Below, piece after piece: positions 1-64,000 of a stretch of DNA of 64,000 nucleotides; position 1 is the first letter of the stretch, and each line of letters opens with the position of its first letter. Origin of the DNA: Marsupella aquatica (Eukaryota > Plantae > Marchantiophyta); assembly GCA_973895155.1 (NCBI GenBank), contig OZ316893.1, positions 28,282,210 through 28,346,209 of the forward strand. The letters are read 5' to 3'. The notes beneath the pieces are model-generated. The model made no database searches and was not told where the DNA came from. It saw only the letters and a program-made list of their open reading frames with translations. The position numbers and the translations under genes are program-made.

Positions 1-985
1 GGCTCAGGAGGCAGCGGGATAACCGCTCCCACTTGGGCGGCTCTGGCGAGCATGCCAGGCATTAGTGGCGAAGTAGGATTAAAATAGAGTTAGGAGTAGC
101 TAAATCAGGCTATAGGGACAAGCGCTTGCCCTAGTTAAAGCGGTGCTGCCATACTGTCCAGCCTGCGTAGATTAGAATCTTTAGGGTTTAGGGTTTAAGA
201 CAAGCCGTTTTCCGGCCCCGTTTCTGGCCTGATAGCCAGCTTAGTTAGGATCTTAGTTAGTGAATATTTGTGCTTGAGGCCACTCCGGTCCTCAGCCCTT
301 AGTATTTAGTGCACCCCTCGGTAGAGGAAGGAGGAGTTTTTAGTCTCAGAGTTGGACATCCGCGGTATGTGCGGGGAGTCCCAACCTTTGTGGGTGAAAG
401 AGTACCAAGGGGAGGGGGTAGGACTAAGCTCGCGGGGCGAGTGCAAAGCCGGGCTCCGTTTTAGTGTACACCCTCGGCCTTGGACCTGTTCATTCAACAA
501 CTTTTGGGTCAACTAAGTGTATGTGTATGTCCACCTATGTAGTAAACTCCTTCCCCATTATTTCCTTTGTGTAAATCAAGATTGTATGCTTGTGTGTGTG
601 TATATGTGTGAATCTCGTGTATGGGTGCCAACGCTTGGCCAAACGCACTACCCGAGCCGTGCACGGGGTGCAGCTTGCGGGTAAGTGGTTGCGAGCCCGG
701 GTTGAGTGCCCGTATCATCGAATCCGGATCGAAGGCGGATAACACAAAGGCTTAGAAGCCCGTAAGCCGGGGTCAATCCTGTGATTGACTAAGGTACGTT
801 CCGGCGGTGGAACACAAATCATACCTAGGAGGTGTCCGTAAGTAACAATAGTCAGACGCACTTAGCGCTAGTTTACATGAGTTAGGTGCATTTCTTGCGT
901 CTCTCCCTGCCCGAACCCTCATATTTACGAAGGATGTGCCCGTCTAAGCCGAAGCCTGGGATAAGGCCCAGTTGACGACGTGACA
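1..985. mobile_element. Probable LTR terminus of a retroelement nested in the Gypsy RT below
   Basis: Non-coding stretch ending ...GACGACGTGACA at 985 (reverse complement TGTCACG..., a typical LTR end). It abuts the RT ORF, which starts abruptly mid-domain (MVKIFHDYL..FIDD). The other LTR end is not visible. Confidence 0.45.
180..196 (+). repeat. Short interstitial plant telomere motif (TTTAGGG)2+
   Basis: TTTAGGGTTTAGGGTTT read directly. Confidence 0.7.
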
Positions 986-986
986 A

Positions 987-2615
987 ATGGTGAAAATTTT
1001 CCATGACTACTTGAGAAAGTTCATGGAAATCTTCATTGATGACTTTGCAGTGTTTGGGAAGGCATCGAAACATGCTATATACCTCAGGAAGACCTTCATG
1101 AGATGCAGAGAGGTAGGTCTCAAGTTACACCCAGATAAATGTTTCTTTGGAGTAACGGAGGGTGTGCTGCTAGGTCACAAGGTATCAAAGAAAGGCATTG
1201 AGATTGACAAGGGTAAGCTAGCAGTATGGCTAGATATCATGCAACCTAAGAACATAAAGGATGTAAGATCCTTCTTGGGGTGCATTGGCTATTATCGCCG
1301 GTTCATCAAGGATTTTTCCAAGCTAGCTTTACCATTGACTAACATGCTCAAGGCAGGTGCAGACTTCGAACCCACACTAGAGCTAGTAATAGCAGTGGTG
1401 GAATTAAAGCAAATGTTAGTTGAGGCCCCAATCATGATAGCACCAGACTGGAACAAAGATTTTTATGTCTTTGTAGATGTCTCAGGCTTCTGTATCGGCT
1501 CAGTACTAAGTCAGTTGGATAAGAAAGGAAGGGACCATCCCATACACTTTGCAAGCTTCCAGCTTGCCGATGCCGAACGAAACTACTCCACAACAGAAAG
1601 AGAAGCATTAGGAGTCATTTATTCATGTAAAAAGTTTAGGCATTATTTGCTAAAGTACAAAGTAATCTTTCATACTGATCATGAAAGTTTGAAATACCTA
1701 GTGAATAAGCCGGACCTTACAGGCAGGGTAGCAAGGTGGATATTGCTATTACATGAATTTGACTACAAGCTAAAAATCAAGCCGGGAAAGCTACACGCCA
1801 ATGCCGACTTCTTTTCAAGGATCACAGGCGAACCCGCCATGGATTGCATCAATGATAGATTCCCCGACAAGAAGCTATTCGTTGTGGAAGTAACTGATAC
1901 GTAGTACCCTAAGATTTTACAATTTCTCAACACATCCAGAGTACAGACAGGACTAAGCCAAGAGCAAGCCGCCATCTTTTTGCAGAAGGTCAGACAGTAT
2001 CAGTGCATTAAGGGCGTGCTACACAGGTATGGAATCAGCGGAACGATTCAAAGGTGTTTGGAGAAGGGAGAGGTAAAACGAGTCCTACGGGCTATGCATG
2101 AAGAGGAGGCCGGAGGACATTTGCTCCAGTAACCAACAGTAACCACGTCTAAAAAGATCTTAGATGCCGGTTACTGGTGGCCCACCTTACACAAGGATGT
2201 CTATCAGTTTATCAAACAATGTGATCCTTGTCAGCGAGCGGGAGGACCAAGGGCGGCCATGAGACATCCACTGCACCCTATTCTACCTCTGGCACCATTT
2301 GAGAAATATATGGGGTATTGATTACATTGGAACTCTGAAACCATTGACCCATCCTTGGAGAAACAAGTACATAATCCTAGCCACGGATTATGCAACTAAG
2401 TGGGTAGAGGCCAGGCCAACAACGAAGGACGATGCAATTACTACAGCTCAATTCATGTATGAGCAGATCTTCACCAGGTATGGCGCACCCCTAGAGTTAG
2501 TTAGTGATAGAGGAACCCATTTTCTGAATGATATAATCAGTCGCTTAAATGAGCAAAATTTAGTTAGGCATAGGCCTACTACTCCTTACCACCCAAAAGC
2601 AAATAGGTTGACAAA
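987..2615 (+). pseudogene. Ty3/Gypsy pol relic: RT C-terminal part, RNase H, integrase Zn finger and core
   Basis: FIDD RT motif; RNase H motifs VDVSGFCIGSVL, NYSTTEREALG, TDHESL. After a TAG at 1902 the reading continues into GYWWPTLHKDV..CDPCQR, then after a frameshift WGIDYIG...DYATKWVEA...VSDRGTHF...YHPKAN. Truncated at both ends. Confidence 0.93.
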
Positions 2616-2639
2616 ACTGTGGATCCAGTATGCATGGGA

Positions 2640-4112
2640 ACACATGCAAGCACCAGGTATATTGAACCCTGGCATTTGACATGAATGTTCTTGTCAACAA
2701 TTGCTCTGAACATAATCCCAGGTCCAGACTCTCATTGTGCCCCCGATTGTGCCTCCTCTTTCTTGTACAGATAAAACTATTGCGGCTGAGCGGCTTGTCT
2801 GAGTCCCAAGCTTCTTCAGATTTACTGAACTCAGTATGGTAGTATGGTGGGCGGGCTTGCATTTGAGCAAGCACTGTGGCCCGAGCCTGATACACCATTG
2901 GCTAACGTGACTTTGTTTCTCCTACATGATCCAGTGGAGGTGGATTTAGTAAAACTCTTGGAGTTACCAAAGGAGCAGGCGTTACCTGAGGAGCAAGAGA
3001 CTTTTAGCTATGCCCATTATGAGAAGGTATTGAAAGAGATTTTTGTCAAAGTTGAGAGCACCCCTCACTTGATCAGCATTGGAATGACTGGCTTGTTGAA
3101 ACTAGGAGATGAAATGTTTTCACTTAAGGCTAATATGACTCTCTACAAATTGGGCCAACTCCACTCCTGAAAATGGCAAATCCACCAGCCTTTGAGAGAA
3201 GAGATGGGGCTGATTTGTAGCTTGACAGAAAAGAGTCATTTGTGGATAAGATGTGGAAGAGGGGAAGGCGGTCAGAAAATTCACAGAGAAGTTCAACTAC
3301 GACTCAGGCCCCTGTCACTGCATCTCCCTTTGTCAGAATTGTTACTGTTCGAGAGTCTGATCAAAAGAAACTTGACAAGGCAGCTTTGGCTTGTATGGAT
3401 CTGAACCAAGAGCATGAATGGCATCTCACAATATCAATGGGGTAATTGTAACGTGCGAGCAAACAGTAAAAATTTTACTCGCAAGAGCAAAAAAAATTCC
3501 TGCATGACCCCTATTTTTCTACATGCAACTGCCTCGCTATCAACTACTTGGTTGGTAACATCCCTTTTGGGGACTCCCTTTTTGCTAGCGAGCTCGCTAG
3601 CCATCTGCAGCCTTTAAAAAAACACAAAAAATGTAAAAGGGACCAAAAAGTAACTGAAATTTGGAATCATTATTGTCTCGCTATCAAAATCTCCTCGCTA
3701 TCAAAATCTCCTGTTTGCTCGCAACATAGAATACCTCATATCAATGGGGCGGTACAAGAAGTCTACAAAACCAGTTAGCAGTCAGAAGGGTAAAAACATT
3801 GATACTGAGAATATTGATCCAAGTGCAACACAGGTTAGCCAAAACAATGCCAGGCTCCTTCCAAAGATGAAACCAGTTGGAGAGAGAAAGGCCCCTGTCA
3901 GACGAGCACCTAAAGCTCCCGTTCAAAAGAAGGGCCCTGCTCAAGGTGGTAGGAAAGTTGTAGGAGAGCAGACAAGTGTGGCTTCAGTGAGTCCTGTGTG
4001 CCTGACTCAGCTGTCAAATGTTGGCATGGGACCTTCAGGACACTCTAGTATTTATCAGGAAAGCCAGCTTGGGCAATTCCCAGTCTCTTACGTAGAAGAG
4101 ATAAAGGATTAG
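2640..4112 (+). pseudogene. Disrupted ORF of unknown family, split by a MITE
   Basis: Consecutive + strand ORF pieces (2844-3170, 3242-3445, 3744-4112). ...WHLTISMG and MGRYKKSTK... join in frame when the 3440-3737 insertion and one TSD copy are removed. Confidence 0.5.
3440..3737. mobile_element. MITE / non-autonomous TIR element (Mutator- or hAT-like)
   Basis: Imperfect TIRs with perfect core GCGAGCAAACAG (3455) / CTGTTTGCTCGC (3711). Flanked by the direct repeat ATATCAAT(G) at 3431 and 3738 (8-9 bp TSD). Central perfect palindrome GCTAGCGAGCTCGCTAGC near 3583-3600. Confidence 0.8.
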
Positions 4113-4992
4113 ACTTGATGTACAAGGCATTGTTTTTGGCATTTCCCGTTCGAAGAATACAATGGAAATTTTATCAAGTACTATCATTTTATTGTAGATT
4201 CATTGTCCAATTTCATTTCTGATTTCATTGTGGATTTATTGTCAGATTGTTCGAATGAGTTGGTAGTTGGCTGTCTAGTATCGTTTGCATATATTGGGCT
4301 GCTACTTGGTCAATACCAGCATGAGAAATAAGTTGAACTGTCCAAGATATACAGCAGCCGATAGTTGCATGTGGTGGTGAGGAATTTGTAATCCTTGTTT
4401 GAAATTCAATTGGCTGAATTATGTCACGAATAGATTGCGTGACCAATCTCGACTCTGCCCACTTTCCCTGGTCGATTCCACACAAGCAGAAAAATTAACA
4501 TAGAGCGCAATCCAAATATGCGGACGTTCGTCGCCATGCCTAACTTAAATCGGCGCACATTCATCGCCGCGTCCAATTTTACTCGGGGCACATTCGTTGT
4601 CCCCCTTGCACAAACGCAAAAACAAAAACCTAGTGTAAAGCGCATTCCCGATGACATCCCTTAATCAATTTAAAACTGAGTGAAAAGGTAGATTGAAGTC
4701 AACGAATAATTCGTGTACATACGGGCACGGGCAGCGAGAGTGTGACATACTGGCCTGAAAACTGACAAAGGGGAAACCACCATAAGGGAAAAAACGGGGC
4801 CCTCTTTCCGGGGTGGGGGAGAACCGCGGCAGAGTTGACGACTCCTCTCCCTGAATAATGTTTCGGGGGGGGGGGGGGGGCGGGGCGCAAAGGAGTGTGT
4901 CAGCTTAATAATGGAAGTGTGGGGCCATATTATTATTGTCCTTCTCGCAACTGCCCACATGACTCCAACCAGCTGTCACGAATTCAGCACGA

Positions 4993-5512
4993 AAAGCAAT
5001 CTCGAGGCTCAAAGCAATCTCGAGGCTCATAAAGAGCCTCCCGTACCTGACTGCCCACATTCCCTGCCCGAGCAAGCTGTTCGTGTTTGTCGCGAATGGT
5101 GACACTATTTTTCTAAGTGGACACAATTTTCTAAAGTGTCACTAGCGTTTGAATGAACCCCACTTTTGGGTCTCGAGGTTCATAAAGAGCCTCCCGTACC
5201 GGACTGCCCACATTCCCTGCCTGAGCAAGCTACTCGTGTTTGTCACGAATGGTGACACTATTTTTCTAAGTGTCGCTAGCATTTGAATGAACCCCACTTT
5301 TGGGTGGGGTTATTATTAAAAGTATCATGAGTTGCCAGGAATTGACCCCAGACCTGTCGCTCCCCACTCAGACGCTCTACCATCGAGTCCCTAACCCACT
5401 AGCGTTTGAATGAACCCCACTTTTGGGGGGGTTATTGTTAAAAGATCATGTGCTGCCAGGAATTGACCCCAGACCTGTCGCTTCCCACGCTCTACCATCG
5501 AGTCCCTAACCC
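4993..5512. repeat. Local tandem duplications upstream of ALDH7B
   Basis: CTCGAGG(C/T)TCATAAAGAGCCTCCCGTACC...TTTGAATGAACCCCACTTTTGGG occurs twice, followed by ...GCCAGGAATTGACCCCAGACCTGTCGCT...GAGTCCCTAACCCA twice. Confidence 0.8.
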
Positions 5513-6278
5513 AGTGATGACCACTTCTGGTCGCATATAATATTTAGCCTAATAAGATCATCGGTTACAGCGGGCAGCACGGGCTAATCATTGCTAAGTA
5601 GCATTGATTAGCCTCGATATTACTTTTCGTCCTGCCACGATCCCGTACCTTATGCTCTTCCGTCTGCTGACATAGACAAATTCCCCAAACACACCATATA
5701 AACCCAACCCCAGTTAGCAGATTGATACAATTGCAGAAGCGGTGCGCGGATTTTCAGGTTCCTGAGCTGATCACCACCACCCCAGTCTGGACTGCTGCAG
5801 CTTTTTGAACGGACTTCAACCAAGTTTGTCTCCTCCCTGTCTTTCTAAGCACAATTCCATTGAGTAGCACTCCACATATCAGGCAGTTATCAATTGAACT
5901 CGAATCACTGTCATTCGGTTGTCATGCTCGCAACGAGGGAACGATGATGTTCTAGCACATACTTCGAAGACAATTTTCAATTGGAGTCTGTGGTTCTTCC
6001 GTAGTACAAACACTACTTCGCACTTAGAAACACGATTTTTGGATTGTGTGGCAATTAGCTCCATCTGTATTCATAACTTGAATTTGGAGAAGGAGAAAGC
6101 TCAGACGTACTATCTGATGTATAGCGACAGACAGATTTTGGGTCGCGGGTGAATTGCCTGAGGTTCGCTCTCACTCACGATCTTTGTTAGACGACTATGT
6201 CTTTCCATTTTAAATGGAAGGATTGTAAGCAGGGTCGTTGGTGAATGTGAAGACAGGGGAGAACAGAGGATTAAAACG

Positions 6279-9200
6279 ATGGGGTTGGATTTCGAGAGCC
6301 CCGACAACAAGTTCCTCACGACCTTGGGGTTGCGATCCCACAACTCAGGCAGCTTCGTGGGCGGACAATGGAAAGCCACCGGTCCAACCGTTAGCTCTAT
6401 CAATCCCACCACCGGCAAGGTGCACGCCTTTCGAAATTCTTATTAGGCGCCTTCCATTGAGCTCTTGAGGAATGAACGCGTCTCTCGAATTTCTTATGTA
6501 CGCGCATTCCATTGAGCTATGAGGAACGAAAGCTAACTGGGGTGAATCTGCGTGCCGAATTCCAATTGAGAGCGGAAATTTGATTAGAGTCTTCATTTTT
6601 CCCGTTCCTTAATTTCACCTTGTGTCCTCTCGTTTAACATGTGTATGCCTCATGTCTTAAAGGTGGAAGCCGGCGCGAGTTTGATTGTGCTCATTTCTAA
6701 AGTACCTTAGAATAGCAAAATGGGACTAGAAGCGTGGCTTGAATTCTCACCTTTAAGTGTACCCAAGTTCTTTTCCGTCTGTCGTTGTTGTATGTCGCAG
6801 AGGCCGCGTATGGTGACTATGTATGATCTTCTTGCAGGAAATAGCGACTGTTATAGAAGCATCGCTGGAAGATTACGAAGAAGGCCTCAAAGCTTCTGAT
6901 GCAGCCAAAACAGAATGGATGCTCGTAAGTAGACCCTCATGTGTCGGAATATGTCCATTTCACCTCCTTTCAACCAAGAATGTGATTTGTTCGTTAACGT
7001 CGGAGTTTCACATTCGTCAACCTTTTCTGAGCAATCAGCTGTGGTGACTTTTTAAATTCGTAGTACTCTGAATTTGTAGCCAAGATGAGGGCCACGGGTC
7101 TTTTGGCTTTCCTGCTGTAACGCATAGGACATACGCGTTACGCTTTGTGTAGACGCCAGCACCCAAGAGAGGCGAGATTGTCCGGCAGCTTGGAGAGGTG
7201 TTCCGTGCCAAGGTGGTCGAACTTGGAAGACTTGTTTCTTTGGAGATGGGCAAGATTCTGCCCGAGGGCATTGGAGAAGTGCAGGTAATTTCCCTGTATG
7301 GGCAACCTCCAATCTGGGAAACGTGTACATTAGTGGTCCGGTTATACGTTTTTCTCCGGATGGTCTATCTTGCGCGAATTTGTCAACGGAACAATCTACT
7401 GTCAAGTCTGACGATCAACTTTGTCTGGGAATGTTGGTCAGGAAATCATCGATATGTGTGACTTCGCAGCGGGTCTTAGCAGACAGATTAACGGTTCTGT
7501 TATCCCCTCAGAACGTAAGGAAGATTACTAACTTAGACATTTACTGGATTTTGTGGTACAATGCACTTGTGTGTCCTTGAGAAGATCATGATCATTGAGG
7601 CGATTGCAATGATGATATTTAAATCAGGTGAACCTGATAACAATGTTACGGATGTGCAGGTCTAAACCATGCCATGTTTGAGGTTTGCCACACTTTCCTA
7701 CTATCACCTGTTGTTTAGTATCTTCATTGATAAATTGGGTACAGAAATGCGTGGATGTCCTCATCTTTCGTTGTAAGGGTCTAGTGTTTTCATCTCCTAG
7801 CGTGTAATACTTATTAATGCGCCCCATTGATTTAGAATGTCATTCTTTTTGTCGTCGTAATCAGATGTCCTTATTTTTTTGGCACTCTGGGCAGTTCTGG
7901 AACCCACTGGGTATTGTTGGTGTGATCACATCCTTCAACTTTCCCTGCGCGGTCCTCGGTACGAATTGTCTTCAAAACTTCTATTCACATGAAGTGTCCA
8001 AGAAGCTGCTGAAGGACTAAATAAAACTTTTTCCATATATGATACACCTGAATAGCCTGATTTGGTCACAAACTTAATGGTTCAAACTGCCTGATCTTGA
8101 ACCGGTGTAGCTTTTCTTCACTGTATTTTACATCAACGTGTTTGGGTGTCCAGATTAGAGAAAGAAGCAAAGGTGTATATTGTAAAATCTGTCTCTTGCA
8201 GGATGGAATGCCTGCATTGCAATGGTTTGTGGCAACGCTGTTGTATGGTAAGTACTTGTTAGGCGGGTACAAAGTTGGCCCGTTGTTTGTGCTTCCAAAT
8301 TACTTAATAACAAGTCCAGTGATTTAAATACGCCATCTGTGAAACGTTAGACCTAGACATTCCTAATGATACATTCCTAATGATTTCATTATTCAAAGAC
8401 AAGTGATAGACCTGTAAAGGCAACATCGTCAAATGCTTAGAGAAAACTAACTTACTTTCTTGTCTTTCAAGATGGACGTATAGGATGGAACGAAGAAAAC
8501 ATGTTCATCTAATGATGAACCGTCAGAGTATTCGACTTCATGTAGAAATCTTAGGTGTCCGCGACTTTTTGTCGTACTTGATCGAGTATATTGTTTCTTC
8601 AGTTTGACCTGTGCCTGTCTACTGACTCTGTTGCTGCAGGAAAGGGGCTCCCACAACACCTTTGATCACCATAGCAGTGACGAAAATGTTTCAAGAAGTT
8701 CTGGAGAAGAATGGATTGCCCGGAGCTATTTTTACAGGTTTGTGTGGAGGAGCTGACATTGGACAGAAGATTGCTCACGACCGACGGATTGCACTTGTCT
8801 CTTTCACTGGTAGCACGAAGGTACTGAATGCTACAAACTCCATGGATGACTATTTTTCGATGTGTCAGCTCTGGGCGGTTTCTAGACATTGCTTGCTTCT
8901 TCGTTGCAACAAGGAGTGGGGCAGACAACAGCTCTCCTCTGTGACAAGATTTGGCCCGTAAAACACCCTTCTAGCTTTGATTTTGGTTTCTTGTGCTTTC
9001 AGGTGGGCCAGGCAATACGAGAGGCAGTGAGTGCTCGTTTTGGCAAGTGCCTGCTAGAGCTTAGTGGGAACAATGCTATCATTGTCATGGAGGATGCTGA
9101 TTTAACGATTGCAACCCGTTCTATCCTTTTCGCATCTGTTGGTACAACTGGCCAACGCTGCACTACCTGCCGCCGTCTGGTATTTTCCACTTCCCCATTT

Positions 9201-10643
9201 TCAGCCGAAATACCCCTTTTGCATGGCATCCCCTATATCAATAGGGTAGTGTTTCTGTAATAGATTTTCTGTTATCAGCCAGCAAGAAAGAATTTGACCT
9301 CAAACACGAGCAGATGCGCTCATTCGGCTGCTAGAGACATTTCTAACATTTTTTTCTGATGCTTCAACCAGTTAATACACGAGTCGATCTACAAGGAGAC
9401 TCTTGACAAACTTTTGAAGTCATATGCGCAAGTCGAAGCTGGTGACCCACTTGTTGAAGGCACTCTTCTTGGTCCTCTCCATACTAAAACTGGTGTAAAT
9501 GCCTACAAAGGCGGCATTTTGAAAATCAAAGAACAGGTCCATTCTCTTGGGAAGTCCTTCTCTGTCGCCATTTCAACAATGTCGCTTTAAAGTGTGAATT
9601 CATTTCGTATTTAAAAACCGAGAATCTGATTTCTGTCGTGGCATTTCAATGTGTCAGGGTGGAGTGATCCTAACTGGTGGATCCGTAATTGAGCGGGACG
9701 GGAATTATGTGCAACCTACCATCGTGGAAATAGCTCACGATGCTACTATCGTCCAGGAAGAATTATTCTGTCCGATTCTCTATGTATTCAAGTTCAAGGT
9801 AAATTCATTCGGCTAGTATATCAGTATCATGATACAGTCGTTTAGAAGGATTGTTGGGCGATACTCCTGGAATAGTACTGTTGCACGATATTAGAGTGCT
9901 GTTACACCAAAACGTTTTAGTAAAATAATAATAAGTCAAGATGCCTTGCAGACATTTGAGGAAGCAGTCAAGCTGAACAATTCCGTGCCACAAGGGCTGA
10001 GCAGCTCCATCTTCACCAAAAGCCCGGAGAACATTTTCAGGTGGACTGGGTATGTAACAATATGTTAAACTTACCTTTGGATTTACGGAAATCTCTCCTT
10101 CAATTTTTTTTGTATCAAAGTCTTCCTTGTTGACTTAGCACGACTTCAGCTCATGGATGACTTTAAGAAGTAACGTTCGATTTAACATGGTTGGGTTGTT
10201 TACCTGGAACTCGTGCAGGCCTGCAGGAAGTGACTGTGGTATTGTGAATGTCAACATTCCCACCAATGGAGCAGAGATCGGTGGTGCCTTTGGAGGTGAA
10301 AAGGCAACCGGGGGTGGAAGAGAGTCGGGTAGTGACTCGTGGAAACAATACATGAGAAGATCAACTAGGTGAGCGAATTCACCTCTCCTTAGTTCGTTCT
10401 TCTCATCTCCATTTTTGTGCTGGAATACGCTATATACTATTAGTTTCATATGGCCTCCTGAGATTCTAAATTCTGGCTTTATTGGATGAAATTGGGGGTG
10501 TGATACAGTCTTGTCTCCCGTGTTTGATGTATCTGCATATATATGTATTTCTCGTGGACTCAAGAACTTTGGGTTGTTGCAGCACAATCAACTATGGCCG
10601 GGACCTACCACTTGCACAGGGAATCAGCTTTGGGGGCGACTAA
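6279..10643 (+). CDS. ALDH7B: Aldehyde dehydrogenase family 7 member B (antiquitin), 14 exons, about 512 aa
   Basis: Exons read by eye with GT-AG boundaries: 6279-6419, 6838-6924, 7153-7284, 7442-7514, 7660-7682, 7895-7958, 8202-8247, 8640-8820, 9003-9179, 9372-9536, 9658-9798, 9952-10049, 10219-10368, 10583-10643 (1539 nt, open). Motifs [45 protein letters not shown] (catalytic Cys), [41 protein letters not shown]. Confidence 0.97.
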
Positions 10644-11339
10644 ATCAGCGATACTTTCGCTGGGATCTTGCCAAGAAGGATGTTGACCTGGTTCTAGACT
10701 TTGGACTAGTGCATCCTAGCTTTATAGATGCGGCTCGGGAAATTGAATAAAACAAATCTTTGACTCTGTTTCAATTCCGTGCGTCCTTCAAGCGACTGAA
10801 GATGTTGTGAATAAGCTTTGCTTTTCCATGTAATTACTCCAAGCAGAATTATCATTTTGCCTCGCCCCCTTTTTTCATTCGGCAAGAGTTTGTGTCAAGG
10901 ATTGATTCTTACCTTTGGAGCAAAGAAACCTTTTCTTTTGCGGGGCTTCTGATTCGAAATGCTTCACATCCCTTTGAAAGTGCCCTGTTTCAGCCTTTAC
11001 AACTCCGTGATTGCACGAAGAAGCAAAGGGATCATAAGACTTGTGGAAAAGTGGACTGGAGACAGAAAGTTGATCATAAATTGAACTCATGGCTGGAACA
11101 AATGAGGGTTGTCAGATCACACTCATAGCGGGACACATAGGACTCCTCATACCCCTGAGGCCCATACTCAGCCCTCAGTCATACTGGATGAAAATAGGAT
11201 TACTTCATGTAACTGCTGTGCTTACAATAGATGCTTGTGATGTATATTTTGCTGTAATTGATACATGGATATGTACACTTATAGATGGAAACGTATTTAT
11301 GAATTTGTCATTTAGTGAGGGCAGACCTGCACTTATGAA

Positions 11340-12589
11340 AACTGTATATATCTTCTCTGCACAGCGCGTGCAATGAGGCCGGTCTTCAGGCCATTTCAGG
11401 GTATTTAGGGAGCGCGGTGCATGGTCTCCTACATGCAGTGCACGGTCTCGACGTTTCAACATTTGGACTCCCACAACATTATTATTAAAACCTTTAAACT
11501 CCGCTAGTATTGATTAGGGTGACTTACGGGTGGTTGCCGTAGGCTCCCATAACATTATTTTTTAAGTGTTCATACACCACTAGCATTCATTGTGACTCAC
11601 TTGTAGTCCCGCACTCCCATAACATTTCCAATAAAAGTCTTTTGCAGCTATAACATTCATGTTGAAACCATTGGACTCCGTTAGCATCAAAAGTGTCACC
11701 ATTCAATTAGGTTCGTGAGAAATACAAAGGAAACAAAGCTTGGTCAATGCTTCTAGAATTCCTGTACCAGCCTTCAAATGTGCTCGTCACCTTCAAATTC
11801 CCTTCTGCATTATTGTTGGGTCGGTATTTTGGTCGGGAAGCATTGGCCTTCGAGAATTCCTGTTGCTGGCCTTCAATCTGGTCCTTGACTGTGCTCGCCA
11901 CCTCCAAATTCCCTTCAATCTGCATCTTGAATCTTGCGTTGCTTGGATGGCGTACTGACGTCGTCAATAATTGCAGCAAGTGATGGATTAGAGTCGTTGT
12001 CGGATGCAGTCTTTGAGCGAAGGCGTTTCCGAATGGTTACGGTTTTTATGCTTACTGGTGGCAGTGCATCGTGAATCTTGTGTCGCTTGGATGGCGTACT
12101 AACGTTGTCAATAATTGCAGCAAGTGATGGATTCGAGTCGTTGTTGGATGCAGTCTTCGAGCGAAGGCGTTTCCGAATGGTTGCGTTTTTTATGCTTACT
12201 GGTGGCAGTGGCGTGGCGTGGTTTCAGGCCGAGTGTGCAGTGATGGAGCTTCTCTTCTGTACAACATCCATGGTTGCGGTATTCATGCCTTGCTACTCAC
12301 CTCCATCTGTGTTGCAACTCCATTCAGACACTCCTAGGACCCAAATTGCCTTCACTGTCCAACCCACCATACAAGACTCTTATGTAAAGGTTGTGTCTCA
12401 CATGCGATGCATGGTATGTCTCCAAGTTTCAGCATATGGACTCCCACAACATTTCTGGTTAAAGTGGAGGCTCCCATAACATTTCCGGTTAAACTGTAGA
12501 CTCCCATAGCTTTCATGTTGAAACCTTTAAACTCCGTTAGCATCAAATGTGTCACCATTCAATTTTGGACGTGGGAAATGAGATACAAA
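11340..12589 (+). repeat. Module A, copy 1 (terminal direct repeat)
   Basis: Near-identical to 59498-60619. This copy has an extra internal duplication of about 145 bp around 11940-12205. Confidence 0.92.
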
Positions 12590-13682
12590 TTAAAGAAGAC
12601 CAGGCTTCCTGATTAGAACTAATTCACTCTATACAGTTGTGATATATTATTTACTCTCTAGACTCAATGCTAATCCACACCCGGGTCTATGCCCGATCCG
12701 CCTCAAACTCTTGGGCCCGTAATGCCAGGTGTTGTAATTCAACTTCCTCCCGTTGTTGCTGCTCCTCAGCCTACGCCTGCCAAAAAGCTGCCTTCTGCCT
12801 TGCCTTATACTCCACCCCTTGGCACACTTGTAGGACCTCGCGATCCGGCCGTTCCTTTTGATGTGTGGGATGTCGAGTTCCTACTTCACGAATGTTGAAT
12901 TGTGTTACCAGGTTGTCAAAATAATGGGGCCGTGATGCAGAACAAGCGGTCGGTAAGTGCCTATAGGAGAAGCAAAAACAACACTGACCGCAGATTCCTG
13001 CCCACGTAGTCGAAGAGGATAGTAGACACCTCGGAGTCACTAAGCCGTTGGGAAAATCTTGAGTGTGGATTCCACCAGAGCTGAAATGTGATGATGCTCA
13101 ATACCGGAGGCTAGCTTAGCCCGAGTAAATTTACCCACCGGCGCCTCAATGAACTTGATAAATTCATAGATCACCGGGTCGCCCCATTTGATGTAGATAG
13201 ATTCCAACTGGTTGAAGTCTGGTTGGTTACACGGGTCAAAGTTTGCTTTGTAGTCATTCACTACGGCATGTTTGTCAAGTGCCTTGAGAGGAGATCTTTG
13301 GAGCAGTTGTCGTTGGATGTCCATACCAAGACAAAACTTTTTCATATTTTTTGACAGAGCGTGAAAGCAGCCTTCAAATTAACTTACTGCCACTTCTGTC
13401 GCATTATAGTTCTAGCTCTCCTGCTATCTTCCTTTGTACCCGTCTCTTCTCTCTTCTGGTTGGAATTGTTGCTTGACTTAGCATTTCCTTCATATCCGCA
13501 AGCAATGGCGGGCAATTTTCTCTCTATAGCCACCGTACCGTAATCTATGCAAACCCAAAAAAGCTAACAAACGTCCTGCAAATAGACGAATGCCTATGGC
13601 CTCCCAAGACTGGCCAAGACACAAAAAACTGTTGAGCACCTCACGTCTTGCAATTTTCTTACAAGTTTTTGCTGGAAATCTC

Positions 13683-13890
13683 TTTCTACGATGACAGACC
13701 TTCATGGATACTTCTATTAATCTGTGCAATTTCCAAGTGGATAGGAAAAATGAATTCAGGAATATATCAACTATGTATAACAAGTGATTGTGTAATTCTA
13801 TCAAGCATTTTGTCCATAGCTTCCGATGGCAGTTTGAGTTCAACGAGCATCACAAGTGCACTATCCAGATGGCTTGTATATAATTATGTG
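13683..13890 (+). repeat. About 210 bp segment duplicated at 16583-16802
   Basis: TTTCTACGATGACAGACCT...GATGGCTTGTATATAATTATGTGCT at both positions. Confidence 0.85.
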
Positions 13891-15075
13891 CTTGAATGTG
13901 TGGCTGTTCTGATCATTTGCATTGATTAAAGACAAATTTGTTCTGAAAATTGGCATTGGAATTGTTTGAGTCCTTTCAAGCGAGCGTTGTCGCAACACCG
14001 GTTAGTCAAATTGATGAATACCTCTTTTGCTTCTTGCTCATTTGAGTTACCATGGTTGGAAGTTTCTATCAGGCCCCACAAGAGCTGTGGAATAAACCAG
14101 AGCACACTACTGATTGGAATGAGGAAATTGGGATGGGGCTGCCGGCATTATTATCTACAGTATAAGTCTATCCTTCAATTGCTCACGACAACCATTAGAA
14201 TTGCCACACAAATGCTTGTAATGCTTGTAGAGCGTTTGAAGCTCATGAGCTGCAATTCGTGTCTCAGGGGCTGCGCACGCTTGATGGGAGGACTACACCA
14301 AAAGTCAGCCGAGGCAAAGCTGATGGTGGTGCACAAGAAGCACTCCATTTCCAAATTCCAATAGGTGGCGACCCTCACTCCAGCTAATTTAAGTTGCTTT
14401 AACTTGGGAAGTGATGTGTAATCCAACACTTGCCAATTTGATTTGGTAAATTCAAGTAGCGGAACTGAACGTGCACAATGTTTATACTTTACGGCAATAG
14501 GTGAACATTTATTGTCTGAGCACTTTCAGCGATAATTAGGTAATAACATAGTTAAAAGCTCAAAGTTATTGAGTTGGCAACTGTCCCCACCAAAACCATT
14601 GTACGCTCTGTATTACCAATTCATTGTGCAATTAAATCTTCTTCTCTGTTGCCAATAGCAACGAGAATATGAAGTTGGGATAGACACAAACTGTCTCTAT
14701 TCTTTTTGCAAGCACAATACTTTCGTTCGTCCCACGTTCAATGAATTTCTTCCATATGGTTTGTCTAACTAAAGTGGGAACCCACGTCCACGCTTGCTTG
14801 CACTTGGCAGCAGCCTGGGAACAAGTAATTCAAATTGCCGACAGACCCTTCCCTTATGCACTATGGTTGGGGTGGTATTTTAGTCGGAAAAGATTGGCTT
14901 TCTAGAATTCCTGCCGCCCACCTTCAACCTGGTTCCTTAATGGGCTCTTCACCTTCAAATTCCCTTCTGTGCCATGGTTGGGCTGGTATTATGGTCGGGA
15001 AGTATTCATTTGGTCTTCTAGAATTCCTATTGCCCGTCTGCAATCTGGTTCTTTAATGTGCTCGTCGCTCGTAGG

Positions 15076-16480
15076 CTCCCATAACATAATTTTCCGGTTA
15101 AACCGTAGACTCCCATAACATTTCCGGTTAAACATTTTTGCAGCAATAGCATTCATGTTGAAACCTTTAATCTCCGTTAGTATCAAAAGTGTCACCATTC
15201 AATTTTGGACGTGGGAAATGGCTGATTAGCTCCCATAACATTTCCGGTTAAACCGTAGTCGACTCCCATAACATTTCCGGTTAAACATTTTTGCAGCAAT
15301 AGCATTCATGTCGAAACCTTTAATCTTCGTTAGTATCAAAAGTGTCACCATTCAATTTGGACGTGGGAAATGGCTGATTAGCTCCCATAACATTTCCGAT
15401 TAAACCGTAGTCGACTCCCATAACATTTCCGGTTAAACATTTTTTCAGAAATAGCATTCATGTCGAAACCTTTAAACTACATTAGTATCAAAAGTGTCAC
15501 CATTCAATTTTGGATGTGGGAAATGGCTGATTAGCTCCCATAACATTTCCGGTTAAACCATAGTCGACTCCCATAACATTTCCAGTTAAACATTTTTGCA
15601 GCAATAGCATTCATGTCAAAACCTTTAATCTCCGTTAGTATCAAAAGTGTCACCATTCAATTTTGGACGTGGGAAATGGCTGATTAGCTCCCATAACATT
15701 TCTGGTTAAACCGTAGTCGACTCCCATAACATATCCGGTTAAACATTTTTGCAGCAATAGCATTCATGTCGAAACCTTTAATCTCCGTTAGTATCAAAAG
15801 CACTGTCACCATTCAATTTTGGACGTGGGAAATGGCTGATTAGCTCCCATAACATTTCTGGTTAAACCATAGTCGACTCCCATAACATTTCCGGTTAAAC
15901 ATTTTTGCAGCAATAGCATTCATGTCGAAACCTTTAAACTACGTTAGTATCAAAAGTGTTACCATTCAAATTTGGATGTGGGAAATGGCTGATTAGAACT
16001 AATTCAATGTGTACAGTCGTGATATATAGTGCGAGGTATTTACAAATGGTGAACAATTACACCTCCGAGGGAGTGCTTAAAATTGACTTGACGTCATCAC
16101 TTTCTTCAAATTCCCTTCAACGCCATGGTTGGGCTGGTATTATAGTTGGGAAGCATTGGCCTTCTAGAATTCCTGTCCGCCTTCAATTTGGTTCCTTAAT
16201 GTGCTTGCCGCCTTCAAATTCCCTTCTGCGCCATGGTTGGGATGGTATTATGGTCGGGAAGTATTGGGCTTCTAGAATTCCTATTGCCCGTCTTCAATCT
16301 GGTTCCTTAATGTGCTCGTTGCTCGTAGGCTCCCATAACATTTCCGGTTAAACCGTAAACTCCCATAACATTTCCGGTTAAACATTTTTGCAGCAATAGC
16401 ATTCATGTTGAAACCTTTAAACTCCGTTAGTATCAAAAGTGTCACCATTCAAATTTGGACATGGGAAATGGCTGAGTAGA
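15076..16480 (+). repeat. Tandem array of about 153-bp unit derived from the end of module A (about 6 copies plus 1 displaced)
   Basis: GCTGATTAGCTCCCATAACATTTCCGGTTAAA recurs at about 15221, 15373, 15526, 15679 and 15835. Related sequence at 12450-12580 and 16328-16480. Confidence 0.92.
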
Positions 16481-16796
16481 ACTAATTCAATGTGTACAGT
16501 CGTGATATATAGTGCGAGGTATTTACAAATGCTGAACAATTACACCTTCGAGGGAGTGCTCAAAATTGACTTGATGTCATCACTTTCTACGATGACAGAC
16601 CTTTATGGATACTTTTGTTAATTTGTGCAATTTCCAAATGGACAGGAAAAATGAACACAAGAATATATCAACTATACAATATAACAAGTAATTGTGGAAT
16701 TCTGTCAAGCAATCTGTCCATATATATAGCTTCCGATGGCAATTTGAGTTCAACGGGCATCACAAGTGCACTATCCGGATGGCTTGTATATAATTA

Positions 16797-17965
16797 TGTG
16801 CTGGGGTAATGCAAATGTCAATGTGCTCCAAAGGGTATGTTTGTATCAAATTACAATATTTTGAAGGTTGGGGGGTACGAGGGATGGGGTATTCCAAAAC
16901 TCACAGCCACCATGTGCTGGGGTAATACAAGTGCCAATGTGCTCCGAAGGGTATGTATATATCAAATTACAGTATTTTGAAGGTTGAGGGGTATGAGGGA
17001 TGGGGTATTCCAAATGCACAGCCACCATGTGCTGGGGTAATGCAAATGTCCATGTGCTCGGATGGGTATGTATGTTTCAAATTACAGTATTTTGAAGGTT
17101 GGGTGGTACGACGGATGGGGTATTCCAAAATGCACAGCCACCATGTGCTGGGGTAATGCAAGTGCCAATGTGCTCCAAAGGGTATCTATATATCAAATTA
17201 CAGTATTTTGAAGGTTGGGGGGTACGACGGATGGGGTATTCCAAAACTCACAGCCACCATGTGCTGGGGTAATGCAAGTGCCAATGTGCTCCAAAGGGTA
17301 TGTATATATCAGATTACAGTATTTTGAAGGTTGAGGGGTATGAGGGATGGGGTATTCCAAAATGCACAGCCACCATGTGCTGGGGTAATGCAAATGTAAA
17401 TGTGCACCGAAGGGTACGTATGTATCAAATTACAGTATTGAAGGTTGGGGGGTACGAGGGATGGGGTATTCCAAAATGCACAGCCACCATGTGCTGGGGT
17501 AATGCAAGTGCCAATGTGCTCCGAAGGGTATGTATATATCAAATTACAGTATTTTGAAGGTTGGGGGGTACGAGGGATGGGGTATTCCAAAACGCATAGT
17601 CACCAAGTGCTCGGGTAATGCAAGTGCCAATGTGCTTTGAAGGGTATGTACGTATCAAATTACAGTATTTTGAAGGTTGAGGTACGAGGGATGGGGTATT
17701 CCAAAACGCACAACCACCATGAGGTAATACAAGTGCCAATGTGTTCCAAAGGGTACATGTATTATCAAATTACAGTATTTTAAAGGTTGGGGGGTACGAG
17801 GGATGGGGTTTTCCAAAACCCACAGCCACCATGTTCTGGGGTAATGCAAAACAATGTCAATGTGCACCGAAGGGTATGTATGTATCAAATTACAGTATTT
17901 TGAAGGTTGGGGGTACGAGGGATGGGGTATTCTATAACGCACAGCCACAGTGTGCTCGGGTAATA
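16797..17965 (+). repeat. Module B: tandem array of about 116-bp unit (about 10 copies)
   Basis: CATGTGCTGGGGTAAT...CAAATTACAGTATTTTGAAGGTTG recurs at about 16911, 17026, 17142, 17258 and onward. A shorter array is at 60640-60890 and 61230-61300. Confidence 0.93.
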
Positions 17966-18507
17966 CAGAAGGACTGTACAACGCCCTTTACCCGAGCACC
18001 AACTATGCACAACTTTGGTGCTTATGGGGTGCTGACAATATAGGAGCATTTTAGTTCGCATCTTCCGGATTCCAGAAAGGTTGGCAGTGACTTGGACAAG
18101 ACGCTTCATAACAAAGGGAATGTTTCTTCACAACAGGGAGTTTAAGTTTAAGTACATGGATTGACAACATCCAATAGAGCAACAAGCAGCTTTGCAGAAA
18201 TGGAATCTGTCATGTTTTGAGAGGCTCCTTGCGTGTCAATACCCTCCTTCCGTCGAGTAAGCCTCATGAGTTGCTCACGGCAATGTGTTGGTGATAGGAT
18301 TAGGGTTTACTTAATTGGACTACCTTTCATACGACAGAAGTGAATTTCAAGGACAGTAGATCCAAAACATGGAGGACAAGGCAGAGTCACCTTACGACGA
18401 GGTCCAGCCCTACAAGGAGGTGGAAAAGGAAGGTTTGGATTACAATACTTAATAGTTGGTCGTCATTGCATATAGTTGAATTTTGCATTGCGGTTTAGTG
18501 ATGATAT

Positions 18508-21369
18508 GTGGAACATTTTGACAATCCGTGGGTTGGAATTGAAACAGGCGGCACTGGAACGTTGTGGCATTCCTGCACACCGGAACGAATTCGCAGTTTG
18601 GTGGGAGGTGATCCAACTCGATCATCAATGATTTTCAACCTTGGTCTGCAACAAACTTTTGGGATTGATTACAACGTAACAGCCGTATGTGGGGTGAAGG
18701 AGTTTGTGTTGGGATTTGATTATGCATCAAAATCCAGCGAATTCCGAGGATGTTCATTGAAAATCACACAAGATGTGTTACGTGCGGCATTCAAGCTGCC
18801 ATCTGGTACATTTGCCAAGTATAGGCAGAGAATGCACTGTCCTGAATTCAATGATTTGTTTGTTCGTCCACGAATAAGAGGGAATCCCTATAGTTTAAAG
18901 CTTTTGAGAGCTCCGTATGATAGATGGTCTGGGGCAATTAGAGTGGTGCAGGAAATTCTGCTGGGTAAGGAGAAGCCTTCACAGTTATCAGCAAAACAAT
19001 TGAGTTATTTCTACTGGTATTTGTGTGGTACTTTGCCGAAGGGAAAAAGACTAGCAGGCCCTGTGCCAAAATTGCTACCAGATTGGAGTGATTTAGTTTA
19101 CGATGAATTGGCTTTGGAAATAAGTAAATTCAAGAAACACCTTCAGGGTATGAGGAATGTTCGTGAGTCAAAGGCGTTCCCCGCTTATTGTGGGATTGCT
19201 ATTACACAGTTGCTGCTACATTGGGGATTTTCATGGGAAAGCCTTATATCGGGGCCAAATGTTGGCAACGAGGGTACTACAAGAAGGGAAACCCAACCTC
19301 AACCTATTCAATGTAAACTTCAGTCATCGGAATCAAAGTTAGAAGGCAGGATTGATGACCTTGAAGGGGAGTTGACGGCACAGACAATGCGAAATGACGA
19401 ATATGAAGATGCTGGAGAAGGTTGGAATGAGAACCAATCGTGCATGGCAAATTTGAGTGTTGAACAAGAAATGTGCAATGCAGGACGAGATGCGGTCACC
19501 AGAGAATTTGAGGTGTTCAAATTGCAGTCACAATGCAGGTTGAAAGACCTTGAAGAAAAGCTTGTGCAGGTGACAATGCGCAATGACGAATACCAAGCTG
19601 CTGAACAAGGTTGGAAGGAGGACCAATCACGCATGGCAGAATTGAGTGTTGAACTTCAAATGGGCACTACAGGACGAGATGCGATCACCAACAAATTTGA
19701 AGAGTTCAAATTGCAGTCACAATGCAGGTTGAAAGACCTTGAAGAAAATCTTGTGCAGGTGACAAAGCGCAATGACGAATACCAAGCTGCTGAACAAGGT
19801 TGGAAGGAGGACCAATCACGCATGGCAGAATTGAGTGCTGAACTTCAAATGGGCACTACAGAACGAGATGCGGTCACCAGCGAATTTGAAGAGTTCAAAT
19901 TGCAGTCACAGTCCAGGTTGAAAGACCTTGAAGAAAAGCTTATGCAGGTGACAATGCGCAATGATGAATACCAAGCTGCTGAACAAGGTTGGAAGAAGGA
20001 CCAATTGCGCATGGCAGAATTGAGTGTTGAACTTCAAATGGGCACTGTAGGACGAGATGCTATCGCCAGCAAATTTGAAGAGTTCAAATTGCAGTCACAA
20101 TGCAAGTTGAAAGACCTTGAAGAAAAGCTTGTGCAAGTGACAAAGCGCAATGACGAATACCAAGCTGTTGAACAAGGTTGGAAGGAGGACCAATCACGCT
20201 TGGCAGAATTGAGTGCTGAACTTCAAATGGGCACTGCAGAACGAGATGCGGCCACCAGCGAATTTGAAGAGTTCAAATTGCAGTCACAATGGAAGTTGAA
20301 AGACCTTGAAGAAAAGCTTGTGCAGGTGACAAAGCGCAATGACAATTACCAAGCTGCTGAACAAGGTTGGAAGGAGGACCAATCGCGCATGGCAGAATTG
20401 AGTGCTGACCTTGAAAGGTGTGTTGCAGGACGAGATGCCGCGATCAATGAACTTGAGTTGTTGAAATTGTCGTCAGACTGCAAGTTTGAAGATGTTCAAC
20501 GGAAGGTTGTAGAGCAGGCAGTGCGCATGGAATCATGTTTAGGTGCTGAATGTGCTTTGAAGGATATCCAAATGCGCATGGAAGAATTGGAAAGTGAACT
20601 TGCAGGGTGCACTAAACAACGAGATGATGTGAGCACACAACTTCAGTTGTTCAGATTAGAGTCACAGAGCAAGTTGGAAGACCTTCAACGAGCACTTGTA
20701 GAACAGACAAGGCTGAAGGCGGAATACGCAATTGCTCACAAAGCTTTGAAGGAGAACGAAATGTGCATGGGGGAACTGAGAAATGAGGTAGCAAAGTGCA
20801 CTGCCGAACGCAATACTCAGCGCACTAACGTGGAGTCTTTGAAATTGGACTTAGAGCGTACAATGGCAGAGCTTGAACAGGTGCATTGTAGATTGGGCGA
20901 GAATGTAGACTTGCAACAAATAATTTCGACTCAGAAAGTAGAATTAAAATTCAAGGATGACCAATTGCACATAGCTCTTGCAAAGGTTGAAGAGTTGGAA
21001 TGTACAGTGAGGAATTTGAAGAGAAAGCAAGTGTCGAATGCTGAACCAGTTATACCGTTCATCGCGGAACCAAAGAGGCAAGCTCATGGACGTCCATTAC
21101 TTGGTTCAACCTCCAACAATGAAATGACAACAGTGCCAGTGCCATGTAAAAATTGCGTACAGAGGGATGAGTTTGCAAGTTGTTCTCCATCTGTGGTCTC
21201 GCAATTGACTCGTATTAATTTGGAGGACCCCCCAAAAAGGCGACGACTATTGTGGTCTTTTGATAATGAAGGGGATAGCTTGGATCATGTTGACATTGAC
21301 GCTACCTCCGTGCGTCGTACAATCGCAGATTCCTGTTCAGATTCAGATTCAGAGATGGACTTTCCCTGA
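18508..21369 (+). CDS. Plant-transposon (PMD/Athila-ORF-like) N-terminal domain plus long coiled coil with 63-aa tandem repeats; probably the 5' part of the SNF2 gene
   Basis: 953-aa ORF. The 189-nt unit (RNDEYQAAEQGWKEDQSRMAEL...) recurs at about 19390, 19579, 19768, 19957, 20146 and 20335. After the TGA the frame runs 12 more codons to a GTGAGT donor that joins the SNF2 exon in phase. The true start is probably ATG 18369, with an intron and a frameshift near 18625. Confidence 0.7.
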   Translation: MEHFDNPWVGIETGGTGTLWHSCTPERIRSLVGGDPTRSSMIFNLGLQQTFGIDYNVTAVCGVKEFVLGFDYASKSSEFRGCSLKITQDVLRAAFKLPSGTFAKYRQRMHCPEFNDLFVRPRIRGNPYSLKLLRAPYDRWSGAIRVVQEILLGKEKPSQLSAKQLSYFYWYLCGTLPKGKRLAGPVPKLLPDWSDLVYDELALEISKFKKHLQGMRNVRESKAFPAYCGIAITQLLLHWGFSWESLISGPNVGNEGTTRRETQPQPIQCKLQSSESKLEGRIDDLEGELTAQTMRNDEYEDAGEGWNENQSCMANLSVEQEMCNAGRDAVTREFEVFKLQSQCRLKDLEEKLVQVTMRNDEYQAAEQGWKEDQSRMAELSVELQMGTTGRDAITNKFEEFKLQSQCRLKDLEENLVQVTKRNDEYQAAEQGWKEDQSRMAELSAELQMGTTERDAVTSEFEEFKLQSQSRLKDLEEKLMQVTMRNDEYQAAEQGWKKDQLRMAELSVELQMGTVGRDAIASKFEEFKLQSQCKLKDLEEKLVQVTKRNDEYQAVEQGWKEDQSRLAELSAELQMGTAERDAATSEFEEFKLQSQWKLKDLEEKLVQVTKRNDNYQAAEQGWKEDQSRMAELSADLERCVAGRDAAINELELLKLSSDCKFEDVQRKVVEQAVRMESCLGAECALKDIQMRMEELESELAGCTKQRDDVSTQLQLFRLESQSKLEDLQRALVEQTRLKAEYAIAHKALKENEMCMGELRNEVAKCTAERNTQRTNVESLKLDLERTMAELEQVHCRLGENVDLQQIISTQKVELKFKDDQLHIALAKVEELECTVRNLKRKQVSNAEPVIPFIAEPKRQAHGRPLLGSTSNNEMTTVPVPCKNCVQRDEFASCSPSVVSQLTRINLEDPPKRRRLLWSFDNEGDSLDHVDIDATSVRRTIADSCSDSDSEMDFP

Positions 21370-21504
21370 GTCCGAGTCCAACCTTTTTCGCAAGCAGAGG
21401 AACGAGTGAGTAAACTAACCATGTCGCAGCGTCTTGTCCAAATACTCAGTTTGGATAAGTAGAGCCGGTTAAGAAGGCTGACTGTTATTCCGTGACCATT
21501 GCAG

Positions 21505-24058
21505 GAATACATCGATGATAGGGACTTCACAGGAGAAGCAAGCCCACCAGATGGGCTTATGCAAAATGTGACAGTTTATCAACATCAACGGAAAGGTCTA
21601 TTCTGGATGTTGTCAAGGGAGAGTGGTGATTCCGAATGTTTTGGGGGTATTTTGGCAGATGACCAGGTAAAACCCTAAAGCTCACATCATTTCCTAATGT
21701 TGAGTGGGCTGCGCATTGACTTCAGGGTCATCATGTGTTTTGTGGTGTGAACTTGGAATTTTCTTCCCCATTGCATGAAATGAACTAACTGTATTTGTTG
21801 GTAGGGAATGGGGAAGACAATTCAACTGATTACACTCTTAGTCACCAATCGACCACCCAGAAGCAAGACCCTTATCGTTTGTCCTGGAAGTGTTATGACT
21901 CAATGGAAACGTGAGATTACCACTAAAACTACTGCAAGGGCAAATGTAAAGGTGTTAATATTTCACGGGTCGGACAGATGTATGGATCCAAAGCAGTTGG
22001 CCTTATACGATGTTATAATTACCACTTATGGCACTCTCGCCCAACATTCCACTGCGGACCCACCTACACTGAGAAGGAAAGGGAAATTAAGTCAAAAAAT
22101 TCCTGTGGAACCAACACCCAAGAAAACGAAGGATCCATTGCCTCCTTGCCTGGAGCAGGTACAATGGTACAGGGTGATTCTAGACGAGTGTCAGGCAATC
22201 TCAAACCATAGGAGTGGCAGAGCATTAGCTGCTTGCAACCTACATGCAAGAAGCAGATGGTGTGTAAGTGGAACTCCTGTGTCAAATTCTACTTGGGAGG
22301 CATACAGTTATTTCAAATTTCTTGGATACCCCCCTTATTGTGACATAGACCGGTTCAAGATTTTGAGGCAGCATATTGCAAAAAGTAGGAAAGCTGGACA
22401 CGCAATACTACACAAGGAGCTGAGGGCCATTACATTGAGAAGAGATAAGAGTAAGACAACTACAACTACAATGTTCACATGTGTTGGAATTGGACTTTTC
22501 CATTATTTGGAATTGGTTGAATTTCATATGGATTTCGATGTGTTGTATGTTTGTATGCAATCTTATAGCTGGACATATTTTGTTTGCAGGTATCCTGAAT
22601 CTACCTAAGAAGCATGTAAGAGTAGCTCATCTCGACTTTTTAGTTGAAGGCGATGCCATAGTGTATAAGAAATTAGAGGCAAGGAGTGCAGCGGAAGACT
22701 CGGTATGTCCAAAGTTTGGCCCACCCTATGTGGGTGTACTTTGTCATTCTTCAATTGTGCATAGATACCGTGGTTGCCCTGTTGTTTTGTACAATTACTC
22801 AACCGGGTCGATTTGTGGGCTTCACAGAAGGGAAATAAGAAAGAGAAAGCTAAATTGCTGTCGTTGATGCTGAGAATGAGACGCCACTGTGGGCATCGTG
22901 ACCTTGTCTTTCACAATGAAAAAGAAGATAGTGTGAATACTCCCAAGATCCAACCCGATGGAGTCCGTTCAGGCGAATTGGTAAACAAGTTGTTGGATGC
23001 TCCAGAAGGGGTGACTTGTAACAAGTGCCAGGTGATTTTTCGCACATAGTAAATCCTATTTGTAAATCCAGTACCCCGTGGGAGTGTTGTTCAACCGGTG
23101 GCGATTGGTGAAACATTTGACATTGCACACTAACTTTGAAGTCCATTTTTGTAATATTTTCAGGGTGAGCTTTTTGATGACCCCATGATTTCCATCTGTG
23201 GTCACTATTACTGTTCCAGTTCAGCTTGTTATTTTGATCCGCTGGAAGAGGACATAATATGCGGAGCACCACACTGTAAGCAGCAAATTTCATGGAGTAC
23301 GGTGTACAGAGTATGTGATATATGTACGTCGTCTGGCACTGAATTGGCAGAGGAGGACTTGGAAATTCTCGGTTTTCATACTTCTGGGCCATCACCCAAA
23401 ATTGATGGTGTCATGTCTTACTTGAACGAGCTGCGAGAGTCTGGAAGTGACGATAAGACCATTGTGTTTTCTCAATGGACCGGCTTAATTGACTTGTTAC
23501 AAGGAACTCTTGAAAGTGCAAACATCCAGTTCACAAGGGTGGACGGGAGCATGAGTTTGGAGAAGCGTGACCAAAATCTGAGAGACTTTGCCGAATCTCG
23601 CCAGGTATGCATAAAGCACCCCATATAGGTTGTTTTGGTGCATGTTTTTGAGAAATTGTACATCGGTCACTCACTAAGCATTTCACTACACTGGATTGAT
23701 TCAGATACAAGTCGCCCTACTGTCATTAAAGGCTGCCAATACGGGATTAAATATCACGGCTGCCAATCATGTACTCTTTACAGATATATGGTGGAATCCA
23801 ACAGCAGAAGATCAAGCAGTGGACAGAACTCATCGTCTAGGGCAGACAAAAGAAGTGTTTGTTACACATTTCCTAATGAGGAATACTATTGAGGAGACAT
23901 TGTGGCATGTACAACAGAGAAAGAGGACACTGATTGATGAATGCGTACACGGAAGTTTGAGTAGCGGAAAAAAGGATAACGCAATATTGCAGGAAGTACT
24001 GAAAGAGGAGCGACTCAGGTTGTCTAGGCAACAGGCAGTAGGAAGGCCGAGACGATAG
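21505..24058 (+). CDS. SNF2-family ATPase with inserted RING finger (RAD5/RAD16-like, closest in style to plant CHR27/CHR28 FRG proteins)
   Basis: Exons 21505-21666, 21805-22450, 22590-22702, 22828-23031, 23164-23604, 23705-24058. Motifs HQRKGLFWM, GGILADDQ|GMGKT, TLIVCP, RVILDECQ, RWCVSGTP, RING CNKC..CGHYYC..C..CGAPHC, KTIVFSQWT, SLKAANTGLN, WWNPTAEDQAVDRTHRLGQ. Confidence 0.9.
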
Positions 24059-25984
24059 AGCATTCACAAATTAAGGCACATTGCTCGCCATCTAGAGGCT
24101 TTTGAGGCAGGCTTTGAGACTCTTACAATTATGACGAGTGATTGGAGGCCACTTGAGCTGAGCTAATGACATCCTCTGCCACCATGTTGCCCAAGCATTT
24201 GCAAAACCTCCAGTTGGTGGTGTGCAAAGAGGTGTGTATGTGCCGTACATGTTTTAGCGGGTCACTCTGTAAAATTGTATTTGAAGTAGGCTAAGGTTTA
24301 CTCCCATTGGATATGAGATGCAGGTGACGAGAATGCTGATAGTGTATGCACCACACAGGGCCTAAAAAAGGATGCATCTATGGGCACATAACAAGTGGGT
24401 GAGATATGGCTTTGCATAGCACAAGTTCTGACACGAGTATGTGGGCAGAAGAGAGAAAGGAAGTTCGGAAATTGACCATATTGTGATTGCAGCGGTGTAT
24501 ATCCTCCTCTACATATAATGTCCAGCTTCCTCTAACAATATGTGGCCTTTTCTTTCACCAGGTTATGTTTGTCATGCTTCATGATGTGTTGGATGTTGGT
24601 GTCAGACATCTACCCATAGAGTATCGTGGTATGGATGCGCCCTTGCAATTGATTTCCCGGTTATTGTCCAAGATTGTGCTGCAAGTGAACAGTAAACTCT
24701 TTGGGCTAGCTGCCTAGTTTTTGAGCAATATGGCTGGCTGTGGTGGGCCGATTGGATATGTAGATTCAGCCCCGACTGAGGGGAAAAAGCAGTGAAAAGT
24801 TGGAAGATGTCATTCCTGAGTTGCTGAAGAACAAGTTGCTATCATGCACAAAGAAGGAGTCCTTGTGCAACGGAGTAGTATAAGAACAAGTTGTTATCAT
24901 GCACAAAGAAGGAGTCCTTGTGCAACGGAGTAGTATAAGTGGGTATAGTTTATGGGAGGTGACTTGGCATGAGGTCAAGGGTATAGCACCCAACCTTGAA
25001 GTTGAGCTTTTCCCAGAACCCCAACTCGAGCCGGAACAAGAGTCAGCTGTTGTTTTGGACTCCTCCAATGAGACGGTGGACTGGAGTGAACATCCTGTAT
25101 GAACTGGTGAAGGGGATACAACTGTTGAACCCGAAAACAACAGTCAAAGAGGAGGAAGCTGAGGTGCATTTGGCAAAATTTACCAAAAGCACAATGACAG
25201 GCAGGGTACGGTCTCGCCATTTCATGATTGCAAGGTGAATTGCTGTGGATGGATGCAAAAGTGTGACCTCATTGATTGCATATTCAGTACCACTCGGGAT
25301 GTGTGGTATTCCCACAATAAGCTGGAACTGTTGTCTTCTCTTGTGTGTATGGTGAAATTAATTGGATTTGTCATCAATTCATGGTGTAGGTGGTGAGTTT
25401 TGTGGGTGCAACACTAAAAACTTGCGCTTTGGGTATAATGTGGTCCACAAATATCCCCTGTAGATGGTGAGCAGCTCAAAGTCTGGTGCTCTTATTACTG
25501 TTATAGTTCATTGGCAGATTTTACACATCCTCGTACACAAAATTGAAGCGTAACTAAGCTGAACTTTTGTATAGATGATTGTAGGTGATGCAACATATGG
25601 CCATTTAAGATGTAGCTGAAATGGTTGCTACCTTGACATTGCAATTGCTTGTAGTGATCGGATGAGGATACATGAGTTCAATTAAAACCTACCTCTCACT
25701 GCAGGTGCACGGGAGCTGAAAGTTGGATCCCTTGGGGAGTAGAAACCAGCAGCAAGTTTATCACCAGGACTCTTCACGCTGAGCACATGATGTGATGTTG
25801 CTCAGAGAAGTCTTCGTTCAACATTGAAGAACTATTTCCTTACATGAATAGAAACTTTTGTGTAATGGATGACGTTTTTGGCTTGAGCAAGAATTCACCA
25901 TTTTGAATTCAACTGAACTTTTTTTCCCCTCTTCAAAAAGTGAATTAACATTGTGGCGGATGTTGATTGATATAGAATCAATGT

Positions 25985-27677
25985 TGATTTCTGTTCAGCC
26001 TGCTACTGTAAGGAGGTTGAATGGGCAACCTTCTAGTAGGGGTTAGGGGTGAAGGTTTGTTTGGGAACAAACAGGCACAACAGGGTAGTATGGTTGCCTA
26101 ATCTATCTTGTTGTGGGCATTGTATTGCACCTCGTGCTAACCCTTGGTACACTCTTAATCTTAATAGGTGTTCATCAGTAAAGGAACAAGGCCAAGTATT
26201 CTGATAAACCCACACAACACTATTTAAAGAAAAAGAACAAGGCTGGGTATTTTGAGAAAACCACACACTCTTGACTCTGTTTACATGATAAGCGGCCATT
26301 GTCAATAAGAGATACAAAAGTGGAGGTCATGTAATGCAGTATTATGGTTCATATTAGGAAATTGGGCCATATATGTGTACAATTTAGGGTAATCTAATAA
26401 TCGAGTAATGTACAACTAAGGTTAATGTTAGGAATACGTCCGAACCTCGGGGTAATCCAATCACGAAGCAATGTACTAGACAGGTTAATCTTAGGATATT
26501 GTGCCATACACACGGATACGAAAGTTGGGGTAATCTTATCCATCAATAAATATACATTAATTAATGTTCAAGATTTGTGCCATACACATGGATACAAAAT
26601 CTGGGGTAATCCTACACAAGGATACGAAACGCAAGCCGGGGTAATCTTATAATTAATAAAGTACTAGTAAGGTTAACGTTCGGAAATTGGCCACACCCAT
26701 GGATACAAAAGCTGGGGTAATCCTACGCATAGATACAAAGCAAATGCCGGGGTATCCTACGCATAGATACGAAGCAAATGTCGGGGTAATCCAATAATTA
26801 ATTAAAGTATGAATGAATGTATTAAGAAATGTACTAAGCTGGGCTGTAAAAATGTGGGGTTTTACATACATGGACACAAAGACTATAAACGTGCGCGACG
26901 ACATGATGTAATCATGCAGGTTAGGTAAAGTAGGAATGTAACAAACAGTCTTCGGCCACAAATGAGTTTTTGGCCACAAATGAGGTGTCGTACAGCACAT
27001 TTGTTATGTTGTACAATCATCTATTTGAGTAGTGTTTTTTTATCTAAATGCCAATGTCCAATGCAAGGGAAAATTGGCAGGTCATGTGGGACCGGGAAAA
27101 AATAAATTTTGATTTATGTGAAGTGTGCCTCACATGTCGCTTCTAGGTTCCAAAAATCTAGGGTTGACGGTAAAAATAAACAACTACACCAGAATGGGGT
27201 AGGGGGAGTTTAGGGTCCATTTATATTGAATGTAATGAGAGAATTGTTTACTAGAATAAATGGTACCCCATATTTTAATAATGTGTCTATTGGTCAATAC
27301 CCAGGAAAGAAAATACAGTCCTATCTTCTTTGCACTTCAACCGACGCAGTGTAATGCTTGCCTTTCTGGGGAACAAGGTAGCCAAAATAAATTCACTGAA
27401 GAGAATAGATACGTTCAAAACTCCCGACTTTAATTTACAAATACTACAAAAAAATATTTGACTCTTACCTTACCTGAAGTTTTCCTATTGTCTAAAATCT
27501 TAAAGTTTCCCTTTCTTGAAGCTCAAATTGTTTTTCCTTCCCTGCCCTCCCCTCAGGTTTAATTTTTTCCCTAGCGCCTGAAGTTGAAGTTTTTTTCCTT
27601 CCCTCCTGGAGGTGAAGTTTTTTTTTCTTCCTGGAAAAAGCTGAATTTTTTTGGCTTGCTTTGGTTTTTGCTATTTT
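25985..27677 (+). repeat. Module C, copy 1
   Basis: Collinear with about 61600-63280 (TGATTTCTGTTCAG.CTGCTACT.TAAGGAGGTTGAATGGGCAACC onward). Contains short GGGGTAATC repeats. Confidence 0.92.
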
Positions 27678-29100
27678 TCTTCTCTCCCACTTTCACATGA
27701 TGTAGGTTTACATCATGTGTGAAAAAAACTAGGATACAACGTATGGATTTGATAAAAAAAAATCACCCCTGGTTTAGGGAACTAAAACAGAGCAGGTAAA
27801 TTTAGGCATGTACTTTGGCCAGTATTTGTCCATGCAATACCCAAAATGTTGGTCTCGTGAGGTTTAGGGTCTTTTCAGTACGTTCGGAGTCCTTCTGCCG
27901 GCGCGGGGCGCCTTCATGGGGTTCCCTGCCCGCTTTGTTGCTTGCTATGAGTAATAAAAGTACCCTCATTAATAAGAGTACCCTCGTGCACAAGGCCCAA
28001 CACAAGGGTACCCTTACGAGATAAGAATACCCTCACTAATAAGGGTACCCTCATTATCAAAGTACCATTGTTGATAAGCGTACCCATTGATAAGAGTACT
28101 CTTGTTGATATAAGAGTACCCTCATTGATAAGAGTACCCTCATACGCAAGGGTACCCTCAGGAAATAAGAGTATCCTCCTTGATAAGGGTACCCTCGTTG
28201 ATCAAAGTACCATTATTGATAAGCGTACCCATTGATAAGAGTACTCTTGCTGATATAAGAGTACCCTCATTGATAAGAGTACCCTCATACGCAAGGGTAC
28301 CCTCAGGAAATAAGAGTATCCTCCTTGATAAGGGTACCCTCGTTGATCAAAGTACCATTATTGATAAGCGTACCCATTGATAAGAGTACTCTTGCTGATA
28401 TAAGAGTACCCTCATTGATAAGAGTACCCTCATACGCAAGGGTACCCTCAGGAAATAAGAGTATCCTCATTGATAAGGGTACCCTCGTTGATCAAAGTAC
28501 CATTATTGATAAGCGTACCCATTGATAAGAGTACCCTCGCTGATAAGAGTATCCTCACTGATAAGAGTACCCTCAAGCACAAGGGTAGCCTCAGGAGATA
28601 AGAGTACCCCCATTCACACGGGGAGCAATGAAAATAGGGATAATTGTAACCACGTCCAAAAGGTGACATCTTTGATAGCCATTCGAAAACACTGTCCTTC
28701 AAAACCTTGAGGACTTTAGTTTAAGAACTTTTCTAACTAAAAGTTCAACTTGAATGTTTTCATAACAAAGAATCCAATAAAGTGTAAACTTCAATTTTAT
28801 GATGTCAATTTTTTTAGATCTTCCCACAATGTAGCAAACAAATCCACTGAATTTTTTTTCTTTTAATTCCAATTCAGTAAAAATTACAATTCCGGTCAAA
28901 TAGTACACGAACCATTTTAGATCTGAGTACCGAAATGCCGTAAGTTGTAATTTTTATCATTAGATTTATGAATAATTCAACATGTAGGTGGGAAGAAAGG
29001 GGGAATTTTGATGTTAAGGTACTCACCTTCATAAATCTACTATTGATTTGTCCCAAGGAGTGTACAGTTTTTTCCTTGGTCTCGCCTCAATATTTGTACA
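27678..29100 (+). repeat. Module D, copy 1 (palindrome + 18-bp satellite + TET 5' fragment)
   Basis: Direct repeat of 36167-37316 and of 63280-64000. Confidence 0.92.
27950..28612 (+). repeat. 18-bp minisatellite GATAAGAGTACCCTCATT with a 145-bp higher-order period
   Basis: Monomer read directly. Near-identical translated blocks start at 28180 and 28325 (145 bp apart). Confidence 0.92.
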
Positions 29101-29152
29101 ATGTTGGCATGAATGACACTGCACAGAACACTAAAAGGATTTAGTGTCTTGA
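28630..29152 (-). pseudogene. Truncated, degenerate 5' fragment of the TET/JBP-like gene
   Basis: KKIDIIKLKFTLYWILCYENI..LVRKVLKLKSSRF matches KKLDTIKLKFALHWILCHDNILELFVKKVLKLESSRF of the 56591-57955 ORF. The upstream intron and exon are also alignable to 57980-58260. Confidence 0.85.
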
Positions 29153-29976
29153 GGATGACCAAAAACAATGACAAGAAACCTGAAACTGAAACTCATTTCT
29201 CCAAGTGCATATAGAGCTTCATATCATTGGCAACAATAGTGCTTGAAGCCAACTTACTTTTGAATGAACTGTAAGGCAATATCTTGTGAAAGAGGGCGGA
29301 TAGCTTCCCAACTACTAAAGGAAGTAGATTTTGCACTCACAAAGTCATCCCAATGTCAACCAGATCCCCTTGTGCAATCTGAGAAACGTGGAGTATTCAA
29401 TAAAAAGTTCAAAGCAAAATTAGGGTTTATGTAATAAAACCATCATAAACTCAATATAATGAAATGTAACCATGTCCTTTGTGATCAATTCTGCAAACCC
29501 TTCTGTTTTTTAAATATCTACTAATTAAAAGGAAAGGATAATACACCAGAATTTACTTCAAAACTGTCAATCCTGTTCTCCTAACAATAAGAATGATAGG
29601 GAGGGAAAATGTCAACCTGGCCATACGCCCAAGTCAGGGTGTGAACTAAGCTTAATTTTCAGGATCCTGGAATTGTGGCCGGAGAGAGGCAGCTTGCTTC
29701 AGGCTTCTTCCTCATCAGCATAGCCAACACCACTAGGAGACCAACCTAGAGCAAGTACAGGTCGAGCTCCCTCTTTGTTTGTGTAGTTCAATGTTCTGAC
29801 CATTTTCAATGTACTGTGTTCCCTTGGGTTTGGATGATCTTCCCTTGGCAGAAATGAGTCACACTCCACAGTTACTCCATGCATAATGATTATTCACTTG
29901 CCCCTGGGGTTGGATGATCTTTGTGTGGGATAAATGCCCGGTTTGAGTTAACGGGCAAGTTTACATGTTGCCCTAC

Positions 29977-30050
29977 GGGGTGTGGTTGGGACCGGGTGGG
30001 GTTGGGATAGGGTTGGGATGAGGTTGGGACGGTGTCAGGATAGGGGCGGG
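29977..30050 (+). other. G-quadruplex-capable G-run cluster
   Basis: GGGGTGTGGTTGGGACCGGGTGGGGTTGGGATAGGGTTGGGATGAGGTTGGG...GGGGCGGG, many G3+ runs with short loops. Confidence 0.65.
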
Positions 30051-31028
30051 ATGACCAGATGTGACGGATGACAAATCAAGGCCAAACCAGGCATAAATGA
30101 ATCACACTTCAGAGTTACTCAAGGCAAAATGATTATTCTTCTGCCGCCGATCTGAATTGACTACTTGTAGCCTGGTGGATACTCAATAACTTGGCGAGAG
30201 GTTGTACCATAAAGATTGTTCTGGTTAGGAATCAAATAATAGTTGAGTGTTCATTAAGTGTTTATAATACCTTGAAAGGGTTTAACAGTTTAATGATTAC
30301 TTTACTACCAGTGAAAACATTTAGGGGGTCCTACACACATAAATAATATATCCTGAAGTAGAATTATTTATTTCATTGCAACTAGGCATTAGATGTAGTA
30401 TGTATACACAAGGCTCTATCATTCTAAGTTTAATTTTTTAGGGTATGTACGTGGTATGTATAAGTTCTCAGTGTCCTAGTAATAGCACATCAAAATATAA
30501 GAACATAGACTGTACAATGAATAATAGTATGTGATTTATTATCGTATGGAATGACAATATACACCGTATAGTGTCACTAATTACCATGGCATAAGTTCTT
30601 GGGCTTTATTAATTAGTTTGGTGGCTTTAGAGGCATTGGAGTAATTATTAGCCCCAAGGGCATCGAGAGAGTGCATGGTACAAGTTCACTTCCCAAGATA
30701 GTGAAAATATGATCCAACTGACCAGGTTTTGGAGAAGAGTCGGATTGAATTCGTTTAATTTGTGTCTGTGCTCACAAAGTACGTTGAATGTGTGAACATG
30801 CTCAACCAACTTCTATGTCAGTGAAGCTTTGGGTTAGATTGCACATTCATGGTGCAGATCAAGCTTGGGACATAGGTAATGGAAAATGAAAAATACTAGG
30901 ATAGTTGGCCAATTGAGATTGGCTTCAGAGTCCATTGTGGAGCTCCACGGGAAAATCTGATGTGAAGAGCTCTATATAATTTCAGAGCAAAATATGGCAT
31001 CAGCTAATTTTGTTGTTTTTCATGCAGG

Positions 31029-34000
31029 ATGGTGACAGTATTTGGATGTAGTCAGTGTGGGGAAGAATTTCAGTCAGCAAACTCTCGCAGTTCCCATTCC
31101 CGCTCAGTTCACCGTTCTACTTACCAATTGCAGCTCAACAATGGCACAACCCAGATCATTGAGAAAGAAGAGGATGGTCGATTCCATTGCCCTGTGGCCA
31201 CATGTTCCTCGTCCTATCCCCGTAGTGATAGTTTACGTCTTCACTACAAAAGGAAACACAATGAAGCAGTAGGAGTTGACCCGTTCATGGATGTAGACGA
31301 TCCAATTGTCAACCAAGTCCCCACCACTATCCTAGATCATGACCTGTTAGCAACACCAGACATGTTGAGAAATGCAAAGCTTTGCATTGTTCACCACAAC
31401 AACCTTGTTCTTCTAGTATGCTTGCAATGCCATACAGCCCTTCAGCACACGGAAGGAAGTAGCATTATCCGTCATGTTGGAAGTCATCGAAGGAACATGG
31501 ACAGGGTGAGAGTTGCAACACAAAATTCAATCACGAATCCAACACCAGAGCAATTGTCGGTTTTGTTGCAGGGTGTGTTGTTCACACGTACAAATGATGC
31601 GTCCCTACTACCATACACAATCAATCCAACTGCAGAATTGTTGTCTCCAGTTTCGGGCGTCCTCATTCATTGGGGCTTCTCTTGCTCGAGATGTATCTTC
31701 TTTTGTAGATCACAGCGGACGATGGCAAATCACCGATGTATGAAACACAACCACCTTGGTTTCAAGGACATTGCTACTCCATGTCAAGTGCAAGCCCTCT
31801 TCAAGGGAGTCGGCCGCAAATTCTATGGAGTGGACCATGGCAATGTGTACCTTGCGGATGATGCAGTAGCTCAGAGTACGAGAGGTGCAGTCGCAAAAGT
31901 TTTTCAAGCTCATCTACAGTCATTAAAGACAGATCTTGCACCTCCAGTGAGGGAATTGTCGCCGTGGCTAAGGGTATCAAGATGGCATGAGATTGCATCC
32001 CAGTTCATGCCGGAAGGTGTGCCATTTGTTGAAGTGCAATCTGAGATGGAACCCCCAAGGCCCGCCGACCCTGGGTCTTCACTATCGTACTTGGGCACTG
32101 TGGTCCGTGCGTACATGACATGCACAAGAAATATTCTTAGTGGAAATTTAGATTATAGGGTGCAAAGAATGGTGATGAAGCCGACTCCAAATGCCGATGT
32201 CACAAGGGGATTGGGTGGACTACAAGAGAAAAACACTGTTCCACAATACTGTGCTGGAATGGTTTCCCTTCTTCTTTGCCTCGTTCGTTCTTGTACTTAT
32301 GATTCTCGGCCTCAACATTGTGTTATATACACAGATAGGCCGGATCTAAAAGGTGCCCTACAACAATTATTGGCACAATTAGGCCAACCAAGTGAGGCGC
32401 GGCCTGCAGAAGAAGGTGATATTGATCTCACAAATATCCATCGAGTACTACTTCTTCTCTGGACTCCAAAAATTCCGGAGCTGTTGTATGCTCGTTCACC
32501 GGCGGATTGTTTGCTCACTCGGTTCTTTATCCTCCACTCTCTAAAGAGTGACGGGCTGGGTTCCCAATCCACAGGGTATGCATTTTGCAAAATTGGGAAA
32601 ATCACCAAAATATTGGCAATACTTCACTACTGGGCAAGATGTACAATCCTGATGGAACTCTCACAAGCTCTTTGGCATCCAAACCCACGTGGCCTACCTG
32701 GGAATGAAGTAAACATCCTGGAGAAATACGTGAGCGATGTGGCATTGGACACGCCGATTACTCAAGTTCGGCAGTACATGCGACTGGCAAAAACAATTAA
32801 TCGAGGCACCCATGCTCGACCAAATCTCATACACATGGACGATACACAAACAGCATGCTCAATTGACGGTGATATTATCACATTGAATGCGTTTAGGGAT
32901 ATGATCCGTGCCATTGTTGAAGAAGCGACAACAACACTCAACCATGATGTTCTTCTCGGTCTCAAATCTGAATGGATACTCAATTTGGTGAGTACCAAGG
33001 GCTGCATTCATGATGCTGTCCAGACAGACGAAGTGCATTATTCTTTTCTCATAGACGCCCGAAATCCAGAGTTCCAACAACATGGAAAGGATCTATTGAA
33101 CCACATGTTCAGTAATACTATGATGATGGCACATTTCATCCTACGAGTGGACAATGTAAATGGAGTTATTTGGAACATGCCTGCACTCCACAGGTGGATG
33201 GTTGCATGTTCCAAGCTACAGAGGCTATTGAACCTACTTCTGCATTTCTGTTCTGGATTACCTGCAAGAGGGGAAGAATACTCGAGCCTATTGATTCGCA
33301 ACACTGCCACTGGGGATAGAGCATTCATTTGGTTATCTGATACGCTGATGGTTTATCAATCCTACCACAAATGTGCAAATGCTGGGAAACCTATAAACCT
33401 CACTGCTCGGTTCATTCCTGACAATCAAAGCCACCTATTTGTGAAATTGTTATGTCTAGTTCGCCCAGTACAATCTTTCGTGGCAAATATTTTGTGGGGT
33501 CCGGAAGTTGCAGCAATGTACCTGGATTGTTGGTTTGTGGCCATGGACAAGAGGCTGACGGGAGCAGACCTTTCTGCCAGTGTATTAGATGCTTTCCAAA
33601 AGCACTGTGGCATTCCATTTGGGATTGCAAAGTACCGGCATGTGGCAGCACATTGGAGTGAGAATATACGAGCTTGTAAGGCCCATTTACAAGAAGACCT
33701 TGTGGATGTAGCAGGTGGTCATGAAACAGCTACGGTCGGCCATCACTATGCTCGTAGTACAAAGGATCCTAGAGGCATGGATGGACATATTTTAAGAGGG
33801 TGTGTATTGGTGTCACGATTGTGGCACAAGTTGGTTGGCCTCGGTGGGTCACAGAGGCCCGAGGTAATGTCGACTGCACCTTTTGACTTTTTGGGACCTG
33901 TTGGAGGTGTTGAATATGAGGTGAGGCAAATTCCCAAAAGGAGGCGGTTTACAGTTTTCCACTCAAACATCCATCAGACATTATTGGCAAGTGGAGAAAG

Positions 34001-35987
34001 TGATCCCCTGCTACAAGTTTGTCTCAATAGGACTGCTGGAGCTTGTCAAGCCTTAAGAAGGCTTGGTCATCAACAGTGGAAATCGTCGGAACAAGCAACA
34101 GCAGTTGCTCTATCCATAGATAATGTGGTGGACTTTGTTGCCATACTACCCACTGGGTCTGGAAAATCATTGGTGTTCATGGCACCTTCCACCATGGGAC
34201 AGAATAGGACGGTGATTGTGATCATTCCACTCACTATCCTAGTAGAGGGCCACGTAGAGGAATGCAAACAAGCAAATATTAGTTGTGTTGTGTATAAGGA
34301 TGGTGCAGTCGAAGTGGCAAGACCTCCTTCGATCATTTTTGTGGCTGTGGAGATTGCTGCAGAATCCAAACTATTCATTATCTTGGCAAAGCAGTTGAAA
34401 TGCAGTGGTTCCTTGCATTCCATTGTCTACGACGAGGTGCACCTCCTGTTATCTGACTTTCGACCGTCAATGAAAAAGTTGGTTGGCCTCATGGAAATTA
34501 ATTGCCAAATCATAGGGTTAACTGCATCCCTAGCACCCAAGAATCAAGTTGATATTGAGCGGATGTTAGCTACAGAGATGGTGTGGATTCGTTGTCCTAC
34601 TGTGAGACCCAACATCAGGTATGCCGTTGTTGAGGTTGGCCATAACATAATGGATCAAGAAATAGTGAGTCTTCTGCGTGATTGGAGAGCATATTCTTTG
34701 CCAGAAGAGAGGGCCCTAGTATTTTGTCTAACCCGCGAGGAGGTGGAATCAACTACAAGAATCCTCCAAGGGAAAGAAATGTCATGTGTGTATGTGCATG
34801 CGCATCTGGACATAGCGGTGAAGAGGGCTTCATTGAGTTCTTGGACGTCAGGTGCTTGTAAGATCATGGTGGCCACCGGAGTGATTAGTAGTGGATACAA
34901 TTATAAATGGGTTAAGCTTGTCATTCATCGTGGTAGTTTCAGGTCTCTGGAACACTTCCACCAAGAATCTGGACGAGGTGGACGTGATGGGCTCCCGGCG
35001 ATGAGTTATGTGGTGACCAACCTTGCTTATCGCAAGATGGCCGAACGCATTGATTCAACCACAGCAGCTTCACACAAATGGATAGAGAACAAGACATCAT
35101 GTCGTCGGTTTGGGCTCCATGACCAGGTCGATGGAAAACCTCAAGTATGTCATCTTATTCCATTCTCTAGTTTGTGTGACTTGTGTTCCCAAGCATCTGT
35201 GATGTGCAGCCCAGGTATGGACATAGTCGACTTTGAGGTGTTCACACAAGACATTCCTTGTAGAACAGCCTCAATTCCACCACATGAGGTAGCATCATCT
35301 TCAATGGGAATTCCAGGAAGAGGGGGTTCGGATGAGTCAACATATGAAACTCCTACGCAACCCCCAGCCACTCCCATGCCAAGACGACAAGGAAACACCT
35401 TGCCGATGACCCCAATTATACAAGGGGTACATGAAGCAGAGCCTGTGGTTGCAAGGCTAAGGGCTATGGCACACAACCGATCTTTTGAGAGTGACAAAAG
35501 GGATCTTCGTATCATCAGAACTTTTGCGGGTGATGGAAGTCAATGCTTAATTTGTCAGTGTCCTGAATCAAGGGAGCAAGAAGTACACAATGCTGTCAAC
35601 TGTCCTATATTGCGGTCATTGTGTTTTAGATGTCTAGGATCTCACCAGGCCCGGACCTGCAAGAACACATTCCCTCAAAATGCATGGACTTGTTTTAAGT
35701 GTCACTTTCAACATACTGTAGTTGTCACTAGAATGTGTATTCATAAAGGACCATATGGTGATCAGTGCAATGATAGAACAGGCGAGCGTCTTCGACATTT
35801 TGTGTGGCAAGGCTGGAGGGTTTCTCGGATACAAACAGAATTGTTCAAGGAATTTCCAGAAATTCGAGAGAAAAGTGATGAAGAACTTGCTACTTGGTTC
35901 ATGCAGATAGGTAAAGGGAAAGTAGTGAATAACTTTGTTTTGTTTGCTGCTGCTATTGTGAAAACAAAATATCCTGAGTACTGGTGA
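31029..35987 (+). CDS. 1652-aa C2H2 Zn finger / DUF3505-like / tyrosine-recombinase-like / RecQ helicase / Zn-knuckle protein (telomere-linked-helicase-like)
   Basis: Single open exon with an acceptor (TGCAG) just before the ATG. Two N-terminal C2H2 fingers; CLQC..H, CSRC..H, LSPWLRVSRWH. YR-like motifs GLPARGEE, YRH, GGHETATVGHHY. RecQ motifs LPTGSGKS, DEVH, TAS, RPNIRY, VAT, HQESGRGGRDG, CRR...C...CDLC. C-terminal CxxC..H..C knuckles. Confidence 0.88.
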   Translation: MVTVFGCSQCGEEFQSANSRSSHSRSVHRSTYQLQLNNGTTQIIEKEEDGRFHCPVATCSSSYPRSDSLRLHYKRKHNEAVGVDPFMDVDDPIVNQVPTTILDHDLLATPDMLRNAKLCIVHHNNLVLLVCLQCHTALQHTEGSSIIRHVGSHRRNMDRVRVATQNSITNPTPEQLSVLLQGVLFTRTNDASLLPYTINPTAELLSPVSGVLIHWGFSCSRCIFFCRSQRTMANHRCMKHNHLGFKDIATPCQVQALFKGVGRKFYGVDHGNVYLADDAVAQSTRGAVAKVFQAHLQSLKTDLAPPVRELSPWLRVSRWHEIASQFMPEGVPFVEVQSEMEPPRPADPGSSLSYLGTVVRAYMTCTRNILSGNLDYRVQRMVMKPTPNADVTRGLGGLQEKNTVPQYCAGMVSLLLCLVRSCTYDSRPQHCVIYTDRPDLKGALQQLLAQLGQPSEARPAEEGDIDLTNIHRVLLLLWTPKIPELLYARSPADCLLTRFFILHSLKSDGLGSQSTGYAFCKIGKITKILAILHYWARCTILMELSQALWHPNPRGLPGNEVNILEKYVSDVALDTPITQVRQYMRLAKTINRGTHARPNLIHMDDTQTACSIDGDIITLNAFRDMIRAIVEEATTTLNHDVLLGLKSEWILNLVSTKGCIHDAVQTDEVHYSFLIDARNPEFQQHGKDLLNHMFSNTMMMAHFILRVDNVNGVIWNMPALHRWMVACSKLQRLLNLLLHFCSGLPARGEEYSSLLIRNTATGDRAFIWLSDTLMVYQSYHKCANAGKPINLTARFIPDNQSHLFVKLLCLVRPVQSFVANILWGPEVAAMYLDCWFVAMDKRLTGADLSASVLDAFQKHCGIPFGIAKYRHVAAHWSENIRACKAHLQEDLVDVAGGHETATVGHHYARSTKDPRGMDGHILRGCVLVSRLWHKLVGLGGSQRPEVMSTAPFDFLGPVGGVEYEVRQIPKRRRFTVFHSNIHQTLLASGESDPLLQVCLNRTAGACQALRRLGHQQWKSSEQATAVALSIDNVVDFVAILPTGSGKSLVFMAPSTMGQNRTVIVIIPLTILVEGHVEECKQANISCVVYKDGAVEVARPPSIIFVAVEIAAESKLFIILAKQLKCSGSLHSIVYDEVHLLLSDFRPSMKKLVGLMEINCQIIGLTASLAPKNQVDIERMLATEMVWIRCPTVRPNIRYAVVEVGHNIMDQEIVSLLRDWRAYSLPEERALVFCLTREEVESTTRILQGKEMSCVYVHAHLDIAVKRASLSSWTSGACKIMVATGVISSGYNYKWVKLVIHRGSFRSLEHFHQESGRGGRDGLPAMSYVVTNLAYRKMAERIDSTTAASHKWIENKTSCRRFGLHDQVDGKPQVCHLIPFSSLCDLCSQASVMCSPGMDIVDFEVFTQDIPCRTASIPPHEVASSSMGIPGRGGSDESTYETPTQPPATPMPRRQGNTLPMTPIIQGVHEAEPVVARLRAMAHNRSFESDKRDLRIIRTFAGDGSQCLICQCPESREQEVHNAVNCPILRSLCFRCLGSHQARTCKNTFPQNAWTCFKCHFQHTVVVTRMCIHKGPYGDQCNDRTGERLRHFVWQGWRVSRIQTELFKEFPEIREKSDEELATWFMQIGKGKVVNNFVLFAAAIVKTKYPEYW

Positions 35988-36166
35988 GGAAGTAGTAAGG
36001 AAGCACTGTAAGTAATTAATATCAAGTGTAATGAAATTGTTAATTATTTCATCAATTGCTTCAATTTTTGTCTACATACTATATGGAGGAATTGGAGCTT
36101 ACCATATATACTGATGATTAGTGAATATTGTACTATAGTTAAATGAAGATTGTATCAAATCATAAG

Positions 36167-37316
36167 TCTTCTCTCCCACTTTCACATTATGTAGGTTTAC
36201 ATCATGTGTGAAAAAAACTAGGATACAATGTATGGATTTGATAAAAAAAATCACCCCTGGTTTAGGGAACTAATACAGAGCAGGTAAATTTAGGCATGTA
36301 CTTTGGCCAGTATTTGTCCATGCAATACCCAAAATGTTGGTCTAGTGAGGTTTAGGGTCTTTTCAGTATGTTCGGAGTCCTTCTGCCGGTGCGGGGCGCC
36401 TTCATGGGGTTCCCTGCCTGCTTTGTTGCTTGCTATGACTAATAAAATTACCCTCATTAATAAGAGTACCCTCATGCACAAGGCCCAACACAAGGGTACC
36501 CTTAGGAGATAAGAATACCCTCACTGATAAGGGTACCCTCATTATCAAAGTACCATTGTTGATAAGTGTACCCATTAATTGATAAGAGTACTCTTGCTGA
36601 TATAAGAGTATCCTCATTGATAAGAGTACTCTTGCTGATATAAGAGTATCCTCATTGATAAGAGTACCCTCATACGCAAGGGTACCCTCAGCAGATAAGA
36701 GTATCCTCATTGATAAGGGTACCCTTATTGATCAAAGTACCATTATTGATAAGCGTACCCATTGATAAGAGTACCCTCACTGATAAGAGTACCCTCAAGC
36801 ACAAGGGTACCCTCAAGAGATAAGAGTACCCTCATTCACACGGGGAGCAATGAAAATAGGGATAATTGTAACCACATCCAAATGGTGACATCTTTGATAG
36901 CCATTCAAAAACATTGTCCTTCAAAACCTTGAGGACTTTAGTTTAAGAACTTTTCTAACAAAAAGTTCAAGAATATTTCATAATAAAGAATCCAATAAAG
37001 TGTAAACTTCAATTTTATGGTGTCAATTTTTTTAGATCTTCCCACACTGTAGCAAACAATTTTCTCAAGATTTTAATTCTAATTCAGTAAAAATTATAAT
37101 TCTGGTCAAATAGTACACGAACCATTTCAGATCTGAGTACCAAAATGCAGTTGTAAGTTGTAATTTTTATCATTAGATTTATGAATATTTTAACATGTAC
37201 TAGGTGGGAAGAAAGGGGGAATTTTGATGTTAAGGTACTCACCTTCATAAATCTACTATTGATTTGTCCCAAGGAGTGTACAGTTCTTTCCTTGGTCTCG
37301 CCTCAATATTTGTACA
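36167..37316 (+). repeat. Module D, copy 2 (includes 18-bp satellite 36440-36835 and TET 5' fragment 36850-37316 on the minus strand)
   Basis: TCTTCTCTCCCACTTTCACAT... to ...CTCGCCTCAATATTTGTACA, collinear with 27678-29100. Confidence 0.92.
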
Positions 37317-38410
37317 TGGTGAATTAGGATGATCCTGTCTGCTGGAATTTTATTTGTTTGCCTTATACTAAAGGTACATACCATGAAGTTAGCCCACCTA
37401 AGTTCAAGCACCTCATTCCAAGATTCCATAAAGGAGTGTTAAAGCTGCATAGATGTAACTCAATTATTGCTCAGGTCATAAAACACTATTACAGTCAAGA
37501 CAAAATCACTATGGGCTACCAAAATACGAATCCCATAACACTTTGATTTATTTATTTGGACTGTAACACTTTGACACGCCCTATTCATCCTTTTGGATTG
37601 CTCTACGCTAAAGGTGCACTAAAAGAACTGAAAGATTGGGAAAGGCAAAAAATTCATTTTCCTTTGGGCCTTTGTATGCCCATTTGTATGTCATTCCGGA
37701 AGTACTAGGGTTAGGGAGGGGTTTTCTAACTAAGGAATCTTAATTACCTGCATCTTGTGGGCTGAGATTTTAGCTTTTTGTCATATCCCAATCCGACACA
37801 CTATGAAATTAGCCTGCCTGAGTTCAAGCTTAGAGGTGTGCAGGATTACACAATTCCAATATTTGGCTCCTGCTCTACACCAAAGGCACACTGAAAGAAT
37901 GGGAAAGGGTGGAGCCGTGGCTCCTTGTGTGGCTCCCACTCTATGCTAGAAAGGAAAATGTCGCAATGGGAATTTATGTCATACAGAGGTGTACTGAAAG
38001 AAAGGGAATGGGCAAAAAATTCCTTCTCCCTGGGCTTGTGTATAACATTCTAGACACACTGGATGGGTCTCCTCAAGAATGTAAGTACCTAGGCTGGTGC
38101 AAGGGGAGAGAGCATTGGTGGTAGATTAAGAGCTTCGAATATATGTATTCATGAGGACACAAAAAGTATTGTTAATTTGGTCTTGCTTCCTATTGGCTAA
38201 GACCAATTCAAGCATGGAAGCCTTAATTAGGGACACTTGTACTTAGTTAGTGCCCGCTTCTTGTTAGGTGATTCATAGGAATCCACATTATTATCCCTCT
38301 AGAGCAAATCTTTGGTGACGGCTTGGATCATAGAATAAGCGTGAATATTATACTGTAGTTAAACATAATTGTACAGATTGAATAGTTAAACATAATTGTA
38401 CGGATTGAAT

Positions 38411-38900
38411 CACACTAGATTTATTGCAAAACATAGCTACGTGTCTCTAGATCTAGTTCCCCTACAATTGTTTTTAGTTGAACCAAGGTTGATGGGTAGG
38501 GACAGTACATGGGTTCCTGCGTGCATAGACTTTGTGGATCTTCCTCCAAGTGGTGGATTTCATTTGTGCCTATCACCATAGTAACCGGATATCTGGACTC
38601 AAATGCATTTTAGCATTTTGAGCAATGGATGTTAATTACTTGGTGTTATTGACATTGTACACCAGATTTATTACTGTACATGTCTATGTGCCTCTGGATC
38701 TAGTTCCCTACAATTCTTTCTAGTTGAACCCAAGGTTGACAAGTAGGGACAGTGGGTTCATGTGTGCATAGACATTGTGAATTTTCCCGGGGAAGTGGCG
38801 GATTTCATTCGCGCCAATCACCATAGCACCCGAATATCCGGACTCAAATGCATTTTAGCATTCTTGGTGATGAATGTTAATTACTTGGTGTTATTGACAC
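38411..38900 (+). repeat. About 245-bp tandem duplication upstream of the Myb gene
   Basis: AGATTTATT...GATCTAGTTCCC...GGACTCAAATGCATTTTAGCATT...GTTAATTACTTGGTGTTATTGACA occurs twice. Confidence 0.85.
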
Positions 38901-39069
38901 TATTGTAATGGGCTCGTAGACTATTGTAAGAACCTGGGGAGCACGACCATTCTCATTGTCACCACAGTCTAGCATGACATTTGTCTACATATCAAACTGA
39001 TATCAAACCAAGATAGTGTGCCACCAGAGGTTTGGTGTACATGCCTACTAGTGGGAAGAAGGGACAACG

Positions 39070-42000
39070 ATGTCTTCCAAGCCTATGGCGATGCCAACAT
39101 TCTATTTTATCCCACCACTTGTGGTGACGACATTGTGTCAAGCGCGACATTCAGAATATCTTCAGCACAATGGGCTTGCAGATTTTGTTTTGGGAGTTCG
39201 TTGGGACACTAAGAGTCATTCTAAGTCTGACATGATAGATTTCATCCGGAACTTTGACAGTGAACAATCTGAAACATGGGTTTGTGGGGGAAGAATAGAC
39301 TTGAGTTTGGATTCTATCAAGAAGACATTCAAGTTGCAAGGGTCAGGGGAGCCATTTGAGCAAAAAGCAGTTCGATATAATCCAAGGTCATTCGCAGGGA
39401 TTAAAAGGAACAGCAATGGTTCTTACTCATTGCAATATTGCAAAGATTCCCTAATCAGAGAGAGGCTAGAGTTTCAATTGGGGGCTCTTCACTTTAAGGG
39501 GAGCAGGGCCGATGTGTCTTTGTGCCAGATAAAGCAAGTTGAAGAAACAAGTAGTAGGAAGAATTGGGGAGAATATCTTGGCGGGAGACTGATCGACCTC
39601 CTCTGCAGAGCCCGGAAACAAATCTCCGAAGGTAACATGACTTGCACTTACAATTTTGGATCCCATCTGCAAATTCTGTTGAGTGAGAAGTCCCCTTCAA
39701 TTGTGTCTTTGCCAAGGCCACAAGTATTCCATTGGAAAACATCTACTCAAGTGGGTGTGGAGCATCATGGAGTGGAAAACCACGGGATGGAGGAGAACTG
39801 CACAGGACAAAAACATCTCACAATGCATCTGCAAATTGTGAACGACGATGATGCAATGTCAGGACATGCGAAAGGAACTGTTGTTTCTAGTGTGCATGAG
39901 GGTGATCCATGTAGCAGTGGAGGACTTCTCGGGCTATTCTCAACTAGTGGAGCAGAGCCGCAAGGTCAGCAAGATGGTTCTTTTGTGAACGGACACCAAG
40001 ATGGTTCTTTGTTCAATCGAGCTTGTGACAATGAGATGGTGACAAAGGTTGGGATAATCCACGAAGATCATGCAACGTCCATGAAGACATTGAGTCTTCA
40101 AGAGACAGAACCTCTGTCGGGGGGTAAAGAACATGAAATATCAGGGAAGACATTGGGCGAAGCGGAAGCAACACCTGGAACAGAGGATAGAGAACAGGAA
40201 AAATTGAAGACAAAATTTGGTATCGAGTTGACAACAACTGGTACGGAGTTGCTGGAGCACTCTGACATATTCACACTAAAGAATGTATTCCCCTTGAGCA
40301 TTTCAGAAGCTTCAAAAACAGTCAGATCTTGTTGTACATCATGCCTGTGCTTGATGGAGGTTGTAGGTGAGTTGAAAATAGAGAAAGAGCGCCAGAAAGA
40401 CTGGAATGAGAAGATGACAACCACCTTGGAGTTACAGACAGAGAGGAACGAAACAATACTGACCAACTTGAGGATGCAAGTAGAGGCAAACAACACAATA
40501 GGTGTCAAGTTGGAGCTACTCCTACAGAGGAATGAAATGATGGTGACCACCTTGGCCGCAGTTCGTAGGGATGTGGATACTTTGAAAGACAAGTATGAAA
40601 GTGTTGCCGAGGAAGTCCGAGTTGAGCTTCAGGTATTTATTTGGATCAACCTTGGGTAACTTAGCTCATGATTCTCTCCCTTCCCCTCCTCCTCCAAAGG
40701 ATTGTTTTCTTAAATGTCTTATTAAATAGTTGGTTTAATTTGCACCGCTCGATGGAGTGGTGCACAAAAAGTTTGGGATTTTTCCATTGGTTTTGTCCCG
40801 CACTCACAGGCTAGGAGACAGATGCATTGTTTTAACAATGTTTGGGCCTTGTCTTCTCTCACTAGCTATCAGATTTGGTAAAAAGTTGGGACTGATTTGT
40901 TGTTTGCTGCAAGTCATTGTGAATATACATATTGTGGTGGAGAAATATAATTTCCGTTAATTGGATGGTTGTATTTGCAGTCTAAATTGGATCACTATAG
41001 AAAAAGGCGGGTGGAGATTGGAACAGGTAAAGAGAATTTGATAGATGAGAATGAAGGAGCTCCTTTGGAGGTGGCCAACCAGCAGATCATGGCGCCTGTA
41101 TTGTTGCCAAAGCAGGCATCCTCCCAACCAGTGTATGGTATGTAGTGCTCACCAATGTCATAGTTCAACTCATATGTAGTCTTACAGTTTGACCAAAATT
41201 GCACTAGAACTAGCATTGATTAGTTCAGATTGATAGTGTATAGAGTAGTTTCAGACTCCTAGGTCTTTGTATGTGCTGTTGATGGAGAATTGAAGTCTCT
41301 AATGTGGTGTTTTTTTTGTGACAGAGGTGAGCACAGAGGTTAATATGCTCAACAGAGGAATTACTACTAGCAAAATGCAACAATCATCAAATGAAGTCCA
41401 ACACCTAATTCATCCGGAAGCACAGAGATTAGTTGAGCTTCCAGCCCCACAGAGTGAGAATTACAAAGGCATTTGTGATATGGGGAAGAACTTAGGGAGA
41501 AAACGAATTACAGATTTGCTAAATCCTCCTTCTCGATCCCTAATCACCCCGTTCCAATCCAAAGACAAAGCAGAGGAGGGCAATCTAGCAACTTCGAGTG
41601 CCAAGGTGAGGTGGTCCGCAGGAAACTTCTTGTTTTTAATCATTGGTGACAACAACATCTATCTTGTACAGTATGGAAGATGTACTGTATTTTGTAATGT
41701 TTGCAATCCTTGCTGGAGTATTACAAATTGGATGTCTTTGCAGGGCCCAGGGAAGGAGGATACGTCCAGCCCGTCATCTAAGAGGTTGAGGCTGCATCAA
41801 GATTGTATTGGAATACAAAATTCCAAATTGATCACCCGGGCAGTCATGAAAGAAGGCCCCAATGGTCTAATACGTGTTCGTAGGGCAACTAAAAGGTGGT
41901 CTAAAGAGGAAACAAATTGTCTCAAACAGGCAGTCCGCAGGCAAGTAGAGAACCTATGACTTATCAATCAAAATGCATTGACGTAATATCTTACCTAGCT

Positions 42001-42286
42001 GGTATTAATTGGTGTTTTTCTCTAAGAACAAGAGGTTTTCTAAGCCAAGGTTAATTTCAGGTTTGGACCAGGCAAGTGGAGTCGAATTCTTGCTGCCGAG
42101 GGTGCACACTTCATTGACCGGTCTGAAGTAAGTCTTCTACGGTTATATCCTGCTTTTTGTATTACTGTATTTACCCTTGCACACAAAACAAATTGCATGC
42201 TCATCTATCATGTTTTATTGACTTTGACACAGATTGATCTGAAAGACAAGTGGCGAAACCTTCAAACAAAAGATTTAAAGGATTAA
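39070..42286 (+). CDS. PMD/Athila-ORF-like domain + coiled coil + C-terminal telobox (TRF-like) Myb protein, 6 exons
   Basis: Exons 39070-40632, 40981-41137, 41325-41605, 41744-41940 (GC donor), 42061-42127, 42233-42286. The spliced C-terminus reads KRWSKEETNCLKQAVRRFGPGKWSRILAAEGAHFIDRSEIDLKDKWRNL (telobox signature LKDKWRN). Confidence 0.85.
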
Positions 42287-42586
42287 AGGACCATAGGGCG
42301 GGACCATACCCTGTGTCAAGCCTCGAATGAGTGAATGCCACCAAGGAGTGAAATTTCTCATGGTCGTGCAAGTACGGATGGATGAGGGAGATGAAAGCAA
42401 AGTTTGTGGAAGAGGAGGAAGGGAGCATGCATTTAGGGTCAAAGGAAGGTTGAGACCCCCTCATTCATTCATTGAGCAATCAGAAAATCCCTACCTTCAT
42501 CGTTAGTGATGAAGAGATTGGCTTGCAAATGACTGATAAGTGGACAAAAATCTCTTCCTTCTAGTTAAGTTGTCGACAATGGCTTC

Positions 42587-42589
<3 letters not shown>

Positions 42590-42637
<48 letters not shown>

Positions 42638-42647
42638 AGAGAGAGAG
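42590..42647 (+). repeat. (GA)n microsatellite
   Basis: Read directly; one CT interruption. Confidence 0.95.
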
Positions 42648-45600
42648 GTCCAACTGGCCAAGATTAAGAAAGGGCCTGTTAGTCTAGAGGACAGCTATTG
42701 AACTACATTTTGGAGATTAATTACATTCATTTGAAGATTTTTGGCTGATCTTTGAGAGAACTTAGTGTTATAAGTTGGTCTGGACACACATTCTTGGTTG
42801 TGTGCTTGTGCAACATTATTGTAAATAATGTGTTCCATGTCCTGATGTTCATTTAAGTTGAATACACAGTTTAAATTGAATGATGCAAGTCAGAGCAATG
42901 AACAAATTTGATCGGGAAGTGACATAGAAAGCCATAAACTTTTGTACTAGATCTCTTCGGATGAGAGTACCAAACAAGAGTGCCAATAGGGCGTGTCAAA
43001 ACACAGCCATAAGCCCTGTCCACTGTCAGTCCCTCTTTCAAATAGCCGTAAAACAAAGTTACGGGAATTTTAAGGGCAGAAGTTGATCAGGTACTTTGAC
43101 ACGTCCTGTAAGAACTAGTTATGGGGTAGAAAAGAATCTTAAGGATGGTGACAAAGTTGCAGGTGTCATCACCATCGCAGGCTGTCAATGAGTCTTCAAG
43201 AGAGATTTTTGGTCTTAGCAACAAAGTAAATGTAGTGGCAATCAAATCCAGAATAGAAAGCGTTGGCCAGAATCAGAACAGCAGAAATTTGGACGGCGCA
43301 TCGTCGTAACTTTTGCCACTGTGTTGAACCTAGGAATTTAATAACTTCTGAGACAATTGAGCGCCTCGAAACTATTTCGACAGGGGCGTAGTCACAATTC
43401 TGCACTCAAAGCTAAGAGAGACTCTGAAATTAAGCACTCAAAGCTAATAGAGACACCAACATTGAAGTACAGATGAGTAAAAAACAGTAGTTGTTCAATT
43501 GCGCTTGCACAGAGATTAGCATTTTAGTTTCATGTGATGTGCAATAGATTGTTACATGTGGGGATTTGTCACCAACATACTTCTAAAATCAAATCCATTG
43601 TTTGAAAGTCTGTTAAAATGAGCAAAGGACATCCAAGAGCAAGCAATTTCTATTCCCCGTAGAATCTCGGTTTCAGAACTGTTTGTTCTTTGTCAAAACT
43701 AAATTCATGTAATATGGAAGAACAAGTAGCAAACAATTAGAAGAATTCCTTGCTCGAGAGTGCCTGTAGAACAATTTTGGGAGACAACCATCCATCACCA
43801 CAATTCACAGCTCGATGTAGCAGCCATGTCGGTGAGCTTGCTCGCCGTCACCTATGCGGCTCTCATCATTAAATAAGATTGGAGGGAATCTCTTCCTCAC
43901 CCCAATAGTGCATTGACTACGAATTCAGGACAAACAGCAACGATATTGATGAATGTGGACCTAAGTGTGATGCCCAGATGGATTTCATCAAGAATTTCAG
44001 AGGAGCTGCCCAAATTCGTGAGTGGGGAAAATACACTCAGTTCACCCCTCATTCCATCATTGGGATCATCGTAGGGGCCACTTATGCCGGGTAGGCTTTG
44101 CACTAGTGACTAGTGCCGGGGCGACTTCTCTTAAAACAGATGGTCTTCACCCTACGGACATAAAACTTTATGATGTATGAGACTTGCGGGGCACCTTTGT
44201 AGGTACCCCATAAGAAGTTACTTCCAAGCCATAAAAGTGATTTATGTCCTAAGCTATAACTGAGTTACGGCTGGGCTTTGATGCCCTAATAGAGTCTAAA
44301 CAAGAGATTTCAGTATATGCATTAGAGTCTTACAGCTTGTTGTTTTGAGGAGATACCATAATATTTCAAATTTTAAAGATAGTGCATTGGAGCTAAAAGA
44401 GTATTTGGAATTAGTTCGTGGGCCCCCTAGTTACATTTTTTAGGCCTTGTTTGAGTATAATTAATGTATGTAATATTTACTCTAACTCAAGTTGTCAAAG
44501 GCTATTATTTATGGTCAAAATTTTTATGGTATCGTAGATTGTTATGATAAGATAATTTTACAAATTTTAGTGAAAATATAGGAGAAATTAATTACCTCAT
44601 CCAAAGTGATGTGATTTTTGCAATCTTCTGCATAATATATGACCAGGAAAATAAGGGCTTTTAGCTTGAGTTTTGAGAGTCTAATATGGTCCATAATGTT
44701 ATGCTAGCATACATTAAACTACTAATTGAGTAGAAATTAAGCTTTCTAGTACATATATTAAAATAAACAACTAATTGAGAGGAGTGGAATTATAACACAC
44801 TTCTTCATGAAACATATATTTGAGATATAATATAGTTATGAATAATATATAGTAGTGCAAACTATCTAAGTAATGAAAACTATTCTAGATTAGGTGGCTT
44901 GCGGAAAGATCCCCTAGATTGAGAGTCTATCCTTTGGTCATATAGTTTGTTCTTTTTTAGTTCAATCTCCTTTTTTATAAGTTGTGTGTAATGTGTGACC
45001 CCCTAATAGTGTTGCAAAGAGAGATAATAAAGCATAATTAATGATTAACAAGTCATGATTTATATATTAAAGTATTGTCTAAGTACAACTAGGTTAACTG
45101 TCAGAAACTTTTAACGGTTTGTACGTTGTGTGGGGTGTACCCAACTTCATGAGATATAGGACAAAAGGGTGGCCGACAAGAAAATGAACAGTGTCAGGAT
45201 TGTACCCTCTCCATTCAAGCGAATATCATCACAAGAGGGATTGTACCCTCAGTCTCCATTCAAGAGAAGAAGAGTCATCATTGCTTGGATACAGAAGGAA
45301 CTGGAACAAGGGAAGCTATTGCTCCAAGACATAGGAGGAAGAGGATTCAAGCACCATAAAAGGAAAGGCACTAAGACACTAAGACCACCGTCCGCTATTC
45401 AATTGACCGTGCCATTGTTGAAACCACTTCAATCTATGAGACCAACATGTTTGCCAAGTATATTAGAGTTTTCACAGTGCGAGCGCCCCATTGAAATCTT
45501 TAGGAAGGAAGGATGTTCCGAATGTTTGCGAAGTGGATAAGTTGACTGAACTACCTTCATTTGTAAAGATTTCACAATGACATCTCCAAATCAAACCCGA

Positions 45601-45685
45601 GTAGAGGTCCCTCCAGCCAAAAATAAACAACCTCGATCAACTCCAGAAGAAAGATTGAGGAACTCAATCTCTGAGGTGGCTTTCA

Positions 45686-48600
45686 TTGAAGAATACAAAG
45701 AGATATTTGAAAGGGCTCGATGCTATGGGCTTGTCCGAATTGATAGGTTTGTATCAATTGATCGTGCTTGTCAGCTTTTACAAAGATATTGTGGATGTCA
45801 ATTTTGCAGATACTGGAGTGTTTATCACATACAGAGCACAAGCCTACCGCATCCCCAACAAGGAATTAGCGACTTTGTTTGGGATTTTCGCCCCAGACAG
45901 CCTACCAGCTGACTATCCAATTGAGGCACTTACGGGAAGAGAGATGAGTGCCTTCCTAAAACAAGGAGGAGAGCTCCAGCATGAGAAGAAGGTCCAATAT
46001 GGCGTTATGACAAACCAAGAGGTCCGCAAGTATGTGGAGTTCTTTACTAAATGGGTAATCCTCAAGAGTGGGTACCATTATGTAACGCCAGAGCAACTAT
46101 CAGTTGCCAAGAGAGTATTAGATGGAACTCTTCACCCATTGCTGATATGGAAGCGCAACCTTGCAAGTGTTATAACCAGGAAGGGGCTACCATTGTTTCC
46201 GTCAATTTGTGCATATGTATTAAGCGTAGTGATGGACCACGCCCTCACTGCCGATAGGATCACAACCGCGGTCACAATAATCTCCTTGCAGGACAGCGAT
46301 TCAGAGGAGCGAGAGGAGGCAAACCAGGAGGAAGAAGAAAAGGAGGAGTCGGAGAGCGAGGATGGGGAAGAAGATAATCCGAGACTCTATGCCCCAAATG
46401 GATCCCTGGTCTCGGGCCTGGTCTCAAGCAGTGCAGATGAAGTGGACAATTCTGATGAAGAAGGCGCACAAGGATTACGCACATTGAGGATAAAGGGGAA
46501 TGCGTGTGTTAAGTCCTTGAAAAGAAAGAAAAGGAGAGTGATAATCCCGGTCGAAGAGGAAGAAGAAGCTATGACATCCACTGCCCAATCTGATTATGTA
46601 TACCATCAACCAGTGTTGACAGAGTTGTTATCAAATGTTGTTCTGTCTGAACTCACCTCCTTTGAGCAGAGGATGAAGTTTATTAATCGACCCTTCCCTG
46701 TAGGAAGTGACAAGCGTTTGTGGTTACATCAAGCCAAGGAAGTGTGCGGGTTGGCCCACATTTGTGCACTCGAAGCAGAAACTGGGGTAAGAGAGAGAGA
46801 AAAGGCAAAGCAGCAGGAAGAAGATCTGTTCATAAGTGCCAACACCAACCTTAAGCTCCAAGAGAGGATTGAGAAGTTGGAGAGTTTGCTGAAGGAAAAC
46901 AAGGAGATGGTGAGACTCCTCAATGAGAAGGTGGAGATACGAGAACAAATGTTGCATGAGCAGGAGATGAAGTCCCAAGAAAAAGAGGCAAGGATTACTT
47001 TGCTGATAGAGGAAGTGACAACTGTCCGGAAGGAAGCAGAGAAGCAACACGCTCAGAATACCACAAAGGCAGAAGAATTGAGTCGGTATGTAGCTGCCTT
47101 TGAAGAAGAGGGCAGAGAGTTGAATGCACAATTGAAGGAGGCCCAAAAAGCGAGCAAGGAGGCTTCAGGCCAATATGAAGAAGAAAAGGAGAAGCGGCTG
47201 CAATTAGAAGATGAATTTGCTAAAGTGCGCCATACTCACTCTCAATGTGCAGGTCATACCTCTCAGATGATAACAGTGATAGAGAAGTCGCTAAAAGAAA
47301 CTACCCAGCAGCTCACACTGACTTTTGAAGCGTTACAAAAGTTGGAGCAGCAAAACCTGGAGAGGGTGGAGTATATCCGAACATTGGAATTAAGTGCCAA
47401 GCAGAGAGAGAAGGAGAGAAAGAAGTGGTTGGGTGAAATAGCCCAGCGAGAGTTGGTGCAATGTAATTCTAAGGATGTTCGGATACCACGACATGCTTAT
47501 GATGCTTGGGAACTTCGAGTGCAAGAGTTGAGAGATGAAGCAAAGAAAGCCACCAAGTTATTGGATGGGGCTTTGAAAGACCCAATAAACAAACAACGAG
47601 TTGAGATCCTGAAAAAGATCAGCATCAACCACTGGACCACAATGTCTGGAGAGCAGAGTGATGGCTGGCATCCGATTGAGGTTGATGAAGCCCTCGGACT
47701 AGAAACCCTTCGGATAATTTTGGCCAGTGCAGAGGTAAATAAAAGGGACATCAGACCTGGAGATTGGGATCAGATTTGGGATGAAGTCCCCATAAGGATT
47801 AGATTCATGCTGCCTTTTTTTGAGTGGTCTGGACATATTAATGTACAATTACCTGAGGATTTGTCTTATAGATTAGGAGGTCGGGCTAACAGTCGAATAG
47901 CTCAATTCATGCTGTCGGAATTAGAAAGGGAGCATCCTCAAAATGAAACTTTTATTGCACTTAAAGCAATGGCTAATATGGTTCATGAGGGATTAGCACA
48001 GAGGGATAACCAGAGAAAATGTTGTCTAGATGTTTATAGTAAGTTATATGAGTTGTTGCCCTTGATATTGAAAACGTGGGCTGCTCGGGAAGTACGGATC
48101 AATTGTGGGAAGTATACACTTCCCCGACTCATCACATTTTTGGAGGCTGCCCAGTGGAAGAAGATGGAGAGGGACGGGGTTACTGTCGCATTCAACCCAT
48201 TTTTCACCTCTGACATAGTAGTATCTGATGATTGGATGAGTTTCAATCTACCAATTGCACCTGAGCTTAGTCACTTGGCAATGAGGTTCTTTTATGAATT
48301 GAGGCGTGACCCAGCGGTGGTGGCTCGTCAAGGGGGTTACTTTAGAAATGATGTATACCCCTTTAACCCCGAAGATGTATCTTTGGTTCACTTGGAGAAA
48401 AGTAGTTATTGGGAAGCAGTGACTCCCACGGAAGTAGTTATTACATGGTTAGAGCTAGGTGTGTATAATTATAATATTGGGAAGTACTTTGGTCCCGCTT
48501 TGCTTTGGGGATATCATGATCCACCACAGGATTACCAAGTGCAAGAGGGAGATCAAATAGAAGGACAGGATGGAATAGCTGTTATGTACGAAGCGACCCC

Positions 48601-49315
48601 CACTTACTTTTCTATCTGGCAGCACCATCCAAGTATCCGGATACTAATGACACCTAGTTACAGGAAAAATCAGCAGATAAGTTTTTTGGAGCAGATCGAG
48701 AAATGGTTGTGGAGTGTCCATCACATTGAAACATACAACAACATGCTCAAGGATCCTCGGTATTTCAAATGGTACTGCTTCACAAGAACATTATACGAAG
48801 TTGTGGGAAGGTCAGGCAAGAAAGCAGATGTCCGCATCTCAGTTACTGGAGAGATGGAGGATGGTGGTCTAGATTTGTGGAAATTATTTAGTCGAGCAGG
48901 GCCTTCGGCTGCTAGGATGTACAATTTGATGGTGGCAGCTGGGTTTCTGAAAGGTGAGCTGCCTATGTTAAGATGGGGAAGTGCTGCAGGTGTCAGTAAG
49001 TCCTACCTCATTACTCAATCCCTAGAAGAAGGGGACATTGATGATGAATTACAACTTTCAGACAAGCGAGGACCTGGTGTGTATAAACTGTACAATGAGG
49101 AAGGTATTATGGTCGAGGAAACCCCCGGACAGAGAGAGGAGAGACAAATGGCATTTAGGAATGACATGAGTAAGAGAAGATGGGCTCAGTGTCATGCAAG
49201 ACAAGAGCAAGTAGATGAAGACCGGGAAGCTCGATATGCTGCACTTGATCAAAGGGACAACACGACCTCGGAGCGAATTCACTTTGATATGTTTACTGAT
49301 TACAATTACAGTTAG
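45686..49315 (+). CDS. 1209-aa TE-associated protein: PMD/Athila-ORF-like N-terminus, acidic linker, coiled coil, unassigned globular C-terminal half
   Basis: Long intronless ORF with LDAMGLSEL...YRIPNKELATLFGI, an E/D-rich tract and E/K/Q heptads. The start codon is uncertain (TTG; an overlapping ORF begins at 45577). Confidence 0.7.
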   Translation: MKNTKRYLKGLDAMGLSELIGLYQLIVLVSFYKDIVDVNFADTGVFITYRAQAYRIPNKELATLFGIFAPDSLPADYPIEALTGREMSAFLKQGGELQHEKKVQYGVMTNQEVRKYVEFFTKWVILKSGYHYVTPEQLSVAKRVLDGTLHPLLIWKRNLASVITRKGLPLFPSICAYVLSVVMDHALTADRITTAVTIISLQDSDSEEREEANQEEEEKEESESEDGEEDNPRLYAPNGSLVSGLVSSSADEVDNSDEEGAQGLRTLRIKGNACVKSLKRKKRRVIIPVEEEEEAMTSTAQSDYVYHQPVLTELLSNVVLSELTSFEQRMKFINRPFPVGSDKRLWLHQAKEVCGLAHICALEAETGVREREKAKQQEEDLFISANTNLKLQERIEKLESLLKENKEMVRLLNEKVEIREQMLHEQEMKSQEKEARITLLIEEVTTVRKEAEKQHAQNTTKAEELSRYVAAFEEEGRELNAQLKEAQKASKEASGQYEEEKEKRLQLEDEFAKVRHTHSQCAGHTSQMITVIEKSLKETTQQLTLTFEALQKLEQQNLERVEYIRTLELSAKQREKERKKWLGEIAQRELVQCNSKDVRIPRHAYDAWELRVQELRDEAKKATKLLDGALKDPINKQRVEILKKISINHWTTMSGEQSDGWHPIEVDEALGLETLRIILASAEVNKRDIRPGDWDQIWDEVPIRIRFMLPFFEWSGHINVQLPEDLSYRLGGRANSRIAQFMLSELEREHPQNETFIALKAMANMVHEGLAQRDNQRKCCLDVYSKLYELLPLILKTWAAREVRINCGKYTLPRLITFLEAAQWKKMERDGVTVAFNPFFTSDIVVSDDWMSFNLPIAPELSHLAMRFFYELRRDPAVVARQGGYFRNDVYPFNPEDVSLVHLEKSSYWEAVTPTEVVITWLELGVYNYNIGKYFGPALLWGYHDPPQDYQVQEGDQIEGQDGIAVMYEATPTYFSIWQHHPSIRILMTPSYRKNQQISFLEQIEKWLWSVHHIETYNNMLKDPRYFKWYCFTRTLYEVVGRSGKKADVRISVTGEMEDGGLDLWKLFSRAGPSAARMYNLMVAAGFLKGELPMLRWGSAAGVSKSYLITQSLEEGDIDDELQLSDKRGPGVYKLYNEEGIMVEETPGQREERQMAFRNDMSKRRWAQCHARQEQVDEDREARYAALDQRDNTTSERIHFDMFTDYNYS

Positions 49316-49924
49316 ATAAGAATCAAAGTCAAAATCTGTACATGTGGAGTTCCCAGGGGATTCTAATGAATAAAGCTGTGAGATATATATGCCCGTATAT
49401 ATGATGATGCCCATTGTATTCATTTCACCCTAAATTCAATTTATCTTTGCATTAGTTGTTTTTTTTCTTATTATTTATCTCTGTTTGGTTTCTATCCATT
49501 ATTACCATAGAAGAGTCACTTTTCTTTCTATTCTAAAACTTGGAATTTCAACTTGGAAGCGACTATTTGTGTATGAGTAGTTTTCCTGCTCCCCACTAGT
49601 TTCTCAGCTCTATTGATTTCATCTATCTCCATAGGGCCTACTTCTATGTCTACTGTCTCTGAAATTGAGAATTGGACCTCCCTGATGAGTGTTTGTCTAT
49701 TTACGTACCTAGAGATGTCTCAAGTGAAGTTAGTTTAGGATCTCATGGTTTAGAGGTAGAGGGCTCCCCTTAACATGCTACAAGAGAACTTTGCTTAGTT
49801 TAGGGACAAAATCAAAGGCACTGGTGATTGCTTAGGAGACCTCAAAGCTTGTGCATCCCAATGGTTCTAGTCTAACAAATGTGAACTTCTGACAAGATTC
49901 ACCTTGCCCAATGCCCGTGCATCT

Positions 49925-51264
49925 TACCCGGGCCAGAGAATCAGCATAATCTTTCTGATGAATTCCCAGATGAGCATTTGTGGCACATTGAAGGAGAGTC
50001 TTCACGGTATTTCGATATTGTGCACATGTTGATTCATGGTAGTTTTCCTGAAGGCCTTAATGCGGAAGAACGAGCTGTTTTTGCACATAAGGTGGGACCT
50101 TATACTATCCTCCAGGGCACTTTGTTTAAAGAAGGTCCTGATCAGAAGATGCGATGATGTCTGGAGAACAGGGAACTCCCACAAGTAATTGAAGCTTTAC
50201 ATTCTGGAGAAACACGTGGCCATTATGCTGTCAATACTACTGTAAAGAAAATTTTGGATGATGGGTACTGGTGGCCTACCATGCATAGAGATACTTACAA
50301 CTTTATTAAGACGTGTGACCCCTGTCAAAGAATAGGGAAACCCACTGCTAGTTCCAAATGGCCTCTTACGCCCATCCTGCCTTTGACACCATTTGAGAAA
50401 TGGGGTATTGATTTTATTGGCCCAATTTCACCAGCAGCTTGAAAAAGCCGAAGTAAATACATTATTTTGGCCACTGATTATGCCACCAAATGGGTGGAGG
50501 CTAAAGCCACTCGCAAGAATGATGCTACAACAACTGCTGCATTTCTCTTTGAGCACATTATTACTCGGTTCGGGTGTCCTTTGGAGTTGGTAAGCGATAG
50601 GGGTTTGCATTTTCTTAACTCAACTATTGAGTTAATTACTAACACATATCTTATCAAGCATCGCAAAACTACTCCTTACAACCCCAGAGCTAATGGCTTA
50701 ACGGAAAGAGCTAATGGCATTGTGGGCAAGATCCTGAATAAGATAGTAGAGTCTCACAAGACAGACTGGGATGTGAAGTTACATTCTGCATTATGGGCTT
50801 ACCGTACTGCCGAGAAAATTACAACCCTTCACACTCCCTTCTACCCGACTTATGGCCTGGACAGTATTATTCCTATTGAATTCTCCTTCCCGACAGAACG
50901 ACTCTTGGTATCCAACCGTCTCTCTCCAACGGCTAGTCTCCCACATAGGTTTTATGATATTGTCAAATTAGAAGAAGTTAGACTTTTAGCGTTAGACCAT
51001 ACAGCTACAATTCAGAACAAGCGTAAGCTTGTTTATGATCAAAAGCTGCGAGTCATGAATTTAGATGTTGGTGATTTAGCATTAGTCTTTGATTCCTGTT
51101 ATATGTTATTTCCTGGGAAACTCCATACCCATTGGATTGGTCCTTATCGAGTTACCCAAATCTGGGATAACGGTTCGGTTTCCTTGACTACCTTAGATGG
51201 TCACCCACTTGACACCCGAATCAATGGATTCTGGGTTAAGCGATATCATGAGTCTCCTATTTAG
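49925..51264 (+). pseudogene. Ty3/Gypsy integrase relic (5'-truncated pol)
   Basis: DEFPDEHL, H..GH Zn finger, GYWWPTMHRD..CDPCQR, WGIDFIGPI, DYATKWVEA, VSDRGLHF, NGLTERAN, WIGPYRV. Two in-frame TGA stops at about 50155 and 50440. No chromodomain. Confidence 0.93.
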
Positions 51265-51414
51265 TGTTTCACCTGGGACAGGTCATAGTTTCAGTGGAGG
51301 GCGGTAGGTAGTTTGTACTTTATTAGAATCAGCATTCCCTCCCCCTTCACAAGTGTTCGGAATTTTAGTTTTTGCACTGGACGCTGAGAGAAGCGTCCAC
51401 CCTAAAACTTAGTC

Positions 51415-53892
51415 TTGACGGGACGCTGCAAGAAGCGTCCACTTCTAGGAACGGCAAGAGAAGCGTCCTTTACGATTGACGCGATGGTGGAGTCCAAACT
51501 TACGACGCGACCAATACTCGCAATTATCCCATCGAATATGGTGGACCGCCGACAATTGAGGACAAATCTTGCATTGATGGGCTTGAAGAAATTACTTCGT
51601 TTCCCTTGGAGGATGTGCGAGTTCAGCCTCATCGACCAAGGTGTGTGGGACGCTGAGGAAGGAATCGGTGTCCGCTCGCGTCCAAGTGTTTGGACTGAAG
51701 CGCTCATAGCGGGAGTCTACTCGACGCCGACAACGGGCGAGGATTTGCAGAGGATTGATGGAGAGCCCCGAGCTTATATAGAGTCTTTCTTTGCTCCTGA
51801 ATCCTTTAAGAGGCGAAATGGTTGGGTAACCATGGACTATTTAGTTACCTCTTTGCAGCATCTTTTTCGATTTCTGTCACCAATTTTCTATCCAGAGAGT
51901 CAGACACGTATTACTCTTTCTTTCGCTGCCACCGTTATCTCTTCATTAGAACAGAAGCAGACCATCAATTGGACGAAGATCTTATATAGGGTAATTCATA
52001 CCCAGGTAAAGAACTTTCGTAGCAGGTTGCAAGCTGGAAAGTTGAGATTTACCAACTTGACTCCCTATCTAGCTCACATTTATCACAAGCATAAATGTCT
52101 GCTCCTTTCAGAGAAAGTTTTCTATCGTACCCATTGGAGCGCATCTACCTGTGAAGCAAATGAGTTGCCGGAAGTACGAGAAGTCCGATCCAGTTCAACA
52201 CTGGTGGCGTTATGCGAACTACTCACTTGCGAAGAATCTGAGCTGGTAAATGAAGTTTGGAGACTGAAAGAGACAAGAGAACCAGTTGGCGGGAGAGACG
52301 AGCCAATTCTTTCCCACCCATCAGAGGATCAAGATCTTGATCAGGACAATTTTGCTTTCAGAGCGAATGACGAAGACAGGATGGATGTGGATGAAGAAAG
52401 CTTACCAGGAGAACCTCCTCAACAATATACTACTGCAGCGGATGGGTATGATAAAACTTCACAGAACCCTGCTTCACCACCCATGGAAGTGAGTAATAAT
52501 GCTTTAAAAGCTTTACAGGAGTATAATTCGGAAGATTCTCGTAGTCCCTCCCCAAACCTAGATGTGGTTCCTCTTGTACAACAATCAATGGAACCTCCGG
52601 CGGTATTATGCCCAGAGCTTGTAAAGTTGTTTAAGGCTGATTCAGAGGACGAAATAGTAGATGTAGAAGGAGTAGCTGGACAACCAACTTCACCTAATTT
52701 TGTCATGCCATTTCCTATGTGGCCGACCCCCGAAACCAGGATAACAGTTGCTCTGATTATGTCTGAGGAGTTAGCAGAAGCATTGGCGAGAAAAGGGCCT
52801 CCTCCACACCCATCTGTTGATTGGGTTTCTCCAGCTTACCTTCCAGAAGAGAGATTACTTGAGTCTCAACACAGTCTACAGACCACTCCATCTCTCGGAC
52901 CTTCAAGCAATTTAGGGCTACCTGAGACCAAGAGTGTATCTCCACCCATACCTCTGTCTGGAACACCTGATTTGGCATTTAGCTCTGCATCAGCTTCTAT
53001 CTTACTGGATTCAAGCAGAGATAAGGGTACTCGGATATCACTTGGAGATGAGAGTTCACTTATTACCGAGCAATTTCAAGTGACATATACTCGAAGACCT
53101 GGGAAAAGGTTGCGTCGTGTAAGAAATCAACAGATCTTTCATGAATCAAATTCACCAGATTTTGAGCAGCTGAAGCCCATCAACACGACAATGGGGAATT
53201 CTTCTCCACCTCCTGCATCTTCATCTCCTGTTGTACTATCACATTGGCCTACTAAGGAGTCGGTGATACCTTCTTCAAACCCAGACATTATTTTTCGTTG
53301 GAAAGGAGCTCCAAGCGATGGAGAGGAAGACGAAGATCCTCGTATTATCAGAGTACCTCCCAAACTTGGGCACACAGTGGTACTACCATCCCTAATTCCT
53401 ATACCTAACCTTGCTTCAATTCATAAGTGGGAGAAGAATGATTTTCGGATAGCTTTCCGACATCTGGAAATGGAGAGTATACATCAACAACAACAGATTT
53501 TACCTGGTACGTATCTACCGAGTATTCGAATGTTGATTCCCACTTATAAGCCGGGTAAGGCTATTCCTCCCATTGATAAGGGTAGAAGATATAAATTTTC
53601 GGAATATGAAATTTGGTGTTGGGTATATGTCCTCCGACGTGCTGAAGCTCCTTTTCCGCCAATAACTCCAGAATTTCCTTGGCCATACCAATACTCTGTT
53701 TGGGTCTGCCATGAAGGGTATGCTGTTCCGCATAAGTATGAGAAAGAGCTTGTTAAGCTACGAGAACAGTTGATACGGAATAAGGCTATGAACTCTTCTG
53801 CTCAAAGGTATAAGTCACTTAGGAGACTAGTAAGGTTACCTACTCCTCCTTCGTGGCCGGACGTTGTCACTCAAGGGTTGTTGAGTAGATAG
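51415..53892 (+). CDS. Extra ORF downstream of integrase (Athila/Tat-type extra ORF, PMD-like N-terminus, disordered middle)
   Basis: 825-aa open frame directly 3' of the integrase with LALMGLKKLLRFPW...INWTKILY...LTPYLAHIY. Confidence 0.7.
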   Translation: MTGRCKKRPLLGTAREASFTIDAMVESKLTTRPILAIIPSNMVDRRQLRTNLALMGLKKLLRFPWRMCEFSLIDQGVWDAEEGIGVRSRPSVWTEALIAGVYSTPTTGEDLQRIDGEPRAYIESFFAPESFKRRNGWVTMDYLVTSLQHLFRFLSPIFYPESQTRITLSFAATVISSLEQKQTINWTKILYRVIHTQVKNFRSRLQAGKLRFTNLTPYLAHIYHKHKCLLLSEKVFYRTHWSASTCEANELPEVREVRSSSTLVALCELLTCEESELVNEVWRLKETREPVGGRDEPILSHPSEDQDLDQDNFAFRANDEDRMDVDEESLPGEPPQQYTTAADGYDKTSQNPASPPMEVSNNALKALQEYNSEDSRSPSPNLDVVPLVQQSMEPPAVLCPELVKLFKADSEDEIVDVEGVAGQPTSPNFVMPFPMWPTPETRITVALIMSEELAEALARKGPPPHPSVDWVSPAYLPEERLLESQHSLQTTPSLGPSSNLGLPETKSVSPPIPLSGTPDLAFSSASASILLDSSRDKGTRISLGDESSLITEQFQVTYTRRPGKRLRRVRNQQIFHESNSPDFEQLKPINTTMGNSSPPPASSSPVVLSHWPTKESVIPSSNPDIIFRWKGAPSDGEEDEDPRIIRVPPKLGHTVVLPSLIPIPNLASIHKWEKNDFRIAFRHLEMESIHQQQQILPGTYLPSIRMLIPTYKPGKAIPPIDKGRRYKFSEYEIWCWVYVLRRAEAPFPPITPEFPWPYQYSVWVCHEGYAVPHKYEKELVKLREQLIRNKAMNSSAQRYKSLRRLVRLPTPPSWPDVVTQGLLSR

Positions 53893-54059
53893 CAGATTTG
53901 TAACGTCTTCATGTATATAAGATTTGAAGGGGCGTTTATTCCCTGGAGTATGAATGGACCTGATTGAAGCACTGAGCAACACTTATTCTGTTTGAGTCAT
54001 CATGTGGACCGTAAAAGCTACTATGGATTGCTGTGATTCTCTCTCTTGCGTATTTCAGT

Positions 54060-54340
54060 ATTCTCTTGAAGGGGAGATTAAATTGGAAGGACACACTATG
54101 CAACACTTTATTATTGACCCAGGCTCTGGAATAAATTTACTGTCCCACAGACTGTTTCATCAATTAGTTCGCCAACACGTTCAGCCCATATGTGCTCAAA
54201 TCTCAATCGATGGATGATTAATTTTACTTTGGGGAAGAGTAAAACAAGTGCCATTACAAATTGGAGAAGAATTTTATGACCTCGATTTTTATGTTGTGAA
54301 CCCCAATGACAACCATATTCCATCAATGGTCTTGAGTACC
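54060..54340 (+). pseudogene. Retropepsin-like remnant
   Basis: GEIKLEGHTMQHFIIDPGSGINLLSHRLFHQL resembles the D-x-G-S aspartic protease motif; followed by stops. Confidence 0.45.
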
Positions 54341-56590
54341 ACTTGGATTCCCTAGCCAGAAGATTTTTGATGAAGAATCCAGCACTGGTCTTTAATCAAA
54401 GCGTGGTTGTCTTGTGTGGACACGGCAAAATTTCAATGGAGGGCTATGTGGAATGATGATCTCTACCATTCCTCTTGGAAGATAGTTTATTTTTGACATT
54501 TTTCAAACATTTGTTCTATTCTGGACGCTAAACAGAAACGTCTACCCTCATCGACCATGTTTTGACCGACGCTTCCAGAAACGTCCGCTCTTCTCCAATG
54601 ATTCACTCCCGATGCTTTCAGCAGCGTCGACTATTCTCGAGTACTTCTGCGTCCACTCTAAAAGTGTCCACTCTGACTCGACGCTCAGAAGCGTCCATCC
54701 ACACCCGACGCTTTTAGAAGCGTCCCTCATTTTCCGATACTTAGATTTAACTTTCAAAATAGATTACCCATATAGTAGTATTTTCCGACCTCTAAGTACT
54801 TATGCTGTACTTTCCTCATACTTAGTTCAAGTTCAACAGGTATAGCTTTTCATATTTCCTTCATTTTAGGACCTTAGCACTTATAAGACAGAGTAGGATG
54901 CTCATTTGAACCAGAGAGGGAGAGAGAGAGTTAGAGACAACACTCTATTCAGAATTGGATCTTCTGAATAGTCCCTCCTCCTTCCATTGTAACAAGGCAT
55001 GTTGAGAGTGCATTGTATGGAAGTGAAGCAACATTTGTTTGAAGTTGTGATTGAAACTCATGAATTCCTGTGGTGATTGAATTTAGTTACAGACTTCTAA
55101 GACTCGTATTGAATTCACTGCTAGGCTTGCTTGTAGAGTCAAGATTCGCTAGCCAATTCAAGAGTAGTTGTTGATGAATGAGAAATAAATTTGATTCTCA
55201 GAGCTTTCAGTACCGTTGCTTTGTTCCAGAATATGACTTAGAGTTTGACTGAATTGTGCGATGCTGATGTTAAACCGTGTTGATGGCATTTTAAGGCATA
55301 TCATTACATTTGCAACCAGAAAGCTGCTTTGTTTATCAGATTCAGAACTTCATCTCTGTTCAATTTTGTATCTTCAGTAGAAAGATTGATGAGTTGAGAG
55401 ACTTTAGGCGTGCTTATATTGAGACCAAGTCCTTTCTGAAGGTGTGGCAATAATTTACTAGAGTCTCCAAAACTGGAATCATTTCCTTTGTAGTCTGTAA
55501 ATCTGAAGTTAGGTTATTTTTATGTTTTGTTTACTTTATTTTGTTGAGAAGTAAAGAAAGTGTAGAGCTATGAGTTCTATATCACTCAGAATGATGAAAG
55601 TTAGTCAATTCATACCAAAATATGTTCTTTAAGGGATCAGAATCTTGGTTTTAAGTGAGAAATTACACTTTTGATACTTATTGCTATATGACAAGTAGAA
55701 GGTTCAACTTGAATCTCCTCCTTTCAGAAATATTGGATGCCTTGCATGGCCTTTATGAGGCCTCGGGTCCCAGTAGAAAACATACTAGATTATTGAGAGT
55801 CAAAGAGTTGGTGAGTAAGGAATGTCTTAGGTGGATTACTCGTTCGGATGCGTGGCTTTCTAGTTGAAACAGTCATAACTTACAGGATTTTTCTTTGACT
55901 AGTGTTTTTTCCTACCTTGTTCCCTCCTTTTGAGCCCTTGCACCTTTGGACTCCTTTGGTCTCACCAAGTTTGCATTTTGCTGCTTCGGTTTTTGTTGCC
56001 CTGTTGGGCCCCCCTTCCCATGGGTTTCTATGGTTTTTTTGAAGGAAAAAAAACCATTTACTTGGTTTGAAGAAATATTAGGATTGGGACTGTGCCTATC
56101 AGGTCCTAACTAGCTTTGGAGTTGCCTCTAGAAAATTGGTTTTAAAGCTCATTGTCATGAAATGAAATGAATGGTATATCTAGGGTCCAACATGATGAAT
56201 ACTTGGTCAAGAATACCACTCTCATTCTATTCTCCAAGATAAATCACCTAATAGTGGATGAGAGTGTCAAAATGGATGATGTATTTATAGGCCTTTCAAG
56301 GTTTTGTAAGAACTTAAGGGAGATGTTGAGGAAAACTATCCACTTGACATTGAGATTCACTTTCACTACTAGGTCCTTTTCACCTCCTCCCCTTGAAGAA
56401 GCCTTTCTTTGTTAGACCATCATCTCCTCTTAACCCTCTGGTTTTTCCACTCCTAGCATAAGATGCCATGATTCATACTCTTACACATTTTCCTATGATC
56501 CTATATTTTTCAAATTAAAGAATCTAGACTTTAACTTGTCCAGAGTAATAAAAAATAATTATAAATACAAATAATATATCTACTTTTTTA

Positions 56591-57955
56591 TTAATGTTTT
56601 TTTCGTAAAAGTCTATCTAATTTTTTGTTTATGGTAACAGCTCCTACGTATATAGGATTTGATGTTGGAATTCTATATCCTGTGCCATGGACAACGTCAC
56701 TACGAAATGAAAATAAATTACCATCTCTAATAGGTAATAATATTCCATACTCTGGAATAACAAAATTTCCAGGAGAAATTTTGGCATCAGGATGACTAAC
56801 ATAACATAAAGTAAATTCTGCTGTATCATGATCAGCGTGAGTTTCTACACAATAATCTTTACTAATATATAATTGATAAGCACTAGGACCTTTACATTTT
56901 AGTGCTTTATCAAATATGTTCATCTTATAATCATTTGAATGTAAGTAAGGATGAGAATAATCTAAAAAACTGTCTAACATTTGTGGACATAACCACATGT
57001 ACAGTCCAAGAATAATATCGATTAACTCTCGATGAGAATATTTATTTACCATGTCTTCAAAATTGGCTGCATCAGGACAATCTTGATTGAAGAATGTCTT
57101 TATCTTTTGTTCATGGGTATAAAAAGATACACAACTTTGATCTTTTTTGTAAGGATTATGAAAAGGACCAAACCCCGTCATCTTACTTTCCCATGATCTT
57201 TTTCCTTTCCCTCTTTGGATAACATGATGGGCAGCATGTAATTGTTCTAATAATCTTCGAATGAAGACCATTGAATCAGGTGATAGGATATCTTGATGGA
57301 ATATCATTGCTATCAGATATGGGTTGACTCCAGACCTATCAAAAAGATAAGTAAACCCTTTCTTTTCTTCTATGATAATAAGGTCTGATGGAAATTTTAA
57401 GAAACTAAAGTTTGGATCAGAGGTAAATGTTGTTGTAGTTTGATCCCAATCACCTAAAATTACACCAGTAAGTGTTTTTAGTTTTGAAGAGGAAATACGT
57501 TGAACGTCTACTTCAACTTTGGCATAAGTTCCTCCACTTCTACAAAGATTATCTCTTTCTTTTTGAAAAAGTTTAAGCTTTCTAATGTTAAGATTAGAAA
57601 ACATGGAAATTGATTTTTTCAAAGGTTGAGGTAATTTTAGTCTGAAACCATGATGAAGAAAGATGTCATCAATTTCAATGAACACCTCAGGAGGAAAGAT
57701 CTGAATGATATGGCTTCTACAATTTTGATACCCATTCAAGAATAGTGTTCTTGAAAATCTTGAAGACTCTAGTTTAAGAACTTTTTTAACAAAAAGTTCA
57801 AGAATGTTGTCGTGACATAGAATCCAATGAAGTGCAAACTTCAATTTTATGGTATCTAATTTTTTAAGGTCTTCCCACACTGTAGCAAATACATCCACAG
57901 AAAAATCTTCCCCCAATTCTTTTTTTCTCAAAGTATTACGCTTTCTTTTTCCCAT
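56591..57955 (-). CDS. TET/JBP-like 2OG-Fe(II) dioxygenase (454 aa, possibly with an upstream exon at about 58135-58224)
   Basis: C-terminal double-stranded beta-helix pattern: YISKDYCVETHADHD (HxD at about 56839-56831), GNFVIPEYGILL, FSFRSDVVHGT (distal His at about 56688). Upstream KMTGFG motif. An acceptor GGCAG lies directly before the ATG, and an open 90-nt exon ending in a GTGAG donor lies upstream. Confidence 0.75.
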   Translation of the reverse strand: MGKRKRNTLRKKELGEDFSVDVFATVWEDLKKLDTIKLKFALHWILCHDNILELFVKKVLKLESSRFSRTLFLNGYQNCRSHIIQIFPPEVFIEIDDIFLHHGFRLKLPQPLKKSISMFSNLNIRKLKLFQKERDNLCRSGGTYAKVEVDVQRISSSKLKTLTGVILGDWDQTTTTFTSDPNFSFLKFPSDLIIIEEKKGFTYLFDRSGVNPYLIAMIFHQDILSPDSMVFIRRLLEQLHAAHHVIQRGKGKRSWESKMTGFGPFHNPYKKDQSCVSFYTHEQKIKTFFNQDCPDAANFEDMVNKYSHRELIDIILGLYMWLCPQMLDSFLDYSHPYLHSNDYKMNIFDKALKCKGPSAYQLYISKDYCVETHADHDTAEFTLCYVSHPDAKISPGNFVIPEYGILLPIRDGNLFSFRSDVVHGTGYRIPTSNPIYVGAVTINKKLDRLLRKKH

Positions 57956-58614
57956 CTGCCATGTAAGAACAAATAATTTATTTAGTAAAAATTACAATTC
58001 CGGTCAAATAGTACACGAACCATTTAAGATCTGAGTACCGAAATGCCGTAAGTTGTAACTTTTGTCATTGGATTTACAAACCATTTAAGATTTAGGAGGA
58101 CAGAAAGGAATAAATTTGATGTTTAGGTACTCACCTTCCCAAAGGTACTGATTTGTCCAAAGTAGTTGTCACTTCTTTTCTTGGGTCTGGCTTCAATATT
58201 GTACAAATGTTGACATGAATGATACTGCACAGAATACAAAAAGGAGATAGTGTCTTGAGTATTGTTTTGTGATAACACATATAAAGTATGTTATAAATGA
58301 AGGACTACCCATTGAATCAGAATCAAGAACTTATACAAATTAAGAATTTGTCATCCGTTAAAAAAGCCTTAAATACTTCATAGACACATAATAATAAGTT
58401 TATAATTTTATTAATTTTCAAAATGATTGCTCAGTCTGAAGAGATCATGGAAGGCTTAAGATAAGTTTTTAGTGGCATGTACCTAGCCACATGTAAGCAC
58501 AAGATAACTGTTGCCTAATATCTCAATGGCCCTTCTCATCAAAAATGAACTCTCTGCAATCTCCAAACAATACATCCACATTAGGGGCACTATGCCAACC
58601 CACTTTGTTCAGCT

Positions 58615-59295
58615 TCAAAGCCAAGATATGTGATCTCTGATAGGAATGCGCAAAATAGGATCAATTGGATGGCGATGACAATAAAATATCCATCGATCAA
58701 CGCCATGTGCAGAGTGATCATAGATTTCTCTATCACAAGCATAGCCTTCTGCTTGAAGGTCCTTCAAGCAATGAAAATGCCACATTGTGGGACATCTAAC
58801 ACAATGGACTATGTCTGTCCAATACTCATCATCATGCTCACCACATGCCTTGCATGTATGAACTGGGCAAACTGTGGCATGAGTAGGCAAACATGACAAA
58901 CAATAAAATCTCATGCAAAATTTGTCAGGGCATTTCCTAACAACTGGTCCAGCATCAGCAAAGGTCTCATAAGACCCCAACTTCCCACACTGTGCACACT
59001 TAGCTTGCTTCTCTACACAATCAGTGCACATCCAGGCTCCCTCGTGTGCAGAGGGGAGGCCCACCCCTGGACAGTTGTTCTCTACGGCAAGGTTAGACTC
59101 AGGGTTTAGGTGGAAATGTCTCATGCATTGGCCATCACAGATAACCAAGCCCCCACCATCATCACAAATGGCACAACAATGAGCTGCCTTCTGGTACACT
59201 TGACTCTTGGAGAACTTTTCACAATCTGTCCCAAACACCTGCGTGTTGCTCACCTCTGTCTTAGGCTTCTTGGCCTTCTGCTTGTTACGTGCCAT
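58615..59295 (-). CDS. Stand-alone EDM2/NSD-type composite PHD finger protein (226 aa)
   Basis: CAICDDGGGLVICDGQCMRHFH, C..C..KCAQCGKLGS, CPVHTCKAC, CVRCPTMWHFHCL, IFYCHRHPIDPILRIPIRDHI follow the EDM2 PHD cassette (CAICDNGG...CPLHKC...CRRCP..YH..CL...IYC..H.ID..L..P.RDH). No EDM2 C-terminal domain. Confidence 0.85.
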   Translation of the reverse strand: MARNKQKAKKPKTEVSNTQVFGTDCEKFSKSQVYQKAAHCCAICDDGGGLVICDGQCMRHFHLNPESNLAVENNCPGVGLPSAHEGAWMCTDCVEKQAKCAQCGKLGSYETFADAGPVVRKCPDKFCMRFYCLSCLPTHATVCPVHTCKACGEHDDEYWTDIVHCVRCPTMWHFHCLKDLQAEGYACDREIYDHSAHGVDRWIFYCHRHPIDPILRIPIRDHISWL

Positions 59296-59497
59296 GCCTA
59301 CAAATCAATAAGACATTGCAGTTTAGTTGACATACTGGAAAGACATTTGCTGTAATTGGAATGAATTGGAAGTGTCACTGTGTATAGGATGGACACCAGC
59401 CCTACCTTCAGTTTGGTGAGTCCACGCAGAGATCTGACCTACTACTACAATTGCTCACCCTACACCTCAATTCTGTGTTCACATGAAAAGCCAAAAG

Positions 59498-62400
59498 AAC
59501 TGTATATATCTTCTCTGCACAGCGCGTGCAATGAGGCCGGTCTTCAGGCCATTTCAGGGTATTTAGGGACCGCGGTGCATGGTCTCCTACATGCAGTGCA
59601 CGGTCTCAACGTTTCATTATTTGGACTCCCACAACATTATTATTAAAACCTTTAAACTCCACTAGTATTGATTAGGGTGACTTACGGGTGGTTGCCGTAG
59701 GCTCCCATAACATTATTTTTTAAGTGTTCATACACCACTAGCATTCATTGTGACTCACTTGTAGTCCCGCACTCCCATAACATTTCCAATAAATGTCTTT
59801 TGCAGCTATAACATTCATGTTGAAACCATTGGACTCCGTTAGCATCAAAAGTGTCACCATTCAATTTGGGATCGTGAGAAATACAAAGGAAACAAAGCTT
59901 GGTCAATGCTTCTAGAATTCTTGTACCAGCCTTCAATCTGGTTCCTTAATGTGCTCGTCACCTTCAAATTCCCTTCTGCATTATTGTTGGGTCGGTATTT
60001 TGGTCGGGAAGCATTGGCCTTCGAGAATTCCTGTCGCTGGCCTTCAATCTGGTCCTGACTGTGCTCGCCACCTCCAAATTCCCTTCAATCTGCATCTTGA
60101 ATCTTGCATCGCTTGGATGGCGTACTGACATCGTCAATAATTGCAGCAAGTGATGGATTAGAGTCATTCACTGTCGGATGCAGTCTTCGAGCGAAGGCAT
60201 TTCTGAATGGTTGCATTTTTTATGCTTACTGGTGGCAGTGGCGTGGCGTGGTTTCAGGCTGAGTGTGCAGTGATGGAGCTTCTCTTCTGTACAACATCCA
60301 TGGTTGCGGTATCCATGCCTTGCTACTCACCTCCATCTGTGTTGCAACTCCATTCAGACACTCCTAGGACCCAAATCGCCTTCACTGTCCAACCCACCAT
60401 ACAACACTCTTATGTAAAGGCTGTGTCTCACATGCGATACATGGTATGTCTCCAAGTTTCAGCATATGGACTCCCACAACATTTCCGGTTAAAGTGGAGG
60501 CTCCCATAACATTTCCGGTTAAACCGTAGACTCCCATAGCTTTCATGTTGAAACCTTTAAACTCCGTTAGCATCAAATGTGTCACCATTCAATTTTGGAC
60601 GTGGGAAATGAGATACAAAATTTTGGACGTGGGAAATGCCCATGTGCTCAGATGGGTATGTATGTTTCAAATTACAGTATTTTGAAGGTTGGGGGTTACG
60701 AGGGATGGGGTATTCCAAAACGCACAGCCACCATGTGTTGGGGTAATGCAAGTGCCAATGTGCTCCGAAGGGTATGTATGTATCAAATTACAGTATTTTG
60801 AAGGTTGGGGGTATGAGGGATGGGGTATTCTAAAATGCACAGCCACCATGGGCTGGGGTAATGCAAATTAATGCCCATGTGCTCTGAAGGGTATTAATAG
60901 GATAATGTCCTGGTTAGAGGGCATTGTGGGATATAATGCCCGTAACTAGGACATTTAATGTACGTAAAAACTTGAGTGACTTTTTGGTAACAAACAAGAA
61001 AAAGTGAATCCCTGAAATAGAAAATTCAAATTAAAGGGTCATCCAAGAAGTGGTTGCTATGGAATTGGCCAAAAATATACCTTCTTTAGTTATATTAGAT
61101 TCTATTCATAGATATTGTGTTAGTATCAGGTAGGTGTTTTGTATAATCCCCTCCTCAAAAAAAGGGGTGCATTATGGAGAATTAATGCACTCAAATATAC
61201 AAAGAGAAAAGCCACGAAAGTCTTTACGTATCAAAATTACAGTATTGAAGGTGAAGGGGGGTACGTGGGATGGGGGTATTCTATAACGCACAGCCACAGT
61301 TGAAGCCACTTTGATAAGTGATTACTCAGTTGAACAATAGGAGAGCAATGCTGCTCTAAGTGGAATGTCTTATTTTGTTTACGAGTGGAATGTCTTGTTT
61401 TGTGGACTACCGTAAACAGACATGTTCATTAATGAAGAAATGCGGTGCTGGTCAGACTGTCCTCACTGTTGTTTTTATAAAGTGGGATGAGAAGCTATTG
61501 ACAAACCACATCATCACTGACCACACACACTCTTACTGTATAATAATCAGAAGTACTCACTGTACTGTCCAGTAGTCTGCGTTTTTGGATTAGTTGTGAT
61601 GATTTCTGTTCAGTCTGCTACTATAAGGAGGTTGAATGGGCAACCTTCCAGTATGGGTGAAGGTTTTTTCGGGAACAAACAGGCACAGCAGGGTAGTATG
61701 GTTGAATTGCCTAATCTATCTTGTTGTGGGCATTGTATTGCACCTCGCGCTAACCCTTGGTACACTCTTAATCTTAAAAGGTGTTCATCTGTAAAGGCCA
61801 AGTATTCTGATAAACCCACACAACACTATTGAAAGAAAAGGAACAAGGTTTAGGGTTTAGAGTATTCTGAGAAAACCACACACTGTTGACACTGTTTACA
61901 TGATAAATGGCCATTGTCAGTAAGAGATACAAAAGTTGAGGTCATGTAATGCGGTATTATGGTTCATATTATTTAGGAAATTGGGCCATATACGTGGATA
62001 TCATGCACAAGCTAGGGTAATCTAATAATCGAGTAATGTACAACTAAGGTTAATGTTAGGAATACATCCGAACCTCGGGGTAATCCAATCACAAAGCAAT
62101 GTACTAGACAAGTTAATCTTAGGATATTGTGCCATACACACGGATACGAAAGTTGGGGTAATCTTATCCATCAATAAATATACATTAATTAATGTTTAGG
62201 ATTTGTGCCATACACATGAATACAAAAGCCGGGGTAATCTTATAATCAATAAAGTACTAGTAAGGTTAATGTTTGGAAATTGGCCACACCCATGGATACA
62301 AAGCTGGGGTAATCCTACACATAGATACGAAGCAAATGCCGGGGTAATCTAATAATCATAATTAAAGTACAAATGAATGTATTAAGGAATGTACTAAGCT

Positions 62401-64000
62401 GGGCTGTAAAAATGTGGGGTTTTACATACATGGACACAAGACTATAAACGTGACGAAATGATGTAATCATGCAGGTCAGGTAAAGTAGGAAGATTGTTTG
62501 TTACACCAACAGTCTTCGGCCACAAATGAGTTTTCGGCCACAAATGAGGTGTTGTACAACACATTTGTTATGTCATACAGCCATCCATTTGAGTAGTGTT
62601 TTTTTATCTAGATGTAAGTGTCCAGTGTGAGGGAAAATTGGCAGGTCATGTGGGACTGGGGAAAATAAATTTTGATTTGTGTGAAGTGCGCCTCACACGT
62701 CGCTTCTAGGTTCTGAAAATCTAGGGTTGATGGTAAAAATGAAAATGTATAATCTGAGTATGAAATAGATACGGAGGTGTCGAGGAGTAAAACTAGACCA
62801 GACCAGAATGGGGCAGGGGGAGTTTAGGGTCCATTTATATTGAATGTAATGAGAGAATTGTTTACTAGAATAAATGGTACCCCATATTTAAATAACGTGT
62901 CTATTGATCGATACCCAGGAAAGAAAATACCGTCCTATCTTCTTTGCACTTCAACCGATGCACAATGCTTGCCTTTCTAGAGAACAAGGTAGCCAAAACA
63001 AATTCACCGAAGAGAATAGATAGTTCAAAACTCCTGACTCTAATTTACAAATACTACAAAAAAACATTTGACTCTTACCTGAAGTTTTCCTATCGTCTAA
63101 AATCTTAAAGTTTCCCTTTCCTGAAGCTCAAATTGTTTTTCCTTCCCTGCCCTTCCTCAAGTTTTTTTCCCTAGCGCCTGAAGCTGGAGTTTTTTTTCCT
63201 TCCCCCCTGACGGTGAAGTTTTTTTTTCTTCCTGGAAAAAGCTGAATTTTTTTTTGCTTGCTTTGGTTTTTGCTGTTTTTCTTCTCCCCCACTTTCACAT
63301 TATGTAGGTTTGTACATCATGTGCGAAAAAAACTAGGATACAATGTATGGATTTGATGAAAAAAATCACCTCTGGTTTAGGGAACCAATATAGAGCAGGT
63401 AAATTCAGGCATGTACTTTGGCTGGTATTTGTCCCTGCAATACCCAAAATGCTGGTCCGGTGAGGTTTAGGGTCTTTTCAGTACGTTTGGAGTCCTTCTA
63501 CCGGCGCAGGGCGCCTTCATGGGGTCCCTGCCCGCTTCGTTGCTTGCTATGACTAATAAAAGTACCCTCATTAATAAGAGTACCCTCATGGACAAGGCCC
63601 AACACAAGGATACCCTTAGGAGATAAGAGTACCCTCACTGATAAGGGTACCCTCATTATCAAAGTACCATTGTTGATAAGTGTACCCTCATTGATACTTA
63701 AGAGTACCCTCATACGCAAGGGTACCCTCAGGAGATAAGAGTACCCTCATTGATAAGGGTACCCTCACTGATCAAAGTACCATTGTTGATAAGCGTACCC
63801 ATTGATAAGAGTACCCTCGCTGATAAGAGTCCCTCGCTGATAAGAGTACCCTCGTTGATAAGAGTACCCTCAAGCACAAGGGTACCCTCAGGAGATAAGA
63901 GTACCCTCATTGATAAGGGTACCCTCATTGATCTAATTAAGTACCATCGTTGATAAATGTACCACATTGATAAGAGTACCCTCACTGATAAGAGTACCCT
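59498..64000 (+). mobile_element. Second, cargo-poor copy of the backbone (A 59498-60619, B 60640-61300, C 61600-63280, D 63280-end)
   Basis: Same modules in the same order as 11340-28612. Lacks the 12.6-16.8 kb and 18-26 kb inserts. Runs off the window. Confidence 0.85.
63555..64000 (+). repeat. 18-bp minisatellite, third array
   Basis: GATAAGAGTACCCTC(A/G)(T/C)T units read directly. Confidence 0.92.

Follow-up and report, generated by a model that had tools for sequence, protein, structure and literature searches.

Introduction

The TLH domain was reportedly defined by Rehmeyer et al. in 2009. TLH proteins are described, in the accessible part of a preprint, by C2H2 motifs, a TLH domain about 250 residues long and upstream of the helicase, and RecQ motifs (bioRxiv 10.1101/2024.02.27.582403). 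According to the same part of that text, the presence of their genes at the ends of fungal chromosomes has been known for more than two decades and their function is termed undetermined; blocks carrying them lie at most chromosome ends, single or arrayed, with telomere repeats on both sides. The words recombinase and integrase do not occur in the available portion of this preprint, nor does recombinase in that of PMC12857005, and subtelomeric repeats with helicase and DUF3505 domains have been described as transposable element families, likewise without the word recombinase in the accessible text (PMC5576322). In the literature searched, which did not extend to subscription papers, Repbase entries, figures or bioRxiv supplements, the TLH domain is nowhere called a recombinase, and no eukaryotic tyrosine recombinase fused to a helicase was found.

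AcademH transposons are eukaryotic DNA elements that code for a RecQ-like helicase; they are moved by a DDD/E transposase and have terminal inverted repeats. The fold and residues of tyrosine recombinases also serve type IB topoisomerases (TopIB), which lack the first His of the HxxR motif, and telomere resolvases; RecQ helicases, for their part, normally work with a topoisomerase partner. Starship captains (DUF3435) and Cryptons are eukaryotic tyrosine recombinases of DNA elements. In the captains, which are active tyrosine recombinases, the first His can be substituted, and the word helicase does not occur in the accessible part of the source, in keeping with captains that carry no fused helicase (PMC10104507). 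Phaeoviruses encode a tyrosine-recombinase integrase, as stated in the accessible part of PMC13236599.

Results

A TLH-type reading frame in a plant genome

The window, by which we mean the whole stretch of 64,000 nucleotides from Marsupella aquatica that was analysed (GCA_973895155.1 OZ316893.1:28282210-28346209), contains the following reading frame and annotated domains:

31029..35987, + strand: intact TLH-family ORF of 1652 amino acids, fusing a predicted tyrosine recombinase to a RecQ helicase (translation; Pfam; contig of run X1)
31047..31259, + strand: two N-terminal C2H2 fingers, residues 7-28 and 54-77 (match the published TLH patterns)
31392..31751, + strand: OrsD/DUF3505 domain, residues 122-241 (Pfam PF12013, E 5.8e-7)
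34092..34991, + strand: RecQ-type SF2 helicase core, motifs I-VI (Pfam and PDB sequence matches)
35100..35186, + strand: four-Cys zinc site, residues 1358-1386, which we take to be of the RecQ type (pattern match)
35544..35710, + strand: C-terminal zinc knuckles, residues 1506-1525 and 1532-1544 (pattern; found also in the homologue L002)

Positions 31029-35987 of the plus strand form a single stop-free frame of 1652 codons, for which the probability of chance occurrence, calculated from composition, is about 1e-41. From the N to the C terminus the protein consists of the C2H2 fingers, the OrsD/DUF3505 domain (PF12013, OrsD, presumably being the family earlier called DUF3505), a region of about 600 amino acids without annotation, the RecQ core, the zinc site and the zinc knuckles. 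Pfam placed DEAD at residues 1022-1173 and Helicase_C at 1224-1321 and gave no match across residues 330-950, and the top matches of the helicase among PDB sequences were RecQ helicases (RECQ1, E 2e-25). The original prediction of a C2H2/DUF3505/RecQ layout like that of fungal TLH proteins, with RecQ motifs, zinc site and zinc knuckles downstream of the recombinase region, is borne out by these Pfam and PDB matches together with the finger and zinc patterns. It had also called the ORF intact and intronless: the former stands, and the latter stands for the reading frame itself, but a branch-point/acceptor-like stretch abuts the ATG at 31029 on its 5' side, so that a spliced upstream exon is possible and the ORF may be a long last exon.

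The frame is not an assembly artefact, since an independent contig of run X1 (5814 bp) spans 30270-36087 with 19 differing letters and 4 gaps. A contig of run X5, which bears a different organism label, spans 30985-35526 with 158 differing letters and 15 gaps; the ORF is about 96.5% conserved under the second species label, and four of the six listed variants are silent, a number too small for a selection test.

Likened by published description and not by alignment, the ORF resembles the TLH proteins of S. pombe (tlh1/2), Magnaporthe (TLH1), Fusarium (TLH), Ustilago and Monosiga in its two C2H2 fingers, which fit the published patterns, in DUF3505/OrsD, in a conserved region directly upstream of the RecQ core and in an ORF length of about 5 kb. 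Its conserved block 715-940 matches the published position of the TLH domain, again by description and not by sequence. Unlike the fungal loci, the 64-kb window contains no telomere array, and the host is a plant. We therefore file the ORF as a TLH-family protein and not as a telomere-linked locus.

Predicted fold of the region upstream of the helicase

The unannotated region was modelled with AlphaFold2 over residues 341-945 from 84 sequences (pLDDT 86.8, pTM 0.86) and over residues 710-941 from 80 sequences (pLDDT 88.8, pTM 0.84), and both models were compared with 48,161 representative chains. Two domains are predicted:

32049..32810, + strand: predicted helical core-binding domain, about residues 341-594, with family-specific insertions (AlphaFold model; alignments with Cre, XerH, IntI and lambda Int)
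32811..33863, + strand: predicted tyrosine-recombinase catalytic domain, about residues 595-945, which includes the place of the published TLH domain (models, conservation)

The best match of the catalytic-domain model was XerA (4a8e; Z 12.0, rmsd 2.9, 153 residues aligned), with further matches to XerA 5hxy (Z 10.4), XerH (9.6) and Cre (8.7). Rows 1-31 of this comparison all have the fold shared by tyrosine recombinases, TopIB, Ndc10 and protelomerases, and the first unrelated row stands at Z 3.5. For the long, two-domain model every one of rows 1-28 is a tyrosine recombinase, a type IB topoisomerase, Ndc10, Zincore or a protelomerase, XerA being again the best (Z 10.6, rmsd 3.0, 163 aligned) and the first unrelated row having Z 4.7; the matched chains SroF, MrpR and QRICH1 are counted within the tyrosine-recombinase fold on our own assumption. 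The alignment extends over both domains for Cre (Z 9.0, rmsd 5.2, 254 residues) and for XerH (283 residues): Cre, XerH, IntI and lambda Int align over long-model residues 8-589, and the isolated N-domain 3nrw matches residues 14-243 of this model with Z 5.0. The original prediction had proposed a structural match to tyrosine recombinases as a test, and both models give one. Judged from these models, it is very likely that the region folds as an Xer/Cre-type tyrosine recombinase.

Other searches were less telling. Foldseek of the models against PDB and BFVD gave no match at E <= 0.001: the 605-residue model returned noise only from PDB, and the leading named rows from BFVD were integrases, at E 0.005-1 only. 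The best of these for the long model is a 620-residue protein of Feldmannia species virus (E 0.005, probability 1.00, TM 0.32), probably the phaeovirus integrase itself. Pfam found no recombinase family, DUF3435 and DUF3504 included, on the ORF or on 84 alignment members; no recombinase was matched in PHROGs with 20 proteins, or among PDB sequences queried with the region and with profile A2. Comparison by hhalign with an XerC family profile, narrow at 81 sequences, gave a probability of 0.9, equal to that of shuffled columns.

One might argue from the structural comparison that the active domain is a TopIB-like swivel or junction resolver serving its own RecQ, that is, a host or domesticated enzyme of telomere repair or recombination and not a transposase. 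TopIB chains indeed match the catalytic model at Z up to 8.0. However, the Xer/Cre-type enzymes score higher (12.0, 10.4, 9.6), and they match the core-binding N-terminal domain, which the TopIB rows do not cover. We return to this alternative below, with the evidence from the locus.

Catalytic residues

A HMMER search with residues 331-948 yielded 1378 representatives at E <= 0.001. The conservation counts in this section are rows of the alignment made from the best 150 of these 1378:

33267..33269, + strand: Arg747, predicted first catalytic Arg (RxxE), within GLPARGEE; kept in 144 of 146 rows
33369..33371, + strand: Lys781, predicted catalytic Lys, in YHK, presumably on the beta2-beta3 hairpin (strands in models); 144 of 145 rows
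33636..33638, + strand: Arg870, predicted second catalytic Arg, in YRH at 33633-33641; 125 of 127 rows
33720..33722, + strand: His898, predicted counterpart of the catalytic His/Trp (register of the structural alignment); 119 of 122 rows
33747..33749, + strand: Tyr907, predicted nucleophile, at His+9 as in XerC, in a poorly modelled segment; 121 of 122 rows

All five residues are jointly present in 115 of the 122 homologue rows that span them and rank in the top six of 224 columns by conservation (98-99%, with a median column of 32%); Glu750 of RxxE is kept in every one of 147 rows. The original prediction had started from these motifs (GLPARGEE, YHK, YRH, His898, Tyr907), all of which are present where it placed them, and had set conservation of the residues among homologues as a further test, with the outcome just given. 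It was also right that the first His of HxxR is not conserved: residue 867, where it is expected, is Ala, and this position varies among the homologues (Ser in 32, Asn in 28, Ala in 20 and Arg in 19 of 128 rows), the His being missing throughout the family in these rows. Ala867 does not disqualify the domain as a tyrosine recombinase, because active tyrosine recombinases with this His replaced are known.

The assignment of His898 and Tyr907 draws on the structural register. Ten structural rows, of which only the alignment end points are given, end at catalytic-model residue 193, which corresponds to His898+4 and Tyr907-5. The chain of Tn1549 Int ends at 374, five before Y379 (named in the title of the structure entry), matching Tyr907-5, and the partner ends of Cre (319), lambda Int (337) and HP1 Int (310) lie, in the numbering that we take to apply, four past the catalytic Trp/His. 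The models thereby put His898 and Tyr907 in a predicted register with the catalytic His/Trp and Tyr of tyrosine recombinases. The segment of Tyr907 has a pLDDT below 50 in the catalytic-domain model, and the predicted active-site geometry is therefore left unsupported; in the long model His898 closes a low-confidence segment.

The domain might instead be a catalytically dead DNA-binding module of the same fold, like Ndc10 or Zincore/QRICH1, which merely tethers the helicase. Ndc10 and Zincore are matched at Z 4.6-5.9 and the absence of the first His would agree with this; however, the Arg, Lys, Arg, His and Tyr are nearly invariant among relatives that are mostly 22-35% identical to the ORF region (best 150 of 1378), and such invariance would not persist in a dead domain, so that we hold this explanation to be very improbable. 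The predicted recombinase domain is, in our judgement, highly probably a catalytically active one.

Relatives and phylogeny

Among the best 150 of the 1378 homologues, 63 have a RecQ-type region and the remainder are mostly fragments; where a homologue in this set reaches the domain end with at least 250 residues beyond, RecQ is fused in 56 of 57 cases. The recombinase-RecQ fusion is family-wide. The best homologue in the same set is a protein of the liverwort Calypogeia, 51% identical over the domain region, and one other is annotated "ATP-dependent DNA helicase tlh1". An organism was named for 11 of 30 relatives looked up: nine were basidiomycetes, one was a lichen ascomycete and one a liverwort (Calypogeia fissa, with a protein other than the best homologue), a patchy range.

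Word-index searches for homologues found 1, 0 and 3 proteins, the search with no result being limited to proteins above 2896 amino acids; the ESM Atlas, queried with the whole homologue P0050, returned unnamed helicase clusters, and a search of viral contigs that reaches close relatives only found none. Four loci, L001-L004, came from a scan of metagenomes with P0006. L002, to which L001 is near-identical, holds a full-length relative with all five catalytic residues, which is 33% identical over residues 215-1043, 45-48% in the helicase and 34% in the C-terminal knuckles. Several insertions of 50-60 nucleotides in it are read as introns, and a Crinkler N-terminal domain (E 1.8e-17) adjoins it, which suggests a fungus-like host. 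L003 and L004 hold a decayed copy of the gene. The four loci have no neighbour genes in common with the window and no telomere array.

In a rapidly computed maximum-likelihood tree built from 57 rows of helicase sequence, 48 of them different and none a plant RecQ, the window helicase joins the Calypogeia TLH-type protein (SH-aLRT 95) within a clade of 13 rows (99). Its identity is 44-45% with the two nearest TLH-type relatives and 27% with E. coli RecQ, in a comparison likewise made without plant RecQs. The tree and the identities bear indirectly on the remaining refuting outcome that the original prediction had named, a helicase nested among the RecQs of host plants. Horizontal transfer with fungi is compatible with these data, its direction not being set by a tree of this composition.

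Ten of the 11 relatives for which a look-up gave an organism name are fungi, and one could suppose that the ORF is fungal or otherwise foreign DNA wrongly assembled into the plant contig. This is extremely improbable: the closest named relative is the liverwort protein, the ORF is covered by contigs of four runs, single contigs of X1 and X5 extend from the ORF into the flanks, and further copies of the flanking repeats lie elsewhere in the window.

Genomic surroundings

The ORF lies between two direct repeats:

27678..29100, + strand: direct repeat, upstream copy, holding an 18-bp array and a decayed 5' piece of a dioxygenase-like gene (blastn)
36167..37316, + strand: direct repeat, downstream copy (blastn); the X5 contig departs from the window sequence at 36169

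The two copies are 85-87% identical by blastn and 97% in the best 300 nucleotides. They were considered as LTRs or obligate ends and rejected, because further copies lie at 61597-64000 and 57724-58262 and the X5 contig leaves the window sequence as noted. The segment 11340-12589 recurs at 59498-60619; short words are shared near 11340, 49335 and 59498, with one joint found in run X3. Element ends, a target duplication or an empty site were not found at the locus. The window is rich in transposons: fragments of Gypsy RT/RNase H/integrase occupy 984-2679 and 50443-51264. It also carries a spliced SNF2/RING gene at 21805-24058 and a PHD ORF at 58615-59304. The motif TTTAGGG occurs 23 times in the window versus 9.4 expected; this excess was dismissed as a sign of telomere linkage, as the copies are single and scattered and several lie inside duplicated segments.

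Another notion is that of a telomere-resolvase-like enzyme, which would turn a replicated palindrome into the hairpin ends of a linear element or of a chromosome. The family is telomere-linked in fungi, and protelomerases have the same fold and the same His/Tyr register (the TelK row ends at 420); the resolvase ResT reportedly has an unwinding activity too (PMC5388405). However, TelA and TelK reach only Z 4.0 and 3.2 versus 12.0 for XerA, and no long palindrome was found close to the ORF. We consider such an enzyme decidedly improbable.

Four further reading frames are candidate companions of the ORF, and their membership in one unit with it is putative:

39052..40659, + strand: ORF, family not recognised (X5 contig depth equals that of the ORF; no Pfam or PHROG match)
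41303..42290, + strand: spliced Myb gene, presumably of the telobox type (frames; weak Myb match, E 0.013; X5 depth 50.9), the telobox motif being our assumption
45659..49315, + strand: ORF of 1218 amino acids, family not recognised (X5 depth 57-82; no Pfam match)
56591..57991, - strand: ORF that we take by motif to be 2OG-Fe dioxygenase-like (TET/JBP-like) (X5 depth 46-58; no Pfam, PDB or PHROG match)

Contigs of run X5 over 28877-36169, 38380-42293, 45334-49166 and 56738-58717 all have a depth of 46-82, and the depth is 0-6 over 24000-26535, 42664-43991 and 51296-54615. This pattern is a hint of a unit with several genes, about 30 kb in length and free of the Gypsy insert, but the same picture would come from an orthologous locus of the ordinary kind. 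The SNF2 gene was rejected as part of the unit, the X5 depth at 24000-25900 being about 1. In run X1 the ORF contig has a depth of 106.9 versus 83-130 for contigs across 24-62 kb; the ORF is thus not amplified over its flanks in this run, because its depth equals that of the whole stretch. In run X3 the ORF contigs reach depths of 1936-3441, and several contigs from non-coding parts of the locus, near-identical to it, have 257-331; this hints at extra ORF copies, contig depth not being copy number. A gene in ten copies, as contig depths might be taken to indicate, was discarded as a firm claim in view of the equal depth in X1.

Discussion

Our data show the ORF to be a genuine member of the TLH family that is intact and lies outside fungi and at a distance from any telomere; its unexplained domain is very likely a tyrosine recombinase. 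Our main reading, to which we give a probability of roughly 0.6, is that this predicted complete recombinase is the enzyme with which a selfish element cuts and joins DNA. The zinc fingers and the core-binding domain would bind short sites at the element ends, Tyr907 would nick DNA and form a 3'-phosphotyrosine, and paired protomers would swap strands via a Holliday junction, giving an excised circle or its joining to a short matching target. The RecQ motor of the fusion may unwind or branch-migrate the intermediate, or may aid copying of the circle. The target in fungi would be the telomeric repeat, which would explain the arrayed TLH blocks bounded by telomere repeats; the copy in the window sits amid transposon debris, away from any telomere array.

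The TopIB-like swivel or junction resolver has to be weighed against this at the level of the locus and the family. It would agree with the missing first His, which TopIB shares, and with the usual partnership of RecQ helicases and topoisomerases. The ORF is at flank depth in X1 and well conserved under the second species label, as a host enzyme might be. Furthermore, the tlh genes of S. pombe are induced in telomerase-less cells and hasten recovery (accessible part of bioRxiv 2024.02.27.582403, citing others). However, the patchy range, the decayed copies and the surroundings dense in transposable elements are better fitted by a selfish element, and together with the structural scores they lead us to regard the swivel as a serious but unlikely alternative to the recombinase of a selfish element.

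The predicted recombinase has the two-domain fold and the order R-K-R-H-Y in common with Xer, Cre and IntI enzymes (XerA 4a8e, XerH 5jjv, Cre 1kbu). With XerC it shares the His-to-Tyr spacing of 9, and the other spacings are longer in the ORF (34, 123 and 28 vs 24, 95 and 23). It differs from these enzymes by the missing first His, large insertions and the lack of detectable sequence similarity, and it sits instead between zinc fingers and a helicase. Starship captains resemble it in their variable first His and, possibly, in a large unit with cargo genes; the captain carries DUF3435 and is the first gene of its element, whereas the ORF and the 84 alignment members are without DUF3435. The phaeovirus integrases (FsV-158, EsV-1) are approached through the Foldseek match to the Feldmannia species virus protein, but the window has no viral genes. 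AcademH shares the RecQ-like helicase with the ORF, and neither a DDD/E transposase nor terminal inverted repeats are seen here.

A wider proposal is put forward only tentatively, and we think it rather doubtful as a whole: TLH genes could power a so far unrecognised superfamily of elements with a eukaryotic tyrosine recombinase, which have their own RecQ motor, target telomere repeats in fungi and have crossed between early fungi and bryophytes. Here such an element would drive a unit of at least 30 kb with a telomere-repeat-binding Myb and a TET/JBP-like dioxygenase, and it might still be active.

A named nucleophile makes the function of TLH proteins testable by one point mutation. The predicted recombinase domain offers a mechanism for the spread of near-identical TLH blocks across chromosome ends, and likewise for the role of TLH in the recovery of telomerase-less cells. 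Finally, the intact bryophyte copy extends the TLH family to land plants and provides a candidate enzyme for biochemistry.

Genes neighboring the TLH-type gene

The TLH-type gene, predicted to encode a tyrosine recombinase and RecQ helicase, shares the window with the following features:

18505-21369, +, long intact ORF
21805-24058, +, spliced SNF2/RING gene (Rad5/16-like), situated between repeat blocks
31005-31028, branch-point and acceptor-like sequence, immediately 5' of the TLH-type ORF ATG
39052-40659, +, long intact ORF
41303-42290, +, spliced Myb gene, single intron with GC donor
45659-49315, +, long intact ORF
51406-53892, +, long intact ORF
56591-57991, -, 2OG-Fe dioxygenase-like ORF, 466 aa, intact, HxD...H motif

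The exons of the Myb gene, which lies about 5 kb downstream of the TLH-type gene, together read as a candidate telobox (telomere-repeat-binding) domain, and the contig depth of the two genes is equal in the public sequencing run X5. TTTAGGG occurs at 180-193 and scattered elsewhere, 20 times on the + strand and 3 times on the - strand against 9.4 expected from shuffles, which is more than in shuffled sequence; arrays exceeding two units are absent across the window.

The dioxygenase-like ORF, presumably TET/JBP-like judging by its motif, gave zero matches in Pfam, PDB and PHROG. Decayed copies of its 5' end are contained in both repeats bordering the TLH-type gene. The four long ORFs have coiled-coil or low-complexity stretches and belong to no assigned family, the first carrying approximately six tandem repeats of 63 aa each. 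The SNF2/RING gene has the depth of its flanks in run X1, and its 3' end is absent from X5.

A full-length homologue is found in the metagenome locus L002:

8118-13324, homologue of the TLH-type ORF, with apparent introns
15178-15612, Crinkler N-terminal-domain gene, adjoining the homologue

The 3' end of this homologue has an inverted duplicate 12 kb upstream (1215-1446 versus 13151-13384, 85%).

Repeats in the window

11340-12589, 16796-17967, 25982-28412 and 59498-64000, composite repeat
58606-59304, -, multi-PHD ORF, NSD-like, within a segment of very high contig depth

Both copies of the composite repeat begin at an identical sharp boundary, and neither the SNF2 gene nor the 954-aa ORF is present in the right-hand copy. 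One contig of run X3 joins the repeat start to a short word that resembles it, located around 49335. The segment with the multi-PHD ORF, whose depth is 20- to 400-fold above the local baseline in all four runs, is a separate high-copy repeat.

Follow-up and report, generated by a model that had tools for sequence, protein, structure and literature searches.

Organization of the locus

In the 64-kb window, by which we mean the whole stretch of DNA analysed, an ORF for a PHD protein and an ORF for a TET-fold protein lie on the minus strand, and both are open (Table 1). The splice sites of the two genes are predicted from sequence alone; the acceptor AG of the PHD gene ends at 59298, 2 bases ahead of its ATG, which lies 202 bp from the start of module A. 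Four contig sets, which are probably DNA, showed no spliced reads or contigs and no splice joints. The co-orientation, the spacer of about 390 bp, the acceptors before the ATGs and the distance of about 200 bp to module A, all described in a first-pass annotation, agree with the coordinates. The base composition contrasts sharply between the two genes (46% GC in PHD vs. 32% in TET), which suggests that they are of separate origin. The window as a whole consists of nested repeats and gene fragments heaped together.

Table 1. Features of the PHD–TET pair and related sequences in the window.
Feature	Positions	Strand	Remarks
TET/JBP-fold dioxygenase ORF	56591..57955	-	454 aa, single coding exon; ATG 57955, stop 56591
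Predicted 179-nt intron	57956..58134	-	GT donor, AG acceptor; acceptor AG ends 57956, abutting TET ATG
Predicted 90-nt exon	58135..58224	-	TET frame open; also holds 7-codon upstream ORF
Spacer, PHD stop to 90-nt exon	58225..58614	-	390 bp; candidate donor 58482, AATAAA 58412
EDM2-type PHD-only ORF	58615..59295	-	226 aa; ATG 59295, stop TGA 58617-58615
Predicted 108-nt 5' UTR intron of PHD gene	59298..59405	-	From sequence only
Module A, high-copy element end	59498..60619		95% identical to 11340-12589
Decayed TET 5' fragment 1	28671..29156	-	Exon, intron, ~60 codons; acceptor and ATG deleted; PHD absent upstream
Decayed TET 5' fragment 2	36893..37316	-	PHD absent upstream

The pair had been placed directly beside the module A terminus. 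Its proximity holds, but the pair lies outside that end, not inside it. The module A end has many different flanks, and we infer that it belongs to a separate neighbouring high-copy element and does not bound a PHD–TET cassette; the short distance looks like a separate insertion or a junction. A search of the window for an inverted copy that would pair with the module A end found none; there were also no DNA transposase domains in the window ORFs scanned, and no transposase or terminus pair enclosing the PHD–TET pair in this window. A Helitron 3' end carries a hairpin followed by CTRR; module A has three small hairpins (z -1.25), and its minus-strand end reads CAG before T. The decayed TET fragments sit within the repeated backbone.

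The TET-fold protein

The predicted model of the 454-aa protein (pLDDT 85.4, pTM 0.89) was compared with known structures, and ranks 1–16 were all taken by TET2, CMD1, CcTET or NgTET1 (Z 13.8–17.5), with the first AlkB-type match lower (Z 11.5). The top matches, covering residues 133–454, are human TET2 (7ne3, Z 17.5, the best match, with rmsd 4.1 over 258 aligned residues), Chlamydomonas CMD1 (7cy8, 15.7), Coprinopsis CcTET (7w5p, 15.4) and Naegleria NgTET1 (5cg8, 13.9). On this model, the fold is TET/JBP-like and nearer TET/JBP than AlkB, which upholds the TET-like identity proposed earlier. The protein differs from these four enzymes in its low identity to them (6–14%) and in a putative extra helical N-terminal part (residues 1–132).

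PDB sequence searches with the protein or its profile returned nothing useful, and a metagenome locus search gave no match. The window protein has no match to Pfam Tet_JBP or 2OG-FeII_Oxy_6 at the curated cut-off; weak matches to these families occur in 5/43 and 2/43 relatives (best E 0.0014 and 0.00029, respectively). Around the window protein, the Atlas places fungal clusters; in one of these, 15% of the members carry PF20515. There are 47 relatives at E<=0.001, many of which appear truncated or degenerate.

The predicted iron ligands H373, D375 and H423 (HxD..H) are kept in 28/30, 29/31 and 22/22 of the rows covering them. In TET2, R1261 is the C1-carboxyl Arg, and R1896, on the last core strand, is the C5-carboxyl Arg. 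From its position, R248 (conserved in 17/18 aligned rows) is the putative counterpart of R1261. The last core strand (436–441) has neither Arg nor Lys: column 436 is Tyr in 13/20 aligned rows (Y436 in the window protein) and Arg in none of the 20, and the distant relative P0041 alone carries an Arg, two columns off. The protein is in this respect unlike TET2 and NgTET1, whose 2-oxoglutarate Arg on that strand is missing here. R428, present in 15/20 aligned rows, might stand in for the absent C5-carboxyl Arg. Because the last core strand has no Arg (0/20 rows), 5mC hydroxylation is not assured, and the chemistry may be non-canonical. In CMD1, loss of 2-oxoglutarate Arg function has been described as accompanying ascorbate use (PMC7854593). 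With no Arg on that strand, the "eraser" activity earlier ascribed to the gene is putative.

The TET variants listed comprise 8 silent and 9 replacement changes, with a rough omega of 0.29–0.46 that loses significance when transitions are weighted (p 0.06–0.09). In contigs of X3 and X4, one extra nucleotide at 57790 interrupts the TET frame; this insertion may belong to the decayed TET fragment family, which overlaps at that site. The TET-fold protein and the PHD protein both have basic N-termini, which could be nuclear signals.

The EDM2-type PHD protein

The PHD ORF encodes a basic N-terminus and three zinc-finger units, the last of the C4HC2H type. The EDM2/NSD-type cassette has been defined by tandem atypical PHD units with C4HC2H as the last (PMC3776765). 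The protein aligns with the EDM2-like protein L001 over residues 40–225, including the C-terminal tail (E 3e-18, 29% identity; hhalign 99.5%), whereas the NSD2 alignment reaches only ~177 (the E-values are not comparable). PF23011, PF22908 and PF23004 occur in order on the ORF, with scores below the cut-offs, and its top Atlas cluster is Streptophyta. Eight ligands (C148, C151, C165, C168, H173, C176, C206 and H209) are invariant in all four PHD proteins. The 226-aa ORF is thus an EDM2-type PHD cassette, nearer plant EDM2 than animal NSD, and its earlier identification is borne out. A search of viral contigs for the PHD locus gave no match, and a metagenome scan recovered two sequences, an EDM2-like cDNA and a match due to chance (L002).

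The resemblance to Arabidopsis EDM2 and EDM2-like proteins extends to cassette order, the C4HC2H last unit and the C-terminal tail (PMC7529245, PMC3776765), with L001 as the sequence stand-in for EDM2 in this comparison. However, L001 has 1294 aa and a DNMT1-RFD, whereas the window protein is PHD only and shares 29% identity. It does not appear to be an EDM2 orthologue, as the RFD, the acidic regions (including the acidic leader) and the methyltransferase-like ELP domain are missing.

The PHD-only family is conserved, at 220–245 aa. Among the four proteins compared, 30/37 Cys/His are invariant vs. 67/152 other residues. The PHD variants listed, drawn mostly from the deep stand-alone family and not from TET-linked copies, comprise 13 silent and 17 replacement changes (rough omega 0.33–0.50), and the TET-linked PHD copy retains every aligned zinc ligand. 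Neutral decay of the PHD is disfavoured by the excess of silent changes and the conserved zinc ligands.

An acidic cluster before the first Cys, described as typical of readers of unmodified H3K4 (PMC3241642), is present in the EDM2-like protein and absent in 4/4 PHD-only proteins; this comparison covers finger 1, and the PHD model has low confidence (pLDDT 31.8, from 4 sequences). On this difference, the proposal that the protein reads H3K9me2 is not supported.

Predicted transcript structure of the pair

The donor of the 90-nt exon is identical in both decayed paralog fragments and the acceptor AG falls at the same position, an agreement that exceeds chance expectation. Random draws leave the exon open in 11%, and three silent changes separate it from a paralog. 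Both paralog fragments share the stop at which the upstream ORF ends. P0007, P0035 and P0042 retain the TET Met where the exon begins; in the last, a distant relative, a Phe-Gln stretch precedes the same Met. The kept Met fits an independent start of TET and, together with the conserved upstream ORF, argues for the 90-nt exon as a probable leader exon.

Since the 90-nt exon requires an upstream donor, transcription of TET probably begins within the PHD gene or ahead of it. Candidate phase-0 donors lie inside the PHD ORF at 59253 and 59238, and the intron opened by the spacer candidate would contain the AATAAA; all good candidates fall within the PHD gene or <=135 bp past its stop. PHD and TET are probably in one transcription unit, and the gene layout permits the co-transcription suggested earlier.

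A PHD–TET fusion protein, also suggested, was not found. No PHD-fused longer protein occurred among 62 candidates (weak evidence), and the PHD profile matched only the four PHD proteins among all 56 fetched proteins. The PHD stop falls at the same residue in 3/4 family members. An open frame runs ~35 codons beyond this stop; read-through into TET by frameshift was rejected, as all four PHD proteins (4/4) terminate at one shared motif.

Linkage in other copies

Linkage was tested in four runs of contigs from two organisms. The join between PHD stop and spacer is bridged in 4/4 runs by contigs with 22–34 differences among the pieces listed, and the contigs keeping this join, which come from two organisms, show ~85% similarity to the window. 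Joints between spacer and TET intron occur among the pieces listed from X2, X3 and X4. No single contig covers both PHD and TET among the pieces listed (32/1549 and 32/1203).

Relative to TET, median contig depth, which differs from copy number, is 0.8–1.3 for the spacer, 0.9–1.8 for the PHD 5' end and 18–50 for the PHD core. The deep PHD core ends in a different 3' flank (loose ends at 58606-58608), and its depth and other flank indicate a large stand-alone PHD family. Linkage therefore appears to be one-way: TET copies keep an upstream PHD at ~1:1, and most PHD copies lack TET. The expectation that the pair stays linked elsewhere holds for the PHD stop–spacer join but not for most PHD look-alikes.

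On the other side of the unit, TET and its 3' flank are equally deep in X2 (ratio 1.0), and the 3' flank of the window has a depth of 0.1 relative to TET in organism B. X3 and X4 show the unit at ~10 times the depth of the shared flank, with alternative 3' flanks starting directly past the TET stop (loose end 56586).

Interpretation

Our preferred explanation, held tentatively and at a little below even confidence, is that the unbroken co-oriented pair is anti-silencing cargo of mobile DNA, with the PHD as a decoy that binds chromatin in general. The role of the TET-fold protein would be to alter 5-methylcytosine in repeat DNA; maintenance methyltransferases would skip the modified base, methylation would be lost and the element would stay expressible. 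The same escape has been proposed for TET-bearing fungal transposons (PMC12730594), and human TET is reported to demethylate Arabidopsis DNA (PMC9368846). The EDM2-derived PHD protein would act beside TET as a general decoy, not as a dedicated guide, with TET travelling with one PHD subfamily and the far larger PHD-only family living without it. The TET mRNA would start in or ahead of the PHD gene, PHD and TET being alternative outputs of one promoter. This explanation is supported by two open and conserved ORFs, by the TET fold and iron triad in the model, by an EDM2-type cassette severed from the remaining EDM2 and by a join kept in diverged copies; neither of the window's two decayed TET fragments has a PHD, which counts against it.

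The missing PHD beside those fragments would also suit accidental neighbours, where a member of the abundant PHD-only mobile family landed once upstream of TET, the block was passively copied and TET borrows at most a promoter. The strongly different base composition, the large solo PHD family and the heap of nested repeats and gene fragments favour this account, which we nevertheless consider unlikely: the PHD–spacer join persists in ~85%-alike contigs of two organisms, both window ORFs are still open and the TET-linked PHD copy has kept its zinc ligands. A functional tie of the kind first suggested, with the PHD binding H3K9me2 chromatin and recruiting the dioxygenase through direct contact, would be consistent with the ~1:1 presence of PHD upstream of TET, the apparent constraint on both proteins, their basic N-termini as possible nuclear signals and the reported binding of H3K9me2 by EDM2 (PMC7529245). 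This guide role is improbable, with a PHD core 18–50 times deeper than TET, so that most PHD look-alikes seem to stand without TET in cis, no acidic cluster before Cys1 in the PHD-only proteins and no fusion found. It is also quite doubtful that a low-copy plant TET-like gene has been domesticated with its partner in host methylation control, with the repeats merely lying around: the equal depth of TET and flank in X2 and the diversity of the family (47 relatives) would agree with this, but the tenfold deeper unit and alternative 3' flanks in X3 and X4, the decayed TET pieces in repeated backbone and the truncated or degenerate look of many relatives speak against it.

Under the anti-silencing explanation, a more elaborate scheme, to which we give very little credence, is a polyadenylation switch under one promoter. 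Polyadenylation at the intronic AATAAA past the PHD stop would yield the PHD decoy, and read-through with splicing to the 90-nt exon would yield TET. A plant mobile element would in this way sense methylation through a feedback loop of its own, assembled from a stolen EDM2 piece and an enzyme that, with the usual 2-oxoglutarate Arg missing, may write a base so far unknown from land plants. Host EDM2 controls the demethylase IBM1 by a proximal-polyadenylation switch, and the proposed PHD/TET switch would be of the same kind.

Relation to known systems and biological meaning

TET/JBP genes have been described in fungal DNA transposons, including KDZ, hAT, EnSpm, Plavaka, Helitron and others, where an anti-silencing role has been proposed, not proven (Kojima 2025, PMC12730594). 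The window shares with them a TET/JBP-fold dioxygenase that has the HxD..H motif and lies in repeat-rich DNA of many copies, but differs in its plant-type host, in having no enclosing transposase or termini in the window and in the upstream PHD partner; the word PHD is absent from the main text of that source. Arabidopsis VANDAL elements with VANC are comparable, being mobile DNA of a plant whose non-coding parts are rich in tandem repeats and which has a gene proposed to reverse the element's own methylation (PMC10398659, PMC13317346). However, VANC is described as a sequence-specific binder on MuDR elements, whereas an enzyme and a PHD protein are found here, and no MuDR transposase was seen in the window ORFs scanned. 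No report of a PHD–TET pair in plants was found in the open-access listings searched.

Whether plants or their transposons oxidise 5mC can be tested directly with this TET-fold gene, which is unbroken and multicopy in a genome of plant type, and chemistry like that of CMD1 becomes more likely with the Arg missing from the strand. Furthermore, the very abundant and conserved EDM2-derived PHD-only family would be a candidate for countering the host complex in charge of heterochromatic introns.

Gene layout and transcript model

Every measurement in the first-pass annotation was repeated, and all of them hold. The splice sites are sequence predictions; the putative acceptor of the EDM2-type PHD-only ORF ends two bases 5´ of its ATG, which lies 202 bp from the start of module A, the end of a separate high-copy element. 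The donor of the 90-nt exon upstream of the TET-like ORF (TET) is identical in both decayed paralog fragments of the window.

Features of the PHD–TET pair and its surroundings
Feature	Position	Strand	Remarks
PHD ORF	ATG 59295, stop 58615	-	From the sequence
90-nt exon	58224-58135	-	Predicted; 390 bp from PHD stop
179-nt intron	AG ends directly before TET ATG at 57955	-	Predicted
Candidate donor	58482	-	133 nt past PHD stop; among best four of 87
Candidate donors	59238 and 59253	-	Phase 0, PHD codons 19 and 14; among best four of 87
Candidate donor	59405	-	PHD leader; among best four of 87
ALDH7 (antiquitin-type) host gene	8480-10643	+	Intron-bearing; Aldedh; best PDB match 4pxn, and antiquitins
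Module A copies	11340-12589 and 59498-60619		95% identical; part of backbone
Tandem repeats of 116 bp and 18 bp			Part of backbone
Decayed TET 5´ region pieces	28671-29156 and 36893-37316	-	Part of backbone
954-aa coiled-coil ORF with seven 189-bp repeats, then spliced SNF2 helicase with RING-like part	18505-24058	+	Inside backbone
1659-aa ORF, unbroken	31008-35987	+	OrsD/DUF3505-type domain, central region, RecQ-type helicase
Spliced gene ending in Myb-like domain	39052-42286	+	Weak Pfam match; between backbone repeats and Gypsy-type region
Gypsy integrase piece between two long ORFs	45160-53892	+	ORFs of 1218 and 828 aa, both without Pfam match

Since the 90-nt exon has a predicted acceptor, an upstream donor is required. 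The 87 GT sites from 59520 to 58225 were ranked with an approximate weight table. The two phase 0 donors would yield open proteins of 498 or 503 aa that skip the zinc fingers, and an AATAAA at 58412 falls within the intron opened by any of the four best donors. In the TET frame the exon has no stop (expected by chance in 11%), yet it also contains a short upstream ORF that terminates at an identical stop in each of the three copies, and three relatives keep the TET Met. The PHD–TET spliced fusion envisaged earlier is produced by none of the transcript models, and none was found; nor did the contigs of four public runs (X1–X4) contain an intron-skipping joint. According to PMC7529245, EDM2 promotes full-length IBM1 mRNA by suppressing intronic polyadenylation; by analogy, the layout would allow an IBM1-type polyadenylation switch, a speculative reading.

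The PHD protein

Three NSD-type PHD models align to the PHD protein one after another, all scoring below the Pfam cut-offs. A metagenome scan provided a full-length intronless EDM2-like ORF of 1294 aa with RFD and PHD cassette (L001:295-4212), in a record that is probably a plant transcript; this ORF represents EDM2 in the comparisons. Residues 40–225, including the C-terminal tail, align with this cassette (E 3e-18, 29%; hhalign 99.5%). The last unit of the PHD protein is C4HC2H, as described for EDM2/NSD1 in PMC3776765. Three stand-alone relatives (226, 220 and 245 aa; 78, 73 and 56%) all terminate at its end motif, and among the four PHD-only proteins 30 of 37 Cys/His positions are invariant vs 67 of 152 other residues.

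According to PMC3241642, an acidic cluster precedes the first Cys in PHD fingers that recognise the unmodified H3 tail. This cluster is present in the EDM2-like protein and absent in all four PHD-only proteins, so the H3K9me2 reading suggested by likeness to EDM2 cannot be transferred.

Among the 30 listed PHD variants, 13 are silent, against an expected silent fraction of 0.20–0.28, and none affects a zinc ligand or introduces a stop. The rough omega of 0.33–0.50 (p 0.003–0.049) is a crude estimate from variants that come mostly from a deep solo family, and this silent excess speaks against neutral decay with dN/dS near 1. For TET, 8 of 17 variants are silent (omega 0.29–0.46, p 0.012–0.087). 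Variants were read from the 40 rows with the strongest support, out of 442 and out of 176.

The TET-like protein

The TET protein had no match in Pfam or in PDB sequence searches. HMMER retrieved 47 relatives (E<=0.001). Of those that are full-length, the best is 38% identical; 42 of the 47 were aligned with the protein after five weak or short matches were left out. Weak Pfam matches occur in the 43 aligned rows (PF20515 in five, PF12851 in two), and Atlas neighbours also indicate TET/JBP (recognition 1773, short of the strong range). The AlphaFold model is of good quality (pLDDT 85.4, pTM 0.89), and its best 16 structural matches are TET2, CMD1, CcTET and NgTET1 (Z from 17.5 down to 13.8, rmsd ~4), with AlkB-type chains ranking behind from Z 11.5, in a re-comparison of Foldseek's top 1000 chains rather than a full search. 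The predicted iron triad is kept (H373 in 28/30, D375 in 29/31 and H423 in 22/22 rows).

According to PMC7854593, two Arg hold 2-oxoglutarate in TET2 and NgTET1, while in CMD1 the second Arg points away and ascorbate is used instead. R248 of the TET protein is kept in 17/18 rows. The last core strand (436–441) has no basic residue, column 436 being Tyr in 13 of 20 rows and Arg in none; R428, kept in 15/20 rows, may substitute for the absent strand Arg. TET likeness is established at the level of the modelled fold and the predicted HxD..H triad. This part of the proposed "TET-like eraser" stands; with no basic residue on the last core strand, erasing itself remains putative.

Linkage, contig depth and the module A boundary

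The stretch is present in four public runs, which come from two coded organisms and all consist of contigs of unrecorded kind. In every run, contigs carrying 22–34 differences run across from the PHD stop into the spacer, and joints connect spacer, exon and intron in X2, X3 and X4. No piece spanning PHD and TET occurs among the 32 pieces listed per comparison. Relative to TET, median depth in the four runs is 1.1, 1.2, 1.3 and 0.8 for the spacer, 0.9, 1.4, 1.8 and 1.2 for the PHD 5´ end, 50, 38, 25 and 18 for the PHD core, and 1.6, 1.0, 0.1 and 0.1 for the window's 3´ flank. Depth was taken at selected variant rows, leaving out zero-depth and repeated rows; contig depth is not copy number, so the pattern is a hint, but every run shows it. 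The loose ends fit this pattern: deep PHD contigs depart from the window 7–9 bases past the PHD stop (58606–58608), and in X4 other flanks begin just past the TET stop (56586). The PHD-only family (58614–59205, X1–X4), which has its own 3´ flank, exceeds the module A end in depth in three of four runs and appears extremely abundant.

At 59502 depth rises 3- to 28-fold, at 59500 nine contigs of X4 depart into flanks that are unlike one another (agreement 0.45), and in two X1 contigs the PHD side runs past 59501 into other sequence. Module A is therefore where an element with many insertion sites terminates, and the pair is not part of that element. Module A is missing from at least some of the copies of the PHD side; the PHD/module A junction may recur elsewhere.

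Surroundings of the pair

The window DNA is plant-type and nuclear. The first module A copy begins ~700 bp past the ALDH7 stop; further downstream are nested repeats and pieces of Gypsy type (RT, RNase H, integrase), together with two helicases, one of SNF2 type and one of RecQ type with OrsD domain, and the Myb-ending gene, which is another chromatin-type cargo. A repeat comparison of the window found no LTR pair >=150 bp in the 45160-53892 region. The backbone is repeated two to three times within the window, and its TET fragments suggest a long association, possibly by repeated capture. Both fragments directly adjoin 18-bp repeat arrays, cut at an identical point, and this junction recurs in X3 as a loose end at 57727. 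They have lost acceptor and ATG, a like form being seen in X2 and X3 as 76–77 nt skips, and neither has a PHD upstream.

The central region of the 1659-aa ORF has no Pfam match and carries tyrosine-recombinase-like motifs by pattern; the ORF resembles fungal telomere-linked helicases. Its product may be the enzyme that mobilises the backbone.

A possible anti-silencing cargo

The expectation that the pair is linked elsewhere was borne out in part. In our reading of depth and loose ends, one PHD subfamily is retained upstream of TET copies, organism B (X3 and X4) carries the unit in multiple copies, and most PHD copies stand alone. Such solo copies fit accidental neighbours, the PHD–spacer join kept in diverged contigs speaks against them, and we consider chance proximity unlikely. 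Still less probable is a PHD protein that directly guides TET, a role favoured by the PHD kept upstream of TET copies and disfavoured by the missing acidic cluster and the many solo PHD copies. Equally improbable is a pair of domesticated host genes, against which the multicopy unit speaks.

Fungal transposons that carry TET are already known, as is anti-silencing by VANC in Arabidopsis; the TET gene of the window is single-exon and has no zinc finger. In searches of the open-access literature no PHD–TET pair in plants came up; the transposon tables of PMC12730594 could include PHD-bearing elements that its main text does not name. That work gives a fungal anti-silencing precedent, unproven by experiment, and PMC9368846 describes Arabidopsis DNA demethylated by human TET. 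We tentatively favour a two-gene anti-silencing cargo, in which the TET-fold enzyme would modify 5mC so that maintenance methylation fails, the PHD protein would act generally, probably as a decoy, and one promoter would probably serve both genes.
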